Source: Candidatus Hydrogenedentota bacterium
GTDB lineage: Bacteria; Hydrogenedentota; Hydrogenedentia; Hydrogenedentales; SLHB01
Direction of reading: 5' to 3'
Length of the DNA: 64,000 nt
Assembly (NCBI GenBank): GCA_963745075.1
Contig: CAVUWV010000027.1
Span: forward strand, 96,001-160,000
Shown in pieces: positions 1 through 64,000 of the stretch (position 1 is the first letter of the stretch; every line of letters begins with the position of its first letter). The notes beneath the pieces are model-generated. The model did not search any database. It was not told the origin of the DNA and was given only the letters and a program-made list of their open reading frames with translations. The translations under genes were made by a program, and so were the position numbers.

Positions 1-41
1 AGTTCGTTCACGTAATCATGGTCGAGTGCGCGCATACGTCG

Positions 42-1253
42 CTACTCGTATCGCAGCGCTTCAACCGGATCGACGCTGGCTGCCTTGACCGCGGGATACG
101 CGCCGAAAAACACCCCCACGGTCGCGCTGAACCCGAACGCCACCAGGATCGACCACATCGATGCGTGCACCGGGAACTGGGGATAGAAGAACCGCATCGC
201 ATACGTGCCGCCATACGCCAGGATAATTCCCGCGATGCCACCGATACAACTCAACGTGATCGACTCGATGACGAACTGGAGGCCGATGTCGCGCCGGGTC
301 GCGCCCACCGCCTTGCGAATGCCCACTTCCCGCGTTCGCTCCCGAACGGATACCAGCATGATGTTCATAATCCCGATACCGCCCACCAACAGCGAGATGG
401 ACGCGATGCCGGAAAGCATCACCTTGAGCGCGACGAAGATCTTGTCCAGCGTTTGCAGCATCGTCGTCTGATCGATGATGGTGAAATCCTCCGTGTAATC
501 GTGGGCCGCCGTCAAAATGCTCCGAACCGAATCGGTGGCAGCGGCGATTTCGTCAGGGCTGCTGGCCTGGACGACAATCTGGTACAACTCGTCCTCTCCG
601 CCGTAGAACATTTGCTGCGCGCTCAGCAAGGGGACCACGGCGATATCGTCGATGTTTATGCCCAGCGTCACACCCTTGGGCTCGAGAGTCCCGACCACCA
701 GGTGTTTGCTGCGGTTGATGGAAACCTTCTGATACATGGCGTTGCTGTTGCCAAACAGCTCGTCTTTCAGTTTGGCGCCCAGCAGGCAGACCTTCATGTT
801 GCGGTCCAGATCGGTCTCATTGATAAACCGGCCCCGGTTGACGTGAATGTCCCGGATGCGTTCGATAGCGGGGGAAACCCCAAATATCATGCAATTGCGC
901 TCGCGGTCGCCGTATCGCACCGCGCCCGCCCCAACCACCTCGGGCGATACGTCCTTGATGCCGACGCCACGGCGCTCGATTTCCTTGGCATTTTCGTAAG
1001 TAAGTTTGCGAAAACTGCCCGCCACGATGGGCATCATCCCGGATGTTTCCTGTTTGCCTGGCGTGATGATCAAGAGATTCGTGCCCAAGTCGGCGAATTC
1101 CTTGGACACGTAAGCCTGCGCCCCCTCGCCCAACGCGACCAGCAGCACGACTGCAAGCACGCCAATCGTGACGCCGACCATCGTGAGAAAAGCACGGACC
1201 CGGTTTTGCACGATCGACTCTACGGCAACGCCAAAATACTCAACCCAACTCAT
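42..1253 (-). CDS. MacB/FtsX-family ABC transporter permease
   Basis: MacB-type motifs RAFLTMVGVTIGV, GGIGIMNIMLVSVRERTREVGIRKAVGA and C-terminal DPVEALRYE; ATG at 1253 follows an AAGGAG RBS. Confidence 0.9.
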   Translation of the reverse strand: MSWVEYFGVAVESIVQNRVRAFLTMVGVTIGVLAVVLLVALGEGAQAYVSKEFADLGTNLLIITPGKQETSGMMPIVAGSFRKLTYENAKEIERRGVGIKDVSPEVVGAGAVRYGDRERNCMIFGVSPAIERIRDIHVNRGRFINETDLDRNMKVCLLGAKLKDELFGNSNAMYQKVSINRSKHLVVGTLEPKGVTLGINIDDIAVVPLLSAQQMFYGGEDELYQIVVQASSPDEIAAATDSVRSILTAAHDYTEDFTIIDQTTMLQTLDKIFVALKVMLSGIASISLLVGGIGIMNIMLVSVRERTREVGIRKAVGATRRDIGLQFVIESITLSCIGGIAGIILAYGGTYAMRFFYPQFPVHASMWSILVAFGFSATVGVFFGAYPAVKAASVDPVEALRYE

Positions 1254-1462
1254 GGGGTCTCCTTGTTGCGTCTGACGGCTGGGACGCTTGAACTCCGCAG
1301 CCCCGCACACACCTGCCGATGATAGCATACCGCAAAGGGTCGCCGGTACGGTGGTCTTGATCGAAGAGCCGCTGCCCTTTACGATAGACTTCTAACGGTT
1401 GCACGCGCGTGGGACCGTCATTCCGAACCCGAGGGGCGCCCTGTACAGATCGGGAGGTTGTC

Positions 1463-2125
1463 ATGTATTACATTATCGTCGGCGCCGGCCACGTCGGTTC
1501 CAATCTCGCGCAGATCGCGCTCGATGACGGCCACGAGATCGCCCTGATCGAGAACGATGCGGCCCGGGCGGCTGCGGCCAACGAACAGTTTGACGCCCTT
1601 GTGCTTCATGCCGATATCGCCCAAAGCGGAATTCTCACGGAAGCCGGCATCGGCCGCGCGGACGCACTGGTCGCGACCACGGGCGACGACTCCGCCAACC
1701 TGATGGCCATGTTTCTCGGGAACGAGCAAAACGTCAAAACGCTGATCAGTATCGTGAACGACCGCGGTCATACCTCGTTGTTCGAGCGCATCGGTGTGAA
1801 AGTCTTCTTCGATCCCGACTTGCTCGTCGCCCAGCAGTTGTACCGCATGGTCCGTACGCCCAGCGCGCACGAACTCGTGGCGCTCCCGGACGGCGGCGAA
1901 ATGTTCGATATCACCATCCCGGAGGGCGCGCCGCTGGCCGGCCTCACCCTCGCCGAGGCCGCGAAGAAGAAAATTGTTCCTCATGGCTTCGTTTTCGTTT
2001 CGCTTCGTCGTGGAAAAATCGTGCACGCCCCGAACGGCGGGAGCCGCATCGAGAGCGGCGATCATCTCACCATCTTCTCCGAAAACCCTGTCAACGAGAA
2101 CCATCTCAAAGCCTTGACCGGCTAA
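1463..2125 (+). CDS. trkA: TrkA/KtrA-family potassium uptake NAD-binding (RCK) subunit
   Basis: Rossmann motif IIVGAGHVG, ATTGDDSANL and C-terminal TrkA-C domain; GGAGG RBS before ATG 1463; adjacent to trkH. Confidence 0.88.
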   Translation: MYYIIVGAGHVGSNLAQIALDDGHEIALIENDAARAAAANEQFDALVLHADIAQSGILTEAGIGRADALVATTGDDSANLMAMFLGNEQNVKTLISIVNDRGHTSLFERIGVKVFFDPDLLVAQQLYRMVRTPSAHELVALPDGGEMFDITIPEGAPLAGLTLAEAAKKKIVPHGFVFVSLRRGKIVHAPNGGSRIESGDHLTIFSENPVNENHLKALTG

Positions 2126-2134
2126 TACCGCACC

Positions 2135-3646
2135 GTGGGAGCCTACACCAAAATCGTCTTTCGGAACCTCGGGCTGCTTTTGCACGTTCCGGGTATCATG
2201 GCACTCGCGGTGGTCCCGCTCTGTTTCTGGTGGGAGGAAGATTATGCGGTCTTCTATTTCGGGGTCACGGCACTGGTTTCTATCGTGGCCGGCCAACTCC
2301 TCTACCACCTGTTGCGCGATGCCGGCGAGACGCGCCTAAGCCACGGCATGACCACCGCGGCTCTCGGCTGGCTGATCATTCCGGTTCTCGGAGCGGTTCC
2401 CATTTGGGGCGCTGCCGAATCGCTGGCTTCCCTTCGTTTGACTCCTCAGTCCATTATCGAGTTTCGCGACCCGCTCAACGCCCTCTTCGAATCCTTCTCG
2501 GGCTTTACAGGCACAGGACTTACGATGGCGATCCAACCCAGCCGTTTACCCGCCTGCATTCAGTGGTGGCGCACCTTCACGGAATGGATCGGCGGGGTCG
2601 GCGTCATCGTATTGATGCTCACCATCGTGCGTCTGAATGCGGGCGCCTTCCGCCTGTATTATTCCGAGGGGCGCGAGGATAAAATCGCGCCCACCGTAAC
2701 CTCCACGGTCCGAACCATCTGGTGGATCTACCTGCTGCTGACGGCCCTCAGCATTGTCGTCCTCAAGCTGCTCGGGATGCAGTGGTGGCCCGCACTAAAC
2801 TACGGCATGACCGGTATCGCCACCGGCGGCTTCGGCGTCACGGACAACAGCTTCGGCGATTTCGGCCCCAACGTGAAAGTGGCCGGAATGGTCATCATGT
2901 TTGCCGGCGCCGTGAGCTTCGCGGTCTATTACCAGGTTATCCGCAAAGGGAATTTTGCCGCGTTCTACAACGACACCCAGCACCGGTTGCTGACCCTCTT
3001 CGCCGTTGTTGGGATGGCGCTCGCCGTACTCGAGTTGCGTTGGTACCGGGGCGCCTGGGCTTTTGTGGATCCCGCGTTTCAATGGATTTCCGCCCTCTCT
3101 ACAGCCGGGCTCCAGAGTGTGGACCTGAACCAGTGGAGCCCGAGCGGCCAATTGCTCCTTACCCTCGGGATGCTTATCGGCGGCGCTGCGGGTTCCACCG
3201 TCGGCGGTCTCAAGATTGTGCGCGTGGCATTGTTGGAACGAGGTATCGCGTGGCGATTTCAACGAATTCGAAAGAAACCCCACCAACTCCAACGTTATGA
3301 GTTCAACGGCGAAGTTTGGTCGGAGGAAGAAGCACAGGACCGCATCGAAAGCGCGGCCATCCTAACGATTCTCTGGGTAGTCGTTCTCTGGACGGCGATT
3401 GTAATTCTCGTCCACTTCGTGCCGGAGAAATACACCCTCGCGGAAGTGATCTTGGAAGTGGCATCAGCCCAGGGGAATGTCGGCCTGTCCACCGGCATCA
3501 CCAATCCCGGCCTGCATGGACTCGGGAAAATCACGCTGATCCTGGTCATGTGGATGGGCCGCCTCGAAATCGCCCCGGCCCTCGTGCTCATCTTGGCCCC
3601 GGTCGATACGATCCGCCGATGGATCGAGCAGCGTTGGTCGCGTTGA
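2135..3646 (+). CDS. trkH: TrkH-family potassium uptake membrane protein
   Basis: Pore-loop motifs FESFSGFTGTG, EWIGGVG, IATGGFG, GGAAGSTVGGLK, SAQGNVGLS and MWMGRLEI. Confidence 0.93.
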   Translation: MGAYTKIVFRNLGLLLHVPGIMALAVVPLCFWWEEDYAVFYFGVTALVSIVAGQLLYHLLRDAGETRLSHGMTTAALGWLIIPVLGAVPIWGAAESLASLRLTPQSIIEFRDPLNALFESFSGFTGTGLTMAIQPSRLPACIQWWRTFTEWIGGVGVIVLMLTIVRLNAGAFRLYYSEGREDKIAPTVTSTVRTIWWIYLLLTALSIVVLKLLGMQWWPALNYGMTGIATGGFGVTDNSFGDFGPNVKVAGMVIMFAGAVSFAVYYQVIRKGNFAAFYNDTQHRLLTLFAVVGMALAVLELRWYRGAWAFVDPAFQWISALSTAGLQSVDLNQWSPSGQLLLTLGMLIGGAAGSTVGGLKIVRVALLERGIAWRFQRIRKKPHQLQRYEFNGEVWSEEEAQDRIESAAILTILWVVVLWTAIVILVHFVPEKYTLAEVILEVASAQGNVGLSTGITNPGLHGLGKITLILVMWMGRLEIAPALVLILAPVDTIRRWIEQRWSR

Positions 3647-3664
3647 CCGCGCGCCGGTCAACGC
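3640..3664. terminator. Hairpin between convergent trkH and glmM, possibly a bidirectional terminator
   Basis: Perfect 10-bp stem GCGTTGACCG/CGGTCAACGC with a 5-nt loop; no U-tract. Confidence 0.45.
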
Positions 3665-3667
3665 AAT

Positions 3668-5014
3668 CTACTCGATTGCACCCACCTTCTTCGCCAACTG
3701 CTTGGCCAGAGTTTCTGCCGTCTTTAACCGGTCGTGCTGCACCATGACCCGCACGATGGGCTCCGTACCCGACGGCCGAATCACCACCCGGCCGCTACCC
3801 TGGAGTTCCTGTTCCGCAGCCAGTCGCACCGCCTCCAATGCGTCATCCGTGGGGACCGGTTTGCCGTTCAGCGGCACGGACACGTGCGACTCCGGCAAGG
3901 GTTGGTACGCCCTGGCCAATGCGGAAAGCGGCTGCTCCCGGCGAATCATTGTCGCCAACACCTGCAACGCGGCGATGAGCGCGTCCCCGGTCACGTTGTG
4001 CTCCAGCATCACCAGGTGCCCGGACGATTCGCCTCCAACGATAAGACCGTGCTCGCGCATTGCTTCCACAACGTAGCGGTCGCCCACCTTCGTCCAAATG
4101 ACCTTGCCGCCCAACGGTTCCAGGGCCCGTTGAAGCCCGCCGTTCGCCATGATTGTGGTCGCGATGGTCTTCTGCGGCAACAGATTCCGTTCGAGCAGGT
4201 CCACCCCGAGGATCGTGAGCAGCGCATTGCCGTCCAGTAATCGGCCTTCCTCGTCCGCCATCACGATCCGGTCGCCGTCGCCGTCGAAGGCCACGCCGAC
4301 GTCCGCGCGTTCGCGGATGACCGTCGCGCGCATATCCTCCGGATGGACTGACCCGCAACCCTCGTTGATATTGCGACCATTTGGCAGACTGTGAATCGGG
4401 ATGACCTCGGCCCCGAGTTCGCGCAGGCTGTTCGGCGCCACTTTGTACGCGGCCCCGTTCGCGCAGTCGCAGACAATCCGCAGCCCGTCCAGTCGCATCC
4501 CCTTTGGGAACGTCGCTTTGGCGAACTCGATGTACCGGCCGACCGCGTCGTCAATGCGCCGCGCCGTGCCGATTTCTTCCGCCGTGGGGCGCATCCCGTC
4601 AATCTCACCGTTTACCACGAGCCGGGAGATCTCGTCTTCCATATCGTCGACGAGTTTGAATCCATCGCGCCCGAAAAACTTGATGCCATTGTATTGAAAT
4701 TCGTTGTGGGAGGCCGAAATCATGATGGCCGCGTCACACCGCAGGCTCCGCATGATATACGAAACACCTGGCGTCGGGAGCGGACCCACCAGCAAGACAT
4801 TGACGCCCATCGAGCAGAGCCCCGCCGTCAATGCGTTCTCGATCATATAACCAGAAATGCGCGTGTCTTTGCCGATGAGAATGGTGTGGCGGCGCGCCTC
4901 CTGCTGAAAGATATATCCCGCGGCGCGGCCGACTTTCAGGGCCGTCTCCGCCGTCATGGGATGAACGTTGGCGATCCCCCGAATACCATCCGTTCCAAAC
5001 ATACGATCACTCAT
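3668..5014 (-). CDS. glmM: Phosphoglucosamine mutase
   Basis: FGTDGIRG, active-site ISASHN, metal loop FDGDGDR, GGESSGH and RPSGTEP; conserved ftsH-folP-glmM order. Confidence 0.96.
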   Translation of the reverse strand: MSDRMFGTDGIRGIANVHPMTAETALKVGRAAGYIFQQEARRHTILIGKDTRISGYMIENALTAGLCSMGVNVLLVGPLPTPGVSYIMRSLRCDAAIMISASHNEFQYNGIKFFGRDGFKLVDDMEDEISRLVVNGEIDGMRPTAEEIGTARRIDDAVGRYIEFAKATFPKGMRLDGLRIVCDCANGAAYKVAPNSLRELGAEVIPIHSLPNGRNINEGCGSVHPEDMRATVIRERADVGVAFDGDGDRIVMADEEGRLLDGNALLTILGVDLLERNLLPQKTIATTIMANGGLQRALEPLGGKVIWTKVGDRYVVEAMREHGLIVGGESSGHLVMLEHNVTGDALIAALQVLATMIRREQPLSALARAYQPLPESHVSVPLNGKPVPTDDALEAVRLAAEQELQGSGRVVIRPSGTEPIVRVMVQHDRLKTAETLAKQLAKKVGAIE

Positions 5015-5843
5015 GATTTCCCCGTCCAATAACGGCGTCACTCATTCGAGCCACGCGCGCCATTCGTTTGACATCGTGTACCCGCACCGCGTCGGCGCCG
5101 TTCGCGATAGCGATCGCCACCGTCGCTGCGGTTCCCTCCATTCGTTCATGCAACGGCGCGTCCAGGACGGCGCCGATTGTCGACTTGTTCGACGTGCCGA
5201 TCAGCACCGGGCGTCCAAATCGCTTGAACTCCTGCAACCGCCGCAATACGATCAGATTATGCTCCCCCGTCTTTCCGAATCCAAAGCCGGGGTCCAACCA
5301 GATCGATTGCTCCGCGACCCCCCGGTGTACGGCAAACGACATCCGCTCTTCGAAGAACGCGCAAATATCGTCCACCACGTCATCGTAATGCGGACTCTGC
5401 TGCATGGTCCGGGGCGTGCCCAGCATGTGCATCAGGACCACGTCGCACCCCGCTTCCGCGACCGCCTCCGCCATCGCCGGATCGCCGCGCAATGCCGTGA
5501 TATCGTTCACCATCGCCACGCCCTCGGCCAACGCCGCGCGGGCCGTATCGGCGTGGTAAGTATCGATGGAAATTGGCGCGCCCAGCGGAGCCAGCCGTGC
5601 GATGACGGGCAGCACACGCGCCTGTTCCTCATCCGGCGTCAGCGGCGCCGCCCCCGGGCGCGTCGACTCGCCACCGACGTCCAATAGATCCGCGCCATCG
5701 CGGACAAAGTTCCGCGCGTGCACCTCGGCCTGTGCGGGATTGGTAAGAATTCCCCCATCAAAAAAAGAATCGGGCGTGACATTCACCACGCCCATAACAA
5801 GCGTCTTTTGACCGACTTGCGCCTGAATGGCTGCCGTTGTCAT
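5007..5843 (-). CDS. folP: Dihydropteroate synthase
   Basis: MGVVNVTPDSFFDGG, DVGGESTRPG, SIDTY, LDPGFGFGK and VRVHDV. Confidence 0.96.
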   Translation of the reverse strand: MTTAAIQAQVGQKTLVMGVVNVTPDSFFDGGILTNPAQAEVHARNFVRDGADLLDVGGESTRPGAAPLTPDEEQARVLPVIARLAPLGAPISIDTYHADTARAALAEGVAMVNDITALRGDPAMAEAVAEAGCDVVLMHMLGTPRTMQQSPHYDDVVDDICAFFEERMSFAVHRGVAEQSIWLDPGFGFGKTGEHNLIVLRRLQEFKRFGRPVLIGTSNKSTIGAVLDAPLHERMEGTAATVAIAIANGADAVRVHDVKRMARVARMSDAVIGRGNHE

Positions 5844-5921
5844 TATCTCGAACCCGCATTCCTCACCGTCCGCGCTCCAACCGGCTGCGCGAACAGACAT
5901 CGGGACAGTGAGCAATCCGGA

Positions 5922-7904
5922 CTACGCTGTACCGGGAACGATCTCGCCGGGCCCCACGTCTCCCACGTCGTTTTCATCTTCCGCACTCGTCACCGGCGGA
6001 ATACCCGCGTCCAACGGACCCTTCGGCGGCGGGGGAGTGACCTCCTTTTTTGGAGGAAGCAAATGCGCCTTGCCGTTCTTGCGGATAATCTCGTCGATCT
6101 CTTCCGCGTCCAACGTCTCCCGCTCGAACAATTCCTCCGCGATCGCGACTAAAATGTCGTTGTGTTCGATCATCATGTTCTTGGCGTCGGCATAAGCATT
6201 TTCTAAGATCTTGTGGATTGCCTTGTCCACGGCTGAAGCCGTTTCCTCACTGAAATCGCGTTCCTTGACGAAATCGCGCCCCAGGAAAACCTCCGTGTTG
6301 GAGCCGAAACTGATGGGTCCCAGTTCACTCATGCCCCACTGGCACACCATCGCGTGGGCCAGTTCGGTCGCCCGCTTGAGATCGTTCGACGCGCCGCTGC
6401 TGAACTCATTGAAAACGCACTCTTCCGCGGCACGTCCGCCCATCGCCACACGAACCGCCGCGAGACAGTATTGCTTGGAGATGGAATGACGATCCTCAAG
6501 CGGAATCATGCTGGTCAACCCCAGCGACGGACCGCGCGGAATGATCGTCACCTTGTGGACCGGGTCCGCGGCAGGCAGTAACCGTCCCATGATCACGTGG
6601 CCCGCTTCATGGTACGCCGTATTCCGCTTTTCCGCCGCGCTCAGCACCAGACTGCGGCGTTCCGGACCCATAAGCACGCGATCCTTCGCGTCCTCGAAGT
6701 CCTGCATGTCCACCTTGTCCTCATCGCGCCGCGCCGCGAGAAGCGCCGCCTCGTTGACCATGTTCGCCAAGTCCGCGCCGCTGAAACCGGAGGTGCCCCG
6801 GGCCAGCGTATTGACCAGGACCGTGTCGTCTATTGGTACACCGTTGTTCCGGATATGAATGTTGAGAATGGCCTCGCGGCCCTTGATGTCCGGGTTCGCC
6901 ACCACGACTTGACGGTCAAAACGTCCCGGTCGCAACAGCGCGCGATCCAATACGTCCGGACGGTTCGTCGCGGCCATAAGAATCACGCCTTCGCTCGTGT
7001 TGAACCCGTCCATCTCGACGAGCAACTGGTTCAGCGTCTGTTCCCGCTCATCGTGACCCCCGCCCAATCCGGCGCCGCGCTGCCGGCCGACCGCGTCGAT
7101 TTCGTCGATGAAAATAATGCAGGGCGCGTGTTTCTGCCCCTGCTGGAACAGGTCGCGCACGCGGCTTGCGCCCACGCCCACAAACATCTCCACAAAATCG
7201 GAGCCGCTGATGCTGAAGAACGGCACATGCGCCTCACCCGCAACCGCTCGGGCCAACAGGGTCTTACCGGATCCCGGGGGGCCCACCAGCAAAACGCCCT
7301 TGGGAATCTTGCCGCCGAGGCGCGAGAACTTCTTCGGCTCCTTGAGGAAATCGATGATCTCCTTCAGTTCCTCCTTCGCTTCGTCCACGCCCGCGACATC
7401 ATCAAACGTGACCACCTTGTCGCTGTGGTTCACGAGCCGCGCCCGGCTCTTGCCGAACGACAGGGCCTTGTTGCTCCCACCCTGAACCTGACGAAACATG
7501 AAAAACCAGAAAACCCCGATAATAAGAATCAGCGGGACCACGTTGACCAGAACGCTGACCAACAGGGTGCTTTCCGGCGCCATCTCCCACTCGATCGGAT
7601 TCTTTCCATCGTGCGCGTCATCGCGCATCAAAGCTTTCCACTTCTCAGGGAAATCATCGGTCTTGAACTCGATGGAACTCTGGCCTTTGTAAGGCTTCTT
7701 GAATTTTGCGCTGAACGTAAAGAGGTCCTCGCCTTTGGTTACCTTGACCGGGCTATCGATATTGCCCGCCTCCAACTGCGAAACGAAATCGCCTTCCCAC
7801 AGCTTTTCCTTGGAACTCTGGCCGTTGTTCAGCGTCGTCAACAGCAGCACCAGGATGATGAGAAGGACTACCCACAGGGAAACCTGTTTGAGAAATCCAT
7901 TCAT
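5922..7904 (-). CDS. ftsH: ATP-dependent zinc metalloprotease FtsH
   Basis: Two TM helices, Walker [21 protein letters not shown] motif LLRPGRFDR and HEAGH zinc motif. Confidence 0.97.
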
Positions 7905-8143
7905 AAAAGATACATGTTCCTTATCTTACGGCAGGTGAGGGCACACGGACTGCCCACGGTAGCTTGTATCATAACACATGCACAGGGGGTGAACAATCCC
8001 GGAAAGCCGTGAATCGACACGGCGTTGCAGGCCAACCGCGCATTCGGTACCATACCGGCCCGGCTATCTCTTGACAAAGGTGACGGATTCACCCGTTTTT
8101 CTGATGCTGGCCGGGTATTCAGGGCGAGTCCAAGGAGTTGACC

Positions 8144-9265
8144 ATGGATCACAGGGAAGGGATTCAACGCGTCGGTGTCGTCTTGGCAGGCGGGTCCGGC
8201 GAGCGTTTCTGGCCGCTCTCGCGCAAGCATCGGCCCAAGCAGTTGCTGCGTCTCACCAGCGCCCATGAGACCATGCTGGGCGAGGCCGTCTCCCGGGTGG
8301 CGCCGCTGATTCCCCCCGAACACGTCTACATCGTGACCGGCGCGCACCTTGTCCAGCCCATCCGCGAGGCCGGTATCGGCGTCCCGCCGGAGAATGTGAT
8401 CGCCGAACCCAGTAAGCGCAATACCGCGGGCGCGCTGGCTTATGCCACGGCCGTCCTGCTGGCAAACTACGGCGGAGACGGGTCGAATCTCAGCATGGCC
8501 GTCACCACCGCCGACCACGAGATCGGCGAGCCGGAACGATTCCGCGCTACGATCAACACCGCACTGACCGCCGCTGAACAGGATGATGTCCTCGCCATCA
8601 TGGGGATGGCCCCGACCCGGCCCGAGACCGGCTACGGCTACATCCAGGTGGCCGACGGCGACCCCACGGTCTCCGGAGACGGCGTCGCCGTTTACCCGGT
8701 CAAGGCCTTCCACGAGAAGCCGAACCGGGATCAGGCCCACGATTTCATCGCCACGGGCCGCTACTTTTGGAACGGCGGCATGTTCTTCTGGCGGGTTTCG
8801 GTCTTTCTCGACGAACTGCGCCAGGCCAGCCCCGCCCACGCCGCCGCCATCGCCGATATGACCGAAGCCCAGCGCCTTGGCGACGCCGAGGCCGTCCGCA
8901 CCCATTTCGAGCGATTGGACGACATCTCCATCGACTACGCCCTCATGGAACACGCCCGCCACGTTCATATGGCCCGCGCCGATTTCCCCTGGGACGACGT
9001 CGGCGCCTGGACCGCCCTCGACCGCACCTACCCCAAAGACGGCCAAGGCAACGTCGCGGTCGGCGATCCCGTCCTCGTCGACACCAAAGACTGCATCGTC
9101 TATAACGACCTCGGCGCCACGGATATGGCCGTCAGTGTCGTCGGCGCCGAAGACCTCGTGGTCGTCGTCACCAAAGACGCCGTCCTCGTCATCCCCAAAG
9201 ACCGCGCCCAAGACGTCCGCCGCGCCGTCCAGGAATTGAAGGAGAGAGACGCGGGGCAGTTGTAA
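8144..9265 (+). CDS. manC: Mannose-1-phosphate guanylyltransferase
   Basis: VLAGGSGERFWPLSR..PKQ, EP..RNTA, ETGYGYI, FHEKP, WNGGMF, SIDYALME and WDDVGAW; AAGGAG RBS. Confidence 0.92.
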   Translation: MDHREGIQRVGVVLAGGSGERFWPLSRKHRPKQLLRLTSAHETMLGEAVSRVAPLIPPEHVYIVTGAHLVQPIREAGIGVPPENVIAEPSKRNTAGALAYATAVLLANYGGDGSNLSMAVTTADHEIGEPERFRATINTALTAAEQDDVLAIMGMAPTRPETGYGYIQVADGDPTVSGDGVAVYPVKAFHEKPNRDQAHDFIATGRYFWNGGMFFWRVSVFLDELRQASPAHAAAIADMTEAQRLGDAEAVRTHFERLDDISIDYALMEHARHVHMARADFPWDDVGAWTALDRTYPKDGQGNVAVGDPVLVDTKDCIVYNDLGATDMAVSVVGAEDLVVVVTKDAVLVIPKDRAQDVRRAVQELKERDAGQL

Positions 9266-9491
9266 GAAAGTTGCCAACATTGATAGACTCGTTGCCGTCT
9301 GTTACAAGAAAGCTATTACATGCAGTCATTGCACCTGCATGTCAGGGGGTCAAGCAACCGCAAAACTTTATTTGTGTCCAAACAGGACTCCCCCGCCTTA
9401 TAGGAGATTCCGTCGAGCGGCATCGCCTTATCGAGCGTAGTGCTTTCACGTTTCACTCTTTGGCATCCGGGTAGAAGACAGGGGGCATGTC

Positions 9492-12400
9492 ATGTGGCGA
9501 TTAAGGTGCGGAGCGGTATCCTCTCTTTTTGCCGTTGTTTGCGTCTCAAGCAGCGCATTGGATCTTACCACGAACGGCGCGTCTTCCTACGTAATCCTGG
9601 GAGATGGATCCGACCCCGCCGTTCAGGATTTGCAGCATTACATCGAAGTTATGTCCGGTGCCAGCTTGTCGATCCTGCCACTTGCAACAGACCCCATCCC
9701 CGGTCAAGCCATTGTCGTTGGTGACCGTACCATTCCCGGCTACACGCCCCCCGCACTGGGGCCTCATGGGTTCCACCTGTTCGTGCTGGGAAACCAGATG
9801 ATCGTTCACGGCGGTTCGGTCGAGGGAACGCAGTTCGGTGTTTACGGATTGCTCGAAGATCATCTCGGTTGTCGATGGCTAACGCGGGATTTCGAGTCCA
9901 TTCCAAATGTGCCCACCATTCAGGTCTCGGATACGCTCAACGAGGTACAAGAGCCTTCGATACGGGATCGGTACCGGATTGGGCAGGGCAGTTACTCCTA
10001 CGCGGACGCTGACTGGCGGCGGCGCAACCGCGTGGGCGTGCTGATGAAGGGTCAGACCAACCACAACATGTACCAGTGGCTGCCTCCGAGCGTGTACTTC
10101 GATGCCCATCCCGATTGGTATCCCCTGAGCGCCGACGGGGGTACGGATCATAAATGACCCGAATCAGTGCATGACGTGGAGCAACGACGAAATGATCGCC
10201 GAACTGACGAGGTTGGTCAAGGAGCGCATGGCCGTCACGCCAGAGGACGAGTTAATCCCCATTTGCCAGGGCGACGGTTTCACCCCATCCTACGATCCCG
10301 GCGATCGTGCGCTTGTCGACCAGTACGGAAGCGAATCCGCCCCGCTCATTTATTGCCTGAACCGTGTCTTGCAGGAGACGAAGCTTGAGTACCCCAACCA
10401 TTGCATCGTGACGTTTTCATACCAAGGGACAAACGAGGCGCCAATCAACGATTCGACGGGTGAGAAGCTCATTCCCGACAGCAATCTCTACATTGAATAC
10501 GTACGCATGGGCGACGCCATGCACAATGTTACCAGCGGCATTTTCAATCCGACGTACCTGGTGCCTGAGTTCCTCGAATGGCGAAGCCTCACGCCGAACA
10601 TGCGAATCTACTCATGGTCCATCGGCTTCGCTTGCCACAGCTCACCGTTCCCGAACTACAAGGCGATGGCCGAAGATGTAAAGTGGTTCGCGCCCTATGT
10701 GACGGGTTTCGGCCATCAAGGCACCTATTACGAAGCCTCAGACTGGGGGGAGCTCAGAGACTGGACGACAGCCCACCTTCAGTGGAACGTCAATCTCGAC
10801 GTGGACGCGCTCGAACAGGAGTTTCTGGATCGCTTCTACGGAGCGGACGCGGCGGTTCCCCTTTGGAATTATCTCCAACGCGTGCAGCAGAACGCCGCCA
10901 ACAGTTCGAAGCGTTTTCAACGCGGTATGGGGCAGCGATCCGGCTTACGTGAAGCAGGAATTGTATCCACAGGCGGAAATCGACCAGGGTCTCATCGATT
11001 TCTCCAACGCGCTGACCGCCGCCGAAGCGTCCGGCGATAGCGACTTCGCCACGCACGTCAGGGAAACGCGCGCTTCGTCGTTCTTGTACCTCCTGTTCGT
11101 CGATCCCCAGGAACTTCAACTGGCCCAGTACCGGCGGGCAGGACTGGCTCGTCCCCAACGGGGATGCGACACTGGCGGAGTACATCACGGACCTCGATTA
11201 CATTTTGTCCCACAACCGGTTGCTTTACGAAATGACCAACCCATGGTATGGCCACCAGGAATTCCTGGCACGGGTCGGGGGGCCGGTTGACCCGGAAATT
11301 GAAAACAGCCGTCTCAAGCTGGGTTTCACCGCGAACCTTCGCGGCATTATGTCGTCATTGTACGACAAGGATTCGGGGCGCGAACTCGTCGCCCTCGGCC
11401 CGGCCGGTCAACCGAGTCTCGGCGGTGTCCGCGATTCAATCTACGGATGGATCTACTCGGACGATCTGGACGGCGTGAACGGGTGCACCTTCACGTCTAA
11501 CTACGCGAATGGTGTCCACACAGTCTACGGCGAAGGCCACGTGCTCACCTCCGGCTGGTACGACGCCTATATCCTGCAGCAACGACGAACCGTGGATTTG
11601 GTCGACGGTGAACGGGAATTCTCGGTCAAGACGTGGCTATACACCTTGCCCGAAACGCCTTGGTGGATACAGACCTACGGCGATTACGTAAACCTCACCG
11701 AACCGCACTACGAGGGCCGGCTGTTCGCCCGACTAAACGTATGGGCGCCCGGCGACCTGAAAGTCGTGTTTCTCGCACCCGGCCTGGCCCATGAACATCA
11801 ATTCGCATTGGGCAACGAGTTCAGCGCGCCGCTACCCCAGAACCGTCAGGAGGGTGAACTCGCCGCAGCCTACATTATGAACGGGACGACGGATCCCGCG
11901 ATCTGCCTGACGACTCCATGGGCGCAGTGGGACCATCTGTCCTTTGCTTTCGACCCCGGCGCACAGCAACTCTTGGTGGAAGGTATCGGGCCGAAGAAGG
12001 CGGCCATCGTGGATACCGACGTGCCGATGTCGGAATACAACCTGAAGGTGATGACCTACGATGAAGCGAATCGCGCCACGCCCGTGAGTGGACTTCACGC
12101 GACCGCCGGTGACGGCAGCGTCGTGCTTGCGTGGGACGCCAAGAATACCTCCGGGGTCACCGGCTACAACGTATACCAGTCCACGCAATTCGATGGACCC
12201 TACGCCAAACTGACGCCGACACCAGCGGTCGATACCACGTATAACGTCATCGGTCTGGTCAACGACCAGCGGTACTACTTCTACGTCACCGTCGTCTATT
12301 CCGGTGGGAAAGAGAGCCCTGCGTCACCCATCGTAAGTGGTGTGCCCAATTCGGGCGGATCGACCATATTCCTTGTTGCGAATAATGGTGCCGGCGACTT

Positions 12401-13794
12401 CGCTTCGATCCAGGAGGCGTTCGACGCCCTGCCTACGGTTGCCTGGCAAAACGATTACACGATCCAAGTTCTGGACACGTCGGCAACCTGGCCCGACGGC
12501 TACGCAGGCGCCCAATCTGTCCGCCGCGACAATCGCCGCGTCCCAGGGGCATCGGTTGACCGTCGCCGGCGAGGGCGGTCGCGCCATCGTGCGAGGCATG
12601 CTGTTGCTCGGCGACGGCGTCGGGTGGAGCAATGGTCGTGCGACCGTGACCTTGCAGTCGTTGTCGTTTGTATCGTCGAATCCCGATAACGCCGTTGCCG
12701 CGAAGTGGCCGGGGCCGGGTTCGATCATTAGTGGCAATTCCTTCGAGAGTCTTTATCGTGGCGTCGACTTGTTTAACGCAGGCTATAACACCGGTTCCGT
12801 GATCGAACGCAACTATTTCAGGCACGTTCAAGAAGCCATCAGCGATAGTGGATACTCTTTTGGTGGAACCGCCGCACAGCCGTTTATCGTCCGGAACAAT
12901 ATTTTCCAGAATTGCTCCGTTAGAATTTTCTACTTGTGGGGCCCCGAGTATACCTATTTCGTCAACAACACCATGTTGAAGGTTAATGGAAGTGTCCGGT
13001 TACATGCGGATCCTACCTTTACGGCTGCAAACAATGTCTTCGATACAATGTACAGCGTTTCGTTGGACGCGTCCGCACATACCCTCGGCGATCTGCTCGG
13101 TTTGGGGGCGCTTTTGGACTGGAACCTGTTTTACGCGGCGCCGATCGCGATAGTCGATCAAAGCAATCCGCAATACTTCAACACGTTGTCCGACTGGCAG
13201 GCCGCGTCAGGCTTCGACACGCATAGTCTGGAAGTGGACCCCTTGCTGGATAAGCTGGGACTGAAGCCCGCGGAGGATACGCAACTTAACCGCTTCAAGC
13301 TGCCACCCGGAAGTCCGGCCATTGATGCAGGAACGACGGTCAATATCCCTTACGGTGCGATCGACTTTTTCGGCAACCCAAGGGTTCAAGGAGGAACCAT
13401 CGATATCGGAGCGGTGGAAGCCGGGGACGGCGATGGTGACGGCATTGCCGACATTACCGAAGGTGTGGGCGATCCAGACGGAGACGGTCTGCCCAACTGG
13501 CTGGATCTCGACAGCGACGGAGATACCATTACGGACCAAGTGGAAACTGCAGCGGATACGGACAACGACGGTATTGCCAATTATCTGGACCTGGACTCGG
13601 ACAACGACGGGGCGAGCGACCAAGCCGAGGTTACCGCCGGCACCGATCCCTATGACCCCGCTGACTATCCTTCCGTCCCGGCCTCCAACACGTATTCCTT
13701 AGCCTTTCTGATTGTTGTGCTGGGTATCGGCGGTGTTTTTGTCCTGCGCCGCGCCGTTCAAGAGTTGAAACGGAAAGACAACGGGCAAATGTAG
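9492..13794 (+). CDS. Large secreted, C-terminally anchored DUF4838-family protein with FN3, beta-helix and Ca-binding DxDxDG repeats; split by four +1 frameshifts (about 1430 aa reconstructed)
   Basis: Signal peptide; [18 protein letters not shown] and YFDAHPDWY (DUF4838-type); FN3 [30 protein letters not shown]; DxDxDG repeats; TM plus basic tail. Frames rejoin by removing one base near 10137 (GGGGG), 10914 (TTTT), 11131 (CC) and 12511 (CCC). Confidence 0.72.
13426..13665 (+). repeat. Thrombospondin type 3-like Ca-binding coding repeats
   Basis: DGDGDGIAD / [18 protein letters not shown] / [18 protein letters not shown] in translation. Confidence 0.7.
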
Positions 13795-13854
13795 CAAATC
13801 ATCGACGATGACGTTGCTTGCGAAGCAAGCCATCAAAGGTTTTTTGGAGGGGGA

Positions 13855-13890
13855 GTGGGGGAACCGTTTCCTCAGAAAAGGTTCCCCCAC
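13855..13890. repeat. GC-rich inverted repeat (terminator- or REP-like) between convergent genes
   Basis: GTGGGGGAACC...GGTTCCCCCAC 11-bp stem extended by TTTC/GAAA. Confidence 0.55.
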
Positions 13891-13908
13891 GTTCGGTTCA
13901 AAATCAAC

Positions 13909-16900
13909 TCACGCGAACTGTACCTTAAACGTCCGTAGCTCATACGGCGTCACGTAAAACGTGATACGGTTCCCTTGAAGTTTCAGGGGCGGTCGTCTTC
14001 TTCCATGAGTCCGCATTCGGCGACGGATTTCGGTTTACGCCCGAACGTCAGGGTGACCTCGCCGCGTTGGCCGTGGGCTTCGTAGAGGCGGACGATGACG
14101 GCGTCGGAATCCTCGTGCTTTTTCACGTGGTCGATGATGACGTTGTCGTTGTCCACACTGGCGAAGGCGCTGACCGGCGGCTGCGACCCGCTGGTCTTAT
14201 GTGACGGCACCGCGATGAGCGGCGTATTGAGCTGGTGGCCTTCGTGCACCGAACCGTTCCGCCAACCCCAAGCGTGGGGGAGAAGCGAGTACGTGAATTC
14301 GTGCGCTCCCTCGTCGGCGTGCGGATCGGGATCGATCGAAGACCGCAGCAGCGACAGCCGCAACACATTCTCCTTCACGTCGTACCCGTACTTGCAGTCG
14401 TTCAGCAGACTCACACCGTAATCGCCTTCCGAAAGATCCGCCCAACGCAACGCCGTATTCTCGAATCGCGCCCGGTCGGACGCGTAATTGGCATGGGTGG
14501 GCCGCTCGATGGTTCCGTATTGGATTTCGTAGGTCGCCCGCGTCGAACGAACGTTCACCGGGAACGCCACTTTTAACAGCACTCGTTTCTCCCACCAATC
14601 CACCTTCGTGATGAAATCGATGCGTGGCGAACTGGCATACAGCGTGACATCCTGCGTGAACGTGCTCTTCTCCGTCTTGCGGACGATGCGCACGGCCGCA
14701 CGGACCGGCCCCGTCTCGATGACCTCGATGCTTTCCGCCGGACCCGGTTCCCACATCAGGTCTTCAAAGTTGTGGTCAATGTCCCATGCGTCATTTTTCC
14801 ACGGCCGGTCGTCGAACAGTTGGAGCACATTTGCACGCGCCCCCTTGGGTAGCACGTCTCGCTGCTCGACTTTGTCGTGGATCTTCGTAAGCGTGCCGTG
14901 CTTGTCGAAGCGGATGCGCACGAAATCGTTCTCCATGCCGGTGCCGGTTGCCCGCAGCAGGCCCGTCGGGTCAGCATGACGCGTGCCGGTCACGACGCGG
15001 TACACCGCATAGCCCAGCGGCGGAACCGCCTTGGCCTCGAAGATGATCGTGTCTTTGCCGATTTGTTGACTGGGCACCGGATTGCCGCCCGTGTCCACGA
15101 CGCAGAACTTCGCAGGCAAGTTGGGTACCGTTACCGTTGCGATGTCATCGCGCACCCAGCTCAGGGAGTTAAACACGATCATCGGGATTCCTTCCCCGTC
15201 CGTGGCAATAGTGCCGAGAACGTGGGCGAGGGCCTCGTCCCGAATGGACGCGATAATCTCCCGTGCTTCCGCGTAATCCTTGTCCGCCTGCGCATAGACT
15301 TCGGTGATGGACGAGCCCGGCAAAATGTCGTGGAACTGATTCGTCAAAACGCGCTTCCACCCCTCCCAAAGCTTGGCGTGGTCGTACTTCCCGCCGCCGA
15401 GGTGGGCGAGCACGCTCAGAAACTCCGCGTCATGCAGCGCGACCTCGCACTTCCGGTTGTTTCGCTTCGTGCGCGCCTGCGTGGTCTGGCAGGCCCGGTG
15501 CAGTTCGAGGTACAGCTCGCCGTTGTACACCGGCAACTCCGCGCGCGCGGTCTTTTTGCGCATACGCTCGACGCAGTCGGACAGACGCCCGAACTCGCAC
15601 TTCGGCACGCCGACGATATTGCTCAACCGCTTCCCGTGCTCGATCATGTTCATCGTCGGACCGCCGCCGCCGTCGCCCCAGCCGAAGGCAAAAGGCAGTT
15701 CGTCCACTTTCTCTTTCTGCTTGAACTGGTTCCACTGGGCGATGCAGTCTTTGGGGATGGGATTCCCGTTGTAGTTCAACGGCGGCATCAGCGCGAAGAT
15801 GCGCGTCCCGTCCGTACCCTCCCATTGGAACATGCTGTACGGGAACTCCGTAAACATGTTCCAGGAGATCTTGGTTGTCACGAACGCGGTGAGCCCCGCC
15901 TTCTTCATGATCTGCGGCAGCGACCAGGTGTACCCGAAGGAATCCGGCACCCATGCAATGTGCGAACGCTTGCCGAATTCGCGTTCGTAGAATCGGTTGC
16001 CATACAGGTATTGGCGAATGAGCGCCTCGCCGGATGGCACGTTATGATCCGGCTCGATCCACGGCGCGCCGCACAACTCCCAACGGCCTTCCTGCACGCG
16101 TTTTTTGATGCGCTTGTATAACTCGGGGTAATAGGTTTTGATCCATTCATACTGCACCGGTTGGCTGCACGAGAAATGAAATTCCGGGTACCGGTCCATC
16201 AAGTTAAGCACCGTCGAGAACGTGCGCGCGCACTTGCGTTTCGTCTCCCGGATCGGCCAGAGCCAGGCCGTGTCGATATGGGCGTGGCCCGCGAGAACCA
16301 GTTTGCCCATTCCGAAGCTGGCTTCGAAATCCTTGAGTCCCGTTCGCAGCGTCCGCTGCGCTTTCTTCAATGACGCGTGATACGAAGCACTTCCTTTCTG
16401 TTGGAGGTCGACACTCCGGACCGACCGGTCCAGCAGCTCCAGGAGTTCGCGAGTGGGCGCATAGTTCAGGTTGAGTTCTTCCGCCACTTCAAGCGCGACC
16501 AATGCGTCCCAGTAGAACTCCCACGCCACCATGTCCATGACCGCGAGGTCCGCGTACCCAAACGTATGGTACAGGTCGAACCGCGTGCTGGGACACGCCT
16601 CCAGCACGATTTCGAAAGTCTCGCCGCCCTTGGCCTTCTCCGTAAGGATCAACTCGTCGCGGTTGCGGTCCAGTCCCTGATACGGTTGGCCGTTGACGTA
16701 CGCCAGTGATTCGCCGCCTTCGTTCACGTCCAAAGGTTCGGTGGTCAGTGAAGTCTGCGCAGCGCAGATCAGCGCGACTACCTTCTCGCCTTTCATGGAC
16801 TGCGGCACGCGCACCTTCATGCGGAACCATGTCGTCTGGTCGAGCCCCCCCCACAGGCCCGGGATCTGAAACGGCTTCCACCCCGATTTCGGCGCGCGTT

Positions 16901-17042
16901 CCGGACCCTTGTCTTTCCCGGTTACGGAATACTCGATAGCGCCGACAGACTGCCGCTTGCTGAATACCGTCCCCTCGATCTCGCGGATTCGCTCGCGTAT
17001 CTGACCGGCTTCGATACGCCGTTCGGAGTCAAAATTGGGCAT
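13909..17042 (-). CDS. Alpha-mannosidase, glycoside hydrolase family 38; frameshift near the 3' end
   Basis: GHAHIDTAWLWP, WVPDSFGY, GWGDGGGGP, GELYLELHR, NQFHDILPGS and LLNDCKYG; adding one C near 13986 restores the typical end LKLQGNRITFYVTPYELRTFKVQFA. Confidence 0.9.
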
Positions 17043-17249
17043 GGAATGCTTCCCCTGGTTGTGGTCCAGATCGGACGCGCCGGTGGTTACAGTTCTTGAC
17101 GGAAATCTCCACCGGGCATGGCTGCGGATTATACGCGATTGAAACGGCACGTACCAAGCTGGATACGACCCTTGAAGCAGGGATGTGGTGGCCCGCGTGG
17201 TCAAAATGCACTTGGTCTATAGAACGGACACAGGTGACACACTTTCGGA

Positions 17250-20040
17250 CTAAAACGTCACTTCCACCGTTACAATCTTCTTCCGCTCCACCGTCACCGA
17301 GAACGTGTTGTCGCGCGGCGCCAGCGGTGCGCCCGGGTATTCCTCCAGATTCAGGAAGCGCGCCGTCCGAACCGGTTTGAAGAACGTCAGGTTCCCCTCG
17401 ATGCGCTCGTTCGTCGGATTGAACATGCGCACGACCAGACCTTCGCCACTCTCCGATCGTTTAAGGGCGCTAAGTACGAGGTTCGCCGGTTCGATACGAA
17501 GGAAGCTGTGCCGCTTGGGCAAGTCGCCGCTGTGGGGGCCGGCCTGTGCCGGTTGAAGCGGCGCGATGAGCCGGTCCACGTTTGCGTAAACGTTCGCCGT
17601 GTCCCAGGAACCCGCGTGCGGGAAAATGAGGTACCGAAACTCGTGTGCTCCCGGACACTGGGACAGTCCCATCTGGGGGCGCACATCCCACCGTTTGCTC
17701 ACCGTCGTCAGGGAAACCTGATACGCGCGCAGCAGTGTAAAAGCGATGGTCCGGTCCGCATCGTCCGTCACCTGGTATTCGCGCAGCCCGTCATTAATGA
17801 TGGCCAGACCCGCTTTCCCGTCGTTTACATCCACGAAACGCAGCATCGGGAATGTGGCGTTGACGCTGCCAAACCACGGACTGTCCGGTCCGAAGACAAC
17901 CTCCCGCTCGACAACGTCAAACGCGGTCTCCGCATGACACACTTTCGTCTGCAACTTGGTCGGGAACATCACGCGAAGGCGATGGTTCTCCGCGTGATTA
18001 ACAAACCGTGTCGCCACCTCAATGGCATTGGCCCTCTTGCGCAACGTGACCGTCGACACGATCGTCAATTCGCGAAGTTCATTGCTGCGCCGGGCGGCAC
18101 TGCCGGCGCCGTCCAAACGCTGCCACGGATTGCCGCCGTTTTCATCCAGACCCGCCGACACCCGCATGCGGTACGTAATGTGATAGCGCGCGAGCAAGGG
18201 CCCGTTTTCGGCCAGCGCGATTTCCACGGGGAATCCCGGACTGGTCACGATGTCGTCCATCGCCGGTTCGATATGCATCCAGGCATGACCCGCTTCTCCC
18301 GAATCTTCAAAATAGTGGAGTCCGTCAAACCGGGCTCCCGTCGCTTTGTGCATCACGTCCAGCGTGCCTTGGGGCGTAATCTCCACGCGAAGATGTTCAT
18401 TCTCCAGCGTGTTGTGCGCGGTCACCAGAGTTCCGCGGGCGAAGGTACCCTCCTCGGTTCAGTTTGTACGATGCGTAGCCAAGGGCGGGCACGTCCCGCA
18501 GTTCGATGTGGCACGTCACCTGCTCGCATTCCATCATCGCCGTGGCATCCGCATCGTGGTTCAGTACGGCGTGGTGCGGTTTTCGGGTGACTGCTTGCAC
18601 GGCGGCAGGTTCGCCCGTTTCTGCGTCCACGAAATCGAACTGTGGTGTCGCACCATCACGCGGCAGGTCCAACACCACGGTTGCCACCTCGGATCGCGAA
18701 TGCGAAGACGCGTTGAATACGGTCAGTAACACGTCGTCAGGCGCTGCGTCCGAATGGTCAATGCGCTTTTGAACCTGTGCCAGACTCCGCCGCGTCAGGC
18801 CACCGGCAATATTGACGACCTGGCGAAGCCGATACGTCATGTCGCGCTCGATCTCGTCCACACCGCTCCCGGCGATGCTGTCGTGAGCGTGGCACTTGAG
18901 GAGCGTCTTCCACGCCAGATCCAGATACCCTGCTGGATACTCGGTCCCCAAGGCCCACGCGATAGCCGCGTACGGCTCGGCCCATCGTTGCAGGTCGCTT
19001 TCGGCGTGTGCGTTCAACCGCTTCATTCGGGTTCGGCTCGAAAGCACGTCGCTGTACAGGTGGATCCGGCCGTCCATGAATTTCGGCGTCCGTCGCTCGC
19101 CCTTCAATACAACGAGATCCTTGGCGGCGCTTTTCACCTTTTCCATCAACATCGGGAGGCTGCTGTGATAAATCGCGCCCTTCGGCACGGCTTCCTGCGC
19201 CGCCTCGATAATTCGTACCGTCACCGGATCCGGCACGCTGCTGTCGTGGCCCATCATGAACGCCAGGTAAGGCGTAGTGGATACTTGCTGTTCCATTGCG
19301 CACAACCGTTGCACACTTTCAACCGCCGTCTTTGCATCAAACGGCTTGCGCGGCACGTCGAGCAGGGCGTGATGATCCAGGCTTTGCTCTTCCCGGCATA
19401 GGCGGAACGGCAATCCGCCCTGCTTCCACGTGCGCATCCGTTCGTGTTGTGTCGTGCCAAACACGACGGGCCGGTACACGTGGAAGTAGAAGTTGTACCG
19501 GGCGCCAGAACTCATCTGCGAGCCGAGGATCTGCGTGCCGTCCGCCCCCTCGAAGATGAATTCGTTAGGCACCTCGTCGTGCGAAACGCCGTGGTAAAAC
19601 AACATCGTATCGATATCGAAACCTTGGTAGATCTGCGGCAACTGCGAGTTCTGGCCATAGGAAAAAGGCGTGTGACCAACTTTCATCACATGACCGAACG
19701 CGCGCGCGACACGATGTCCGTATAGGAGATTCCGCACCAGCGATTCGCCCGGCACGTTGAACGCTTCCGGGCAGGTGTACCAAGGACCGACCAGCAACCG
19801 TTCACTGGAAACATGCCTCGTGATCCGGTCGCGTGCTTCCGGCCGGATCTCCAGGTAATCCTCCAAAGGCACCGCCTGCGAGTCCAATAGAAAGGATGCG
19901 TAGCCAGGCTCATTTTCCAGAACGTCGAGAAGCTTGTCGAGCATCTCGACCAACATCATGCGCGTTTCCTGGAAATCGTAGAGCCACTCCCGATCCCAAT
20001 GCGTGTTCGAAACGACGTGAATCTCGTACTCGTTACCCAT
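17250..20040 (-). CDS. GH38 alpha-mannosidase, mannosylglycerate hydrolase (MngB)-like; frameshift near 18458
   Basis: VSNTHWDREW, LDSQ, LVGPWY, GESLVRNL and HAHDSIAGSG; C-terminal LENEHLRVE...FTLLRA...LSALKRSE continues in the next frame. Confidence 0.85.
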
Positions 20041-20154
20041 TTCCCGCTCCCTCAAGGCCACAATCCTGCGTTGCTGGACGTAAAGCGTACTCCAATGCAG
20101 GTGCAGAAGAAAGGTTCTTTCGATGGCGAGCAAGAGAATTGTTGCGAGGCCAGG

Positions 20155-20322
20155 CTAGCTTCCCTCTCGGCGCTGGCTACCCTTCACTGGCGATTGCGCG
20201 GAGCCGTGGTCCGATTGCATCGATGACGAACCCACCGGGTTGTCGGATTTGCGGGTGCTGCCGCATCCAACGGCTCCAAACACGGCCGCTGCGACTACCA
20301 GAAACGAGAATAGGATCTTCAT
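20155..20322 (-). CDS. Small putative lipoprotein (55 aa)
   Basis: AAGGGAG RBS; MKILFSFLVVAAAVFGAVGC signal with lipobox AVGC; polar tail. Confidence 0.55.
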   Translation of the reverse strand: MKILFSFLVVAAAVFGAVGCGSTRKSDNPVGSSSMQSDHGSAQSPVKGSQRREGS

Positions 20323-20905
20323 TTGTACGTGCTCCCTTGTTACTGCTGGGCGAAACCCAGCCGTCCCCATAGCTGGTCAATACATTCGGAATGTGCGGGA
20401 AAATGTGTCAATGCAAATACCGGTTCCGCCGCTGTAACGGCGAGGGCCGGCCAACTGTACTGTAGATACACCCCGGACCGTGGGCTGTCGGTAGGATGCG
20501 TGTGCGCCGGTCGAGATGTAACGCGGAGATTTATGGCCGTTCCGAACCGGTTCTGTAATCTTTGACCGCAAGCCCGGGTACAAGGTGTTTCCAGGAAGGA
20601 ATGCGCCGCATGCGGTGCGGTTGCTGATGATTGCGCGCCGCACCGGTGCGGAAGGCATGCTGATTTTTCGTCGAGGCGCGGGCGCCAATGTGCTTTCGGG
20701 CAGCGGCGCAGGCGATGAATGGCGAACATTGTGGGTCCGGCTGGGATCGGGTCGCACACGTCACAAGGGGAATAACAGGTCCAGGCCCACTACCCTTTGT
20801 TGCCGGTCCCAGCACGGACGCCACAATGGCATACTATCCCCAAACCGGTGGTTATGCAATGAGGCTTCGTGACACTTAGGGCCGATGTGCGATACGGCGA
20901 TCCGA

Positions 20906-21769
20906 TCAGTAAATCAGTTCCGCCCAGCGGTCGCAGGCCATCAGGTGTTTCTTCAGGCGGAGCCACTTTTCTTCGGATCCCGCCATTTTCGATAGGGCGC
21001 TATCCAGCATGTCGCTGACCTTCTCCAGGCCCGCTACGTAAACGTACGTGTTCACGTCTTGCAGCAACTCCCAGACTTCCGCCGCGTTTTCCGAAAGGGA
21101 CCGTTCCAAATCGATGGGCTCATCAAGGTGCGGCCTCGGGCTCACCGCTTCGAACGCCTTGAAAGTTTCTTTGTCGTAGTAGTTGGCAAGGTCGTTCTTC
21201 TGGTCGTTCATGTAGAGCAGTTCCATGCCGCGCTTGGCGCCATAGAACAACCGGACCTTGCCTTTCCAGTTGCCGACTTCGTCGTAGATGTGTTTGACGA
21301 AAGCCCGGAACGGAGCGATTCCCGTGCCGAGACCGATCATCAGGATATTTGCGGTCGGGTCTTCGGGGAGCGAGAATGCGATACCGTAAGGACCCGTCAG
21401 AGTAATTATATCGCCCGGCTGCAAGTCGCACAGGTAGTTCGACGCGACCCCCGGATACTGTTCGCCGTTGACCTCGTCAATGTAGAAGCATCGTTTCACA
21501 CACAGCGAGATATTGCAGGTTCCCGGCGTTTCGTCCTCGTCGATGCTGGCGACGGAGTAGAGCCGGAAATGGTCCTCGTTTCCGAATTCGTGCGGACCCG
21601 GGACCAGCAAACCGATACTCTGCCCCAGCTTGAAGCTGGACGCCCCGCGGTCGATTTCTAAGACAATGTGCCGGACCTCGTCCGGGTAGTCCGCGGGCGT
21701 AATGCGCGTGCTTTCCAGCACTTTCCCATTGAAGGTGGTTGAAATGTCGAATTCTTGTAGGCGCGCCAT
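20906..21769 (-). CDS. Ferredoxin-NADP+ reductase, plant/PetH-like FNR family
   Basis: RLYSVAS, SLCVKR, GVASNYLCDL, TGPYG, GTGIAPFR and a C-terminal Tyr; AGAGGAG RBS. Confidence 0.85.
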   Translation of the reverse strand: MARLQEFDISTTFNGKVLESTRITPADYPDEVRHIVLEIDRGASSFKLGQSIGLLVPGPHEFGNEDHFRLYSVASIDEDETPGTCNISLCVKRCFYIDEVNGEQYPGVASNYLCDLQPGDIITLTGPYGIAFSLPEDPTANILMIGLGTGIAPFRAFVKHIYDEVGNWKGKVRLFYGAKRGMELLYMNDQKNDLANYYDKETFKAFEAVSPRPHLDEPIDLERSLSENAAEVWELLQDVNTYVYVAGLEKVSDMLDSALSKMAGSEEKWLRLKKHLMACDRWAELIY

Positions 21770-21887
21770 GACCGTACTCTCCTCTGTTCACTCGCGCCTC
21801 CGCGGCGGAGCAGTAAAGGCCCCCGTTGCTGATTCGTTCCCCCGACCCGTTACCAGGCGTACGATAAGCGCCACCCGCCGCTGCGCA

Positions 21888-21916
21888 TTGACATCCACGT
21901 AGCGCTCGGACACACT
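21888..21916 (+). promoter_or_regulatory. Possible sigma70-type promoter for the ADP-ribosylglycohydrolase-fold gene
   Basis: TTGACA-17 nt-CACACT; the -10 box is weak. Confidence 0.3.
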
Positions 21917-21953
21917 TCCCATTTCCCCCCGGACGGGCGCGATCAGTAGCTAT

Positions 21954-21983
21954 ATTTTAGGCGTTTGTGGCTGGGGGTGTCAA
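21954..21983 (-). promoter_or_regulatory. Sigma70-type promoter for the FNR gene
   Basis: TTGACA-18 nt-TAAAAT on the minus strand. Confidence 0.55.
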
Positions 21984-22056
21984 TTGGGCAATTGCCCCGC
22001 CCGCCGCTTTCACAGTACGATTGTGCCACGAATCTATAACCAACACGGAGCCATCT

Positions 22057-23657
22057 ATGAACCTGCAACGCCTCCTGGTCGCCATACTCACAGCATACTT
22101 TGCCGCCATCCCCTTGGCCTACGCCCAATCCGCCGCGACCCTTTCCAAAGCTGACTACCTCGACAAGTGCAAGGGAGCGTGGGCGGGGCAGATGATTGGC
22201 GTGTGCTACGGCGCGCCATACGAATTCCGCTCGAACGGGAAACCCATCACGGACGAACTCAAACCCTGGACCCCGGACCGGGTGGCGGGCGCGATTGGAC
22301 AGGACGATTGCTATGTCGAAATGACCTTTCTCAAAGCGCTGGAAGATCATGGACTCGACATCACCTATGCGGAGGCGGGTAAGGCGTTCGCGGATACGCA
22401 GTATCCATTGTGGCACGCGAACCTGTACGGGCGCGAGAATTGCCGTCGCGGCATTATGCCGCCGCTCTCCGGCTACCCTGCATTTAACCGGCACGCCGAT
22501 GACATCGACTTTCAGATCGAAGCCGACATCTTCGGCATTCTCTGTCCGGGACTGCCACGCGAGTCGAACCGGCTGTGCGATGTCTTCGGCCACATCATGA
22601 ATTACGGCGACGGCGTTTACGGCGGGATGTTTGTCGCGGGCATGTACGCAGAGGCCTATTTCGAAAACGATGATATTCTGCGTGTGGTACAGGCGGGCCT
22701 CGCCTGCATTCCCGAGGAGTCAACTTACGCGCGATGCATCTCGGACGTCATCGCCTGGCATGCCGAGGACCCGCAGGACTGGCTGGCGACGTGGAAGAAG
22801 ATCGAGTCGAAATGGCAGGACGACGTCGACTGTGAGCGGCACAATCCCTTCAACATCGACGCCAAGCTCAACGGGGCCTACATCGTCATGGGCTTGCTAT
22901 ACGGCAACGGCGACTTCGTCAAGACGGCCGAAATCGCTACCCGCTGCGGTCAAGACGCGGACTGCAATCCCTCTAACGCAGTTGGCGTGCTTGGTTGCAT
23001 GAAAGGTTTCGAGGCCATGGGCGACGCATTGACCGGCGGCATCGGCGGCATCGCCGATGGAAAGTTCTCCCACACCGACTATTCCTTCGACACGCTGATA
23101 CCCGCGTGTCAGCGGGTGACCGAATCCATCATACGGCGCGCGGGTGGTTCCGTGGGTCGGACGAATACACAATTCCCCGACAGCCGGCACGACCTCCCGA
23201 TACGCTGGAGCAATGGGTCTATCAGGTTGAAGCGTTGGATGAAGCCTTGCCGCAGAACGTGGTCAATCTTTGGAACCCGGCCTGGCACGTCATCGCCTGC
23301 GGCAGTGACATGGAACCCGGACTACGCAGCGAGGTCTTCGGCCGGAAGGGCGTGCTCGTCCTCCATCCCGTGGACGAGCAGCATCCCGCCGCGTTGATCG
23401 GTTCCTTTGCGGTACCCGGCGGGGCACCACGCTTGGTCATCGAGACCGCTTCTGACAAGCGCGGGGACTATCTGCTCCGGGTGTTCATAAATGAGGAATT
23501 GAAACTCGAACGCGTCATCAATACCGGCGGGGAATGGACGACCGCTACGGTGGACCTGATGCCCTACACCGGAAAGAACATCAACGTCCGCATTGAAAAC
23601 GCCGCCAACGGATGGTCATTCGAGGCCGCATACTTCGCCCGCATCGCCATCGAGTAG
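22057..23657 (+). CDS. Secreted ADP-ribosylglycohydrolase-family protein with C-terminal beta-sandwich; frameshift near 23155
   Basis: Signal peptide ending AYA-Q; DKCKGAWAGQMIGVCYGAPYEF, GQDDCYVE and CGQDADCNPSN; adding one G at GTGGG joins the frames. Confidence 0.78.
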
Positions 23658-23663
23658 CCGTTC

Positions 23664-24881
23664 TCAACTCATCCCGGCGCCGGCCGGTGTACCTTCTCCT
23701 GCATACCGTTCCAACAGATCGGCCGCCCGGTTTGCCCCGTCGCTTTGCGCCACAATACGGGACCAGTGTTGTGTCGCGTCGTGGTAGCCATTCTGCTCGA
23801 TCACGGCATCGAGGGCAGACAAAACCGCCTCACCCGTAGCGCGACGTGGCGGCAACACCCGGCAAAATCCGTTGGCGCTGCCGATGCGAGCGTTGGTCCG
23901 TTGTTCCAGGTGCGTGGGGATTGCCACCATCGGCACACCGGCGTTCAGGGCCTGGTACATAGTTCCGTTGCCCCCGTGAAACACGAGCGCACGGCAATGC
24001 CGCAGGATCTCGCTTCCCGGCGCGTACCGCACAATCCGAAAGTTCGGCGGCGCCGCCCCGACCACGTCTACCGACACGCGTCCCGCCGTGGTCACGATGA
24101 ATCGGTACGGGCTATGCGCCAACGCGGGATAGATACCTTTCAACAGCGACTCGAACCGTCCCGTCGATCCCATCGTGATGTACACATTCGGCGTTCCGTC
24201 ATCCAATTCCCCCATCCAATCCGGCGGCGTTTCCGGATAATCGAAAATCAATGGACCTGTCTGCTGGGTTTTTGGAAGCCACGACGATACTCGGTACAGC
24301 CCCGGCAAGTCAGGGGAAATCAGTGGAACGGACTGAAACAACTTCAACGAGTCGATTGGTTTTCTTCCAAACCTTCGATAGACGCGGCGACGTAACGAGG
24401 TCATGTGGTACCACTCGTACCCGCGCCAATACCGCCGCAAGACGGGGTGGGTGAGCACGTAGTCGATGAAATAGGCGTTGAAAAGACTCGCGCCAGGCAC
24501 CCCGGCGAGGTGGGCCGCTGAACTCGCCGTAGCCGTCGAGGCCCCCACCACCAGGTCCGGTTGCTCAGCCCGAATCAGCTCGACCTGGCTTTCCAGAATC
24601 GCGTCCAACGGCGCCCAACGCGTCAGGTGTGACAAATCGTGAAACGCCGCAAGCCATCCCCGCTTCATGTACCGATTCCAGGCGTACGGCTGATCGATCT
24701 CGCGAACCCGCGCCACCCGAAGCCCTGCCTTTGCGGCCAGGGAAAGCTCGGATCGCGATTTCGCCGGGTCATCGCCCGCGATGACGACTTCGTGGCCGCG
24801 GGCATGCAGCGCTTTCCCGACTTCAATGCAATGCGAAAGATGGGCAAGCACGTAGCTTGACGTAAATAGGATAAACTTCAT
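23664..24881 (-). CDS. GT-B glycosyltransferase, GT1/MGT-like
   Basis: N-terminal LAH..RGHEV, VYITMGSTG and UDP-sugar motif FHGGNGTMYQALNAGVPMVAIP..LEQ. Confidence 0.88.
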   Translation of the reverse strand: MKFILFTSSYVLAHLSHCIEVGKALHARGHEVVIAGDDPAKSRSELSLAAKAGLRVARVREIDQPYAWNRYMKRGWLAAFHDLSHLTRWAPLDAILESQVELIRAEQPDLVVGASTATASSAAHLAGVPGASLFNAYFIDYVLTHPVLRRYWRGYEWYHMTSLRRRVYRRFGRKPIDSLKLFQSVPLISPDLPGLYRVSSWLPKTQQTGPLIFDYPETPPDWMGELDDGTPNVYITMGSTGRFESLLKGIYPALAHSPYRFIVTTAGRVSVDVVGAAPPNFRIVRYAPGSEILRHCRALVFHGGNGTMYQALNAGVPMVAIPTHLEQRTNARIGSANGFCRVLPPRRATGEAVLSALDAVIEQNGYHDATQHWSRIVAQSDGANRAADLLERYAGEGTPAGAGMS

Positions 24882-24886
24882 GCGAC

Positions 24887-26197
24887 TTACGACTTGGCGT
24901 ACCGTTGAAGAATCTGGGCACCAGTTGGGCTTCCTTCGCGAGCGAAGCGCTCCAGGAGTTCCGCCGCTGCCGCCGCACCATTGGAACCCCGGACCGATTC
25001 GGACAGCTTTCGAGCGGCTTCGGCGTACGACGGGGTTTGGATGATACGATTCAGGTTGCGCACCAATTGCTCCGGCGATATCCGCCGTGCCCGCATCTTG
25101 ATGCAGAATCCGTGATCGACGCCGATCCCCGTGAGCACGTCCTGTTCAAGATGTGACGGAAGCGAAATCATGGGCACTCCGGCCACCAGAGACTGATACA
25201 TCGTTCCGTTGCCTCCGTGAAAGATGAGGGCCTTGCAGCGTTTGAGAATTTCCGACCCCGGCGCGTAACGCGTGATTCGGAAATTGGGTGGCGCCCGCCG
25301 CACCGTTTCTTCCGCTGCCTGCCCGCCGGTCGTCACCACGAACCGGTACGGAGTTCTGCCTAATACCGAATAGGTGCGTTGTAAGAACTCATCCAGCAGC
25401 CCCGTCGACCCCATGGTGATGTATACGTTGGGCGTTCCATCCTCGAGTTCCGTTATCCAGTCCGGCAACGGTCCCGGGTATTCGGACCAAATCGGCCCGA
25501 CCGTGTGAAAACGCGGGAAGAACGCGGGCGGCTCGTACAGTTCGGGCAAGTCCGGTGAAATCAGCGGCGCCGACCGTAATAATTGCAGCGCGTTGACGGG
25601 TTTCACACCATGGTTGCGATAGACGCGCCGGCGAATCGGGGCCAGCCGCAGCCAATCGTACGACACGGCCAGCGCGTGGTACAGCGAGCCCGGGGTCAGC
25701 AGCCGGCTGGCGTACCCATTCATGATACAAGCCGCCGGCGTGTCCGCAATATACGCGGCGGTCGTTGCGCTGATCGTTGCATCGCCGATGACCAGGTCCG
25801 GCTGCTCTTGCCGAATCAGCCTGACTTGGCTCTCGATGATCTCCTCGAGCTGAACCCACTTACGCAGATTGTGCAGGTCCATCGCCGACGCCAGCCACCC
25901 ATGTTTCACAAACCGATCCCAACCGTACGGGTGAAACGGTTCACGGGCAGATTCCAGGCGAAAACCGGCGCGTTTCACCAGTCCCAATTTGGACCGTGGA
26001 TGCAGCGGATTGTCGCCGCCAAAGACGACTTCATGCCCCCGGGAACGTAGCTTTTTCGCGATTTCGATGCACCGCGACGTGTGGGCGAGCACGTATCCCA
26101 AGGGAAGAAATAGGAAACGCGACGGCCGGGAAGGCCGCAACTCCAAGGTCCCGTGCGCGGGATAGGAAATGCTCGTTGTACCGCTCAATGAGTTCAC
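24887..26197 (-). CDS. GT-B glycosyltransferase, GT1/MGT-like; paralog of the neighbouring gene
   Basis: YVLAHTSRC..RGHEV, VYITMGSTG and FHGGNGTMYQSLVAGVPMISLP..LEQ. Confidence 0.88.
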   Translation of the reverse strand: MNSLSGTTSISYPAHGTLELRPSRPSRFLFLPLGYVLAHTSRCIEIAKKLRSRGHEVVFGGDNPLHPRSKLGLVKRAGFRLESAREPFHPYGWDRFVKHGWLASAMDLHNLRKWVQLEEIIESQVRLIRQEQPDLVIGDATISATTAAYIADTPAACIMNGYASRLLTPGSLYHALAVSYDWLRLAPIRRRVYRNHGVKPVNALQLLRSAPLISPDLPELYEPPAFFPRFHTVGPIWSEYPGPLPDWITELEDGTPNVYITMGSTGLLDEFLQRTYSVLGRTPYRFVVTTGGQAAEETVRRAPPNFRITRYAPGSEILKRCKALIFHGGNGTMYQSLVAGVPMISLPSHLEQDVLTGIGVDHGFCIKMRARRISPEQLVRNLNRIIQTPSYAEAARKLSESVRGSNGAAAAAELLERFAREGSPTGAQILQRYAKS

Positions 26198-26270
26198 AAC
26201 TATTTGCTGCTTCCGTGCATCACACCGTAGCTCCGCTAGTCATCGCCGGACGGGAATTGGCATACGCTCC

Positions 26271-29200
26271 CTACGCCGGAACGCCGACCTCGAACGTCTC
26301 TACGGTCTCCTTTTCCACGCGATGGTCCGCTTCGTCCAAACAGACCTCCAACGCCTCGGCTACACCCGCCGCATCCGGGTCCGCGAGCATCGAAATATGG
26401 TTGCCTGGAACGGGGCGCATGTCGATCGATCCCTTCACGAAGGGACGCCATCCCAGAGTCCTGTCGCTCAGCCAGCGCCGCAATAGTCCGCTTCGCGCCG
26501 ACGTAATAAGTGTGTCCTTGACCAATTGTGGGAATCCGCGCACGATGGCGCGCCAGTCCCGCTTGAGCAAAACCCACAACTGTCGCATCGAGGGAATGAA
26601 CGAATCTTCCGGGATGACCGCGAAAAAACCGCTCGTGTACAAATACGCCAGCCGGCCCGCATACGGGTCCGGGCAATACCGCATCGATGCCTTCATACCT
26701 TCCCGGCAATTGTCAACCAGTCCATGGATGGCGCCCGGCCCGGCGCTTGGGGCCAGGAAATTCACCCGCTTAAGCTCTTCCAAAACCGCGGCGTACTGGG
26801 CGTTCGGCTCCAACTTGCGCAAGGTCCGGTAACGCAGGTCGATTTGCGTCGAGAAAAAATGCTCGACCATCATCATGACGCTCGCCAGCCACATGGCATC
26901 GTCCGACGCGTCCAACAGCAGATTGTACAGCTCGCTGCTCCGAGGCCCGGGAAGCGGCGCGAACGTGTCCATGAGGACGACCACACCCACATCATGTCCC
27001 TGTTCCTTCAACTGCCGGGCCATTTCAAAGGCGATAGTCCCTCCCGACGAGTGGCCGCCGAGATGGTACGGACCCTCCGGTCGAACCCTGCGCATGGCCT
27101 CGATATAGCACGAGGCCGTTTCCTCCACCGTGTCGAACATGCGCCCGACACCGTTGATTGCCGGCGCCTGCAATCCATAGAACGGCCGGTCCGGGTCCAT
27201 GTGCCGCGCGATGGGCAAATAGCAAAAGACCGTCCCCGGCGCCGGGTGTACGCAGAAGAACGGATTCTTCGATCCCTCCGGCTGGATGGGCACTACTACC
27301 GATTCCGCCAGCGCGTTGCCCGACCGCAACACCCCCGCGAGACGCTCGATGGTCGGCGCTTCAAACAATTTAGCCGGCGCCAATCGTTGCCCGAACCGCC
27401 GCTCGATCTCGTCCATGAGTTGGACCGCCGAAAGCGAGTGACCGCCGAGATCGAAAAAACTGTCCGTCACCCCCACGGGCCGGACGTCCAGGACGTGTTC
27501 CCAGATGCGCTCAAGCTCCAGTTCCAACGCGTCCCGCGCGGCCTGCGCCGTTCCGGAAACGTCCCGCGCGCTTCGGGTTGGTTGGGGCAGTGCGTTTCGA
27601 TCGATCTTTCCATTGGGTGTCAATGGCAGCCGATCCAGCGTGACAAATGCCGTCGGGACCATGTATTCCGGAAGCGATTCGCGCAGGTAGGCTTTCCATT
27701 CACCGTTGTAAGGCTTTCCATTCTGTTTCGCGACCACGTAGGCGACGAGCCGGTGATCGTCGGGCACGTCCTCCCTTGCTACGACCACGCTGTCGGCGAC
27801 CGCCGGATGTCTGCGCAGGCGGGTTTCAATCTCACCCAACTCGATTCGGTACCCACGAACCTTCACTTGGTGGTCCTGCCTGCCCAGGAACTCGATATCC
27901 CCGTTTGACCGGTACCGCGCGCGGTCGCCCGTCCGATATAACCGGTCGCCGGACCGCTCGCTGAAGAGGTGGGGGATAAAACGCTCCCGCGTCAACGCGT
28001 CCCGGTTCCAGTACCCCCGCGCAACGCCCACGCCGCCGATGTACAGCTCCCCGGCGATGCCCGGAGGCACGATTCGCATGGACTCGTCGAGGATGTACAT
28101 TTGGGTGTTCGCGATCGGGCGCCCGATGGGTGGATTGCCCTGCGTCGTGCCGTTACAACGCGCGATGGACGCGCACACGGTCGTTTCCGTCGGTCCATAC
28201 GCATTGAAGAACTTCCGGCCCTCTGACCATTCCCTGACGACCATGGCCGGGCAGGTCTCGCCCGCGGCGACAACCGTCTCCAAGTCCGGCAGTTCCGAAC
28301 CGTCTACTACTTTCAACACGGATGGGGGCAGCGTCACCGTCGTAATCCGTTCGTCCCGCAGAACCCCCAGCAAGTCGTCCGCCGCCGCCATGGTTGCCTG
28401 CCGCGCCAGGACCAGCGTCGCCCCGGTACACAACGCCATAAAGATTTCCGACACGGACGCGTCGAAGCTGAGCGAGGCAAACTGCAAGACCCGGCTGTTC
28501 TCGTCCACACCAAAGCACCGCGTCTGGGCGTCCACCAGATTGCACAGACCGCGATGCTCGAGCAGTGCGCCTTTGGGATCGCCGGTCGATCCGGACGTAT
28601 AGATGACGTAGGCAAGGTTGGACTTCGTCGCGACTCGTTCCGGGTTTTCTGACGGGTAACGTGCAATCCGATCGAAATCACGATCGATACAGATGATTGT
28701 CGCGCCCGACCCCGGCAACAAATCCACGACCCGCGTTTCCGTCAGCAATACCGACGCCTGCACATCGCGAATCATGAACGCCAGCCGTTCGGGAGGGTAT
28801 CCGGGATCGAGCGGAACGTAGGCGCCGCCCGCCTTCATGATTCCCAGCAGGCCCACCACAGTCGTGATAGACCGATCCATACACAACCCAACCATGATCT
28901 CCGGGCCGACCCCTTTTTCGCGCAACAAGTGAGCGATTTGGTTCGCACGGCGGTTCAGTTCCGCATACGTGATCGTGTCGGATTCAAAAACCAGCGCCGT
29001 CGCGTCCGGCGCTCGATCCACTTGGGTTTCAAACCATTCCTGCACGGTCTCGTATGGAGCGGCGGGCGATTCCGTTCGATTGAGATCCTGTTCGAGCGCG
29101 TTGCGCCGGTCCGCGGAAATCAATGCAACTTGGCCCACGGGGAGCGATGGATCGTTCAACATGCAGTCCATCGCCTCGATCATCTGATCGATGGTGAGTT

Positions 29201-30416
29201 GCTGCGCTTCCTCATCGAAAAGCGCCTGATTGAAATCGAATGTAATGCCGAGATTCCCGGTCGCCGGATTGTCGTAGAAATTGACGACCAGCGGGTCCGC
29301 TCCGTATCCGGAATGGAACCATCGGATCTCGCTGGAGGTTCCACGAAAATCAGGGATGGTCCACAGCAGATAATTCAGCATGACATCATGGGACTGTGTA
29401 TTTACGAGGTTGTGGAGATATGCGGCGCTGTTTCGCAGACACGAAGCGGCATCCATGGCCACTTTTTTGATCGTCGAGAAGAGGGTGTCTTCCTCATCGA
29501 CTGTCACGCGTAACGGCAACACGCCGATGAAAATGCCGATCGTCTGCTTGTACACGTCGGGCCGGCGATTGTGGAACGGCATCCCGATCGAGATGTCCCG
29601 AATCCCGCTCATCCGGTGCAGGTACGTCGCGAGGACCGCCGCAAATATATTGAACGTGGCGGCAAACGGCGTTTTCGTCGCTACGTTTTCGTGCAGGGCC
29701 AACGCCCGAATTCGCGCCGTCCGTTCCTCACCCAGATCGTAGCGGCGATGGCTGATGGTTCCGACCCGGCGCGTCGTCGCCGTACCGTAAAACGAGATTG
29801 GATCCGGCGTGGTTTCAAGTTTGGATTCCCAGAACGCCAATTCATTGGGATCGGCATTGGCGCCGCGATGCGCCAGCTCATGCCCCACGTAGTCCATAAA
29901 CGACGGAATCACGGGTGCTTCGTCCAGCGTTCCGTCCATCGCTCGTCCGTAATACTCGTCGAGATAGCGCAACGTGATCAGTACCGAAAAGGCGTCGCAG
30001 ATGATATGGTGCTGGCAGAAGTACCAGGCGTACTTTTCACTGCCCAGTTTGATCAACGCCGTGTCGAACAGTCGTTCGTGGAGGTTAAACAACGTGCGAC
30101 ACCGTTCTTCGGACCAGCGTTCAAAATGCGCAACTGGATCGGGTTCGTTCGAGAAGTCCAACGCTACCAAGGTGTATTCGATCTCGGAAAGAACGCGTTG
30201 CTGGGGCACACCATCGACCACGTCCACTACTGTGCGCAATGCATCCGCATTTTGAACCAGCCGATGGAATGCCCGCTCAAAACACGCCGAATCAACCGCC
30301 ATCGGGATGATCAGTCCCAACGCGTTGTTGTACAGGGGGACGTCCGGGTTGAGTCGCTGCCCGAGCCAGAAGACCAACTGCGCCTTCGTCAAATTCGAAC
30401 GTTCGTATATGTCCAC
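26271..30416 (-). CDS. Monomodular nonribosomal peptide synthetase (starter-like C, A, PCP, TE)
   Basis: C: LTKAQ..W and WYFCQHHIICDA; A: YTSGSTGDPKG, NAYGPTE, YRTGD, KVRGYRIELGEIE, NGKID; PCP: FFDLGGHSL; TE: GHSSGG and GNH. GTG at 30416 has a GGAG RBS; alternative ATG at 30461. Confidence 0.95.
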   Translation of the reverse strand: MDIYERSNLTKAQLVFWLGQRLNPDVPLYNNALGLIIPMAVDSACFERAFHRLVQNADALRTVVDVVDGVPQQRVLSEIEYTLVALDFSNEPDPVAHFERWSEERCRTLFNLHERLFDTALIKLGSEKYAWYFCQHHIICDAFSVLITLRYLDEYYGRAMDGTLDEAPVIPSFMDYVGHELAHRGANADPNELAFWESKLETTPDPISFYGTATTRRVGTISHRRYDLGEERTARIRALALHENVATKTPFAATFNIFAAVLATYLHRMSGIRDISIGMPFHNRRPDVYKQTIGIFIGVLPLRVTVDEEDTLFSTIKKVAMDAASCLRNSAAYLHNLVNTQSHDVMLNYLLWTIPDFRGTSSEIRWFHSGYGADPLVVNFYDNPATGNLGITFDFNQALFDEEAQQLTIDQMIEAMDCMLNDPSLPVGQVALISADRRNALEQDLNRTESPAAPYETVQEWFETQVDRAPDATALVFESDTITYAELNRRANQIAHLLREKGVGPEIMVGLCMDRSITTVVGLLGIMKAGGAYVPLDPGYPPERLAFMIRDVQASVLLTETRVVDLLPGSGATIICIDRDFDRIARYPSENPERVATKSNLAYVIYTSGSTGDPKGALLEHRGLCNLVDAQTRCFGVDENSRVLQFASLSFDASVSEIFMALCTGATLVLARQATMAAADDLLGVLRDERITTVTLPPSVLKVVDGSELPDLETVVAAGETCPAMVVREWSEGRKFFNAYGPTETTVCASIARCNGTTQGNPPIGRPIANTQMYILDESMRIVPPGIAGELYIGGVGVARGYWNRDALTRERFIPHLFSERSGDRLYRTGDRARYRSNGDIEFLGRQDHQVKVRGYRIELGEIETRLRRHPAVADSVVVAREDVPDDHRLVAYVVAKQNGKPYNGEWKAYLRESLPEYMVPTAFVTLDRLPLTPNGKIDRNALPQPTRSARDVSGTAQAARDALELELERIWEHVLDVRPVGVTDSFFDLGGHSLSAVQLMDEIERRFGQRLAPAKLFEAPTIERLAGVLRSGNALAESVVVPIQPEGSKNPFFCVHPAPGTVFCYLPIARHMDPDRPFYGLQAPAINGVGRMFDTVEETASCYIEAMRRVRPEGPYHLGGHSSGGTIAFEMARQLKEQGHDVGVVVLMDTFAPLPGPRSSELYNLLLDASDDAMWLASVMMMVEHFFSTQIDLRYRTLRKLEPNAQYAAVLEELKRVNFLAPSAGPGAIHGLVDNCREGMKASMRYCPDPYAGRLAYLYTSGFFAVIPEDSFIPSMRQLWVLLKRDWRAIVRGFPQLVKDTLITSARSGLLRRWLSDRTLGWRPFVKGSIDMRPVPGNHISMLADPDAAGVAEALEVCLDEADHRVEKETVETFEVGVPA

Positions 30417-30578
30417 CCCATGAACTCCACCGATGCCGGGGCCGGGTTCTGCTGGAACCATGCGTATTGCTGCGCCGCCGGCAAGTCGCGTTCAGCACCG
30501 CGGTCTCTGATTAAATGTCACCGAATTGTTGCGCCCAAAACCGCTTTTGTGTCCTCGAGTCCGGCATTAGGCCGCTCG

Positions 30579-31529
30579 CTACCCGTGTTCGGCCAGCGAA
30601 CTCGTGCCCGCTTCGACCGCGGGCCGGTCCTGTGGCGCGTGTGCCGGGCCCACGGAGAACCCCCGCTCCCGCAGCACCGCACGAATCTCCTCGTGGAGCG
30701 CTGACGCGAGTTTTCCCCGTTCCTTCAGGAAGCCCGGGCAATTGTGGCGGCCCGTCGGCACCGGAACGAGCTTGATTTCCGAAAGGTGTTTTACGTAGTC
30801 GGCCTGATTCGCGTCCGGACGGCACCGTTCTCCGTAGAAGATCGTACCGATAGGCCGGGGATTCGCATTTTCGTAAACGGAAAGCACATCGAATAACTCC
30901 GTATCGCCGAGTTCTTTGCTGCACCAGTGCGTAATCACATTGGCCGCCAAGGCCACCAGCACGACCTCGATATAATCCTTCGGCCGGGAAAACAAGGCCT
31001 TGACGTCGCATAACGCCCGGAGTTGTGGCTTCCATCCGGTCCAGACCGTCGGCGGGAACGCCGGCGAAAACGCAATAACATGGTCCATGTTGCAACGCAC
31101 GCCAAAATAGAATGCCGCGCTGCCGCCTCCCGACGCACCCATCGCCACATGATGCGTTGCGCCAAGACGGTCGCAGATTTCCTGCACCTTTTGCGTGTAG
31201 TACTCCAATCCGTTCGGCTGCCCGTCCGGCGCCACATGGTAGGCCATGCGCCGCAAGTCCCGCAGGAACACCAGATTCGTTTCATGCCCCAATCCGGCCA
31301 ACTGCTTGCGCATCTCGAAGCGGGGTTCCCCGGCAAACAGCACATCCATCCCGGAAAAGATGACGATGGTCACGTCCGCGCCGCGATCTTCGATCCGAAA
31401 ATAGTCGGCTTCGTTCGAAATGGCGTTCTCGCCTTCAAACACTTTGAAGGTGCCTTCCTCTTCCATGTTCCGCGCCAGGCTTGGCAGGAACATGCGCGTC
31501 AGCGCCTGGAAAGCCTTTTCTTTCAGCAT
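30579..31529 (-). CDS. Alpha/beta-hydrolase-fold protein (esterase or acyltransferase-like)
   Basis: Nucleophile elbow MGASGGG, VIAFSP and C-terminal GRH; GGAG RBS before ATG 31529. Confidence 0.65.
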   Translation of the reverse strand: MLKEKAFQALTRMFLPSLARNMEEEGTFKVFEGENAISNEADYFRIEDRGADVTIVIFSGMDVLFAGEPRFEMRKQLAGLGHETNLVFLRDLRRMAYHVAPDGQPNGLEYYTQKVQEICDRLGATHHVAMGASGGGSAAFYFGVRCNMDHVIAFSPAFPPTVWTGWKPQLRALCDVKALFSRPKDYIEVVLVALAANVITHWCSKELGDTELFDVLSVYENANPRPIGTIFYGERCRPDANQADYVKHLSEIKLVPVPTGRHNCPGFLKERGKLASALHEEIRAVLRERGFSVGPAHAPQDRPAVEAGTSSLAEHG

Positions 31530-31564
31530 GAACGTCTCCACCGGTTTCGTAATGTGTACTCGGT

Positions 31565-32710
31565 TTATGCCTTTGCCGGAAGTCTCTCAACGAGAAGTTC
31601 CTCGTACACCTGCTTCACGGCCGCGGCCTGAACTTCAAGAGAATAACACCGGGTCGCCTTGTCACGTGCCGCCCGGCCCATATTCACCGCCAACTGGCGG
31701 TCTTGACTCAGACTCGCCAGTGCTGCATGCAGCCCGTCTACCGAGCCGTCGAATACAAACCCGTCCACGCCGTCGTCGACAATCTCCGCCAACATGCCCC
31801 GGTTCGCCACGACCGCGGGTCTTCCCATGGCCATGGCTTCACGAACCGCCCGGCAGGTCCCGTCGCTTCCCGGCACGAGAAAGACTTTGACTGAAAACGC
31901 CTTGACCATGCCGACGTAGTTCTCGCCCGCGATATAGCCGGGAAAGTGCACGCGGTCTGTAAGTCCCAGTTCTTTTACGGGTTGCCAACCCACCCGTTCC
32001 TGGTTCGTGCCACGACCCACTACTATAGCATGAGCGTCGCACCCGGCGTCCACCAGACGCCGAATCGCCCGGAAAAAGTCCTCGTATCGGCGGTGCGTCT
32101 GCATCCGGGCCACGATGCCCACCACAAATGCGTTACGCGGAATTCCCAGCCAACGCCGACCGTCCGGCACCTCCCGGGACGGGTCAAAACGTTCCACATC
32201 TACAGCTCCCGGAAGTACTTGCATAGACTCGCGGGGGAAGCCGTAGGTTTCAAGATCATGTTCCAGTGCGACTTGCGAGGGTTCCAACAGGCGGCTCGTA
32301 GCGGCCAGAAGGGGCCCCTGCCGGGCCGGACATTGAAGGCCCGTGCCGTCGTAATTGGAGCGCACCACAGGGATTCCCCGTTTCCGGGCCGGGCCCAGCG
32401 CCACTCGATGATCGTTCTCCAGATGACAGTGCAAGATATCGTACGGGGTGCGGTCCAGGAATCGCCCAAGAGCCCGGCTGTCAATAAAATTGCCAACGGG
32501 ATTCCGGTGTTTGGATAACCGGAACTGGAGAATCGGCTCGACGCCGCGGTCGCGGGCTGTTTCCAGCAGGGTGTGCTGTTTCCCCGCCGGGAGCGCGGGA
32601 AAGGCCAGGTCGGCTTCCACGCCGGCGCGACGCAACGACACGCACAGGTTTAGCGCCGGTTCCGCCGGACCCGTATATTTCGCGTTGCTGAAGAGGTGAA
32701 GGACTCGCAT
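31565..32710 (-). CDS. Glycosyltransferase family 4
   Basis: MRVLHL, GAVDVERF, VGIVARM, V.F.GY and EAMAMGRPAVV...EIVDDGVDG. Confidence 0.88.
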   Translation of the reverse strand: MRVLHLFSNAKYTGPAEPALNLCVSLRRAGVEADLAFPALPAGKQHTLLETARDRGVEPILQFRLSKHRNPVGNFIDSRALGRFLDRTPYDILHCHLENDHRVALGPARKRGIPVVRSNYDGTGLQCPARQGPLLAATSRLLEPSQVALEHDLETYGFPRESMQVLPGAVDVERFDPSREVPDGRRWLGIPRNAFVVGIVARMQTHRRYEDFFRAIRRLVDAGCDAHAIVVGRGTNQERVGWQPVKELGLTDRVHFPGYIAGENYVGMVKAFSVKVFLVPGSDGTCRAVREAMAMGRPAVVANRGMLAEIVDDGVDGFVFDGSVDGLHAALASLSQDRQLAVNMGRAARDKATRCYSLEVQAAAVKQVYEELLVERLPAKA

Positions 32711-32777
32711 GGGCTTGCTTCGCTCAACGCCGTCGCCGTAAACAACCCCGGAGACGCCAGGTTCGGTGAAAGATGGA

Positions 32778-35700
32778 CTACGCAGCGCCCTCGAACTTGA
32801 CGCTTACCAACTGGGAAACTCCGCGTTCTTGTTGCGTGACGCCGTACAGCGCATCGGCCTTCGACATGGTTTGCTTGTTGTGCGTAATGACCACAAACTG
32901 GCTCGACGCCGTGAATTCCTCTAGGAGCGCAAGAAAGCGGCCGATGTTCGCGTCGTCCAGGGGGGCATCCACCTCGTCCAGCACGCAAAACGGACTGGGC
33001 TTGGCCTTGAAGATGCTGAACAACAGGGCGACCGCCGTCATGGCGCTCTCGCCACCCGAAAGCAAGGAAATCAACGTCGGCTTCTTGCCGGGAGGCCGCG
33101 CCTCGATTTCGATTCCGGATTCCAGCGGATCGTCTTCATCGAGCAGATAGACCCGGGCCTGGCCGCCGTTGAACAAACGGCGGAAGTAATTGCTGAAATT
33201 GTCGCTGATACTTTTGAACGTATCGAGAAACATCTCGCGAATGCGCTTATCGCTTCGTTCGATCACGCCCATCAGCGCTTCCCGGGCTTCGTGCAGATCC
33301 TGCGATTGGGTTTCGAGGAAAGTGTTGCGCTCTTCCAGAGCCTCGTACTCTTCAATGGCCATTAGGTTGACTTCGCCCATCCGTTGAATCCGTTGACGCA
33401 ATTCGTCTACCAGCTTATGGCGTGTCTCGTCGTCGTACTCGTCCGTCCCCACATTTTCGGCGTCCAACGAGGCCAACGAGACCTGATACTCATCGGCGAT
33501 GCGTTCTTGGAAGAACTCCACGCGATCCTCGTTGTGACGCAGTTGCAGTTCCAGGCGATGGACCTCGGACTGGGCCGAACGGGATTCCTCGCGGTACTGC
33601 TTGAGCTCTTTGTCGATTGCATCGCCCTCGTCGAGAAGAGTTTGAAGTTGGTTCTGTGCTTCGACCGCTTTGCGCGTCGCCTCTTCTTTGGTTTCAGACA
33701 ACGCCTTAGAACGTTCAATATTCAGGGCGATATCGCTTTCAAGGGTGGACCTCTGCTGCTCCAATTCCTGGATCAATTCCGCCCGGCGCTCAGCCTGCGT
33801 GAGAGCTTCCGTCCGCTCCCGTTCTTCCCGTTGCCGGTCGCGCTCCACTTCCTCGAGGCGTTGCGCAAGGCTCGCCTTCCTGACGCGCAAGTCTGCCAGC
33901 GTGCTCGAACACGCGGACAACGCTTGGCGCGCTTGCGATGCCGCCTCCTGTGCTTCTGACATCTGCTGTTGGAGTATCTCGTCGTCGCTCTGGATCGTGT
34001 CCGCGCGCTGCAATGCCTCACGGCGCTGCGCTTCGAATTGTTCGCGGCGCTGGCCAAGTTCATTACGGCGTTCATCCAGCGCGTGCCCGGCTTGCACGAG
34101 GTTATCGAGTTCCGCCCCCGACCGGGCCACGACGACACCCACCTCGTTGGCCTCTTTGCGAAGACTCGCGAGACGGCCATCGAGCGCGGTCAGTTCCCCG
34201 GCAACTTCCGACAGCGCCGTGCTCAGGCGTTCACGGTCGGCGGCAATGCCCTTAATAATACCCTCCGCCTCGCTCACGCGCCGTTCCAATTCCGCAATTT
34301 CCGCGCTGCGGCCCAGCAGCCCGCGACTTTCGTGCCGCGTGCGTCCACCGGTCACCGCTCCCGCCGAAGACACGACTTCGCCGTCCAGCGTGACCAGCCG
34401 CGGATGGCCGGTTCGTGACCGGGTGATGCGGATGGCGTCGTCCAGGGTTTCCACGATGATAGTGCTGTGAAGCAGATACTCCACCGCACTCTGCAACCGC
34501 GGATCGAACCGCACGTAGTCAATCGCCATGCCGACGACCCCGGGTTGATCGCGCAAGGACGATCCGTCGTCGCGCAATCCGCCGCGAATCGTGTCCAGCG
34601 GCAGGAAGGTCACGCGCCCTGCCGTGTGCTGTTTGAGGAATCCGATCGCATCTTTCGCCGCGTCGGCGTTTTCGGCGACCACATTGTTAATGTTGCCGCC
34701 CAACGCCGCTTCGATGGCCTTTTCATATTCCTTATCGGACGATAGCAGGTCGCCCACCGGGCCGATGATGCCGTTCAGTGTACCCATTCCACTGGCTTTC
34801 ATGACGGCCCGGACACCCACCGCGAACCCTTCGTAGTTATCGCGGAGTTCGCGCAGCGAATTCAGCCGCGCATCGATACTGCTTTTCTGTTCGCGTTGGC
34901 TGCGCCATTGTTCGTCCAGTTCTTTGAGCGCCATACTGTGCTCTTCGCGCGCAACTTGTAATTCATCCCGGCGCCGTTCTGCTGCCGACAGTTCGGACTG
35001 TTTCTCGGCTTCCCGCGCCCGGTCCGATTCCAGTGCCGCGAGAAGTTCTTCGCGTCGCGTGGATACGTCGTTCTGTTCCTCGTATACGCGCTCCAGCTGC
35101 GCGTCGGTCGCTGCAATGTTATCCGCGAGCGTCTCGATGGCGCTTTGCGTGCGAGCGCGGTCCGTCATACGTTCCGAGGCTTGCGTACGCATCGCCTCCA
35201 AGCGCTCATCGGCCTCCGCGACCCGCTCGGCAAGCTGGGCGTACTCGACCCCCTGTTGTTCCAACTCCTCCTCGGAACCGGCTAACTCGTTTCGCACCTC
35301 GCTCGCGCGTTCGTCAGTGCCGGTTACCTGCTCGGCTAAGACCGCGGCCCGCCCCTGGAGGGACTGCTGATCTTCGAAGGCCTGCTCTCGCTTTTCGTCG
35401 GCGTAGGCGATCTGCTGGCGGAGCAGTGCGATCTGCCGTTCGATCTTCTCCATCTCGGAATCGATCTCGTGAACGCCCTGCTGGCGTGCCAGCCGCACCC
35501 GCTCCACTTCGAGCCGGTTCAGCCCGACCTCTTCCTGTCGCGCTTCCAGCGTCGTGATCCGGGTGGTCAATCCCTCGTACTGTTTGCTGGACGCCGCAAA
35601 ACCTTTCTTGAGTTCGGCGATTTCGCTCGTCAGCCGTACAAATTCGAACCAGGCCGCGCGGATTTCGATGTCGCGTAGCTGATCCGTCAACTCCCGGTAG

Positions 35701-36341
35701 CGGATGGCGGCGTTGACCTGCCGTTTCAAAGAACGCATCTGCCGCTGAACTTCCGCGATGATGTCACTGAGACGAAGTAAATTCTGCTCGGCCGATTCCA
35801 AACGACGCATCGCGAGCCGTTTGCGGTTCTTGTATTTGATGATTCCCGCCGCTTCTTCGAACAAGTACCGGCGATCTTCCGGCTTCGAACTCAGAATCAG
35901 ATCCATCTTCCCCTGGCCCACCATCGAGTAGGCCTGCGTGCCGATACCCGTGTCCATAAACATTTCATGGATGTCTTTCAGCCGGCACGGGGCTTTGTTG
36001 ATGAGGTATTCACTCTCGCCGGAGCGATACACGCGGCGGGTAATCTGAACTTCCGCAAAGTCTACCGGAAGTTTGGAATCGGCGTTGTCGAAGGTAACCG
36101 AAACCTCCGCCATACCGAGCGCGTGGCGGTTCTCGCTGCCGTTGAACACCACATCCTGCATGTGGGAGCCGCGCAGTTCCTTCGCGCGCTGTTCCCCCAA
36201 CACCCACCGCAACGCGTCCAGAATGTTACTTTTGCCGCAGCCGTTCGGCCCGACAATCGCGGTGACTCCCTGTTCCATGCGAAGTAGCGTGCGATCGGCA
36301 AACGATTTGAAGCCGGTCATCTCGAGTTGCTTAAAGTACAT
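32778..36341 (-). CDS. smc: Chromosome segregation protein SMC
   Basis: GFKSF, GPNGCGKSN, long coiled coils, hinge GRVTFLPL, LSGGE, LDEVDAPLD and VITH. Confidence 0.97.
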   Translation of the reverse strand: MYFKQLEMTGFKSFADRTLLRMEQGVTAIVGPNGCGKSNILDALRWVLGEQRAKELRGSHMQDVVFNGSENRHALGMAEVSVTFDNADSKLPVDFAEVQITRRVYRSGESEYLINKAPCRLKDIHEMFMDTGIGTQAYSMVGQGKMDLILSSKPEDRRYLFEEAAGIIKYKNRKRLAMRRLESAEQNLLRLSDIIAEVQRQMRSLKRQVNAAIRYRELTDQLRDIEIRAAWFEFVRLTSEIAELKKGFAASSKQYEGLTTRITTLEARQEEVGLNRLEVERVRLARQQGVHEIDSEMEKIERQIALLRQQIAYADEKREQAFEDQQSLQGRAAVLAEQVTGTDERASEVRNELAGSEEELEQQGVEYAQLAERVAEADERLEAMRTQASERMTDRARTQSAIETLADNIAATDAQLERVYEEQNDVSTRREELLAALESDRAREAEKQSELSAAERRRDELQVAREEHSMALKELDEQWRSQREQKSSIDARLNSLRELRDNYEGFAVGVRAVMKASGMGTLNGIIGPVGDLLSSDKEYEKAIEAALGGNINNVVAENADAAKDAIGFLKQHTAGRVTFLPLDTIRGGLRDDGSSLRDQPGVVGMAIDYVRFDPRLQSAVEYLLHSTIIVETLDDAIRITRSRTGHPRLVTLDGEVVSSAGAVTGGRTRHESRGLLGRSAEIAELERRVSEAEGIIKGIAADRERLSTALSEVAGELTALDGRLASLRKEANEVGVVVARSGAELDNLVQAGHALDERRNELGQRREQFEAQRREALQRADTIQSDDEILQQQMSEAQEAASQARQALSACSSTLADLRVRKASLAQRLEEVERDRQREERERTEALTQAERRAELIQELEQQRSTLESDIALNIERSKALSETKEEATRKAVEAQNQLQTLLDEGDAIDKELKQYREESRSAQSEVHRLELQLRHNEDRVEFFQERIADEYQVSLASLDAENVGTDEYDDETRHKLVDELRQRIQRMGEVNLMAIEEYEALEERNTFLETQSQDLHEAREALMGVIERSDKRIREMFLDTFKSISDNFSNYFRRLFNGGQARVYLLDEDDPLESGIEIEARPPGKKPTLISLLSGGESAMTAVALLFSIFKAKPSPFCVLDEVDAPLDDANIGRFLALLEEFTASSQFVVITHNKQTMSKADALYGVTQQERGVSQLVSVKFEGAA

Positions 36342-36412
36342 CGAGCGTCAATTGGTTCCTCAACCGCGTCGTGCGGATTGTATGATTCGTTCCGTCGCGT
36401 GAAAACCGGAAT

Positions 36413-37204
36413 TCACACCGTGTCATCCGTCGCGTGCAGCACACGTTCAATCGACCGGGCCATCCCCGTGTCGTCGTCCGCGTCGATCACGACCGCGCTG
36501 ATTCCGGGACGTTCCTTCGCAACCGTGTGGGGCACAGGCATGCCCGTGAGAAACTTCTGCACACTGAGTTTCCGATCGAGTCCAATTACCGAGTCGAACG
36601 GCCCCGTCATTCCCACATCCGTTATGTACGCGGTCCCCTTCGGCAACACGCGCTCGTCCGCAGTCTGCACGTGCGTATGGGTGCCCACGACGGCCGTGCA
36701 TTTTCCGTCCAGATACCACCCCATCGCCACCTTTTCCGCCGTGGCTTCCGCATGAAAATCCACCAAGACCAACGGCGTTTCCGCACGAAGCTTTTCCACC
36801 TCGCAAAGACCCACCTCAAAAGGGCTGGCAAACGGTTCCATGTACACCCTGCCCAGGAGATTCGTGAAACCTACCTTCCGGCCATCCTCAAGCGCAATGA
36901 CCATGCTGCCCTGGCCCGGGCTTTGGTCGGGGTAGTTCGCGGGGCGGATAACCGGACCCACCGAATCAATGCCCTGAATGAGTTCGCGCTTGCGCCACGT
37001 ATGGTTTCCCATGGTGACACCCTGGACGCCCATCGACAGGATTTCCCTCAGGATTGCAGGGGTGGCCCCGAGCCCGCCCGCGGCATTTTCCCCATTCGCC
37101 AGAACCAAGTCAATCCGGTGGGCTTCCCGCAGTTCCGGTAGCCACCGTTTGACACAAGTCCGGCCCACGCTACCGACGATGTCGCCGATAAACAGGATAC
37201 GCAT
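36413..37204 (-). CDS. ymdB: YmdB-family metallophosphoesterase
   Basis: GDIVG, NGENAAGG, MGNH, DFHAEATAEK, GTHTHVQT and DVGMTG; lies downstream of rny. Confidence 0.93.
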   Translation of the reverse strand: MRILFIGDIVGSVGRTCVKRWLPELREAHRIDLVLANGENAAGGLGATPAILREILSMGVQGVTMGNHTWRKRELIQGIDSVGPVIRPANYPDQSPGQGSMVIALEDGRKVGFTNLLGRVYMEPFASPFEVGLCEVEKLRAETPLVLVDFHAEATAEKVAMGWYLDGKCTAVVGTHTHVQTADERVLPKGTAYITDVGMTGPFDSVIGLDRKLSVQKFLTGMPVPHTVAKERPGISAVVIDADDDTGMARSIERVLHATDDTV

Positions 37205-37214
37205 CGGCCTCGAG

Positions 37215-38777
37215 CTACTTCGCCAGTTCGGACGCGCGGGTTTCGCGAATCACGGTCACCTTAATCTGTCCGGGATAGGTCATCTCGGACTCGACCTTGC
37301 GCGCCACGTCCCGGGCCAATTGCATCGCCTCCGCATCGGAAATCCGGTCGGGCTGGACCGCGATCCGAATCTCGCGGCCCGCCTGCAGCGCGTAAGACTT
37401 CTCCACGCCGGGAAACGCGTCCGCGATCTCCTCCAATTGTTCGAGGCGCTTGATGTACGTTTCGACCGTCTCGCGCCGCGCACCGGGACGGGCTGCCGAC
37501 AACGCGTCCGCCGCTTGCACCAGCAACGCCATGACTGACTTTTGCTCCATCTCGTTGTGGTGGGCGCCTACGGCATTCGCAATCGGTTCGCTCTCACCGT
37601 ACCGCTTCACGAAATCATGGCCGATCACCGCATGCGACCCCTCGACTTCGTGACTGATCGATTTCCCGATATCGTGGATCAATGCCGCCCGCTTGGTTTC
37701 CTGGACGTTCAGGCCCAGTTCCGAGGCCATGATTCCGGCGAGGTGACACACTTCCATCGAATGCTTTAACACGTTCTGGCCGTATGACGTACGATAGCTG
37801 AGCCTCCCCAGCAACTTGATGATCTCGGGATGGAGCCCATGCACGTCGACTTCGAGGCAGGCCTGCTCGCCCATCTCCTTGATCGTCTTGGCCATCTCCT
37901 CCTTGACTTTTTCCACCACTTCCTCGATGCGAGCGGGGTGGATGCGACCGTCGGAAATGAGGCGCTCCAGCGTGATACGCGCAATCTCGCGCCGTACCGG
38001 GTCGAATCCCGACAGAATGACGGCTTCCGGCGTGTCGTCGATAATGATATTGATGCCGGTGGCGCTTTCGAGAGCTCGGATATTCCGGCCTTCACGCCCG
38101 ATGATCCTGCCCTTCATTTCGTCGTTCGGCAGCGGCACCACGGAAACCGTCGTTTCCGCGACGTGGTCCGCCGCGCAACGTTGAATCGCCTGGCCAATGA
38201 CCCATTTGGCCTTCTTGTCCGCATTGTCGACCAATTCTTCTTCGATGCGCTTCAAGCGCAACGCCGTATCGCGGCGCACCTCGGTTTCGAGCTGCTGAAA
38301 CAGTTCCTTGCGCGCTTCATCCGCGCTCATACCCGAGATATACTCGAGTTTTTGGGTCTGCTCGGCGATGACTTGGGTAAGTTTCTCTTTTTCCTTGGAT
38401 AACGCGCTTTCACGTCCGGCCAGCTCGCGCTCTTTTGCGGCCAGCTCGCCGGCCTTTCGTTCTACAGATTCCACCCGCTTGTCAACGGTTTCTTCTTTCG
38501 CGAGGATGCGCTTTTCCAGCGCTACAAGCTCTTTGCGGAATTCTCGAGCTTCTCGTTCAGCTTCCTCGCGAAGCTGAATCCGCTGCTCTTTAATGGTGGT
38601 ATTCGCTTCCTTGATGATCGAAGCGGCTTCGCGTTCTGCGTCTGAAATGGTCTGGGCCGCGTCTCGGCGCGCCTTGCCCAGTAAACTCCTCCCAAAAAGA
38701 CTGGCGCCGACAACCGCGACGACCAGTCCCGCCACGAAACCTGCCCCGATCCACGCGAAAATCAGTGGATCAGACAT
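37215..38777 (-). CDS. rny: Ribonuclease Y
   Basis: N-terminal TM, coiled coil, KH domain [16 protein letters not shown] domain HDIGK and [20 protein letters not shown]. Confidence 0.97.
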
Positions 38778-39042
38778 GTACTAGACCTCCATCCCCCAAA
38801 AAGGGACGCCTGTTTGAGCCCTGCCCGAGGCATCGAGGAGGTCAAAGGGAAGAGTGAGCCGCCGTTTCAAGATCTAAAATATAGTCAGATATAACCTTAG
38901 CACGAACACCCCAAGGCTCGGCTTAGCCATTCCAACCATACGCGAAACGCCGCTGCGGCGAGGAGAACTCATGTCACCGTATCCCTTTTGCTCCGAAATG
39001 CGTCGAAGAGCGAAAAAGTGAACTTCCTTGACTCCGACGGTA

Positions 39043-39072
39043 AGTATAAGGAGGCGAGTGCCCTCAAGTCAA
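39043..39072 (-). promoter_or_regulatory. Sigma70-type promoter upstream of rny
   Basis: TTGACT-18 nt-TATACT on the minus strand, about 265 nt upstream of the rny ATG. Confidence 0.5.
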
Positions 39073-39275
39073 TTGGCTGCCCGGCTGAAAAACGAGTGCA
39101 ACATTTTATAACAGGCGCAGCGATTTCCGCGGCTTCAGCCATAACCCGTTGACTAAGAATTTAGACACGGGTACGCAAAGTGCGAAGAGCTTTTCTCGAA
39201 TTGTTGGTTAATGATATTCTGTCGCTGGCAATTCGGGCAGGACCGGATCGCACCGGGGAAGGAGTGAGGCCGATT

Positions 39276-39758
39276 GTGAAAGCCGAGTTGGTTAATCCAT
39301 TTGTTGAGAGTGTTTACGATCTGTTTGGAACCATGCTTTCCGCCAAGATCGTTCGGATCGGACTGGCCATTACCGAAGGCCGGCAAATGCCTCACGAAGT
39401 CATGGCACTCATCGGTTTCAGCGGCGTCATGCGCGGGACTGTCGCGCTGGCCCTGCCCGCCAGAACATGCCGCCTCATGGTGGGCAGGTTGTTGGGTCAG
39501 GAAATGCAAAGCGATGACGAAAGTGTTTCGGATACGATCGCCGAAATGGTCAATATCGTGGCAGGCTCGGCCAAGGCCAAACTCTCCCAAAAGGTCAAGC
39601 AGACCCTGGAGCTGAGCTTGCCCGTCGTGTTTCGCGGCAATGATTTCGATGTTTACTCGCCCTCGAAGGCGGTCTGGGTCGAAATCCCCTTCGAAAGCGA
39701 CCTTGGACCCCTTCGAATGCGGTTGTCGCTCAGGTCAAATATGGCTGGAGCCGCGTAA
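39276..39758 (+). CDS. cheX: CheX-family chemotaxis phosphatase
   Basis: MKAELVNPFVES, IGFSGVMRG, ExxN motif AEMVNIVAG and LSLP; AAGGAG upstream of the GTG start. Confidence 0.85.
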   Translation: MKAELVNPFVESVYDLFGTMLSAKIVRIGLAITEGRQMPHEVMALIGFSGVMRGTVALALPARTCRLMVGRLLGQEMQSDDESVSDTIAEMVNIVAGSAKAKLSQKVKQTLELSLPVVFRGNDFDVYSPSKAVWVEIPFESDLGPLRMRLSLRSNMAGAA

Positions 39759-40031
39759 GTTGCAGTACGTCTAACGATCCCTGCAATCGCAATGCAACTT
39801 TTCGCAGTGTTCCGGTATAGAGTAGCTACTGTTGGTTGACTGGTTGAGGGAAAGCTGCAAGCAATCACGGTTTTTCACCGGCAATAGATCGCTGGCCTCA
39901 TGTGATTTATCCCTCTCCGTGCCCCAAAGTTTCGGGGTGATATATGCTGGTAAGCGTTCGTGCAGGCGGTTCGTTGCGCCCCCCTTGTATGTTGCAGGCC
40001 GTAGCGTACCGCGAGATAGGAGGGATTCGAC

Positions 40032-41372
40032 GTGGCTGACTCGTATAGCGAAAAACACCCGGGGTGCGAAGGATATCATTCCTGCTTCGGCAGAGGCATC
40101 GGTCGGCGGGATTTCCTGAAGGTCGGCGTGCTCTCCGGTTTGGGTCTGACGCTGGGCGATTACTTCCGCCTCCTGGACGCGAACGCTCAAGATGCGGCGC
40201 CGGATCCCAAGGCCCAGTCCGTCATTTTTATCTATTTGGCCGGCGGGATGAGCCACGTCGACACGTTCGACCCCAAACCGTATGCCCCCATCGAGTATCG
40301 TGGCGAATTGGGTTCCGTCAAGACGAACACGGGCGATGTCTTCGGCGGGCTCCTTCAGAACCTGTCTCAGACGGCGGACAAATTGTGCGTACTGCGATCG
40401 GTCACGCACGGCGAGGCCGCCCACGAACGCGGCACGCATAATATGCTTACGGGGTATCGGCCGAGTCCGGCGATCGTCTACCCCAGCATCGGGTCCGTCG
40501 TGGCGCATGAATATGGGCCGCGCAACGATTTACCTCCCTACGTCGCCATACCCAATGCGGCCAATACGTACATGGGTACCGGCTACCTGAGTTCGGCCTA
40601 CGGTCCTTTCAGCGTGGGGGGGGAACCGTCCGACAAGAATTTCCATGTGCGTGACCTTAACCTGCCGGACGGCGTCGATCCCGCGCGGATGGAAGCGCGG
40701 AAATCGCTCTTGAACGCTGTGGATACCCATTTTAAGGAACTGGAAAACGGCGATGCGCTGGATGCCATGGATAGCTATTACCAGCGCGCATACGCAATGA
40801 TCAGTTCGCAGACGGCGCGGGAAGCGTTCAACGTCGCTGCGGAACCCGATGACATCCGGGATCGCTATGGCCGGTCGGCCATGGGCCAGCGGCTTCTGCT
40901 GGCGCGTCGCCTGGTGGAAGGCGGAGCGCGATTCGTCACCGTCGTAGACGGCGGCTGGGACCATCACCAACACATCAAGAACGCCATGAGCACCAACGTG
41001 CCGCCGTTGGATCAGGGGCTTGCAGCGCTGGTGGCCGATCTGGATAGCCGCGGTTTGTTGAATCAGACGATGATCGTGCTCACCACCGAATTCGGTCGCA
41101 CCGTGCGCATCAACAAAGATGGCGGCCGCGACCACTGGCCGAAGGCGTTTAGCGTCATGCTCGCCGGCGGTGGCATCAAAGGCGGCGTGATTTACGGCAA
41201 GACGGATGCCTACGGTTCCGAGCCGACCGATTCTCCGGTCGGACCCGCCGATATTGCCGCCACCATTTTCACGCAGTTGGGCATCGATCCGACGCGGAAA
41301 CTGATGAGCCCCGGCAATCGTCCCATCGACATCGTTCGCAATGGCGGCCCCATTGGTAGCGTGATCGCATAG
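40032..41372 (+). CDS. DUF1501 domain protein, Tat-exported
   Basis: RRDFLK Tat motif; YLAGGMSHVDTFDPKP, LLARRLVE.G.RFV, GWDHH, EFGRT and GRDHW. Confidence 0.92.
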   Translation: MADSYSEKHPGCEGYHSCFGRGIGRRDFLKVGVLSGLGLTLGDYFRLLDANAQDAAPDPKAQSVIFIYLAGGMSHVDTFDPKPYAPIEYRGELGSVKTNTGDVFGGLLQNLSQTADKLCVLRSVTHGEAAHERGTHNMLTGYRPSPAIVYPSIGSVVAHEYGPRNDLPPYVAIPNAANTYMGTGYLSSAYGPFSVGGEPSDKNFHVRDLNLPDGVDPARMEARKSLLNAVDTHFKELENGDALDAMDSYYQRAYAMISSQTAREAFNVAAEPDDIRDRYGRSAMGQRLLLARRLVEGGARFVTVVDGGWDHHQHIKNAMSTNVPPLDQGLAALVADLDSRGLLNQTMIVLTTEFGRTVRINKDGGRDHWPKAFSVMLAGGGIKGGVIYGKTDAYGSEPTDSPVGPADIAATIFTQLGIDPTRKLMSPGNRPIDIVRNGGPIGSVIA

Positions 41373-41404
41373 AGTTCCGACTGGATTGTGTGGGTGGTAT
41401 CGTG

Positions 41405-43762
41405 ATGTTTCGCTTGTGTCTGCTTGTTACGGGGTGTTTGCTGCTGGCCGGTTCAACCGCGTTCGCAGCGGTTCCTTCGCTGGGGAACATCGCACCCCGA
41501 GGTGCTGCCCGGGGAGGCCAAGTCGAGGTCGAATTCCAGGGCTCCAATTTGCAGGACGCCGTGGATCTCATGTTCCACGACGCCGGCATCACGCTCGTCG
41601 AACTGACCCAGGAAGACAACAACAAAGTCAAGTGCAAACTGGATATTACACCGGATTGTCGCCTCGGAACCCACCCCATCCGCATCCGAACGAAAGGCGG
41701 CGTCTCCAATTTGAAGCTATTCAGTGTGGGCGCATTGCCAGAAATCAACGAAGACGAATCCAACAACAACGATGGTAAGTCGGCGCCCACCATTCCTATC
41801 GGAACTACCGTCAACGGCACAATTGGCGGCGAGGACGTGGACTATTTCGCGGTCGAACTGGCCGAAGGCGCCCGGTTGACCGCCGAAGTCGAGGCGATGC
41901 GTTTGGGCGGTCCGCTCTTCGATCCGAAGCTCCGCCTCTTCAGTCCGTCCGGCCACGAAATCATTGCGGAAGACGACACCGCCTTGTTAGCGCAAGACGC
42001 CGCGTTCGTCTATACCGGCGGCGAGGCTGGACGTTACGTCGTCGCCGTGAGCGAAGCGTCGTACGGTGGCGGTGGCGGGTTTTACTACCGCCTGCACGTC
42101 GGTCAGTTTCCGCGACCGATGATGGTATCGCCGTTGGGCGGACCCTCGGGCGGTCAGGTAAACGTGACGTGGCTGGGTGACCCCGCCCTCGCGGCACAAA
42201 CGGTGACCGCGCCGACTGCCGATGCCGGAACCGCGCTGCTGGAACCTGCGAGTGACGCGGGAGTTGCGCCGTCGCCCGTGCCGTTTCGTGTGAGCGACCT
42301 GCCCGAAACGATTGAGGCCGAGCCCAACAACGCACCCGATCACGCTACGGCCGGCACGGCCCCCGGAGCGTTCGACGGCGTTCTCGCGGAGCCGGGTGAC
42401 GAAGACTGGTATTCCTTTGATGGCGCCAAGGGTCAGGTCTACGACGTCCGGGTGTACGCGCGCGAAATGGGATCTCCGTTGGATAGCGTGCTCGTCGTGA
42501 ACAATCCGTCGGGCAGCCAACTCGCCGCGAACGACGACGGGGTTGGTATGGACAGTTTGGCCCGCATTGCGCTCGCCGAAGACGGCAAACACACTCTTCG
42601 CATACGCGACCAACTGGGCGGCGGTGGTCCGACCTACGCCTATCGGGTCGAAATCACCCCCGTGAAACCGGTATTAAGTTTTGGCTTCCTTGAAAACGAC
42701 GGCGCCGAACTCACGGTGCCCGCCGGGAATCGCGCCTTTACGATCGTGTCCGCGAAGCGATCCGATTTCGACGGTCCCCTGGCGGTGTCGGTTGAGGGAA
42801 TGCCCGAAGGTGTAACGGCCGACATGGACGAGTTTCCCGCCGGTCAAGCCACGATGCCTATGGTCGTCGAAGCAACGCCCGAGGCACCGGTAGCCGGTGC
42901 GTTGGCATCCTTTGCAGGCAAGGTGGACCAGGACGGCGCGGACGTGCAAGGCGGTATCGACTACCACGTCGAGTTAATCCACGGCAACAACAAGGTGGTC
43001 TTCTGGTATCAGACCGTGAACCGGCTGGCGACGGCCGTTGCCGATCCAATTCCGTTCAAGATCGATTTGGTCGTTCCCAAGGCGCCCATCGTCCAAAACG
43101 GTTCACGCCAGTTGAAAATCGTGGCCACGCGCGCCGAGGGGTTTAACGACAAGATTTCTCTGCGCATACCGTGGTTACCACCCGGGCTGGGAGCCGGTAC
43201 CGCGGAAATTCCCCCCGATGCCACGGAGACCACCATTCTGATCAACGCCAATAACAATGCGCCCGCCGGCACAAAACGGCTCGCCGTGGTGGGCTCGAGT
43301 GCGGGATACACCGTCAGCACCGCCTTGACGCCGGTGACGATCGAAGCGCCTTGGGTGACCTTCGACGTGACCAAGGCCGAAACGGAACAAGGAAAACCGG
43401 CCGAACTCGTCGTGAACGTCAACCAGGCCCAGGCGTTCGACGGCACGTACAAAGCCGAACTGCTCGGCCTTCCCAAGGGCGTGACGTCCCAGCCTTTGGA
43501 TGTGTCGAAGGATACGACGGAACTGAAATTTCCGCTCGACGTCGCGGCCGACGCACCGGCGGGCAAGTTCAAGGGCCTGTTCGTGCGGACGGTTCTCGTC
43601 AAAGAAGGCGAGGACGTCCTCCATCAATCCGGCGGCGGCGAACTGGCGATTTACAAGCCATTGCCCCCGGAACTAAAAGAAGCAGCGCCGCCGCCACCGA
43701 AACCGGAAGAAAAGAAACCAGACCAACCGAAGCGAAAGACGCGGTTCCCTACCACAACGTAA
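41405..43762 (+). CDS. Secreted PPC (pre-peptidase C-terminal) repeat protein, planctomycete type
   Basis: Signal peptide; E.E.NN repeats, DVDYF, DEDWYSF, GSPLDSVL and ANDD; no protease catalytic motif seen. Confidence 0.8.
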   Translation: MFRLCLLVTGCLLLAGSTAFAAVPSLGNIAPRGAARGGQVEVEFQGSNLQDAVDLMFHDAGITLVELTQEDNNKVKCKLDITPDCRLGTHPIRIRTKGGVSNLKLFSVGALPEINEDESNNNDGKSAPTIPIGTTVNGTIGGEDVDYFAVELAEGARLTAEVEAMRLGGPLFDPKLRLFSPSGHEIIAEDDTALLAQDAAFVYTGGEAGRYVVAVSEASYGGGGGFYYRLHVGQFPRPMMVSPLGGPSGGQVNVTWLGDPALAAQTVTAPTADAGTALLEPASDAGVAPSPVPFRVSDLPETIEAEPNNAPDHATAGTAPGAFDGVLAEPGDEDWYSFDGAKGQVYDVRVYAREMGSPLDSVLVVNNPSGSQLAANDDGVGMDSLARIALAEDGKHTLRIRDQLGGGGPTYAYRVEITPVKPVLSFGFLENDGAELTVPAGNRAFTIVSAKRSDFDGPLAVSVEGMPEGVTADMDEFPAGQATMPMVVEATPEAPVAGALASFAGKVDQDGADVQGGIDYHVELIHGNNKVVFWYQTVNRLATAVADPIPFKIDLVVPKAPIVQNGSRQLKIVATRAEGFNDKISLRIPWLPPGLGAGTAEIPPDATETTILINANNNAPAGTKRLAVVGSSAGYTVSTALTPVTIEAPWVTFDVTKAETEQGKPAELVVNVNQAQAFDGTYKAELLGLPKGVTSQPLDVSKDTTELKFPLDVAADAPAGKFKGLFVRTVLVKEGEDVLHQSGGGELAIYKPLPPELKEAAPPPPKPEEKKPDQPKRKTRFPTTT

Positions 43763-43834
43763 GGAAACCGAGTGCTCATTTGATTGTCGCGGATAATTCG
43801 GTACGCGGGAAGACAACCAGACGAAGAGGTACTG

Positions 43835-46288
43835 ATGCGGATCGGGAAAAAGATTGTGATGGGTAAAGTGGCCGGGATATGCATCGCACTGGCGATGGTC
43901 TCGGTACCGGTTGCTCTTGGAGACACATTTGCGGTGTATCCATCGGGCGTACAACTCGACAATCAGCGCGACGCACAACGCATCGCCGCCGTCGCCACTC
44001 GCGACGACGGTGTCACGCTCGACCGGACATCCGAAGTCACCGTCGCCTTTGCCCAGGATGGTATCGCCGCATGGGACGCCGGGAAAGGCACCTTTACACC
44101 CGTCGCCGACGGCGAAACCACGGCGACCATCACCTATGGCGATCTTTCTGCATCGGTTCCCGTGAAAGTGCAGAACGCAGGCGTCAACCCCTCGCCGAGT
44201 TTTCGCAACGACATTGAACCCGCCATCATGAAAGCGGGCTGCAATACCGGCGCTTGTCACGGCAGCGCCCAAGGCAAGAACGGATTCCGGGTGTCCTTGT
44301 TCGGATTCGATCCTTCCATGGACTACATCAATCTGACGCGTGACAACCGCGCCCGCCGTCTCGATGCGGGCAACCCCGACGACAGCCTGATGTTGCGGAA
44401 GGCAACGGGCGACGTCGACCACGAAGGCGGTTCGCGCTTCAACCACGACAGCCCCTTGTACGCGACGATTCAACGCTGGATCGCCGAAGGGGCAAAGGAT
44501 GACGACGGCCCCCCCCCCGCCTTGACGGGTGTCGAGATCCTGCCCAAGTTGTCCGTGCTCGAAGGCAACGGCGCGCAGCAACGCTGCGTAGTGCGCGCGA
44601 CGTACTCGGACGGCACCGATCGCGACGTGACCAGCCTCGCGATCATGAGTTCCAGCGACGACTTGACCGTCGGGTTCGATTCCGACACCCAGGTCGCCAC
44701 CGCCGGCGATCGCGGCGAAGCGTACATCATGGCCCGCTTCGGCACCTTCGCGGTGGTGTCGCAGGTCATCGTGCTCCCGCAAGGCCTCACGATGGAATGG
44801 CCCTCAGACGCTGTCGCCGCAAATTACGTCGACGAAATGATCTTCGACAAGCTCAAGAAGCTGCGAATCCCGCCGGCGATCCGGTGTTCCGATGAAGTAT
44901 TTGTCCGGCGGGTATATCTGGATATTCTGGGCGCCTTGCCTACCATTGAAGAAACCCAAAGTTTTCTCGCGGACCAGAATGCGGACAAACGGGTACAGTT
45001 GGTGGACACACTCTTACAACGTCCGGAATTCACCGAGTTGTGGTCCATGAAATGGGCCGACTTGCTGCGGGTTCAGTCATCGGCTAACGTGATCGATCGC
45101 AAGGCCTTGTACCGTTACAACGATTGGCTTCGCCAATCCTTTACGCAAAACAAGCCTCTGGACCAACTGGTGCGCGAACTCCTGACGGCCCAGGGCGGAA
45201 ATTTCACGGCGCCGGCCACGAACTTCTACGTGGCCGAGCGCGATCCGAAGCAGATGGCCGAAAACGTCGCGCAGGTCTTTCTCGGAATCCAGATCAAATG
45301 CGCGCAATGCCACAATCATCCATTCGAACGTTGGACCATGGACGACTACTACTCGTTCGCAGCATTCTTTGCCCAAGTCGGTCAGAAGGGTTCGACGGAC
45401 CCGCGCGAGAAGATTACCTACGACAGCCGTTCCGGCGAAGTAAAGAACATCAAGAACGGCCAGGTCGCGCCGCCCAAGTTTCTCGGCGGGCCGGTTCCCG
45501 ACGTGAACGGCAAAGATCGTCGCGCCGTGTTGGCGGACTGGATCACGTCTCCGGACAACCCGTGGTTTGCGGCGTGTGTGGCCAACCGGGTCTGGGAACA
45601 GTTCTTGGGTAAGGGCATCACGGACCCGCCGGATGACGTGCGCGTGACCAACCCGCCCAGCCATCCGGAACTGCAAGCCATGCTGGCGTCGAAACTGAAA
45701 GAGTATAACTACGACCTCCGAAAGTTGGTGCGGGATATCTGCACGTCGTACACCTACCAGATGTCCACACAACCGCGCGATCCGAATATCAAAGACGACC
45801 GGAACTTCTCCCACGCGCTGGTCCGTCGTCTTCCGGCCGAAATTCTGCTCGACGCGATCAGCCAAGTTACCCTGACCAAGGTCAAGTTCCCGAGTCTGCC
45901 CCTCGGCGCCCGGGCCGTGGAAGTGGCCGACGGACCGTCCGGCAATTACTTCCTGTCGCTGTTTGGGCGTCCGGCGCGCGACACGGTATGCACCTGCGAA
46001 CGGCGAAGCGAGCCCACGCTGGCCCAAGTGCTCCATCTTGTCAACGGCGATACCGTCCAGGCCGCCCTCAAGTCGCAATCGGGTCGCCTCGAACAGTTGG
46101 CTGCCGCCGAGACGTCTCCGGAAGATGCCATCAACCAGGTCTGGCTGGCGGCGTACTCCCGTCAGCCAACCGATGACGAGAAGCAGAAAGTCGAAACGTA
46201 CATTGCGTCCGCGGACGACAAACGGGCGGCATTGGAAGACACATTCTGGAGCGTGCTGAATTCCAAGGAATTTATCTTCAATCACTAA
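43835..46288 (+). CDS. DUF1549/DUF1553 protein with Ig-like domains
   Basis: GCNTGACHG, FVRRVYLD, W.DLLR, CAQCHNHPFERWT, ANRVW, NPPSHPEL and LNSKEFIFNH. Confidence 0.92.
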   Translation: MRIGKKIVMGKVAGICIALAMVSVPVALGDTFAVYPSGVQLDNQRDAQRIAAVATRDDGVTLDRTSEVTVAFAQDGIAAWDAGKGTFTPVADGETTATITYGDLSASVPVKVQNAGVNPSPSFRNDIEPAIMKAGCNTGACHGSAQGKNGFRVSLFGFDPSMDYINLTRDNRARRLDAGNPDDSLMLRKATGDVDHEGGSRFNHDSPLYATIQRWIAEGAKDDDGPPPALTGVEILPKLSVLEGNGAQQRCVVRATYSDGTDRDVTSLAIMSSSDDLTVGFDSDTQVATAGDRGEAYIMARFGTFAVVSQVIVLPQGLTMEWPSDAVAANYVDEMIFDKLKKLRIPPAIRCSDEVFVRRVYLDILGALPTIEETQSFLADQNADKRVQLVDTLLQRPEFTELWSMKWADLLRVQSSANVIDRKALYRYNDWLRQSFTQNKPLDQLVRELLTAQGGNFTAPATNFYVAERDPKQMAENVAQVFLGIQIKCAQCHNHPFERWTMDDYYSFAAFFAQVGQKGSTDPREKITYDSRSGEVKNIKNGQVAPPKFLGGPVPDVNGKDRRAVLADWITSPDNPWFAACVANRVWEQFLGKGITDPPDDVRVTNPPSHPELQAMLASKLKEYNYDLRKLVRDICTSYTYQMSTQPRDPNIKDDRNFSHALVRRLPAEILLDAISQVTLTKVKFPSLPLGARAVEVADGPSGNYFLSLFGRPARDTVCTCERRSEPTLAQVLHLVNGDTVQAALKSQSGRLEQLAAAETSPEDAINQVWLAAYSRQPTDDEKQKVETYIASADDKRAALEDTFWSVLNSKEFIFNH

Positions 46289-46328
46289 GTGCGGCACACG
46301 GTGTCCCGAGGCAAGGAGGAATGCATCC

Positions 46329-46844
46329 ATGACTGAGTATCGAAGCCTTCGCGCGCTATTGGCGGCTGCAGTCGTTATCAGCGCGTTTAGCGGTATCGCT
46401 CTGGCCGAAGACGCGCCGGCCCCTGCCGCGCCGCCCGCAGAAGCGGCGCCGGCGCCCGCGCCGCCACCTGCCGAAGCGCCACCGGATCCCGCCGCGCAGG
46501 CCGACAAGGTGCTCGACGAACTCGCCAAGATCGGTCCGGATGCCCTGGCCGCTCGCTTGACCGGTTTGAAGGATGAGATGGCCAAGTTGACCGCCGAAGC
46601 GCAGAAGTTGCGGGAACAGGCGAACCAGTTGGAAGCGCAGGCAAATGCGTTGAACGCGCGCATGGCCGCTATGCAGGCATTCACGACGGCCATGGCGCCC
46701 CCTGCACCACCACCCGCGCCGCCTGCCGAACAGAAACCGGCGGAACAACCGCCCGCAGAGAAGCCCGCCGAGCAGCCCGCGCCGGCACCTGCGCCCGCGC
46801 CGGAGGCACCGGCGCCTGCACCTCCCGAACAACCCAAACAGTAG
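46329..46844 (+). CDS. Secreted Pro/Ala-rich coiled-coil protein of unknown function
   Basis: AAGGAGG RBS, signal peptide ending ALA-E, PA-rich arms flanking a heptad coiled coil; operonic position. Confidence 0.7.
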   Translation: MTEYRSLRALLAAAVVISAFSGIALAEDAPAPAAPPAEAAPAPAPPPAEAPPDPAAQADKVLDELAKIGPDALAARLTGLKDEMAKLTAEAQKLREQANQLEAQANALNARMAAMQAFTTAMAPPAPPPAPPAEQKPAEQPPAEKPAEQPAPAPAPAPEAPAPAPPEQPKQ

Positions 46845-46852
46845 GGGACGCA

Positions 46853-48694
46853 ATGACCATGAATCGACAAGTTCATATCTCCCGTGAGCGCGTAGCCCGG
46901 GTTTTACGACTGCGTGGCGCCCGTGCCGTGTGTCACTGGATCCTGGTCGGGGCGTTAACCTTCGGAATTGGGAGCGTTCCCGTGTATTCCGACCCGCCCG
47001 CACCGGAGGTCATCGATGCGGCAGTTGACAAGCTTCTCACCCTGGATCCCGCTGTGGTGAAGAGCCGCATGGATGAGTACAAGAAGCAATCCGAAAAACT
47101 CGCGGGTGACGCGGCCAAACTCAAACAGCAGGCCGAAGAATTGGACAAGAAAGCACAGGGTATCGCCGCGCAGCTCGAACAACTTAAGGCGGCGTCCGCG
47201 GCCTTGAATGCAGCCTTCGGCGGCGCAGAGGAAAAGGCAATGGCGAAAGCGGAGGTCCCGGCGCCCGCCCCCGCAGAGCCCGCAATGGAAATGAAAGAAG
47301 AAGCGGCGGCCAAACCGGCCGTGAATTACCAGGACAACATCCTGCCGATTCTTAAACAGCGGTGCGCCAAGTGCCACAACCTGGACAAGCGTCGTAGCGG
47401 CCTCGCCGTCGATACGTACGCGAACCTCATGGAAGGCGGCAGCTCCGGCGCCGTGATTACGCCCGGACAGCCCAGTGAAAGTCGCTTGTTCAAGCTGGTG
47501 AGCTGGCTCGAGGAGCCGAATATGCCGCCGTCCGGCGACCAATTGACGGCCGACCAACTTACCCTCATCGAGAAATGGATTGAACTCGGCGCACCGGCGG
47601 ATGCAAACGCTAAGGTCGCCATGAAAAAACAGGAAGAGCCGAAAGAGGACGCGGCAATCTTCGTCGCGGCGGAAATCGTTGATGGTCCGCCGCCCATGCC
47701 CGAAGCGCAACTGGCCGCACCGGCTCCCGAATTCGCCAAGTCGGTCGTTGCCCGGGCGGTAGCCACCAGCCCGCGCGCACCGCTGGCTGCCGTTGCAGGG
47801 TACCATCAGGTCCTCTTGTACGACCTCTCGAACTTCGCCTTGCTCGGCGCGCTTCCATTCCCGGAAGGTGACATCTACGCGATGACCTTCAGCGTGAACG
47901 GCGAAGTCCTCGTGGCCGGTGGCGGGATTGAAGGCGATTCGGGCCGCGTCGCAGTCTGGAACGTGCGCAAGGGTGAACGCGTCGGCACCTACGGCGACGA
48001 GTACGACTCCATCATGGCCGTTGACATCAGCCCCGACCATCGTATGCTTGCCCTTGGTGGGCCAAGCAAGGTGGTGAAGGTGTACTCCGTCGAGGATGGC
48101 TCGTTGCTGTACCGTCTGACCGACCATACCGACTGGATCTACGCGGTGAAATTCAGCCCCGATGGTGAACTGCTCGCGACTGCGGATCGTAGCGGCGGAT
48201 TATTGCTTTGGCAAGCCGCCAACGGACGCGCGGTGGAGGCATTGCGCGGCCACACCGATGCCATCCAGGATCTCGCGTACAGCGCCGATTCCACGTTGCT
48301 GGCGTCCGCGAGCAGCGATGGAACCGTGCGCCTTTGGGATACGTGGAAGTACAAGCAGATTCGATCCTTCAACGCCCACAGCGGTGGCGTATTGAGCGTC
48401 GACTTCAGCGCCAACAATGAACTCGTGACTACCGGCGTCGATAAACTAACCAAGCGTTGGAACACCTCCGGCAAAGAGTTGGCCAAATACCAGCCCTTGC
48501 ACGATTGGGGATACACGGCGCGGTTCGGCGCACAAGGGTCGCTGGTGTTGGCCGGTAGCTGGACCGGCCGCATCGCCGTCTGGGACGTGGCATCCGGCAA
48601 CCAGGTGGCCGAAGTGTATACCGCCCCGGCAACCGGCGATGGCAGCACGAAAGTTGCCGCAGCCGACAAACCCGCCGAATCCCCCGGCGCGTAA
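46853..48694 (+). CDS. Planctomycete-type cytochrome c plus WD40-repeat protein with N-terminal coiled coil
   Basis: ILPILKQRCAKCHN...GG.SG...PG...S.L...MPP..WI..GA, then WD repeats (HTDWIYAVKFSPDG, GHTDAIQDLAYS..VRLWD). Confidence 0.88.
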   Translation: MTMNRQVHISRERVARVLRLRGARAVCHWILVGALTFGIGSVPVYSDPPAPEVIDAAVDKLLTLDPAVVKSRMDEYKKQSEKLAGDAAKLKQQAEELDKKAQGIAAQLEQLKAASAALNAAFGGAEEKAMAKAEVPAPAPAEPAMEMKEEAAAKPAVNYQDNILPILKQRCAKCHNLDKRRSGLAVDTYANLMEGGSSGAVITPGQPSESRLFKLVSWLEEPNMPPSGDQLTADQLTLIEKWIELGAPADANAKVAMKKQEEPKEDAAIFVAAEIVDGPPPMPEAQLAAPAPEFAKSVVARAVATSPRAPLAAVAGYHQVLLYDLSNFALLGALPFPEGDIYAMTFSVNGEVLVAGGGIEGDSGRVAVWNVRKGERVGTYGDEYDSIMAVDISPDHRMLALGGPSKVVKVYSVEDGSLLYRLTDHTDWIYAVKFSPDGELLATADRSGGLLLWQAANGRAVEALRGHTDAIQDLAYSADSTLLASASSDGTVRLWDTWKYKQIRSFNAHSGGVLSVDFSANNELVTTGVDKLTKRWNTSGKELAKYQPLHDWGYTARFGAQGSLVLAGSWTGRIAVWDVASGNQVAEVYTAPATGDGSTKVAAADKPAESPGA

Positions 48695-48717
48695 CGGCGA
48701 CTGCAAGACTCGTTTGA

Positions 48718-48757
48718 GCGGGGCACTCCATCGCGAGTCGCCCCGCCCGTTGCTTTT
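48718..48757 (+). terminator. Probable intrinsic terminator of the DUF1501 operon
   Basis: Stem GCGGGGC-ACTC/GAGT-C-GCCCCGC followed by TTGCTTTT. Confidence 0.5.
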
Positions 48758-48842
48758 GTGTTCTGCAAACGAGACGTGAGACGACTCTTGATCAAGAACG
48801 TCGTTCGGACCGTATCTCAGGCCGGCTCCCACGTCCTCGCAT

Positions 48843-48887
48843 GTTTCTTCAGTCCCTGATGTCCCTGTTGTCTCTGTTGTCCCTTTT
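48843..48887 (+). repeat. Degenerate 9-bp tandem repeat (GTCCCTGTT-like, 4-5 copies)
   Basis: gtttcttca gtccctgat gtccctgtt gtctctgtt gtccctttt. Confidence 0.65.
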
Positions 48888-48984
48888 TCTCTCGAATGAT
48901 CCTTCCCACCAGTCACCAAATCTCGTCCGGTGCCGTTAATCGAGTAGAGTGGTTGGTGCGACCCACGATGAGGAGCCTTGAACG

Positions 48985-51900
48985 ATGTCACCATCCGACG
49001 CAATGCTGATGGACCGTTGGCGCCGCCGATCCGACGCTGAAGCATTTGCCGAGATCGTAGGACGGCACGTCGGCATGGTCTACGGCACCTGCCGGCGCTT
49101 GCTCGGCGACAGCGAGGCCGAAGACGTGGTCCAGGAATGTTTTATCAAACTGAGCCAATCGGAACTGCGCCACGGTCAGGCGATCGGAGGTTGGTTGCAC
49201 CGGGTCGCGACGAATGCGTGCCTCGACCGACTGCGCGCGACGCAACGGCGCCAGCAGCGCGAAGAGGCCTTCGCCACGCGACCCCGCCAGAGCGAAATCA
49301 GTTGGGACGACCTCCAGGAGCACGTCGACGAGGCCGTAGCGGCATTGCCGGACGATCTGCGGTTGCCCATCATCTACCACTTTCTCGAAGGCCGCACGCA
49401 TCAGGACGTGGCGCGCGACTCTCGGCATGACGCGTTCCGGCGTGACCCGCCGCATCCAGCGCGGAATCGAGGCCATTCGCACAACACTCAAACAGCGCGG
49501 CGTCATCACTGGGTTCGGCGACGCTTGCCGGCCTGCTTGCCGCGAACGCCGCCGAAGCTGCGCCCGCCGCGACTACTGCGGCGCTCGCTAAGCTTGCCCT
49601 GGCCGGGACGGGTGCGAAAATCGCCGTGGCAGGCGCGGGATGGACAAGTCTCGTGGGTGGTAAAACCGTTGTAGCGGTGGCGACGCTGGCGCTGGCGGTT
49701 GGTGTTGGCACTTGGTACGTCGCCAACCGAATGCCAACCGCTGCGACCACGAATTCGACGAACGACACGTCGACGCCGCCTGCGGCCCCGGAGCGGCTCG
49801 CCCAAGCGGATGGTGAGCCCGCCTCCGAAGTGTCCAAGGATGAAGAGCCGGGCATACACGGAGTTGTGCTGAGCGCAGGCGGCTATCCGCGGCCGGACAT
49901 CCAGTTTCTCAGGAACTACCCGGACGATCTTTGGCACGGTCCGCAGTCCGACGTGAATGGGCGGTTCACCCTGCCCTTGGACGCGGCCGGGACCAAGTGG
50001 GTGGCCTACTCGCATGTCTTCAACCGGGCGGCGCTCTTCACCGTGCCGCAAACAACACAGGACAAACCATTTCAAGTAATCCTCGAATATGACGTTTCGC
50101 GCTTCTATGGCCGCGTGGTCGATACGACGGGCAAAGGGGTGCCGTTGACTCACGTCGAAGTATGCGCCACGACGACCGCCGGCGAGCAATACGGTTTGGG
50201 ACTTTACCCAGCGGACATGAATGGCTATTACCAGACCTCAGACCTTCCGGTTGGGGAAGGTCTTATTCTTGAAACGCGCGTCGTGCCCCCCGGTGAGGAA
50301 TCCCCGGGTGAATGGTCGAAACCGACTGTACTGACGGATCCGCCACACCGTCTCATACTGCCGACCTTAACCGTTTCCGAAACGACGGCGCAGAACATTC
50401 TCAAAAACCAGAAACTCGAAGGTCATCGTAAACAAATGATGAGCGACCTGTTGGGCCATCCAAGTTCCGACCAATATGGAGGGGTTATCCAGGACCCCGA
50501 GCGCAACCCGGTCGTTGGCGCTATGGTTGAGGTCATGTACCACCTGCGAGAAGGATTTGTGGAATCCGCGTATGCGGCAACGGACGAAGAAGGCCGTTGG
50601 AGTGTTTGGTTGCCCGCGAACCTCAGTCAAGCTGACTTGCGGATCCAACACGCGGATTATGTCGGGTCCGTGCTTGCCAGGCCCTTCGAGAGCCCGCCCC
50701 TCGAACGGATGAAGGATGGAACGGCCGTTACCACCTTGGCACATGGTCTATCGGTATTTGGTTCCGTCCGCGACAGCGCAGGCGATCCCGTCGGAGATGC
50801 GCTTATCCTACCCCATACCTTATACGGATCGAACGCAGGCGGGCCCGAGCCCACCGCGAACGCCCCGATCGAGGACCGGTACAGTGTCCGAACCAAAGTA
50901 GACGGAACGTTCACGGTCACCGGATTGCCCGAAGGCGAGCGGAAGCTGCAAATCTGCGCGAACGGGTTCGCGCCGTGCATTCAGGCACTCGATGTTCAGC
51001 CCAATACGCCGCCCATCGACGTCGAACTGAATGAAGGCGGCACAATCGTTGGCCGTATTGTCGATATGGGTGGCGAACCGCTGCCAGGGGCTTACGTCTA
51101 CGGTTCGGAATGGCGAATGGACCGGCAATATAGGTTCTCGGCGCACGCGCATGCGGACGGTGAGGGCCGCTTTGTTCTACGTCACGTGCCGTTGGCAGGT
51201 ATCATCGAGTTCTCGTTCGGCGTGGATCGCGAGAGCACCGATCGCAAGTTCCTTGGCATGTCGAGCGACGTGCTCGTTCCGCGTGAAGAGCCCTACAACA
51301 TCGTGATGTATGAGCCGCCCCTCTTCGAAGGCACGGTGCTCGACGATGCCACCGGCGAGCCGGTCACCAAATATCGTGTCAGAACCGGATGGTACATACC
51401 GGACATGGACATCAATTATTGGAACAGCATGGGACGCACCAACGACATCAACGATGAGAAAGGGCAGTTCTCCGTGCGCGTGAGCGGATTTCATGCGAAC
51501 TGGCCCAGCGCAACGCCGTTCGTGGCCGGCATTTTCGCGGATGGCTATCTCCCGGCCGTCACTCCTACTCAGAGGCTGGGGGAGAAGGCCGAACCTGCCG
51601 AGATTCGCCTCACACGCGGCGAGCCATGGACCGGCACCGTACGCCACGCGGACGGGACGCCCGCGACCGGCGCGAAAGTCGCCTGGCTCGGCCATGGTCG
51701 GAAGGCATTTATCGTGAACGGCCAAATGGAGTCGCGGTACGTCGCCGCCGCCGACGTGATGGACGATACCGATTCCCAGGGCCGCTTCGAGCTTCCTCCG
51801 GCTCTGGGGCCCGCATTCGTGCTTGCCACGCACGCCGATGGCTACGCCTGGGCCACTTCGGATGCATTGCGGCGCGGCGATGCGCTCACACTCATCCCTT

Positions 51901-52979
51901 GGGCCCGAGTCAAAGGCACCGTCCAACGCGGTGGACAACCCTTGTCCGATGGCGGTATCAGCGGCGAAGTGTTGACCCTCGAAGACGATGCCGTCCAGCC
52001 GCCGGTGCAGTGGATGCTCAACACCGTCACGCACGTGGACGGCAGCTACGAATTTGATTTCCTGCCTGCGCAACCAATCCGCATTGGCTACATGGTCATT
52101 GGCGACCGCCACGCCGAAATGTCGCATACGGGTCTGATCGAGCCGAAACCCGGTGAAGCTTGTACTCTCGACCTCGGTGTGGCCGGCAGCACCGCCGAGG
52201 GCCATATTGATCCCCGCAACGTCGACGCTTTAACCGCCTTTCGCGAAGCGGTTGAGCAGAAGGTCGTCATCGCCGTCGCCGAACGACTCCCCGGCGATGA
52301 CAAGCAGCTTCCCGAGGCCTACCACGAGGAGTACGTACCGACGCTGCAACCCGACGGTACAATTCAGCTCGATGGCCTCCGTCCCGGAAGGTATCACTTG
52401 CGCCTCGAGGTGCGCACACCGTCCCCCGACATGACCTGCGGTGTCGGCAGAGCGCGTTGGACGGGAGAACAAGATTTTCAAGTGCCGGCGAACGTGTCGA
52501 AGGCACTATCGATACCCCCTATCCAACTCGAAGCAGCGTCCGTCCCTTTGGCTGGCGACACCGCGCCCGACCTGCGCGCATGGACTTTCGGCAAAGAGGA
52601 GTTCGACTTGGCAAAACTGCGCGGCCACTGGGTCTTGCTCGACTTTTGGGCCATGTGGTGCCCGCCCTGCCGCAACGGACTGCTGCGGCTCAAACCACTA
52701 TGGGAACGGTTCGGCGCAACCGGCAAAGTCGCAATTGTCGGGGTGAACTTCGACCGGGAAACCGAAGCGGCCGAGCAGTACATCCAGGAACAACATCTTG
52801 GGTGGAAGCAAATCGGCGCCGAAGGCTGGGGCCCGGAGAACGTCATCATCGGCGACTGGGGTCTTACGGCCATCCCGTCCCTCTGGCTCATCGGTCCGGA
52901 CGGCACCGTCGTCGCCCGCGACCTCGACTTAGCCGGAGCGGAAGTGGCTTTGGAAACCGCCATCGGAAACACAAACTAA
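48985..52979 (+). CDS. ECF sigma factor fused to a TM helix, carboxypeptidase-regulatory-like repeats and a TlpA-like thioredoxin; two frameshifts (about 1330 aa reconstructed)
   Basis: Region 2 AEDVVQECF..WLHRVATN; region 4 continues as TLGMTRSGVTRRIQRG after a +1 shift near 49417; a second +1 shift near 49514 gives an Ala-rich linker in frame with the 49626 ORF; C-terminal LLDFWAMWCPPC. Confidence 0.78.
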
Positions 52980-53165
52980 CCTAACGTATCTCCAACCAGC
53001 AGACTCGGCCCCGTACTGCCGCGCTTGCCAAGCGCGGCATCTCACGTGGCTTGGGCATCCCTGCCCAAGGTCTCTGCGGCGCCGCCCAATCATGTACCAT
53101 ATCCAAACCAGAAGATTGTCTCAGTCGCCAGCTTCGTTTCAGCACTTTCATGGGGGAGATCGTTC

Positions 53166-56045
53166 ATGAACGCCTGCATCGCAACACTACTTGTCCTCGC
53201 GGCTCAACCGTTGAACGTGGCTATTCTCCACGTGGACGGCCTTACCCAAGATGGCCCCTCATTCATTGACGGAAACTACACGCCCGTTGACGTCGACAGC
53301 ATTGCAAGACTCGATCCCGATACGCTGTTGGTCCTTCCTCAACCGCAGTCCTTTCCCGCGGTCGGTATCTCCTTCATCGAAGCGTTCATCGGAAAAGGAG
53401 GCCATCTTCTGGCGGTTGGCGGGCCCCCGTTTCAGACCTTGGTGTATCAACGCAGCGACGGTGCTTGGGTTGATCTCGAAGACTTGCTCGCTGAAGTAAA
53501 GCCAGAGCACCCTTTGGTGGACTGGGATGCTGTCAACGCCGCTCCGCCGCGGCGGGGGTCCGGCCGTTCGCCCGCGAAGGCGACCTACACACCGCTTCCG
53601 AATGGATACACCGCGGATTTGGATATGCCCGAAGCCGCGAGTTGGGAGGTCCGCGAAATTCCGGTTCAGACACCGCCTCCACCGGGCGACGATGTCCTGC
53701 GGCTTCGCGTGTCCGGCCAAGCTCCGCCAAAAACGTTGCTCGTCGAAGTCCGGGAAACAGATGGGTCGCGTTGGATGACGAAAGTGGCGTTGACTTCGGA
53801 GCCACGCGAAGTCGGCATCCATCGCAACGCATTCGCCTTCTGGCACGATGGTTCCCCGCCCAATCGTGGGTTCAAAGGGGACATGCCCGACTTCTCGAAG
53901 CTGGCTGCGCTGCAAGTCGGGTTCGCTGCAAGTCATCAACGTCTCGATGCGGGGCATTACACCTACACAATCGAAGGCGTCGCCACCGGCCGGTGCGGCG
54001 CAGAAGTCGTGATGGCGAATCCACCGCGGCTGGAAGGGCTCAGCCCGTCCTATAAGCTGTTTTCCGCAACCGCGGCCCGAACGCAATGGCTTGGTCCTTT
54101 CGCCGGTCATCTGCTGGACGTGCCTGCGGCGATCGTGTCCCCCATCGCGCGGCCCATGCACGACGGCGCGGAACGCGACTACGTGTGGCAACCTCACGCG
54201 AAGGCCTTTAAGGACACGGGGCAATGGATCGCCACACCCTTGTCCACGACGTGGCACAACAGCGGTGCGACGTGGTCGTTCCTCGGGTGGCAACCGAAAC
54301 CGGATGAACTCGCGGCGATCGTAACCAGGCTGGCGTCCGTCCTTGCCGACGGAAAACCCGACCTGCCGGCACCCGCCCTCGAAGACGATCCATCGCAAGG
54401 CCCCACGGTATCGGTGGCGGATGGACGCTTTATGCTGGACGGCAAACCCTGGTTCGCCAACGGCATCAACTTCTGGCCCCTCTACGTGTCGGGCATGGAG
54501 CCGCCGGAGTATTACTCGCATTGGCTGAATAGCTCCGACTACATTCCCGAATTGGTCGAACAGGATCTGGCGATTCTGGAAGCGGTCGGCGTGAATCTTG
54601 TCAGCATCCAATACGAGCGGGTCGAGGAAGTGCCGCAACTGCACGATCTTCTCGCGCGCTGCGGCCGTCACGGGATTAAGGTCAACATCTTTCTTCGCGG
54701 CGCCCATCCGATTCATCCGGACGCGTCGGACGATCTCTCGCAGCGACCTTACCTTGAACTGATGCGCGCCGCGAACCTGCGCGGCAATCCCCACGTCTTC
54801 GCATACGACCTTGCCTGGGAACCGCGATTGGGGCTCTTCGATGAACGTCAACGTCTGGACCCCTTGTTCGAAGCATGGGTCAAAACGCAATACGAGTCGA
54901 TCGAGCACGCGGAAGAAGTCTGGCAATGCCCCGCGAACCGGTCCGATGGGAAACTGACCGGCCCCACCAACGACCAGTTGCGCATCGACGGCCCGCACCG
55001 CGTGATGGTCGCCGCCTACCGCCGCTTTGCCGACGACCTCATCAGCCGGCGCTACGGCGAGGTTGTGCGTTTGGCCAGGGAAATCGACGATACCCATCTC
55101 TTTGGTGCGCGTACCGGATACGGCGGCACCGGCACCCGGGGCGTGGTCGCCATCATGCCTTTCCAGCTCACCAGCGGCGCGGCCCACTTGGATTTCCTGT
55201 CACCCGAAGGGTACGGCTACGGCCCCGATAACATTGCCGACGCCGCACTTGTCACCGCATATGCACGCTGGGCCGGAAACGGAAAGCCCGTCTTCTGGGC
55301 CGAGTTTGGGTATTCCGTACTCGGCGGCGGGTCGGAGGCCCTCCAAACGCAGGCCGAACTTTACGGAGCATTCGCAGACATGATCGCGCGAAGCGACGCC
55401 GACGGCTGGGCCGGCTGGTGGTACCCGGGCGGCCGGCGTGTGGATGAACGGAGTGACTTCGGAATCGTCGCGCCCGATAGCGTACCCCGTCCGGCGACGC
55501 AACATCTACACGCCCTGGCGGACCGCGCGGCTGCCCTGTCCGGATATGTCACTTCGGGCCAATTACTTAGCGTACAACGGGATGGTTCGTCCAACGGCCT
55601 GACCGGCGTGATCGAGCGGAATTCAGACACCTTTTCAAAGTTCTATCGTGAAGGGAACATCCCTTCCATCGTGACACCGGGAACGGGAACGACCTCACTG
55701 ATTTGTCCCTATACCGGCATTGGGGGCGTGCCTTACGAAGCGCCCGGTCCGCCCGAGTATCTGAACGCCGAACTCTGGGTGGAACACACGGAAGGGGGCA
55801 CCATTCGGGTGCATGTTTTGAACACGGGCGAAGCCCAATGGGTACCTGATGATTGTGTGCTCGTGCTGGAAGGGCGGACCGAGCCCCAACTGGTGTCGAT
55901 ACCTGCTCCGATAGACCGGTTTCAACAATTTGACCACGAGATTTCTGCTCCGCTACCGGACCGGGTCTTCATGCAATCGAAACGATTTGGCGCTTTCGGG
56001 AAACGGGCGGTTCCTGGGGGGAACGGTCCGCAAAATGTCGAATAA
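53166..56045 (+). CDS. Putative clan GH-A glycoside hydrolase with N-terminal CBM-like domain
   Basis: GRFMLDGKPWFANGINFWP, DLAILEAVGVN, FAYDLAWEP (acid/base position), PVFWAEFG (nucleophile) and DFGIV; GGGGAG RBS. Confidence 0.65.
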   Translation: MNACIATLLVLAAQPLNVAILHVDGLTQDGPSFIDGNYTPVDVDSIARLDPDTLLVLPQPQSFPAVGISFIEAFIGKGGHLLAVGGPPFQTLVYQRSDGAWVDLEDLLAEVKPEHPLVDWDAVNAAPPRRGSGRSPAKATYTPLPNGYTADLDMPEAASWEVREIPVQTPPPPGDDVLRLRVSGQAPPKTLLVEVRETDGSRWMTKVALTSEPREVGIHRNAFAFWHDGSPPNRGFKGDMPDFSKLAALQVGFAASHQRLDAGHYTYTIEGVATGRCGAEVVMANPPRLEGLSPSYKLFSATAARTQWLGPFAGHLLDVPAAIVSPIARPMHDGAERDYVWQPHAKAFKDTGQWIATPLSTTWHNSGATWSFLGWQPKPDELAAIVTRLASVLADGKPDLPAPALEDDPSQGPTVSVADGRFMLDGKPWFANGINFWPLYVSGMEPPEYYSHWLNSSDYIPELVEQDLAILEAVGVNLVSIQYERVEEVPQLHDLLARCGRHGIKVNIFLRGAHPIHPDASDDLSQRPYLELMRAANLRGNPHVFAYDLAWEPRLGLFDERQRLDPLFEAWVKTQYESIEHAEEVWQCPANRSDGKLTGPTNDQLRIDGPHRVMVAAYRRFADDLISRRYGEVVRLAREIDDTHLFGARTGYGGTGTRGVVAIMPFQLTSGAAHLDFLSPEGYGYGPDNIADAALVTAYARWAGNGKPVFWAEFGYSVLGGGSEALQTQAELYGAFADMIARSDADGWAGWWYPGGRRVDERSDFGIVAPDSVPRPATQHLHALADRAAALSGYVTSGQLLSVQRDGSSNGLTGVIERNSDTFSKFYREGNIPSIVTPGTGTTSLICPYTGIGGVPYEAPGPPEYLNAELWVEHTEGGTIRVHVLNTGEAQWVPDDCVLVLEGRTEPQLVSIPAPIDRFQQFDHEISAPLPDRVFMQSKRFGAFGKRAVPGGNGPQNVE

Positions 56046-56495
56046 AGAGGGGCTCGCCACGCGTTGATCTAATCGTGAAAAATAGAGCAATTTAGATATC
56101 GGTTCGCGAAGAAATTGGCCTAGTATTGGCCTTGAATAGTCCTTTTATTCCCTTTGTTTATAGGCGTTGGCTGCATTTCCACGTTCTTGAAAACGTTGTT
56201 GTTTTAGTGCGGATTTTGTGGCAAAATAGGAGCACTTGCGCGTTTGGTGCAGTTTTTGGCCCACGCGAGTCTGGCTGAGGGTTGTTCGCCGATCCGGGTT
56301 CTTCCGGTTTCGACGGCTGCGGCCCGGGAATACGAGTTCCGGGGGCCCAGTCTCCGGCAAATTCACTCTCCGGATGAACAGATTCTCCCATTTCCCCGAG
56401 ATGAATCGCTCTATGGAAGGGGTTTCGGAGTTCCAAGGACATATCGGCCGAAGCCAAGGAAGGCGTGGCCACTGGCTTCGGGTCGACAATAGGAT

Positions 56496-57881
56496 ATGAC
56501 GATGGCTGTACACAAGATTAAGAAGGGGTTGGATCTCCCCATCGCGGGCGCACCCGTACAGGAAATCGAGACCGCCCGGTCGCCCAAGAGCGTTGCCATT
56601 CTTGGTGACGACTACATCGGGATGAAACCCACCATGGCGGTCAAAGTCGGTGACGCCGTGAAGCGGGGGCAACTGCTTTTCGAAGACAAGAAGACCCCGG
56701 GGGTCCGGTTTACAGCCCTCGGCGCGGGAACGGTTACGGCTGTCAACCGGGGCGCAAAACGCGCTTTTCAGTCGCTCGTCATGGAACTGAACGAGGCCGA
56801 GCGCAAGGGTGCGGTTTCCGAAGCGGACGTCGCCTCCTTCGAGAATTTCACCGGAAACGATCCCGCCGGGCTCAGCCGCGACCAAATCTCCGCCCTGCTG
56901 GTGGAATCCGGCCTTTGGACTGCGTTCCGGACGCGCCCCTTCAGCAAAGTCCCGGAACCGGGTACGGAACCCCACTCCATCTTCGTTACCGCCATTGACA
57001 CCAACCCGTTGGCGCCGTTGGTGGAGAAGATTCTCGCCGGTCGCGAGGAAGATTTTCAGCATGGCCTGATTTGCATCGCCAAATTGACGGAAGGCAAGAC
57101 CTTCCTCTGCAAAGCTAAAGGCGCGGCGATACCGGCCAATCCGAATACCGGCATTACCATTGAAGAGTTTGAAGGGGGTCATCCAGCCGGGAACGCTGGG
57201 CTTCACATCCACCTGCTCGATCCTGTCCACCGTGAAAAGACGGTCTGGAGTATTGGCCTGCAGGATGTGGTCGCCATCGGTCACTTGTTCAAAACGGGCC
57301 AACTCGATGTCGCGCGTGTCGTTTCGCTGGCGGGACCCATGGTGCAAAACCCGCGTTTGTTACGCACCCGGCTCGGGGCATCCACCGACGACCTCACGGA
57401 CGGCGAGTTAAAAGACGGCGAGAACCGGGTGATTTCGGGTTCGGTTTTGTCGGGTCGCCAGGCGCAAGGTGAGGTACACGGCTTTATTGGCCGGTACCAT
57501 CAACAGATCTCCGTGATTCGGGAAGGCCGGGAACGTGAGTTCCTCGGCTGGCTCGCGCCAGGAAAGAATAAGTTCTCCATCCTGAACGTTTTTGTTTCGC
57601 GCCTGTCGACCAAGAAAGAATTCGAGTTTACGACCACGACCAACGGGTCTGAACGCGCCATGGTCCCCATTGGCATGTACGAAAAGGTTATGCCAATGGA
57701 TATCCTGCCGACCCACCTGCTGCGTTCACTGGTTTCGGAGGATATCGAAACCGCAGAGAAACTCGGATGTCTCGAACTCGATGAAGAAGATCTGGCCTTG
57801 TGCACGTTTGTCTGCCCCGGTAAATATGACTACGGAATCATTCTCCGCAAGAATCTCGACGTGATTGATAGGGAAGGCTGA
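56496..57881 (+). CDS. nqrA: Na+-translocating NADH:quinone reductase subunit A
   Basis: [35 protein letters not shown] and [16 protein letters not shown]. Confidence 0.96.
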
Positions 57882-59101
57882 TGAAGTTCCTACGTAACCT
57901 GCAGGAAAAACAACGTCCGCTGTTTGAAAAGGGCGGCAAGCTCGAGAAGCTCCATCCGCTCTTCGAGGCGAACGACACCTTTCTGTTTACCCCCGGAAAG
58001 GTGACCCACGCCGCGTCCCACGTGCGGGACGGTATTGACTTGAAACGCATGATGAGTGTTGTCGTCCTCGCGCTCCTTCCGTGCATGGCCATGGCGATGT
58101 TCAACACCGGGTTTCAGGCGAATCTTGCGGTGGAAGGCGGCGCCGGCGTCTGGCATGGGTGGCAAACCAGTGTGTATGAGGGCCTCGGCCTGCCGCACAG
58201 TTCCAGCAATTACCTCGCGTGTTTCCTCTACGGCGCCCTGTTCTTCCTGCCCGTCTATATCGTGACGCTGGTCGCGGGCGGGTTTTGGGAAGTCTTGTTT
58301 GCCATCGTTCGCAAGCACGAAGTCAACGAAGGGTTCCTTGTTACCAGCGCCCTTTTCCCCCTGATCCTGCCGCCCACGATTCCCCTTTGGCAGGTGGCCA
58401 TCGGGATCAGCTTCGGCGTGGTCATCGGCAAGGAGATTTTCGGCGGCACCGGCATGAATATCTTCAATCCCGCCTTGGTGTCCCGCGCGTTTCTGTTCTT
58501 CGCCTATCCCGCACAAATATCCGGCGACAAGGTATGGATCGCGGCGAAGACCTCGGCCGATGCGTACAGCGGCGCAACATGGCTGGCCCAGGCATCGGAA
58601 AGCGGAATCAGCGTACTGCGCGACGGCCTGGGTTGGTGGCACGCCTTCTTCGGCCTCGAGCCCGGCTCCATGGGGGAGACTTCCGCCTTCTTTGCCCTGC
58701 TCGGCGCGGTCGTGTTGATTGTCACGGGCGTCGGCTCCTGGCGCACCATGGTGGGGTGTCTCCTCGGCAGTTTCGCCATGTCGACCTTGCTCAACGTCAT
58801 CGGATCTGATACGAATCCCTTCTTCAGCGTGCCGTTCTACTGGCACTGGGTGATCGGCAGTTTCGCCTTTGCGGCGGTCTTCATGGCCACCGACCCCGTC
58901 TCCTCCGCATTCACCCATACTGGGAAATGGCTTTACGGAATCGGCATCGGCGTCATGGGTATCCTGGTTCGCGTAATCAACCCGGCGTATCCCGAGGGGT
59001 GGATGCTCGCAATCTTGTTCATGAACATGTTTGCCCCGTTGATCGACCATTTCGTCGTGAAAGGGAATATCAAACGGAGGTTAGCGCGCAGTGCGGCTTA
59101 A
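57881..59101 (+). CDS. nqrB: Na+-NQR subunit B
   Basis: HVRDGIDLKR, KEIFGGTG.N, FMN site SGAT, GSMGETS, FMATDPVS and NPAYPEG. Confidence 0.96.
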   Translation: MKFLRNLQEKQRPLFEKGGKLEKLHPLFEANDTFLFTPGKVTHAASHVRDGIDLKRMMSVVVLALLPCMAMAMFNTGFQANLAVEGGAGVWHGWQTSVYEGLGLPHSSSNYLACFLYGALFFLPVYIVTLVAGGFWEVLFAIVRKHEVNEGFLVTSALFPLILPPTIPLWQVAIGISFGVVIGKEIFGGTGMNIFNPALVSRAFLFFAYPAQISGDKVWIAAKTSADAYSGATWLAQASESGISVLRDGLGWWHAFFGLEPGSMGETSAFFALLGAVVLIVTGVGSWRTMVGCLLGSFAMSTLLNVIGSDTNPFFSVPFYWHWVIGSFAFAAVFMATDPVSSAFTHTGKWLYGIGIGVMGILVRVINPAYPEGWMLAILFMNMFAPLIDHFVVKGNIKRRLARSAA

Positions 59102-59876
59102 TGACACAGTCTATACGTTTATGTTCGCGGGCGTGGTGTGCCTGATCTGCTCCTTGCTCGTTTCCACCAGCGCCGTCACACTTCGGGCGAAGCAGGAAGC
59201 CAACAAGCTGCTGGACCGGCAAGAGAAGGTGTTGGCGGTCAGCGGTCTGACGAAAGAGGGCGAGTCCGTGTCGCCCGAGGAAGTTCGCGAACTGTTCGCG
59301 ACGAAAATCCAACCGCGCATTGTTAACCTCGAAAAGGGCGAATACGTTCCGGAAAGCGAAGTCAATCCCAAGACGTTCGATCAGCAAAAGGCCGCGAAAG
59401 ATCCGGCACGCAGCGAGAAGGCGCCCCAAAACAAAGCGCAGGTTCGCCGGATTCCAAACGACGCGCTCATCTACCAGGTCGTCGAGGACGGCAAGGTGAC
59501 GGAACTGATTCTTCCCGTCGAAGGCAAGGGCCTTTGGTCGACGCTCTACGGCTATCTCGCGCTGGACAAGGATACGACGACCATCAAAGGATTGACCTTC
59601 TACCAGGAGGCGGAAACGCCCGGACTCGGCGGCGAGATAGAGAATCCGAAGTGGTTGGCGCTTTGGCCCGGCCGCAAAGCTTACGGCCCGGACTGGAAAC
59701 CGGAGATCCGTGTGATTAAGGGACCCGCAGGCCCCCCCAGTGAAGCCCCCCATTCGGTGGACGGGTTGTCCGGCGCCACGCTGACCAGCAACGGCGTCAC
59801 GAATCTCCTGCAGTTCTGGCTCGGCGAAAACGGGTTTGGCCCCTACCTCAAGAATTTCCGCGAGAAAGGAAGCTAA
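59091..59876 (+). CDS. nqrC: Na+-NQR subunit C
   Basis: [14 protein letters not shown] and FMN site [11 protein letters not shown]. Confidence 0.95.
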
Positions 59877-59880
59877 GACC

Positions 59881-60513
59881 ATGGCCTTCGGAAAACAAGA
59901 AAAAGCGGCGCTCATCGACCCGCTGTTCAATAACAATCCCATTGCCTTGCAGGTGCTGGGCATCTGTTCGGCATTGGCGGTGACGACCAAGCTCGACACG
60001 GCCCTGGTGATGTGCGTGGCCCTGACCGCCGTCACCGCGTTTTCGAGCGCGGCAGTCAGTTTCGTTCGTAATGCGGTCCCGAACAGCATTCGGATCATCG
60101 TACAGTTGGCGATTATCGCATCGCTCGTGATCATCACCGACCAGATTCTCCGGGCCTACCTCTACGATATCTCCAAACAGCTTTCCGTGTTTGTGGGGCT
60201 TATCATCACCAACTGCATCGTCATGGGCCGCGCCGAAGGGTACGCCATGCAGAACCCGCCGGTGTTGAGCTTTCTCGACGGTATCGGCAACGGGCTTGGA
60301 TACAGTCTGATCCTTCTCGTCACCGCTCTCCTGCGAGAATTCTTCGGCTCCGGCTCCATTTACGGCATGCAGATCCTGAAACCGGTCACCGAGGGCGGGT
60401 GGTACACGCCGAACGGTCTGATGCTGCTGGCGCCGGCTGCATTCTTCATCATCGGATTCTTAATCTGGGGCATCCGTACGTGGAAGCCCGAGCAAGTGGA
60501 AGAGGAGGGCTAA
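59881..60513 (+). CDS. nqrD: Na+-NQR subunit D
   Basis: [18 protein letters not shown] and [17 protein letters not shown]. Confidence 0.96.
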
Positions 60514-60518
60514 CCGCT

Positions 60519-61139
60519 ATGGGTCTCGAGCATTATCTCAGCCTCGCGGTGCGATCCGTGTTCATCGAGAATATGGCCTTGGCCTATTTCCTGGGCATGT
60601 GTTCGTTTCTGGCCTGTTCGAAGAAAGTCGAAACGGCCATCGGATTGGGCTGCGCCGTGGTCTTCGTGCAGTCCATTACGATCCCGCTGAACAACCTTTT
60701 TCTGAAACACGTGTTGGCGGAAGGCGCCCTCGGCTGGATTCACCCCAGCCTTGCGAACGTTGATCTGACCTTTCTTGGGTTTATCACCTACATCGGCACC
60801 ATTGCGGCGGCGGTGCAGATTGTCGAGATGGCGCTGGACCGCTATGTTCCTGCGTTGTACTCGGCGCTTGGCGTATTCCTCCCCCTGATCGCCGTGAACT
60901 GCGCCATCTTAGGCGGTTCGTTGTTCATGGTCGAGCGCGACTACAACTTCCCCGAGAGCGTCGTGTTTGGTGTCGGTTCCGGGTTGGGGTGGGCGCTGGC
61001 TATCGTGGCCCTGGCCGCCGTTCGTGAGAAGATGAAATACAGCAACGTGCCCCACGGCTTGCGCGGGCTGGGCATGACGTTCCTTTTGACCGGTCTGATG
61101 GCGGTCGCCTTTATGGCGTTCGCCGGGATTCAGTTGTAA
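60519..61139 (+). CDS. nqrE: Na+-NQR subunit E
   Basis: [23 protein letters not shown] and REKMKYS.VP.GLRGLG. Confidence 0.96.
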
Positions 61140-61169
61140 CCGCTACGCGCGCGATTGGGAGACGCACTT

Positions 61170-62400
61170 ATGCAGCTCATAGTCCTCGGCGTCATCATGT
61201 TCACGGCTATCATCCTCTTTTTGACGGCTGTGCTCCTTCTGGCCAAGGCCAAATTGGTCGCCAGCGGCGACGTGAACCTCAGTATCAACGACGATCCCGA
61301 GAATTCGATTACGGTCGCCGCGGGTGGCACACTGTTGAATACCCTGGCGGCGCGCAAGATTTTCATCCCTTCCGCATGCGGCGGCAAAGGTAGCTGCGGC
61401 GTCTGTAAAGTGACCGTGAAAGAAGGCGGTGGCGCATTGCTTCCCACGGAACTCAGTCACATCAGCCGCGGAGAAGCCCGCGAAGGGTGCCGCCTTTCCT
61501 GTCAGGTGAAGATCAAGAACGACATGAAGATCGAAATCCCTGCCGAGATCTTCAGCGTCAAGAAGTGGCAATGCAAGGTGCGGTCCAACAAGAACGTCGC
61601 AACATTCATCAAAGAACTCGTCCTCGAACTGCCCGAAGGTGAAGCGGTCCCCTTCCGGGCCGGCGGTTACATCCAGATCGAGTGCCCCCCGCACACCGTC
61701 CATTACAAGGATTTCGAAGTCGAAGAACGGTTCCGGGAAGATTGGGATAAGTTCGATATTTGGCGGTACACATCGAGTCTGCACCGAAAAGGTGGAGCGC
61801 GCGTACTCCATGGCGAACTATCCCGAGGAGAGCGGCATCATCATGCTCAACGTGCGCATCGCGTCGCCGCCGCCCCGGGCGCCGGAAGGAACGCCCCCCG
61901 GCATCATGTCTTCGTACATTTTCAGCTTGAAGCCCGGCGATGAAGTCACGATCTCCGGTCCCTTCGGAGAATTCTTCGCGCGCGACACCGACAACGAAAT
62001 GATCTTCATCGGTGGTGGCGCGGGGATGGCCCCGATGCGTTCCCATATCTTCGATCAGTTCCGGCGGCTGCATACCAAGCGGAAGGTGAGCTTCTGGTAC
62101 GGCGCACGCAGCATGCGCGAGGCCTTCTACGTCGATGATTTCAACTCGATCCAATCGGAAAACGAGAACTTCAAATGGCACCTCGCTCTCTCGGAACCGC
62201 TGGAAGAAGACAACTGGACCGGCCCGGTCGGGTTTATCCACAAAGTCTTGTACGACAACTACCTTAAAGATCATCCCGCGCCCGAAGACGTTGAATACTA
62301 CATCTGCGGACCGCCCATGATGAATACCGCCGTGATCAACATGCTGACCGACCTGGGCGTGGAACGCGAGAACATCCTGTTCGACGACTTCGGCGGTTAG
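61170..62400 (+). CDS. nqrF: Na+-NQR subunit F; +1 frameshift near 61777
   Basis: 2Fe-2S motif [44 protein letters not shown] and DDFGG in the following frame. Confidence 0.93.
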
Positions 62401-62417
62401 TCGAACGGCGATCTTTC

Positions 62418-63488
62418 ATGCAGCGTCACGCCGATAGGGAAGACGCGCCCGGGTGGCGTAACCACATCGTTCTCGGCGTCTTCATCGTGTCGCTGACGCT
62501 GGCGCTGTCCGCGTGTCACCGGCCTCCGGTCGTCTATCACATTACCGGCCCCACCATGGGGACGACCTTTTCGGTAAAGGTTTTGCCGAAAGATCCCGGC
62601 GAAGACCGGGGCGACGAACTCGGGAAGGTCATCAAGGCGCAACTCGATTCCGTCAACGGCAAGATGTCCACCTACCTTGACGACTCGGAGTTGTCCAAGT
62701 TCAATCATTCATCGAGCACGGATCCATTTCCGGTTTCGGACGACACGTTCAAGGTCTTTCAGCTTGCGCAGACGATCAGCGAGGCGACGAACGGCGCCTT
62801 CGACGTCACCGTCGGCCCCTTGGTGAATGCCTGGGGATTCGGACCGGACGGAATTGCGATCCAACCCCCGTCACCGGAGGTGCTGGAATCGCTCCATCAG
62901 CGCGTGGGGTACACAAAGATCGAATTGGATCCCGAGCACAAAACCATCCGGAAAACGCAGCCCGACGTGTACGCCGACCTGTCCGCCATCGCAAAGGGTT
63001 TTGGGGTCGACAAAGTGTTCGAGGCGCTTCGCTCGCTGGGTTACGAGAACGTCATGGTTGAGGTGGGCGGAGAAGTGCGCGCCGCCGGACACAACGACCG
63101 CGGCCAGCTCTGGCAAATCGCCATCGAAAAACCCATCTCGGACGGGCGCGTGGTCGAACGCATCGTCCAGTTGGACGACCTCGCGCTGGCCACGTCCGGC
63201 GATTATCGCAATTACTTCGAGGAGAACGGTGTGCGCATGTCCCACATCATCGATCCCCGCACCAACCGGCCCATCGCGCATAATCTGGCTTCCGCCAGTG
63301 TTCTCTCTAAGGAATGTGCTGTGGCAGACGGCTACGCCACGGCCATGATGGTGCTCGGGGCCGAAGAAGGCTACGAAACCGCCGTCCGCGAGAAGTTGGC
63401 CGTATTGTTCATCACGCGCGAGGATGATGGTACATTTGTAGAGAAAGCAACGCCGGAGTTCGAGCGCCTGGCGCCGAAACCGGATTAA
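62418..63488 (+). CDS. apbE: FAD:protein FMN transferase (lipoprotein)
   Basis: Lipobox LSAC, GPTMGT, DLSAIAKG, ATSGDYRN, SHIIDPRT and ADGYATA. Confidence 0.95.
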   Translation: MQRHADREDAPGWRNHIVLGVFIVSLTLALSACHRPPVVYHITGPTMGTTFSVKVLPKDPGEDRGDELGKVIKAQLDSVNGKMSTYLDDSELSKFNHSSSTDPFPVSDDTFKVFQLAQTISEATNGAFDVTVGPLVNAWGFGPDGIAIQPPSPEVLESLHQRVGYTKIELDPEHKTIRKTQPDVYADLSAIAKGFGVDKVFEALRSLGYENVMVEVGGEVRAAGHNDRGQLWQIAIEKPISDGRVVERIVQLDDLALATSGDYRNYFEENGVRMSHIIDPRTNRPIAHNLASASVLSKECAVADGYATAMMVLGAEEGYETAVREKLAVLFITREDDGTFVEKATPEFERLAPKPD

Positions 63489-63499
63489 GGTGTAGACCT

Positions 63500-63751
63500 A
63501 TGACGATGGTCGTGACAATCTTACTTTCGATAGTAATTATCGCCGTGGCGATGTTGTTCCTGGCGATCGGCGTCATGTTTCGTGGGCGCTGCCTGCGCGG
63601 CACCTGCGGCGGCGACGGCGTTATCGGTCCCGACGGCGAGATTCTTACCTGCGATACGTGTCCGCGACGCAAAGAGTTGGAGCACGAGTTGGAACTCGCG
63701 AAGAAAGCACAGGCCCCCGAATCCAAGGAACCATCGCTGACTTCACGATGA
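63500..63751 (+). CDS. nqrM: NqrM-like Na+-NQR maturation protein
   Basis: Single TM ending LAIGVMF, then LRGTCGG and CDTC; follows apbE. Confidence 0.72.
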   Translation: MTMVVTILLSIVIIAVAMLFLAIGVMFRGRCLRGTCGGDGVIGPDGEILTCDTCPRRKELEHELELAKKAQAPESKEPSLTSR

Positions 63752-64000
63752 CCGGCGATCGTCTGGTTCCGGCTTCGCGGTCGCGACCTCAGAAATCACC
63801 CGATCGCGCCACGTAAGTGGAAACTGAAACCATTCCTGTTGCCACGCGAGAATTGCGAAACCCGTTCGCAAGACTCCGGCTGCGGGATGAAACCATTCCA
63901 GCAAGGGCCGCATCTTGGCCACCGAGCGAAATTCGCGTATTGCGAGCGCGCAACTCACATAGGCGGCCAACGCCGCCATGCCAAAAACGATCCACGAAAA
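63743..64000 (-). CDS. 3' end of a membrane protein truncated by the window edge, possibly a GT2 glycosyltransferase
   Basis: Frame is open to the window edge: FSWIVFGMAALAAYV...LTWRDR, resembling the C-terminal W-R/K-G/D-R of GT2 membrane enzymes. Confidence 0.35.
   Translation of the reverse strand, partial: FSWIVFGMAALAAYVSCALAIREFRSVAKMRPLLEWFHPAAGVLRTGFAILAWQQEWFQFPLTWRDRVISEVATAKPEPDDRRSS

Follow-up and report, generated by a model that had tools for sequence, protein, structure and literature searches.

The Alcanivorax borkumensis glycine-glucolipid is made by a route combining an NRPS and a glucosyltransferase; it carries glycine on four 3-hydroxydecanoates, and its cluster encodes a Gly-specific NRPS and a PPTase. 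Its sugar–lipid–amino acid architecture is also described in the available part of the work on variovoracin (PMC12964202). According to the same part of that work, the clusters of the variovoracin (rlp) family and of rhizoleucinoside contain an NRPS with an N-terminal starter C domain, either mono- or dimodular, which is followed by a GT1 glycosyltransferase; a second glycosyltransferase is optional, and the lipid is supplied from outside the core cluster. As far as described there, RlpB ends in a reductase domain, Ser and Leu are selected, the clusters carry MbtH, the second glycosyltransferase is RhlC-like and only Pseudomonadota are represented (PMC12964202). Hyellamide (hye cluster) of Hyella patelloides is a glycosylated, sugar-O-acetylated N-acyl-tyrosine derivative with the sugar on the phenol. 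In the available part of its description, the acyl chain is proposed to come from primary metabolism, and the hye cluster functions without an NRPS, with proposed roles for an SGNH acyltransferase, a FeeG-type decarboxylase and an LpxA-like acetyltransferase (PMC11959600). Since both starter-C monomodular NRPS + GT1 clusters and a glycosylated N-acyl-tyrosine are described in the available parts of these publications, the novelty that the preliminary description of the locus considered here had supposed for the combination of an NRPS with glycosyltransferases is not supported. A search for literature on Hydrogenedentota gene clusters, NRPS and glycolipids revealed, as judged by titles and the openings of abstracts, no work on this locus.

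The locus is located in a Hydrogenedentota genome, on contig CAVUWV010000027.1, within a stretch of 64,000 nucleotides that was analyzed as a whole (the window). It contains five intact ORFs, all co-directional on the minus strand (Table 1), and the gaps between them, counted from the first start codons, are 23, 117, 73 and 5 bp in the order from GT4 to GT1b. ORF calls thus confirmed the five co-directional genes with short gaps noted initially, with the correction that the run continues upstream of GT4 as rny-ymdB-smc, smc ending 67 bp before GT4. The rny-ymdB-smc order is the same in relatives with and without the NRPS. As reported at first, the 39 window ORFs scanned contained neither a PPTase or MbtH nor an acyl ligase. 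A single PPTase-family gene is present in the genome, on another contig; MbtH (PF03621) gave no match in the genome (89.7% complete), and there is neither room nor an ORF for an MbtH gene between the five genes. The locus contains no acyl-activating gene, transporter or regulator. Promoter and terminator scans gave counts at chance level (9 vs. 6.0 ± 2.7 and 19 vs. 19.8 ± 4.9, respectively). The GC and GC3 content of the five genes is in line with that of the housekeeping neighbours and thus gives no sign of recent transfer; the matches listed in plasmid searches were all below 32% identity.

Table 1. Genes of the locus and its upstream context (window coordinates).
Feature	Coordinates	Strand	Details
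GT4 glycosyltransferase	31565..32710	-	381 aa; PF00534/PF13692
Alpha/beta-fold serine enzyme ("hydrolase")	30579..31541	-	Probable start ATG 31529, 316 aa
Single-module NRPS: C (starter type)-A (Tyr code)-PCP-TE	26271..30461	-	Probable start GTG 30416, 1381 aa
GT1a glycosyltransferase	24887..26197	-	PF06722/PF00201
GT1b glycosyltransferase	23664..24881	-	GT1-type Pfam families
rny, ymdB, smc (housekeeping context, not pathway)	32778..38777	-	Pfam RNase_Y_N, YmdB, SMC_N

Pfam analysis showed the C-A-PCP-TE architecture originally proposed for the NRPS, with C at residues 23–456, A at 477–952, PCP at 983–1044 and TE, a PF00975 thioesterase with a Ser-Asp-His triad, from residue 1067. The catalytic motifs are intact, namely His151-His152-Asp156 of the C domain (within WYFCQHHIICD, the motif pointed out earlier), Ser1009 of the PCP and Ser1138-Asp1165-His1355 of the TE. 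The best PDB sequence matches of the C domain were CDA synthetase I (E 3e-21) and, ahead of it, the N-terminal C domains 7C1K/7C1H (E 4e-27), of which 7C1K is the starter domain of RzmA; the match to TycC 2JGP, an LCL domain, was much weaker (E 1.6e-10). C domains were then compared in a FastTree phylogeny of 36 rows, with the domains cut out using an HMM built from the orthologues of the query. The C domain fell into a clade (support 99) with EntF and three N-terminal C domains of plasmid NRPSs, separate from the internal elongation types, and its subclade includes two internal C domains as well. The PDB matches and the tree thus support the earlier assignment to the starter and not the elongating type: the domain groups with acylating C domains and, with its HHxxxD motif intact, is predicted to perform acyl transfer.

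Alternatively, a PKS or PKS-NRPS encoded elsewhere, on contigs C24 or C31, could feed the NRPS in trans as its terminal module. FAAL/PKS systems are present on both contigs, a second monomodular NRPS is located on C18, and some proteins (G028) have related C domains placed in cis behind carrier domains. However, an N-terminal docking domain was not found (no TubC_N match), unlike in the C24 NRPS, the C domain lies outside the clade with the C24 elongation domains, and the C24 and C31 systems each possess their own TE; feeding in trans is therefore highly improbable.

The ten-residue code of the A domain, DASTVAAVCK, was read in GrsA numbering, with the positions assigned by analogy to the GrsA motifs. 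It is identical in 10/10 positions to the tabulated Tyr code of CepA (PMC11355689), in agreement with the aromatic substrate predicted at first. As a single word, this code was not found in the literature. The probable reaction of the NRPS is the attachment of a fatty acid to tyrosine, and the predicted N-acyl-tyrosine core is well supported by the starter-type C domain together with the CepA-equal code.

The NRPS was found in 13 of 135 genomes of the phylum, belonging to three genera, between which SMC is ~70% identical. It was inserted once, between older hydrolase and GT1 genes. In 9 of the 10 genomes with a readable downstream side, covering all three genera, the gene right after the NRPS is a co-directional GT1; in the exception, G015, this place is taken by an SDR and a GT1 paralogue in convergent orientation. 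In two metagenome contigs, a TE-ending ORF stands just before a GT1. The complete five-gene layout was also found in one second genus, and in genus g8 the hydrolase is gone from the locus with NRPS-GT1 kept. The NRPS-GT1 synteny assumed in the preliminary description is thus borne out in relatives. The amino-acid code varies between the genera, with DAML[IV]GAVYK, DP[CL][LM]EGxVCK and DVQFVAQVVK in orthologous NRPSs, and orthologue identity dips to 30–48% in the specificity subdomain of the A domain, compared to 54–63% in its flanks, GT1a being retained.

The hydrolase-GT1 pair predates the NRPS and persists in genomes without a condensation domain. Both genes co-occur in 17 relatives without this NRPS, a C domain of any kind was found in none of the five such genomes tested, and smc-GT4-hydrolase-GT1 runs without interruption in G022 and G023. 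In view of these data, the new pathway suggested at first is not supported as a self-contained one. Of 61 genomes, 27 encode close homologues of GT1a, and the hydrolase is present in 25 of these; GT1a is the ancestral partner of the hydrolase. Since GT1a adjoined the hydrolase before the NRPS arrived, the NRPS-GT1a adjacency may be a by-product of the insertion site. The NRPS could then be a passenger yielding free N-acyl-tyrosine, with the hydrolase, GT1a and GT1b still serving an NRPS-independent lipid as in the relatives. In addition, a GT1a homologue (57% identity) overlaps a PKS/alpha-oxoamine-synthase operon in Halomonas organivorans and stands alone in Vreelandella, so acceptors can vary. 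We consider this explanation rather unlikely, since the NRPS-GT1 adjacency is maintained across the three genera even where the hydrolase has left, and genomes with the NRPS account for most of the finds in the clade of the second GT1.

GT4 was found in 53 of 61 relatives and adjoins smc in the smc loci read, including those of the NRPS-less genomes G019, G020, G021, G022, G023 and G034. Because of this near-universal presence and its place beside smc, GT4, which had been counted among the pathway genes, is probably a housekeeping gene and not a dedicated pathway gene.

Both GT1 assignments were upheld by GT1-type Pfam families. The GT1 of the locus has a GT-B fold, an N-terminal catalytic His and a UDPGT/EryCIII-type C-terminal domain, as in the CAZy family GT1, and its fold matched that of CalG2 (Z 38.2, rmsd 2.9, 378 aligned residues), with UGT51 and OleI within ~1 Z. 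GT1a contains His39 and the putative dyad residue Asp139; in 159 aligned GT1 rows, the His is present in 156 and the putative dyad Asp in 148. The best PDB sequence matches of GT1a were weak (E 4e-17), and the named rows among the 120 homologues listed belong to Hydrogenedentota or Halomonas. As GT1a has no characterised close relative, its donor and acceptor are not readable from sequence. GT1b is 49% identical to GT1a, has the same GT-B GT1 fold and keeps the catalytic residue (His14), with Ala114 where the putative dyad Asp would be. In one quick tree, it forms its own old clade with the second tandem GT1 of G322, and this clade is distributed mainly in NRPS-bearing genomes (G000, G005, G015, G322), G035 being a long-branch exception; the 11 rows without the dyad Asp are all inside or next to it. 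The own clade and the tandem in G322 led us to reject GT1b as a recent strain-level duplicate. A motif resembling that of mycobacterial phenolic-glycolipid rhamnosyltransferases suggested a kinship with these enzymes, which found no support, as no such name occurred among the 17 distant representatives looked up.

An acidic acceptor, for example a phenol, would fit the absence of the putative dyad Asp in a GT1, as in GT1b. A plain N-acyl-tyrosine could carry the sugar on its tyrosine phenol, with the hydrolase-fold enzyme then O-acetylating this sugar. This would resemble hyellamide, an N-myristoyl tyrosine enamide with an O-acetyl-xyloside at its phenol (PMC11959600), and the same functions would be provided here by the Tyr code together with a GT1 and a fold like that of an O-acetyltransferase. 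However, GT1a and tandem GT1b are kept beside NRPSs with non-Tyr codes (DPLLEGAVCK in G322, Leu-like codes in G012 and G327), where the residue may be a hydroxylated one, and GT1a is present without any NRPS. This argues that the first sugar is independent of the tyrosine phenol and makes such a product unlikely.

The hydrolase gave no Pfam or NCBIfam match (Pfam at E 0.01), a search of PDB sequences with its profile yielded no significant match, and the profile showed no resemblance to the TE of the NRPS; but its predicted structure is confident (pLDDT 87.9) and matches alpha/beta-hydrolases, as the gene had been named at first. The triad Ser133-Asp239-His262 is conserved in aligned rows (Ser in 49/50, Asp or Glu in 50/50, His in 50/50). 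The best structural match was 6OYC_B (Gap2/Asp2; Z 18.7, rmsd 3.1, 223 aligned), with esterases close behind (next entry, Z 16.9) and CsaC 6YUO at Z 16.4 (rmsd 3.3, 201 aligned). In the first Atlas cluster, Asp2 (PF16929) is carried by 11% of members. The O-acetyltransferases Asp2/Gap2 and CsaC are described, in the available part of the source, as having an alpha/beta-hydrolase fold with a Ser-Asp-His triad (PMC5578698; PDB 6OYC, 6YUO). From fold similarity at 14–15% identity to these structures, the hydrolase is proposed to be an Asp2/CsaC-like sugar O-acyltransferase.

A role like that of RhlA, which according to the accessible text has an alpha/beta-hydrolase fold with a Ser-Asp-His triad and the partner RhlB (PMC5352749), was also considered. 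The hydrolase would then build or release a (3-hydroxy)acyl chain from acyl-ACP, the GT1 would glycosylate it and the NRPS would cap the carboxyl with an amino acid; groupings of hydrolase, GT1 and GT2 in G007, G038 and G040 mirror rhlABC. Such a role appears distinctly improbable given Gap2/Asp2 as the top structural match with CsaC in the next group, and Asp2 as the Atlas lead. In addition, the hydrolase profile found no match in three Halomonadaceae genomes that possess the GT1, and the variovoracin producer has no RhlA homologue. RhlA does not appear among the structural matches listed for the hydrolase.

The PKS/alpha-oxoamine-synthase neighbour in Halomonas and SDR neighbours also suggested a sphingolipid. 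This candidate was rejected, as alpha-oxoamine synthase had no match in the genome, nor in the hydrolase + GT1 genomes G019, G021, G022, G023, G039, G042 and G044; matches were found in 14 of 61 genomes overall.

Our preferred reading, with a probability of about 0.48, is that a pre-existing glycolipid module acquired the NRPS late and that the product is a sugar-O-(hydroxy)acyl-tyrosine, O-acylated and with an optional second sugar. The PCP would be primed in trans by the PPTase of the genome, the A domain would load tyrosine onto it, and TE release would yield N-acyl-tyrosine built with a putative acyl donor. GT1a, if it acts on the NRPS product at all, is proposed to add the first sugar; as in variovoracin and rhizoleucinoside, its most likely site is a hydroxyl group in the lipid portion. 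The enzyme resembling Asp2/CsaC would O-acylate (e.g., acetylate) this putative sugar. GT1b, where present, may attach the second one by another kind of acceptor chemistry, with a sugar hydroxyl, a phenol or a carboxylate as the acceptor. The end product would be an amino-acid-capped glycolipid, serving as a membrane lipid or biosurfactant. The N-acyl aromatic amino acid with one or more sugars envisaged in the preliminary description thus keeps its starter C domain, Tyr code and synteny as support, with the product itself predicted; the role of GT4 and the novelty of the logic were not supported.

A bolder and, in our view, doubtful version holds that an undescribed hydrolase-GT1 glycolipid became an amino-acid-capped family through one NRPS, the specificity subdomain of which is exchanged between genera, and that the dyad-less GT1b glycosylates either the freed carboxylate or the phenol, which would make the product a double-headed glycolipo-amino acid. 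If true, Hydrogenedentota would thereby have their first associated lipid chemistry, as far as the literature found shows, and a natural system of exchangeable head groups.

If the preferred reading is right, the few glycolipid biosurfactants made by NRPSs gain a TE-released, tyrosine-capped branch, and the origin of a pathway from a single NRPS dropped into an existing glycolipid module is illustrated. With three or four genes plus Sfp, the pathway would be a short one, natural orthologues provide at least three other amino-acid codes, and the GT1 enzymes of cultured Halomonas and Vreelandella strains, 55–58% identical to GT1a, offer a route to the acceptor. No concept is overturned, and the product is a prediction from the genes.

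A comparison with the described systems indicated that this locus, unlike hye in the available part of its description, includes an NRPS and has no genes for an SGNH acyltransferase or a FeeG-type decarboxylase. The Alcanivorax cluster differs in its amino acid, a Tyr code being found here, and in its PPTase, the only match for which lies on another contig here. The pairing of an alpha/beta-fold enzyme with a GT1, and sometimes a GT2, in NRPS-free relatives parallels RhlA/RhlB/RhlC; rhamnolipid synthesis has no NRPS, unlike this locus. With Asp2 and CsaC the hydrolase shares the fold and the Ser-Asp-His triad, Gap2 being its best and CsaC a near-best match; those enzymes act on glycoproteins or capsule, whereas no accessory Sec or capsule genes are present at the locus. 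As in the variovoracin and rhizoleucinoside clusters, a starter-C NRPS adjoins a GT1. Their descriptions, as far as available, set the present locus apart by its TE in place of a terminal reductase (amino alcohol), its Tyr code, the absence of an MbtH match, a GT1 paralogue as the second glycosyltransferase and the Asp2/CsaC-like enzyme. Thus, the design is likely the known one of variovoracin and rhizoleucinoside, of which this locus represents a TE-released variant with a Tyr code.

The preliminary description had reported five co-directional genes with short gaps; the ORF calls place them on the minus strand (table), preceded in the same direction by rny, ymdB and smc (Pfam). The genome belongs to Candidatus Hydrogenedentota, judging by homologues that carry a name. 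All five look intact, since each has full-length matches to relatives. Next to them, the ADP-ribosylglycohydrolase-family gene that converges on GT1b carries a frameshift in the present assembly: it is split near 23160-23240 but forms a single 538-aa gene in the relative G003. Several genomes with the NRPS keep this gene downstream. The split is either an assembly error or a pseudogene. Overlapping or split ORFs of the DUF4838 and GH38 genes suggest indel errors in this assembly.

Positions of the five-gene set, of other genes in the window and of related loci elsewhere
Feature	Position	Strand	Basis
GT4	31565-32710	-	ORF call
Hydrolase	30579-31541	-	ORF call
NRPS	26271-30461	-	ORF call, Pfam C-A-PCP-TE
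GT1a	24887-26197	-	ORF call
GT1b	23664-24881	-	ORF call
ADP-ribosylglycohydrolase family	21967-23657	+	
GH38 alpha-mannosidase	17250-20133	-	
DUF4838	9492-11040	+	
Second C-A-PCP-TE NRPS, this genome (G000), contig C18	L047:7754-11818		
FAAL-reductase fusion, G000, contig C31	L076:8293-11556		
Hydrolase paralogue, G000, contig C24	L044:9561-10535		
Third GT1 paralogue and SDR, G000, contig C10	L043:8964-11041		
GT1a homologue and sulfatase-PKS-synthase run, Halomonas organivorans	L070:161-11266; L068		
GT1b-clade gene and acyltransferase/hydrolase fusion, relative G015	L081:7019-10579		

The catalytic motifs of the NRPS are intact and kept in orthologues. Its C domain alone matched best 7C1K/7C1H (E 4e-27), CDA synthetase I (3e-21) and ObiF1 (1.5e-19), and more weakly TycC 2JGP (1.6e-10) and EntF (1.8e-8); the starter or LCL labels of these entries are presumed. 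In a FastTree analysis of 36 C domains, excised using an HMM built from the orthologues, the query domain grouped with EntF and with three plasmid NRPSs' N-terminal C domains in one clade (support 99); the C24 elongation domains of this genome fell in another clade, and other internal plasmid C domains also lay apart; two internal C domains fell inside the query's 17-row subclade. These matches and this clade bear out the starter-type C domain proposed earlier. The proposed aromatic substrate was also supported, as the A code, DASTVAAVCK, is identical at 10/10 positions to the CepA Tyr code in a table from the accessible part of PMC11355689. As had been stated, MbtH, PPTase and acyl ligase are missing from the window, at least from the 39 ORFs scanned; MbtH had no match in the genome (89.7% complete), whose one PPTase-family gene is on contig C31.

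The second NRPS of this genome, also stand-alone and starter-type, is 35% identical to the query (code DAFFLGVTFK), has similar matches in congeners, and no glycosyltransferase was recognised adjoining it. Contig C31 has a fusion of a FAAL-type adenylation domain with a terminal reductase domain; it adjoins an MMPL transporter and may be a synthase of fatty alcohols or aldehydes.

NRPS orthologues were found in 13/135 phylum genomes, in three genera (6/6, 5/5 and 2/3). All 13 loci were read, 12 being readable upstream and 10 downstream. GT4 lies upstream in 12/12 and the hydrolase in 10/12; a co-directional GT1 follows in 9/10, across three genera, so the expected synteny of glycosyltransferases and NRPS holds for GT1. 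The tandem GT1a-GT1b occurs in 2/10, namely here and in G322 of another genus; in G015 a convergent GT1 paralogue and an SDR take the place of the co-directional GT1. GT4 is present in 53/61 relatives and follows smc in loci without the NRPS as well, which argues against its proposed role as a pathway gene. The hydrolase was found in 31/61 relatives and close GT1 homologues in 27/61 (a hand-made list; 4 of 31 positives with only 29-40% identical matches were dropped). The hydrolase occurs in 25/27 genomes with a close GT1 vs 6/34 of the remaining genomes, kin not being independent. Seventeen of these 25 genomes do not have this NRPS, and any C domain was found in 0/5 of those tested (95-100% complete); a self-contained new pathway is thus not borne out.

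Hydrolase and GT1 are directly adjacent without the NRPS in G022, G023, G038, G039, G041, G042 and G051 and in 5/26 metagenome loci, and the order smc-GT4-hydrolase-GT1 is uninterrupted in G022 and G023. In an SMC tree of 11 genomes with full SMC, the 6 NRPS-bearing genomes share a single branch (support 98), whose neighbours are G021 and G023. The simplest history would be that the NRPS entered once between hydrolase and GT1. That the NRPS is a passenger, with hydrolase and GT1s acting on a lipid independent of it, appears rather unlikely. A 238-aa GT2 occurs in 18/61 genomes; in six loci that lack the NRPS (L053, L056, L057, L066, L085, L087) it adjoins the hydrolase or GT1; in this genome it is unlinked, on contig C21.

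The code differs among orthologues: DAST[VI]AAVCK in the query's genus, DAML[IV]GAVYK in genus g8, DP[CL]LEGAVCK in genus g11 and DVQFVAQVVK in one partial protein. The g8 code is close to the Leu code DAMLVGAICK of RlpB, the variovoracin NRPS (accessible part of PMC12964202). Orthologues with non-Tyr codes are 30-48% identical to the query in residues 641-775 vs 54-63% in flanking A-domain parts; those with Tyr codes show no such dip, a pattern that would fit subdomain exchange. GT1a persists beside changed codes and also where the NRPS is absent; a hydroxyl of the lipid is thus a likelier acceptor for it than the phenol of tyrosine, and a phenol glycoside is unlikely on the same grounds.

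A model of the hydrolase built from 50 of 61 homologues (pLDDT 87.9) has an alpha/beta-hydrolase fold; its triad is kept (Ser133 in 49/50 rows, Asp239, as D or E, and His262 in 50/50). In a second-look alignment, Gap2/Asp2 (6OYC_B) was the top match (Z 18.7, rmsd 3.1, 223 aligned), followed by esterases (Z 16.9) and CsaC (Z 16.4); esterases and CsaC were tied in a wide structure search of representatives. Asp2 O-acetylates GlcNAc (accessible part of PMC5578698). Our best guess from the model is a sugar O-acyltransferase; a plain esterase is less likely, and an RhlA-like role (cf. accessible part of PMC5352749) quite improbable. The paralogue on C24 (39%) adjoins a PaaK-like CoA ligase, a possible acyl-activating partner.

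GT1a and GT1b are 49% identical. GT1b and the second GT1 of G322 form their own clade (support 92), whose members in G005 and G015 lie away from the NRPS locus; two metagenome records whose contigs equal in length those of NRPS, hydrolase or GT1a hits hint that there may be further tandems. The catalytic His is kept in 156/159 aligned rows and Asp139 in 148/159, and the 11 rows that lack Asp139 are all GT1b-clade members or similar to them. In the structure this position is where the fourth N-terminal strand ends, the presumed place of the GT1 dyad acids, and CalG1 has Glu there. GT1b, lacking this putative dyad acid, thus probably acts on another type of acceptor. The best structural matches of GT1b (CalG2, UGT51, OleI) score almost equally and name no function. 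The third paralogue (45%) forms a tandem with an SDR for which mycolate reductase was the best NCBIfam match, below the cut-off; GT1-SDR neighbourhoods recur in G003, G015, G019 and G021. The GT1b-clade gene of G015 lies upstream of an acyltransferase/alpha-beta-hydrolase fusion, another lipid context for the family.

The GT1 family occurs mostly in Hydrogenedentota and also in 3/201 Halomonadaceae genomes, a patchiness that makes transfer from Hydrogenedentota possible. One Halomonadaceae copy overlaps a PKS/alpha-oxoamine-synthase operon: the Halomonas organivorans gene (57% to GT1a) overlaps the synthase stop codon in a sulfatase-PKS-synthase run, which we take to resemble wcbQ-R-T or rkpI-A-G, and may glycosylate a PKS-derived amino-lipid. 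For the locus studied here, a partner PKS acting in trans is very improbable.

In the scheme that we favour, at slightly under even odds (about 0.48), the NRPS would load Tyr, its starter C domain would N-acylate it and the TE would release N-acyl-tyrosine; GT1a would add a sugar to the lipid part, the hydrolase-fold enzyme would O-acylate the sugar, and GT1b could attach a second one. The glyco-lipoamino-acid interpretation thus stands as regards starter C domain, Tyr code and GT1, but not as regards GT4, self-containment or new logic. Literature on the phylum yielded nothing on this locus in titles and abstract openings. Hyellamide, a glycosylated, O-acetylated N-acyl-tyrosine, is made without an NRPS (accessible part of PMC11959600). 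The combination of NRPS and GT1 is already known: according to the accessible part of PMC12964202, variovoracin-type clusters have a GT1 alongside a starter-C NRPS, which is often monomodular, and their products are sugar-lipid-amino-alcohol surfactants. The present locus would work like these clusters but without their R domain and MbtH.
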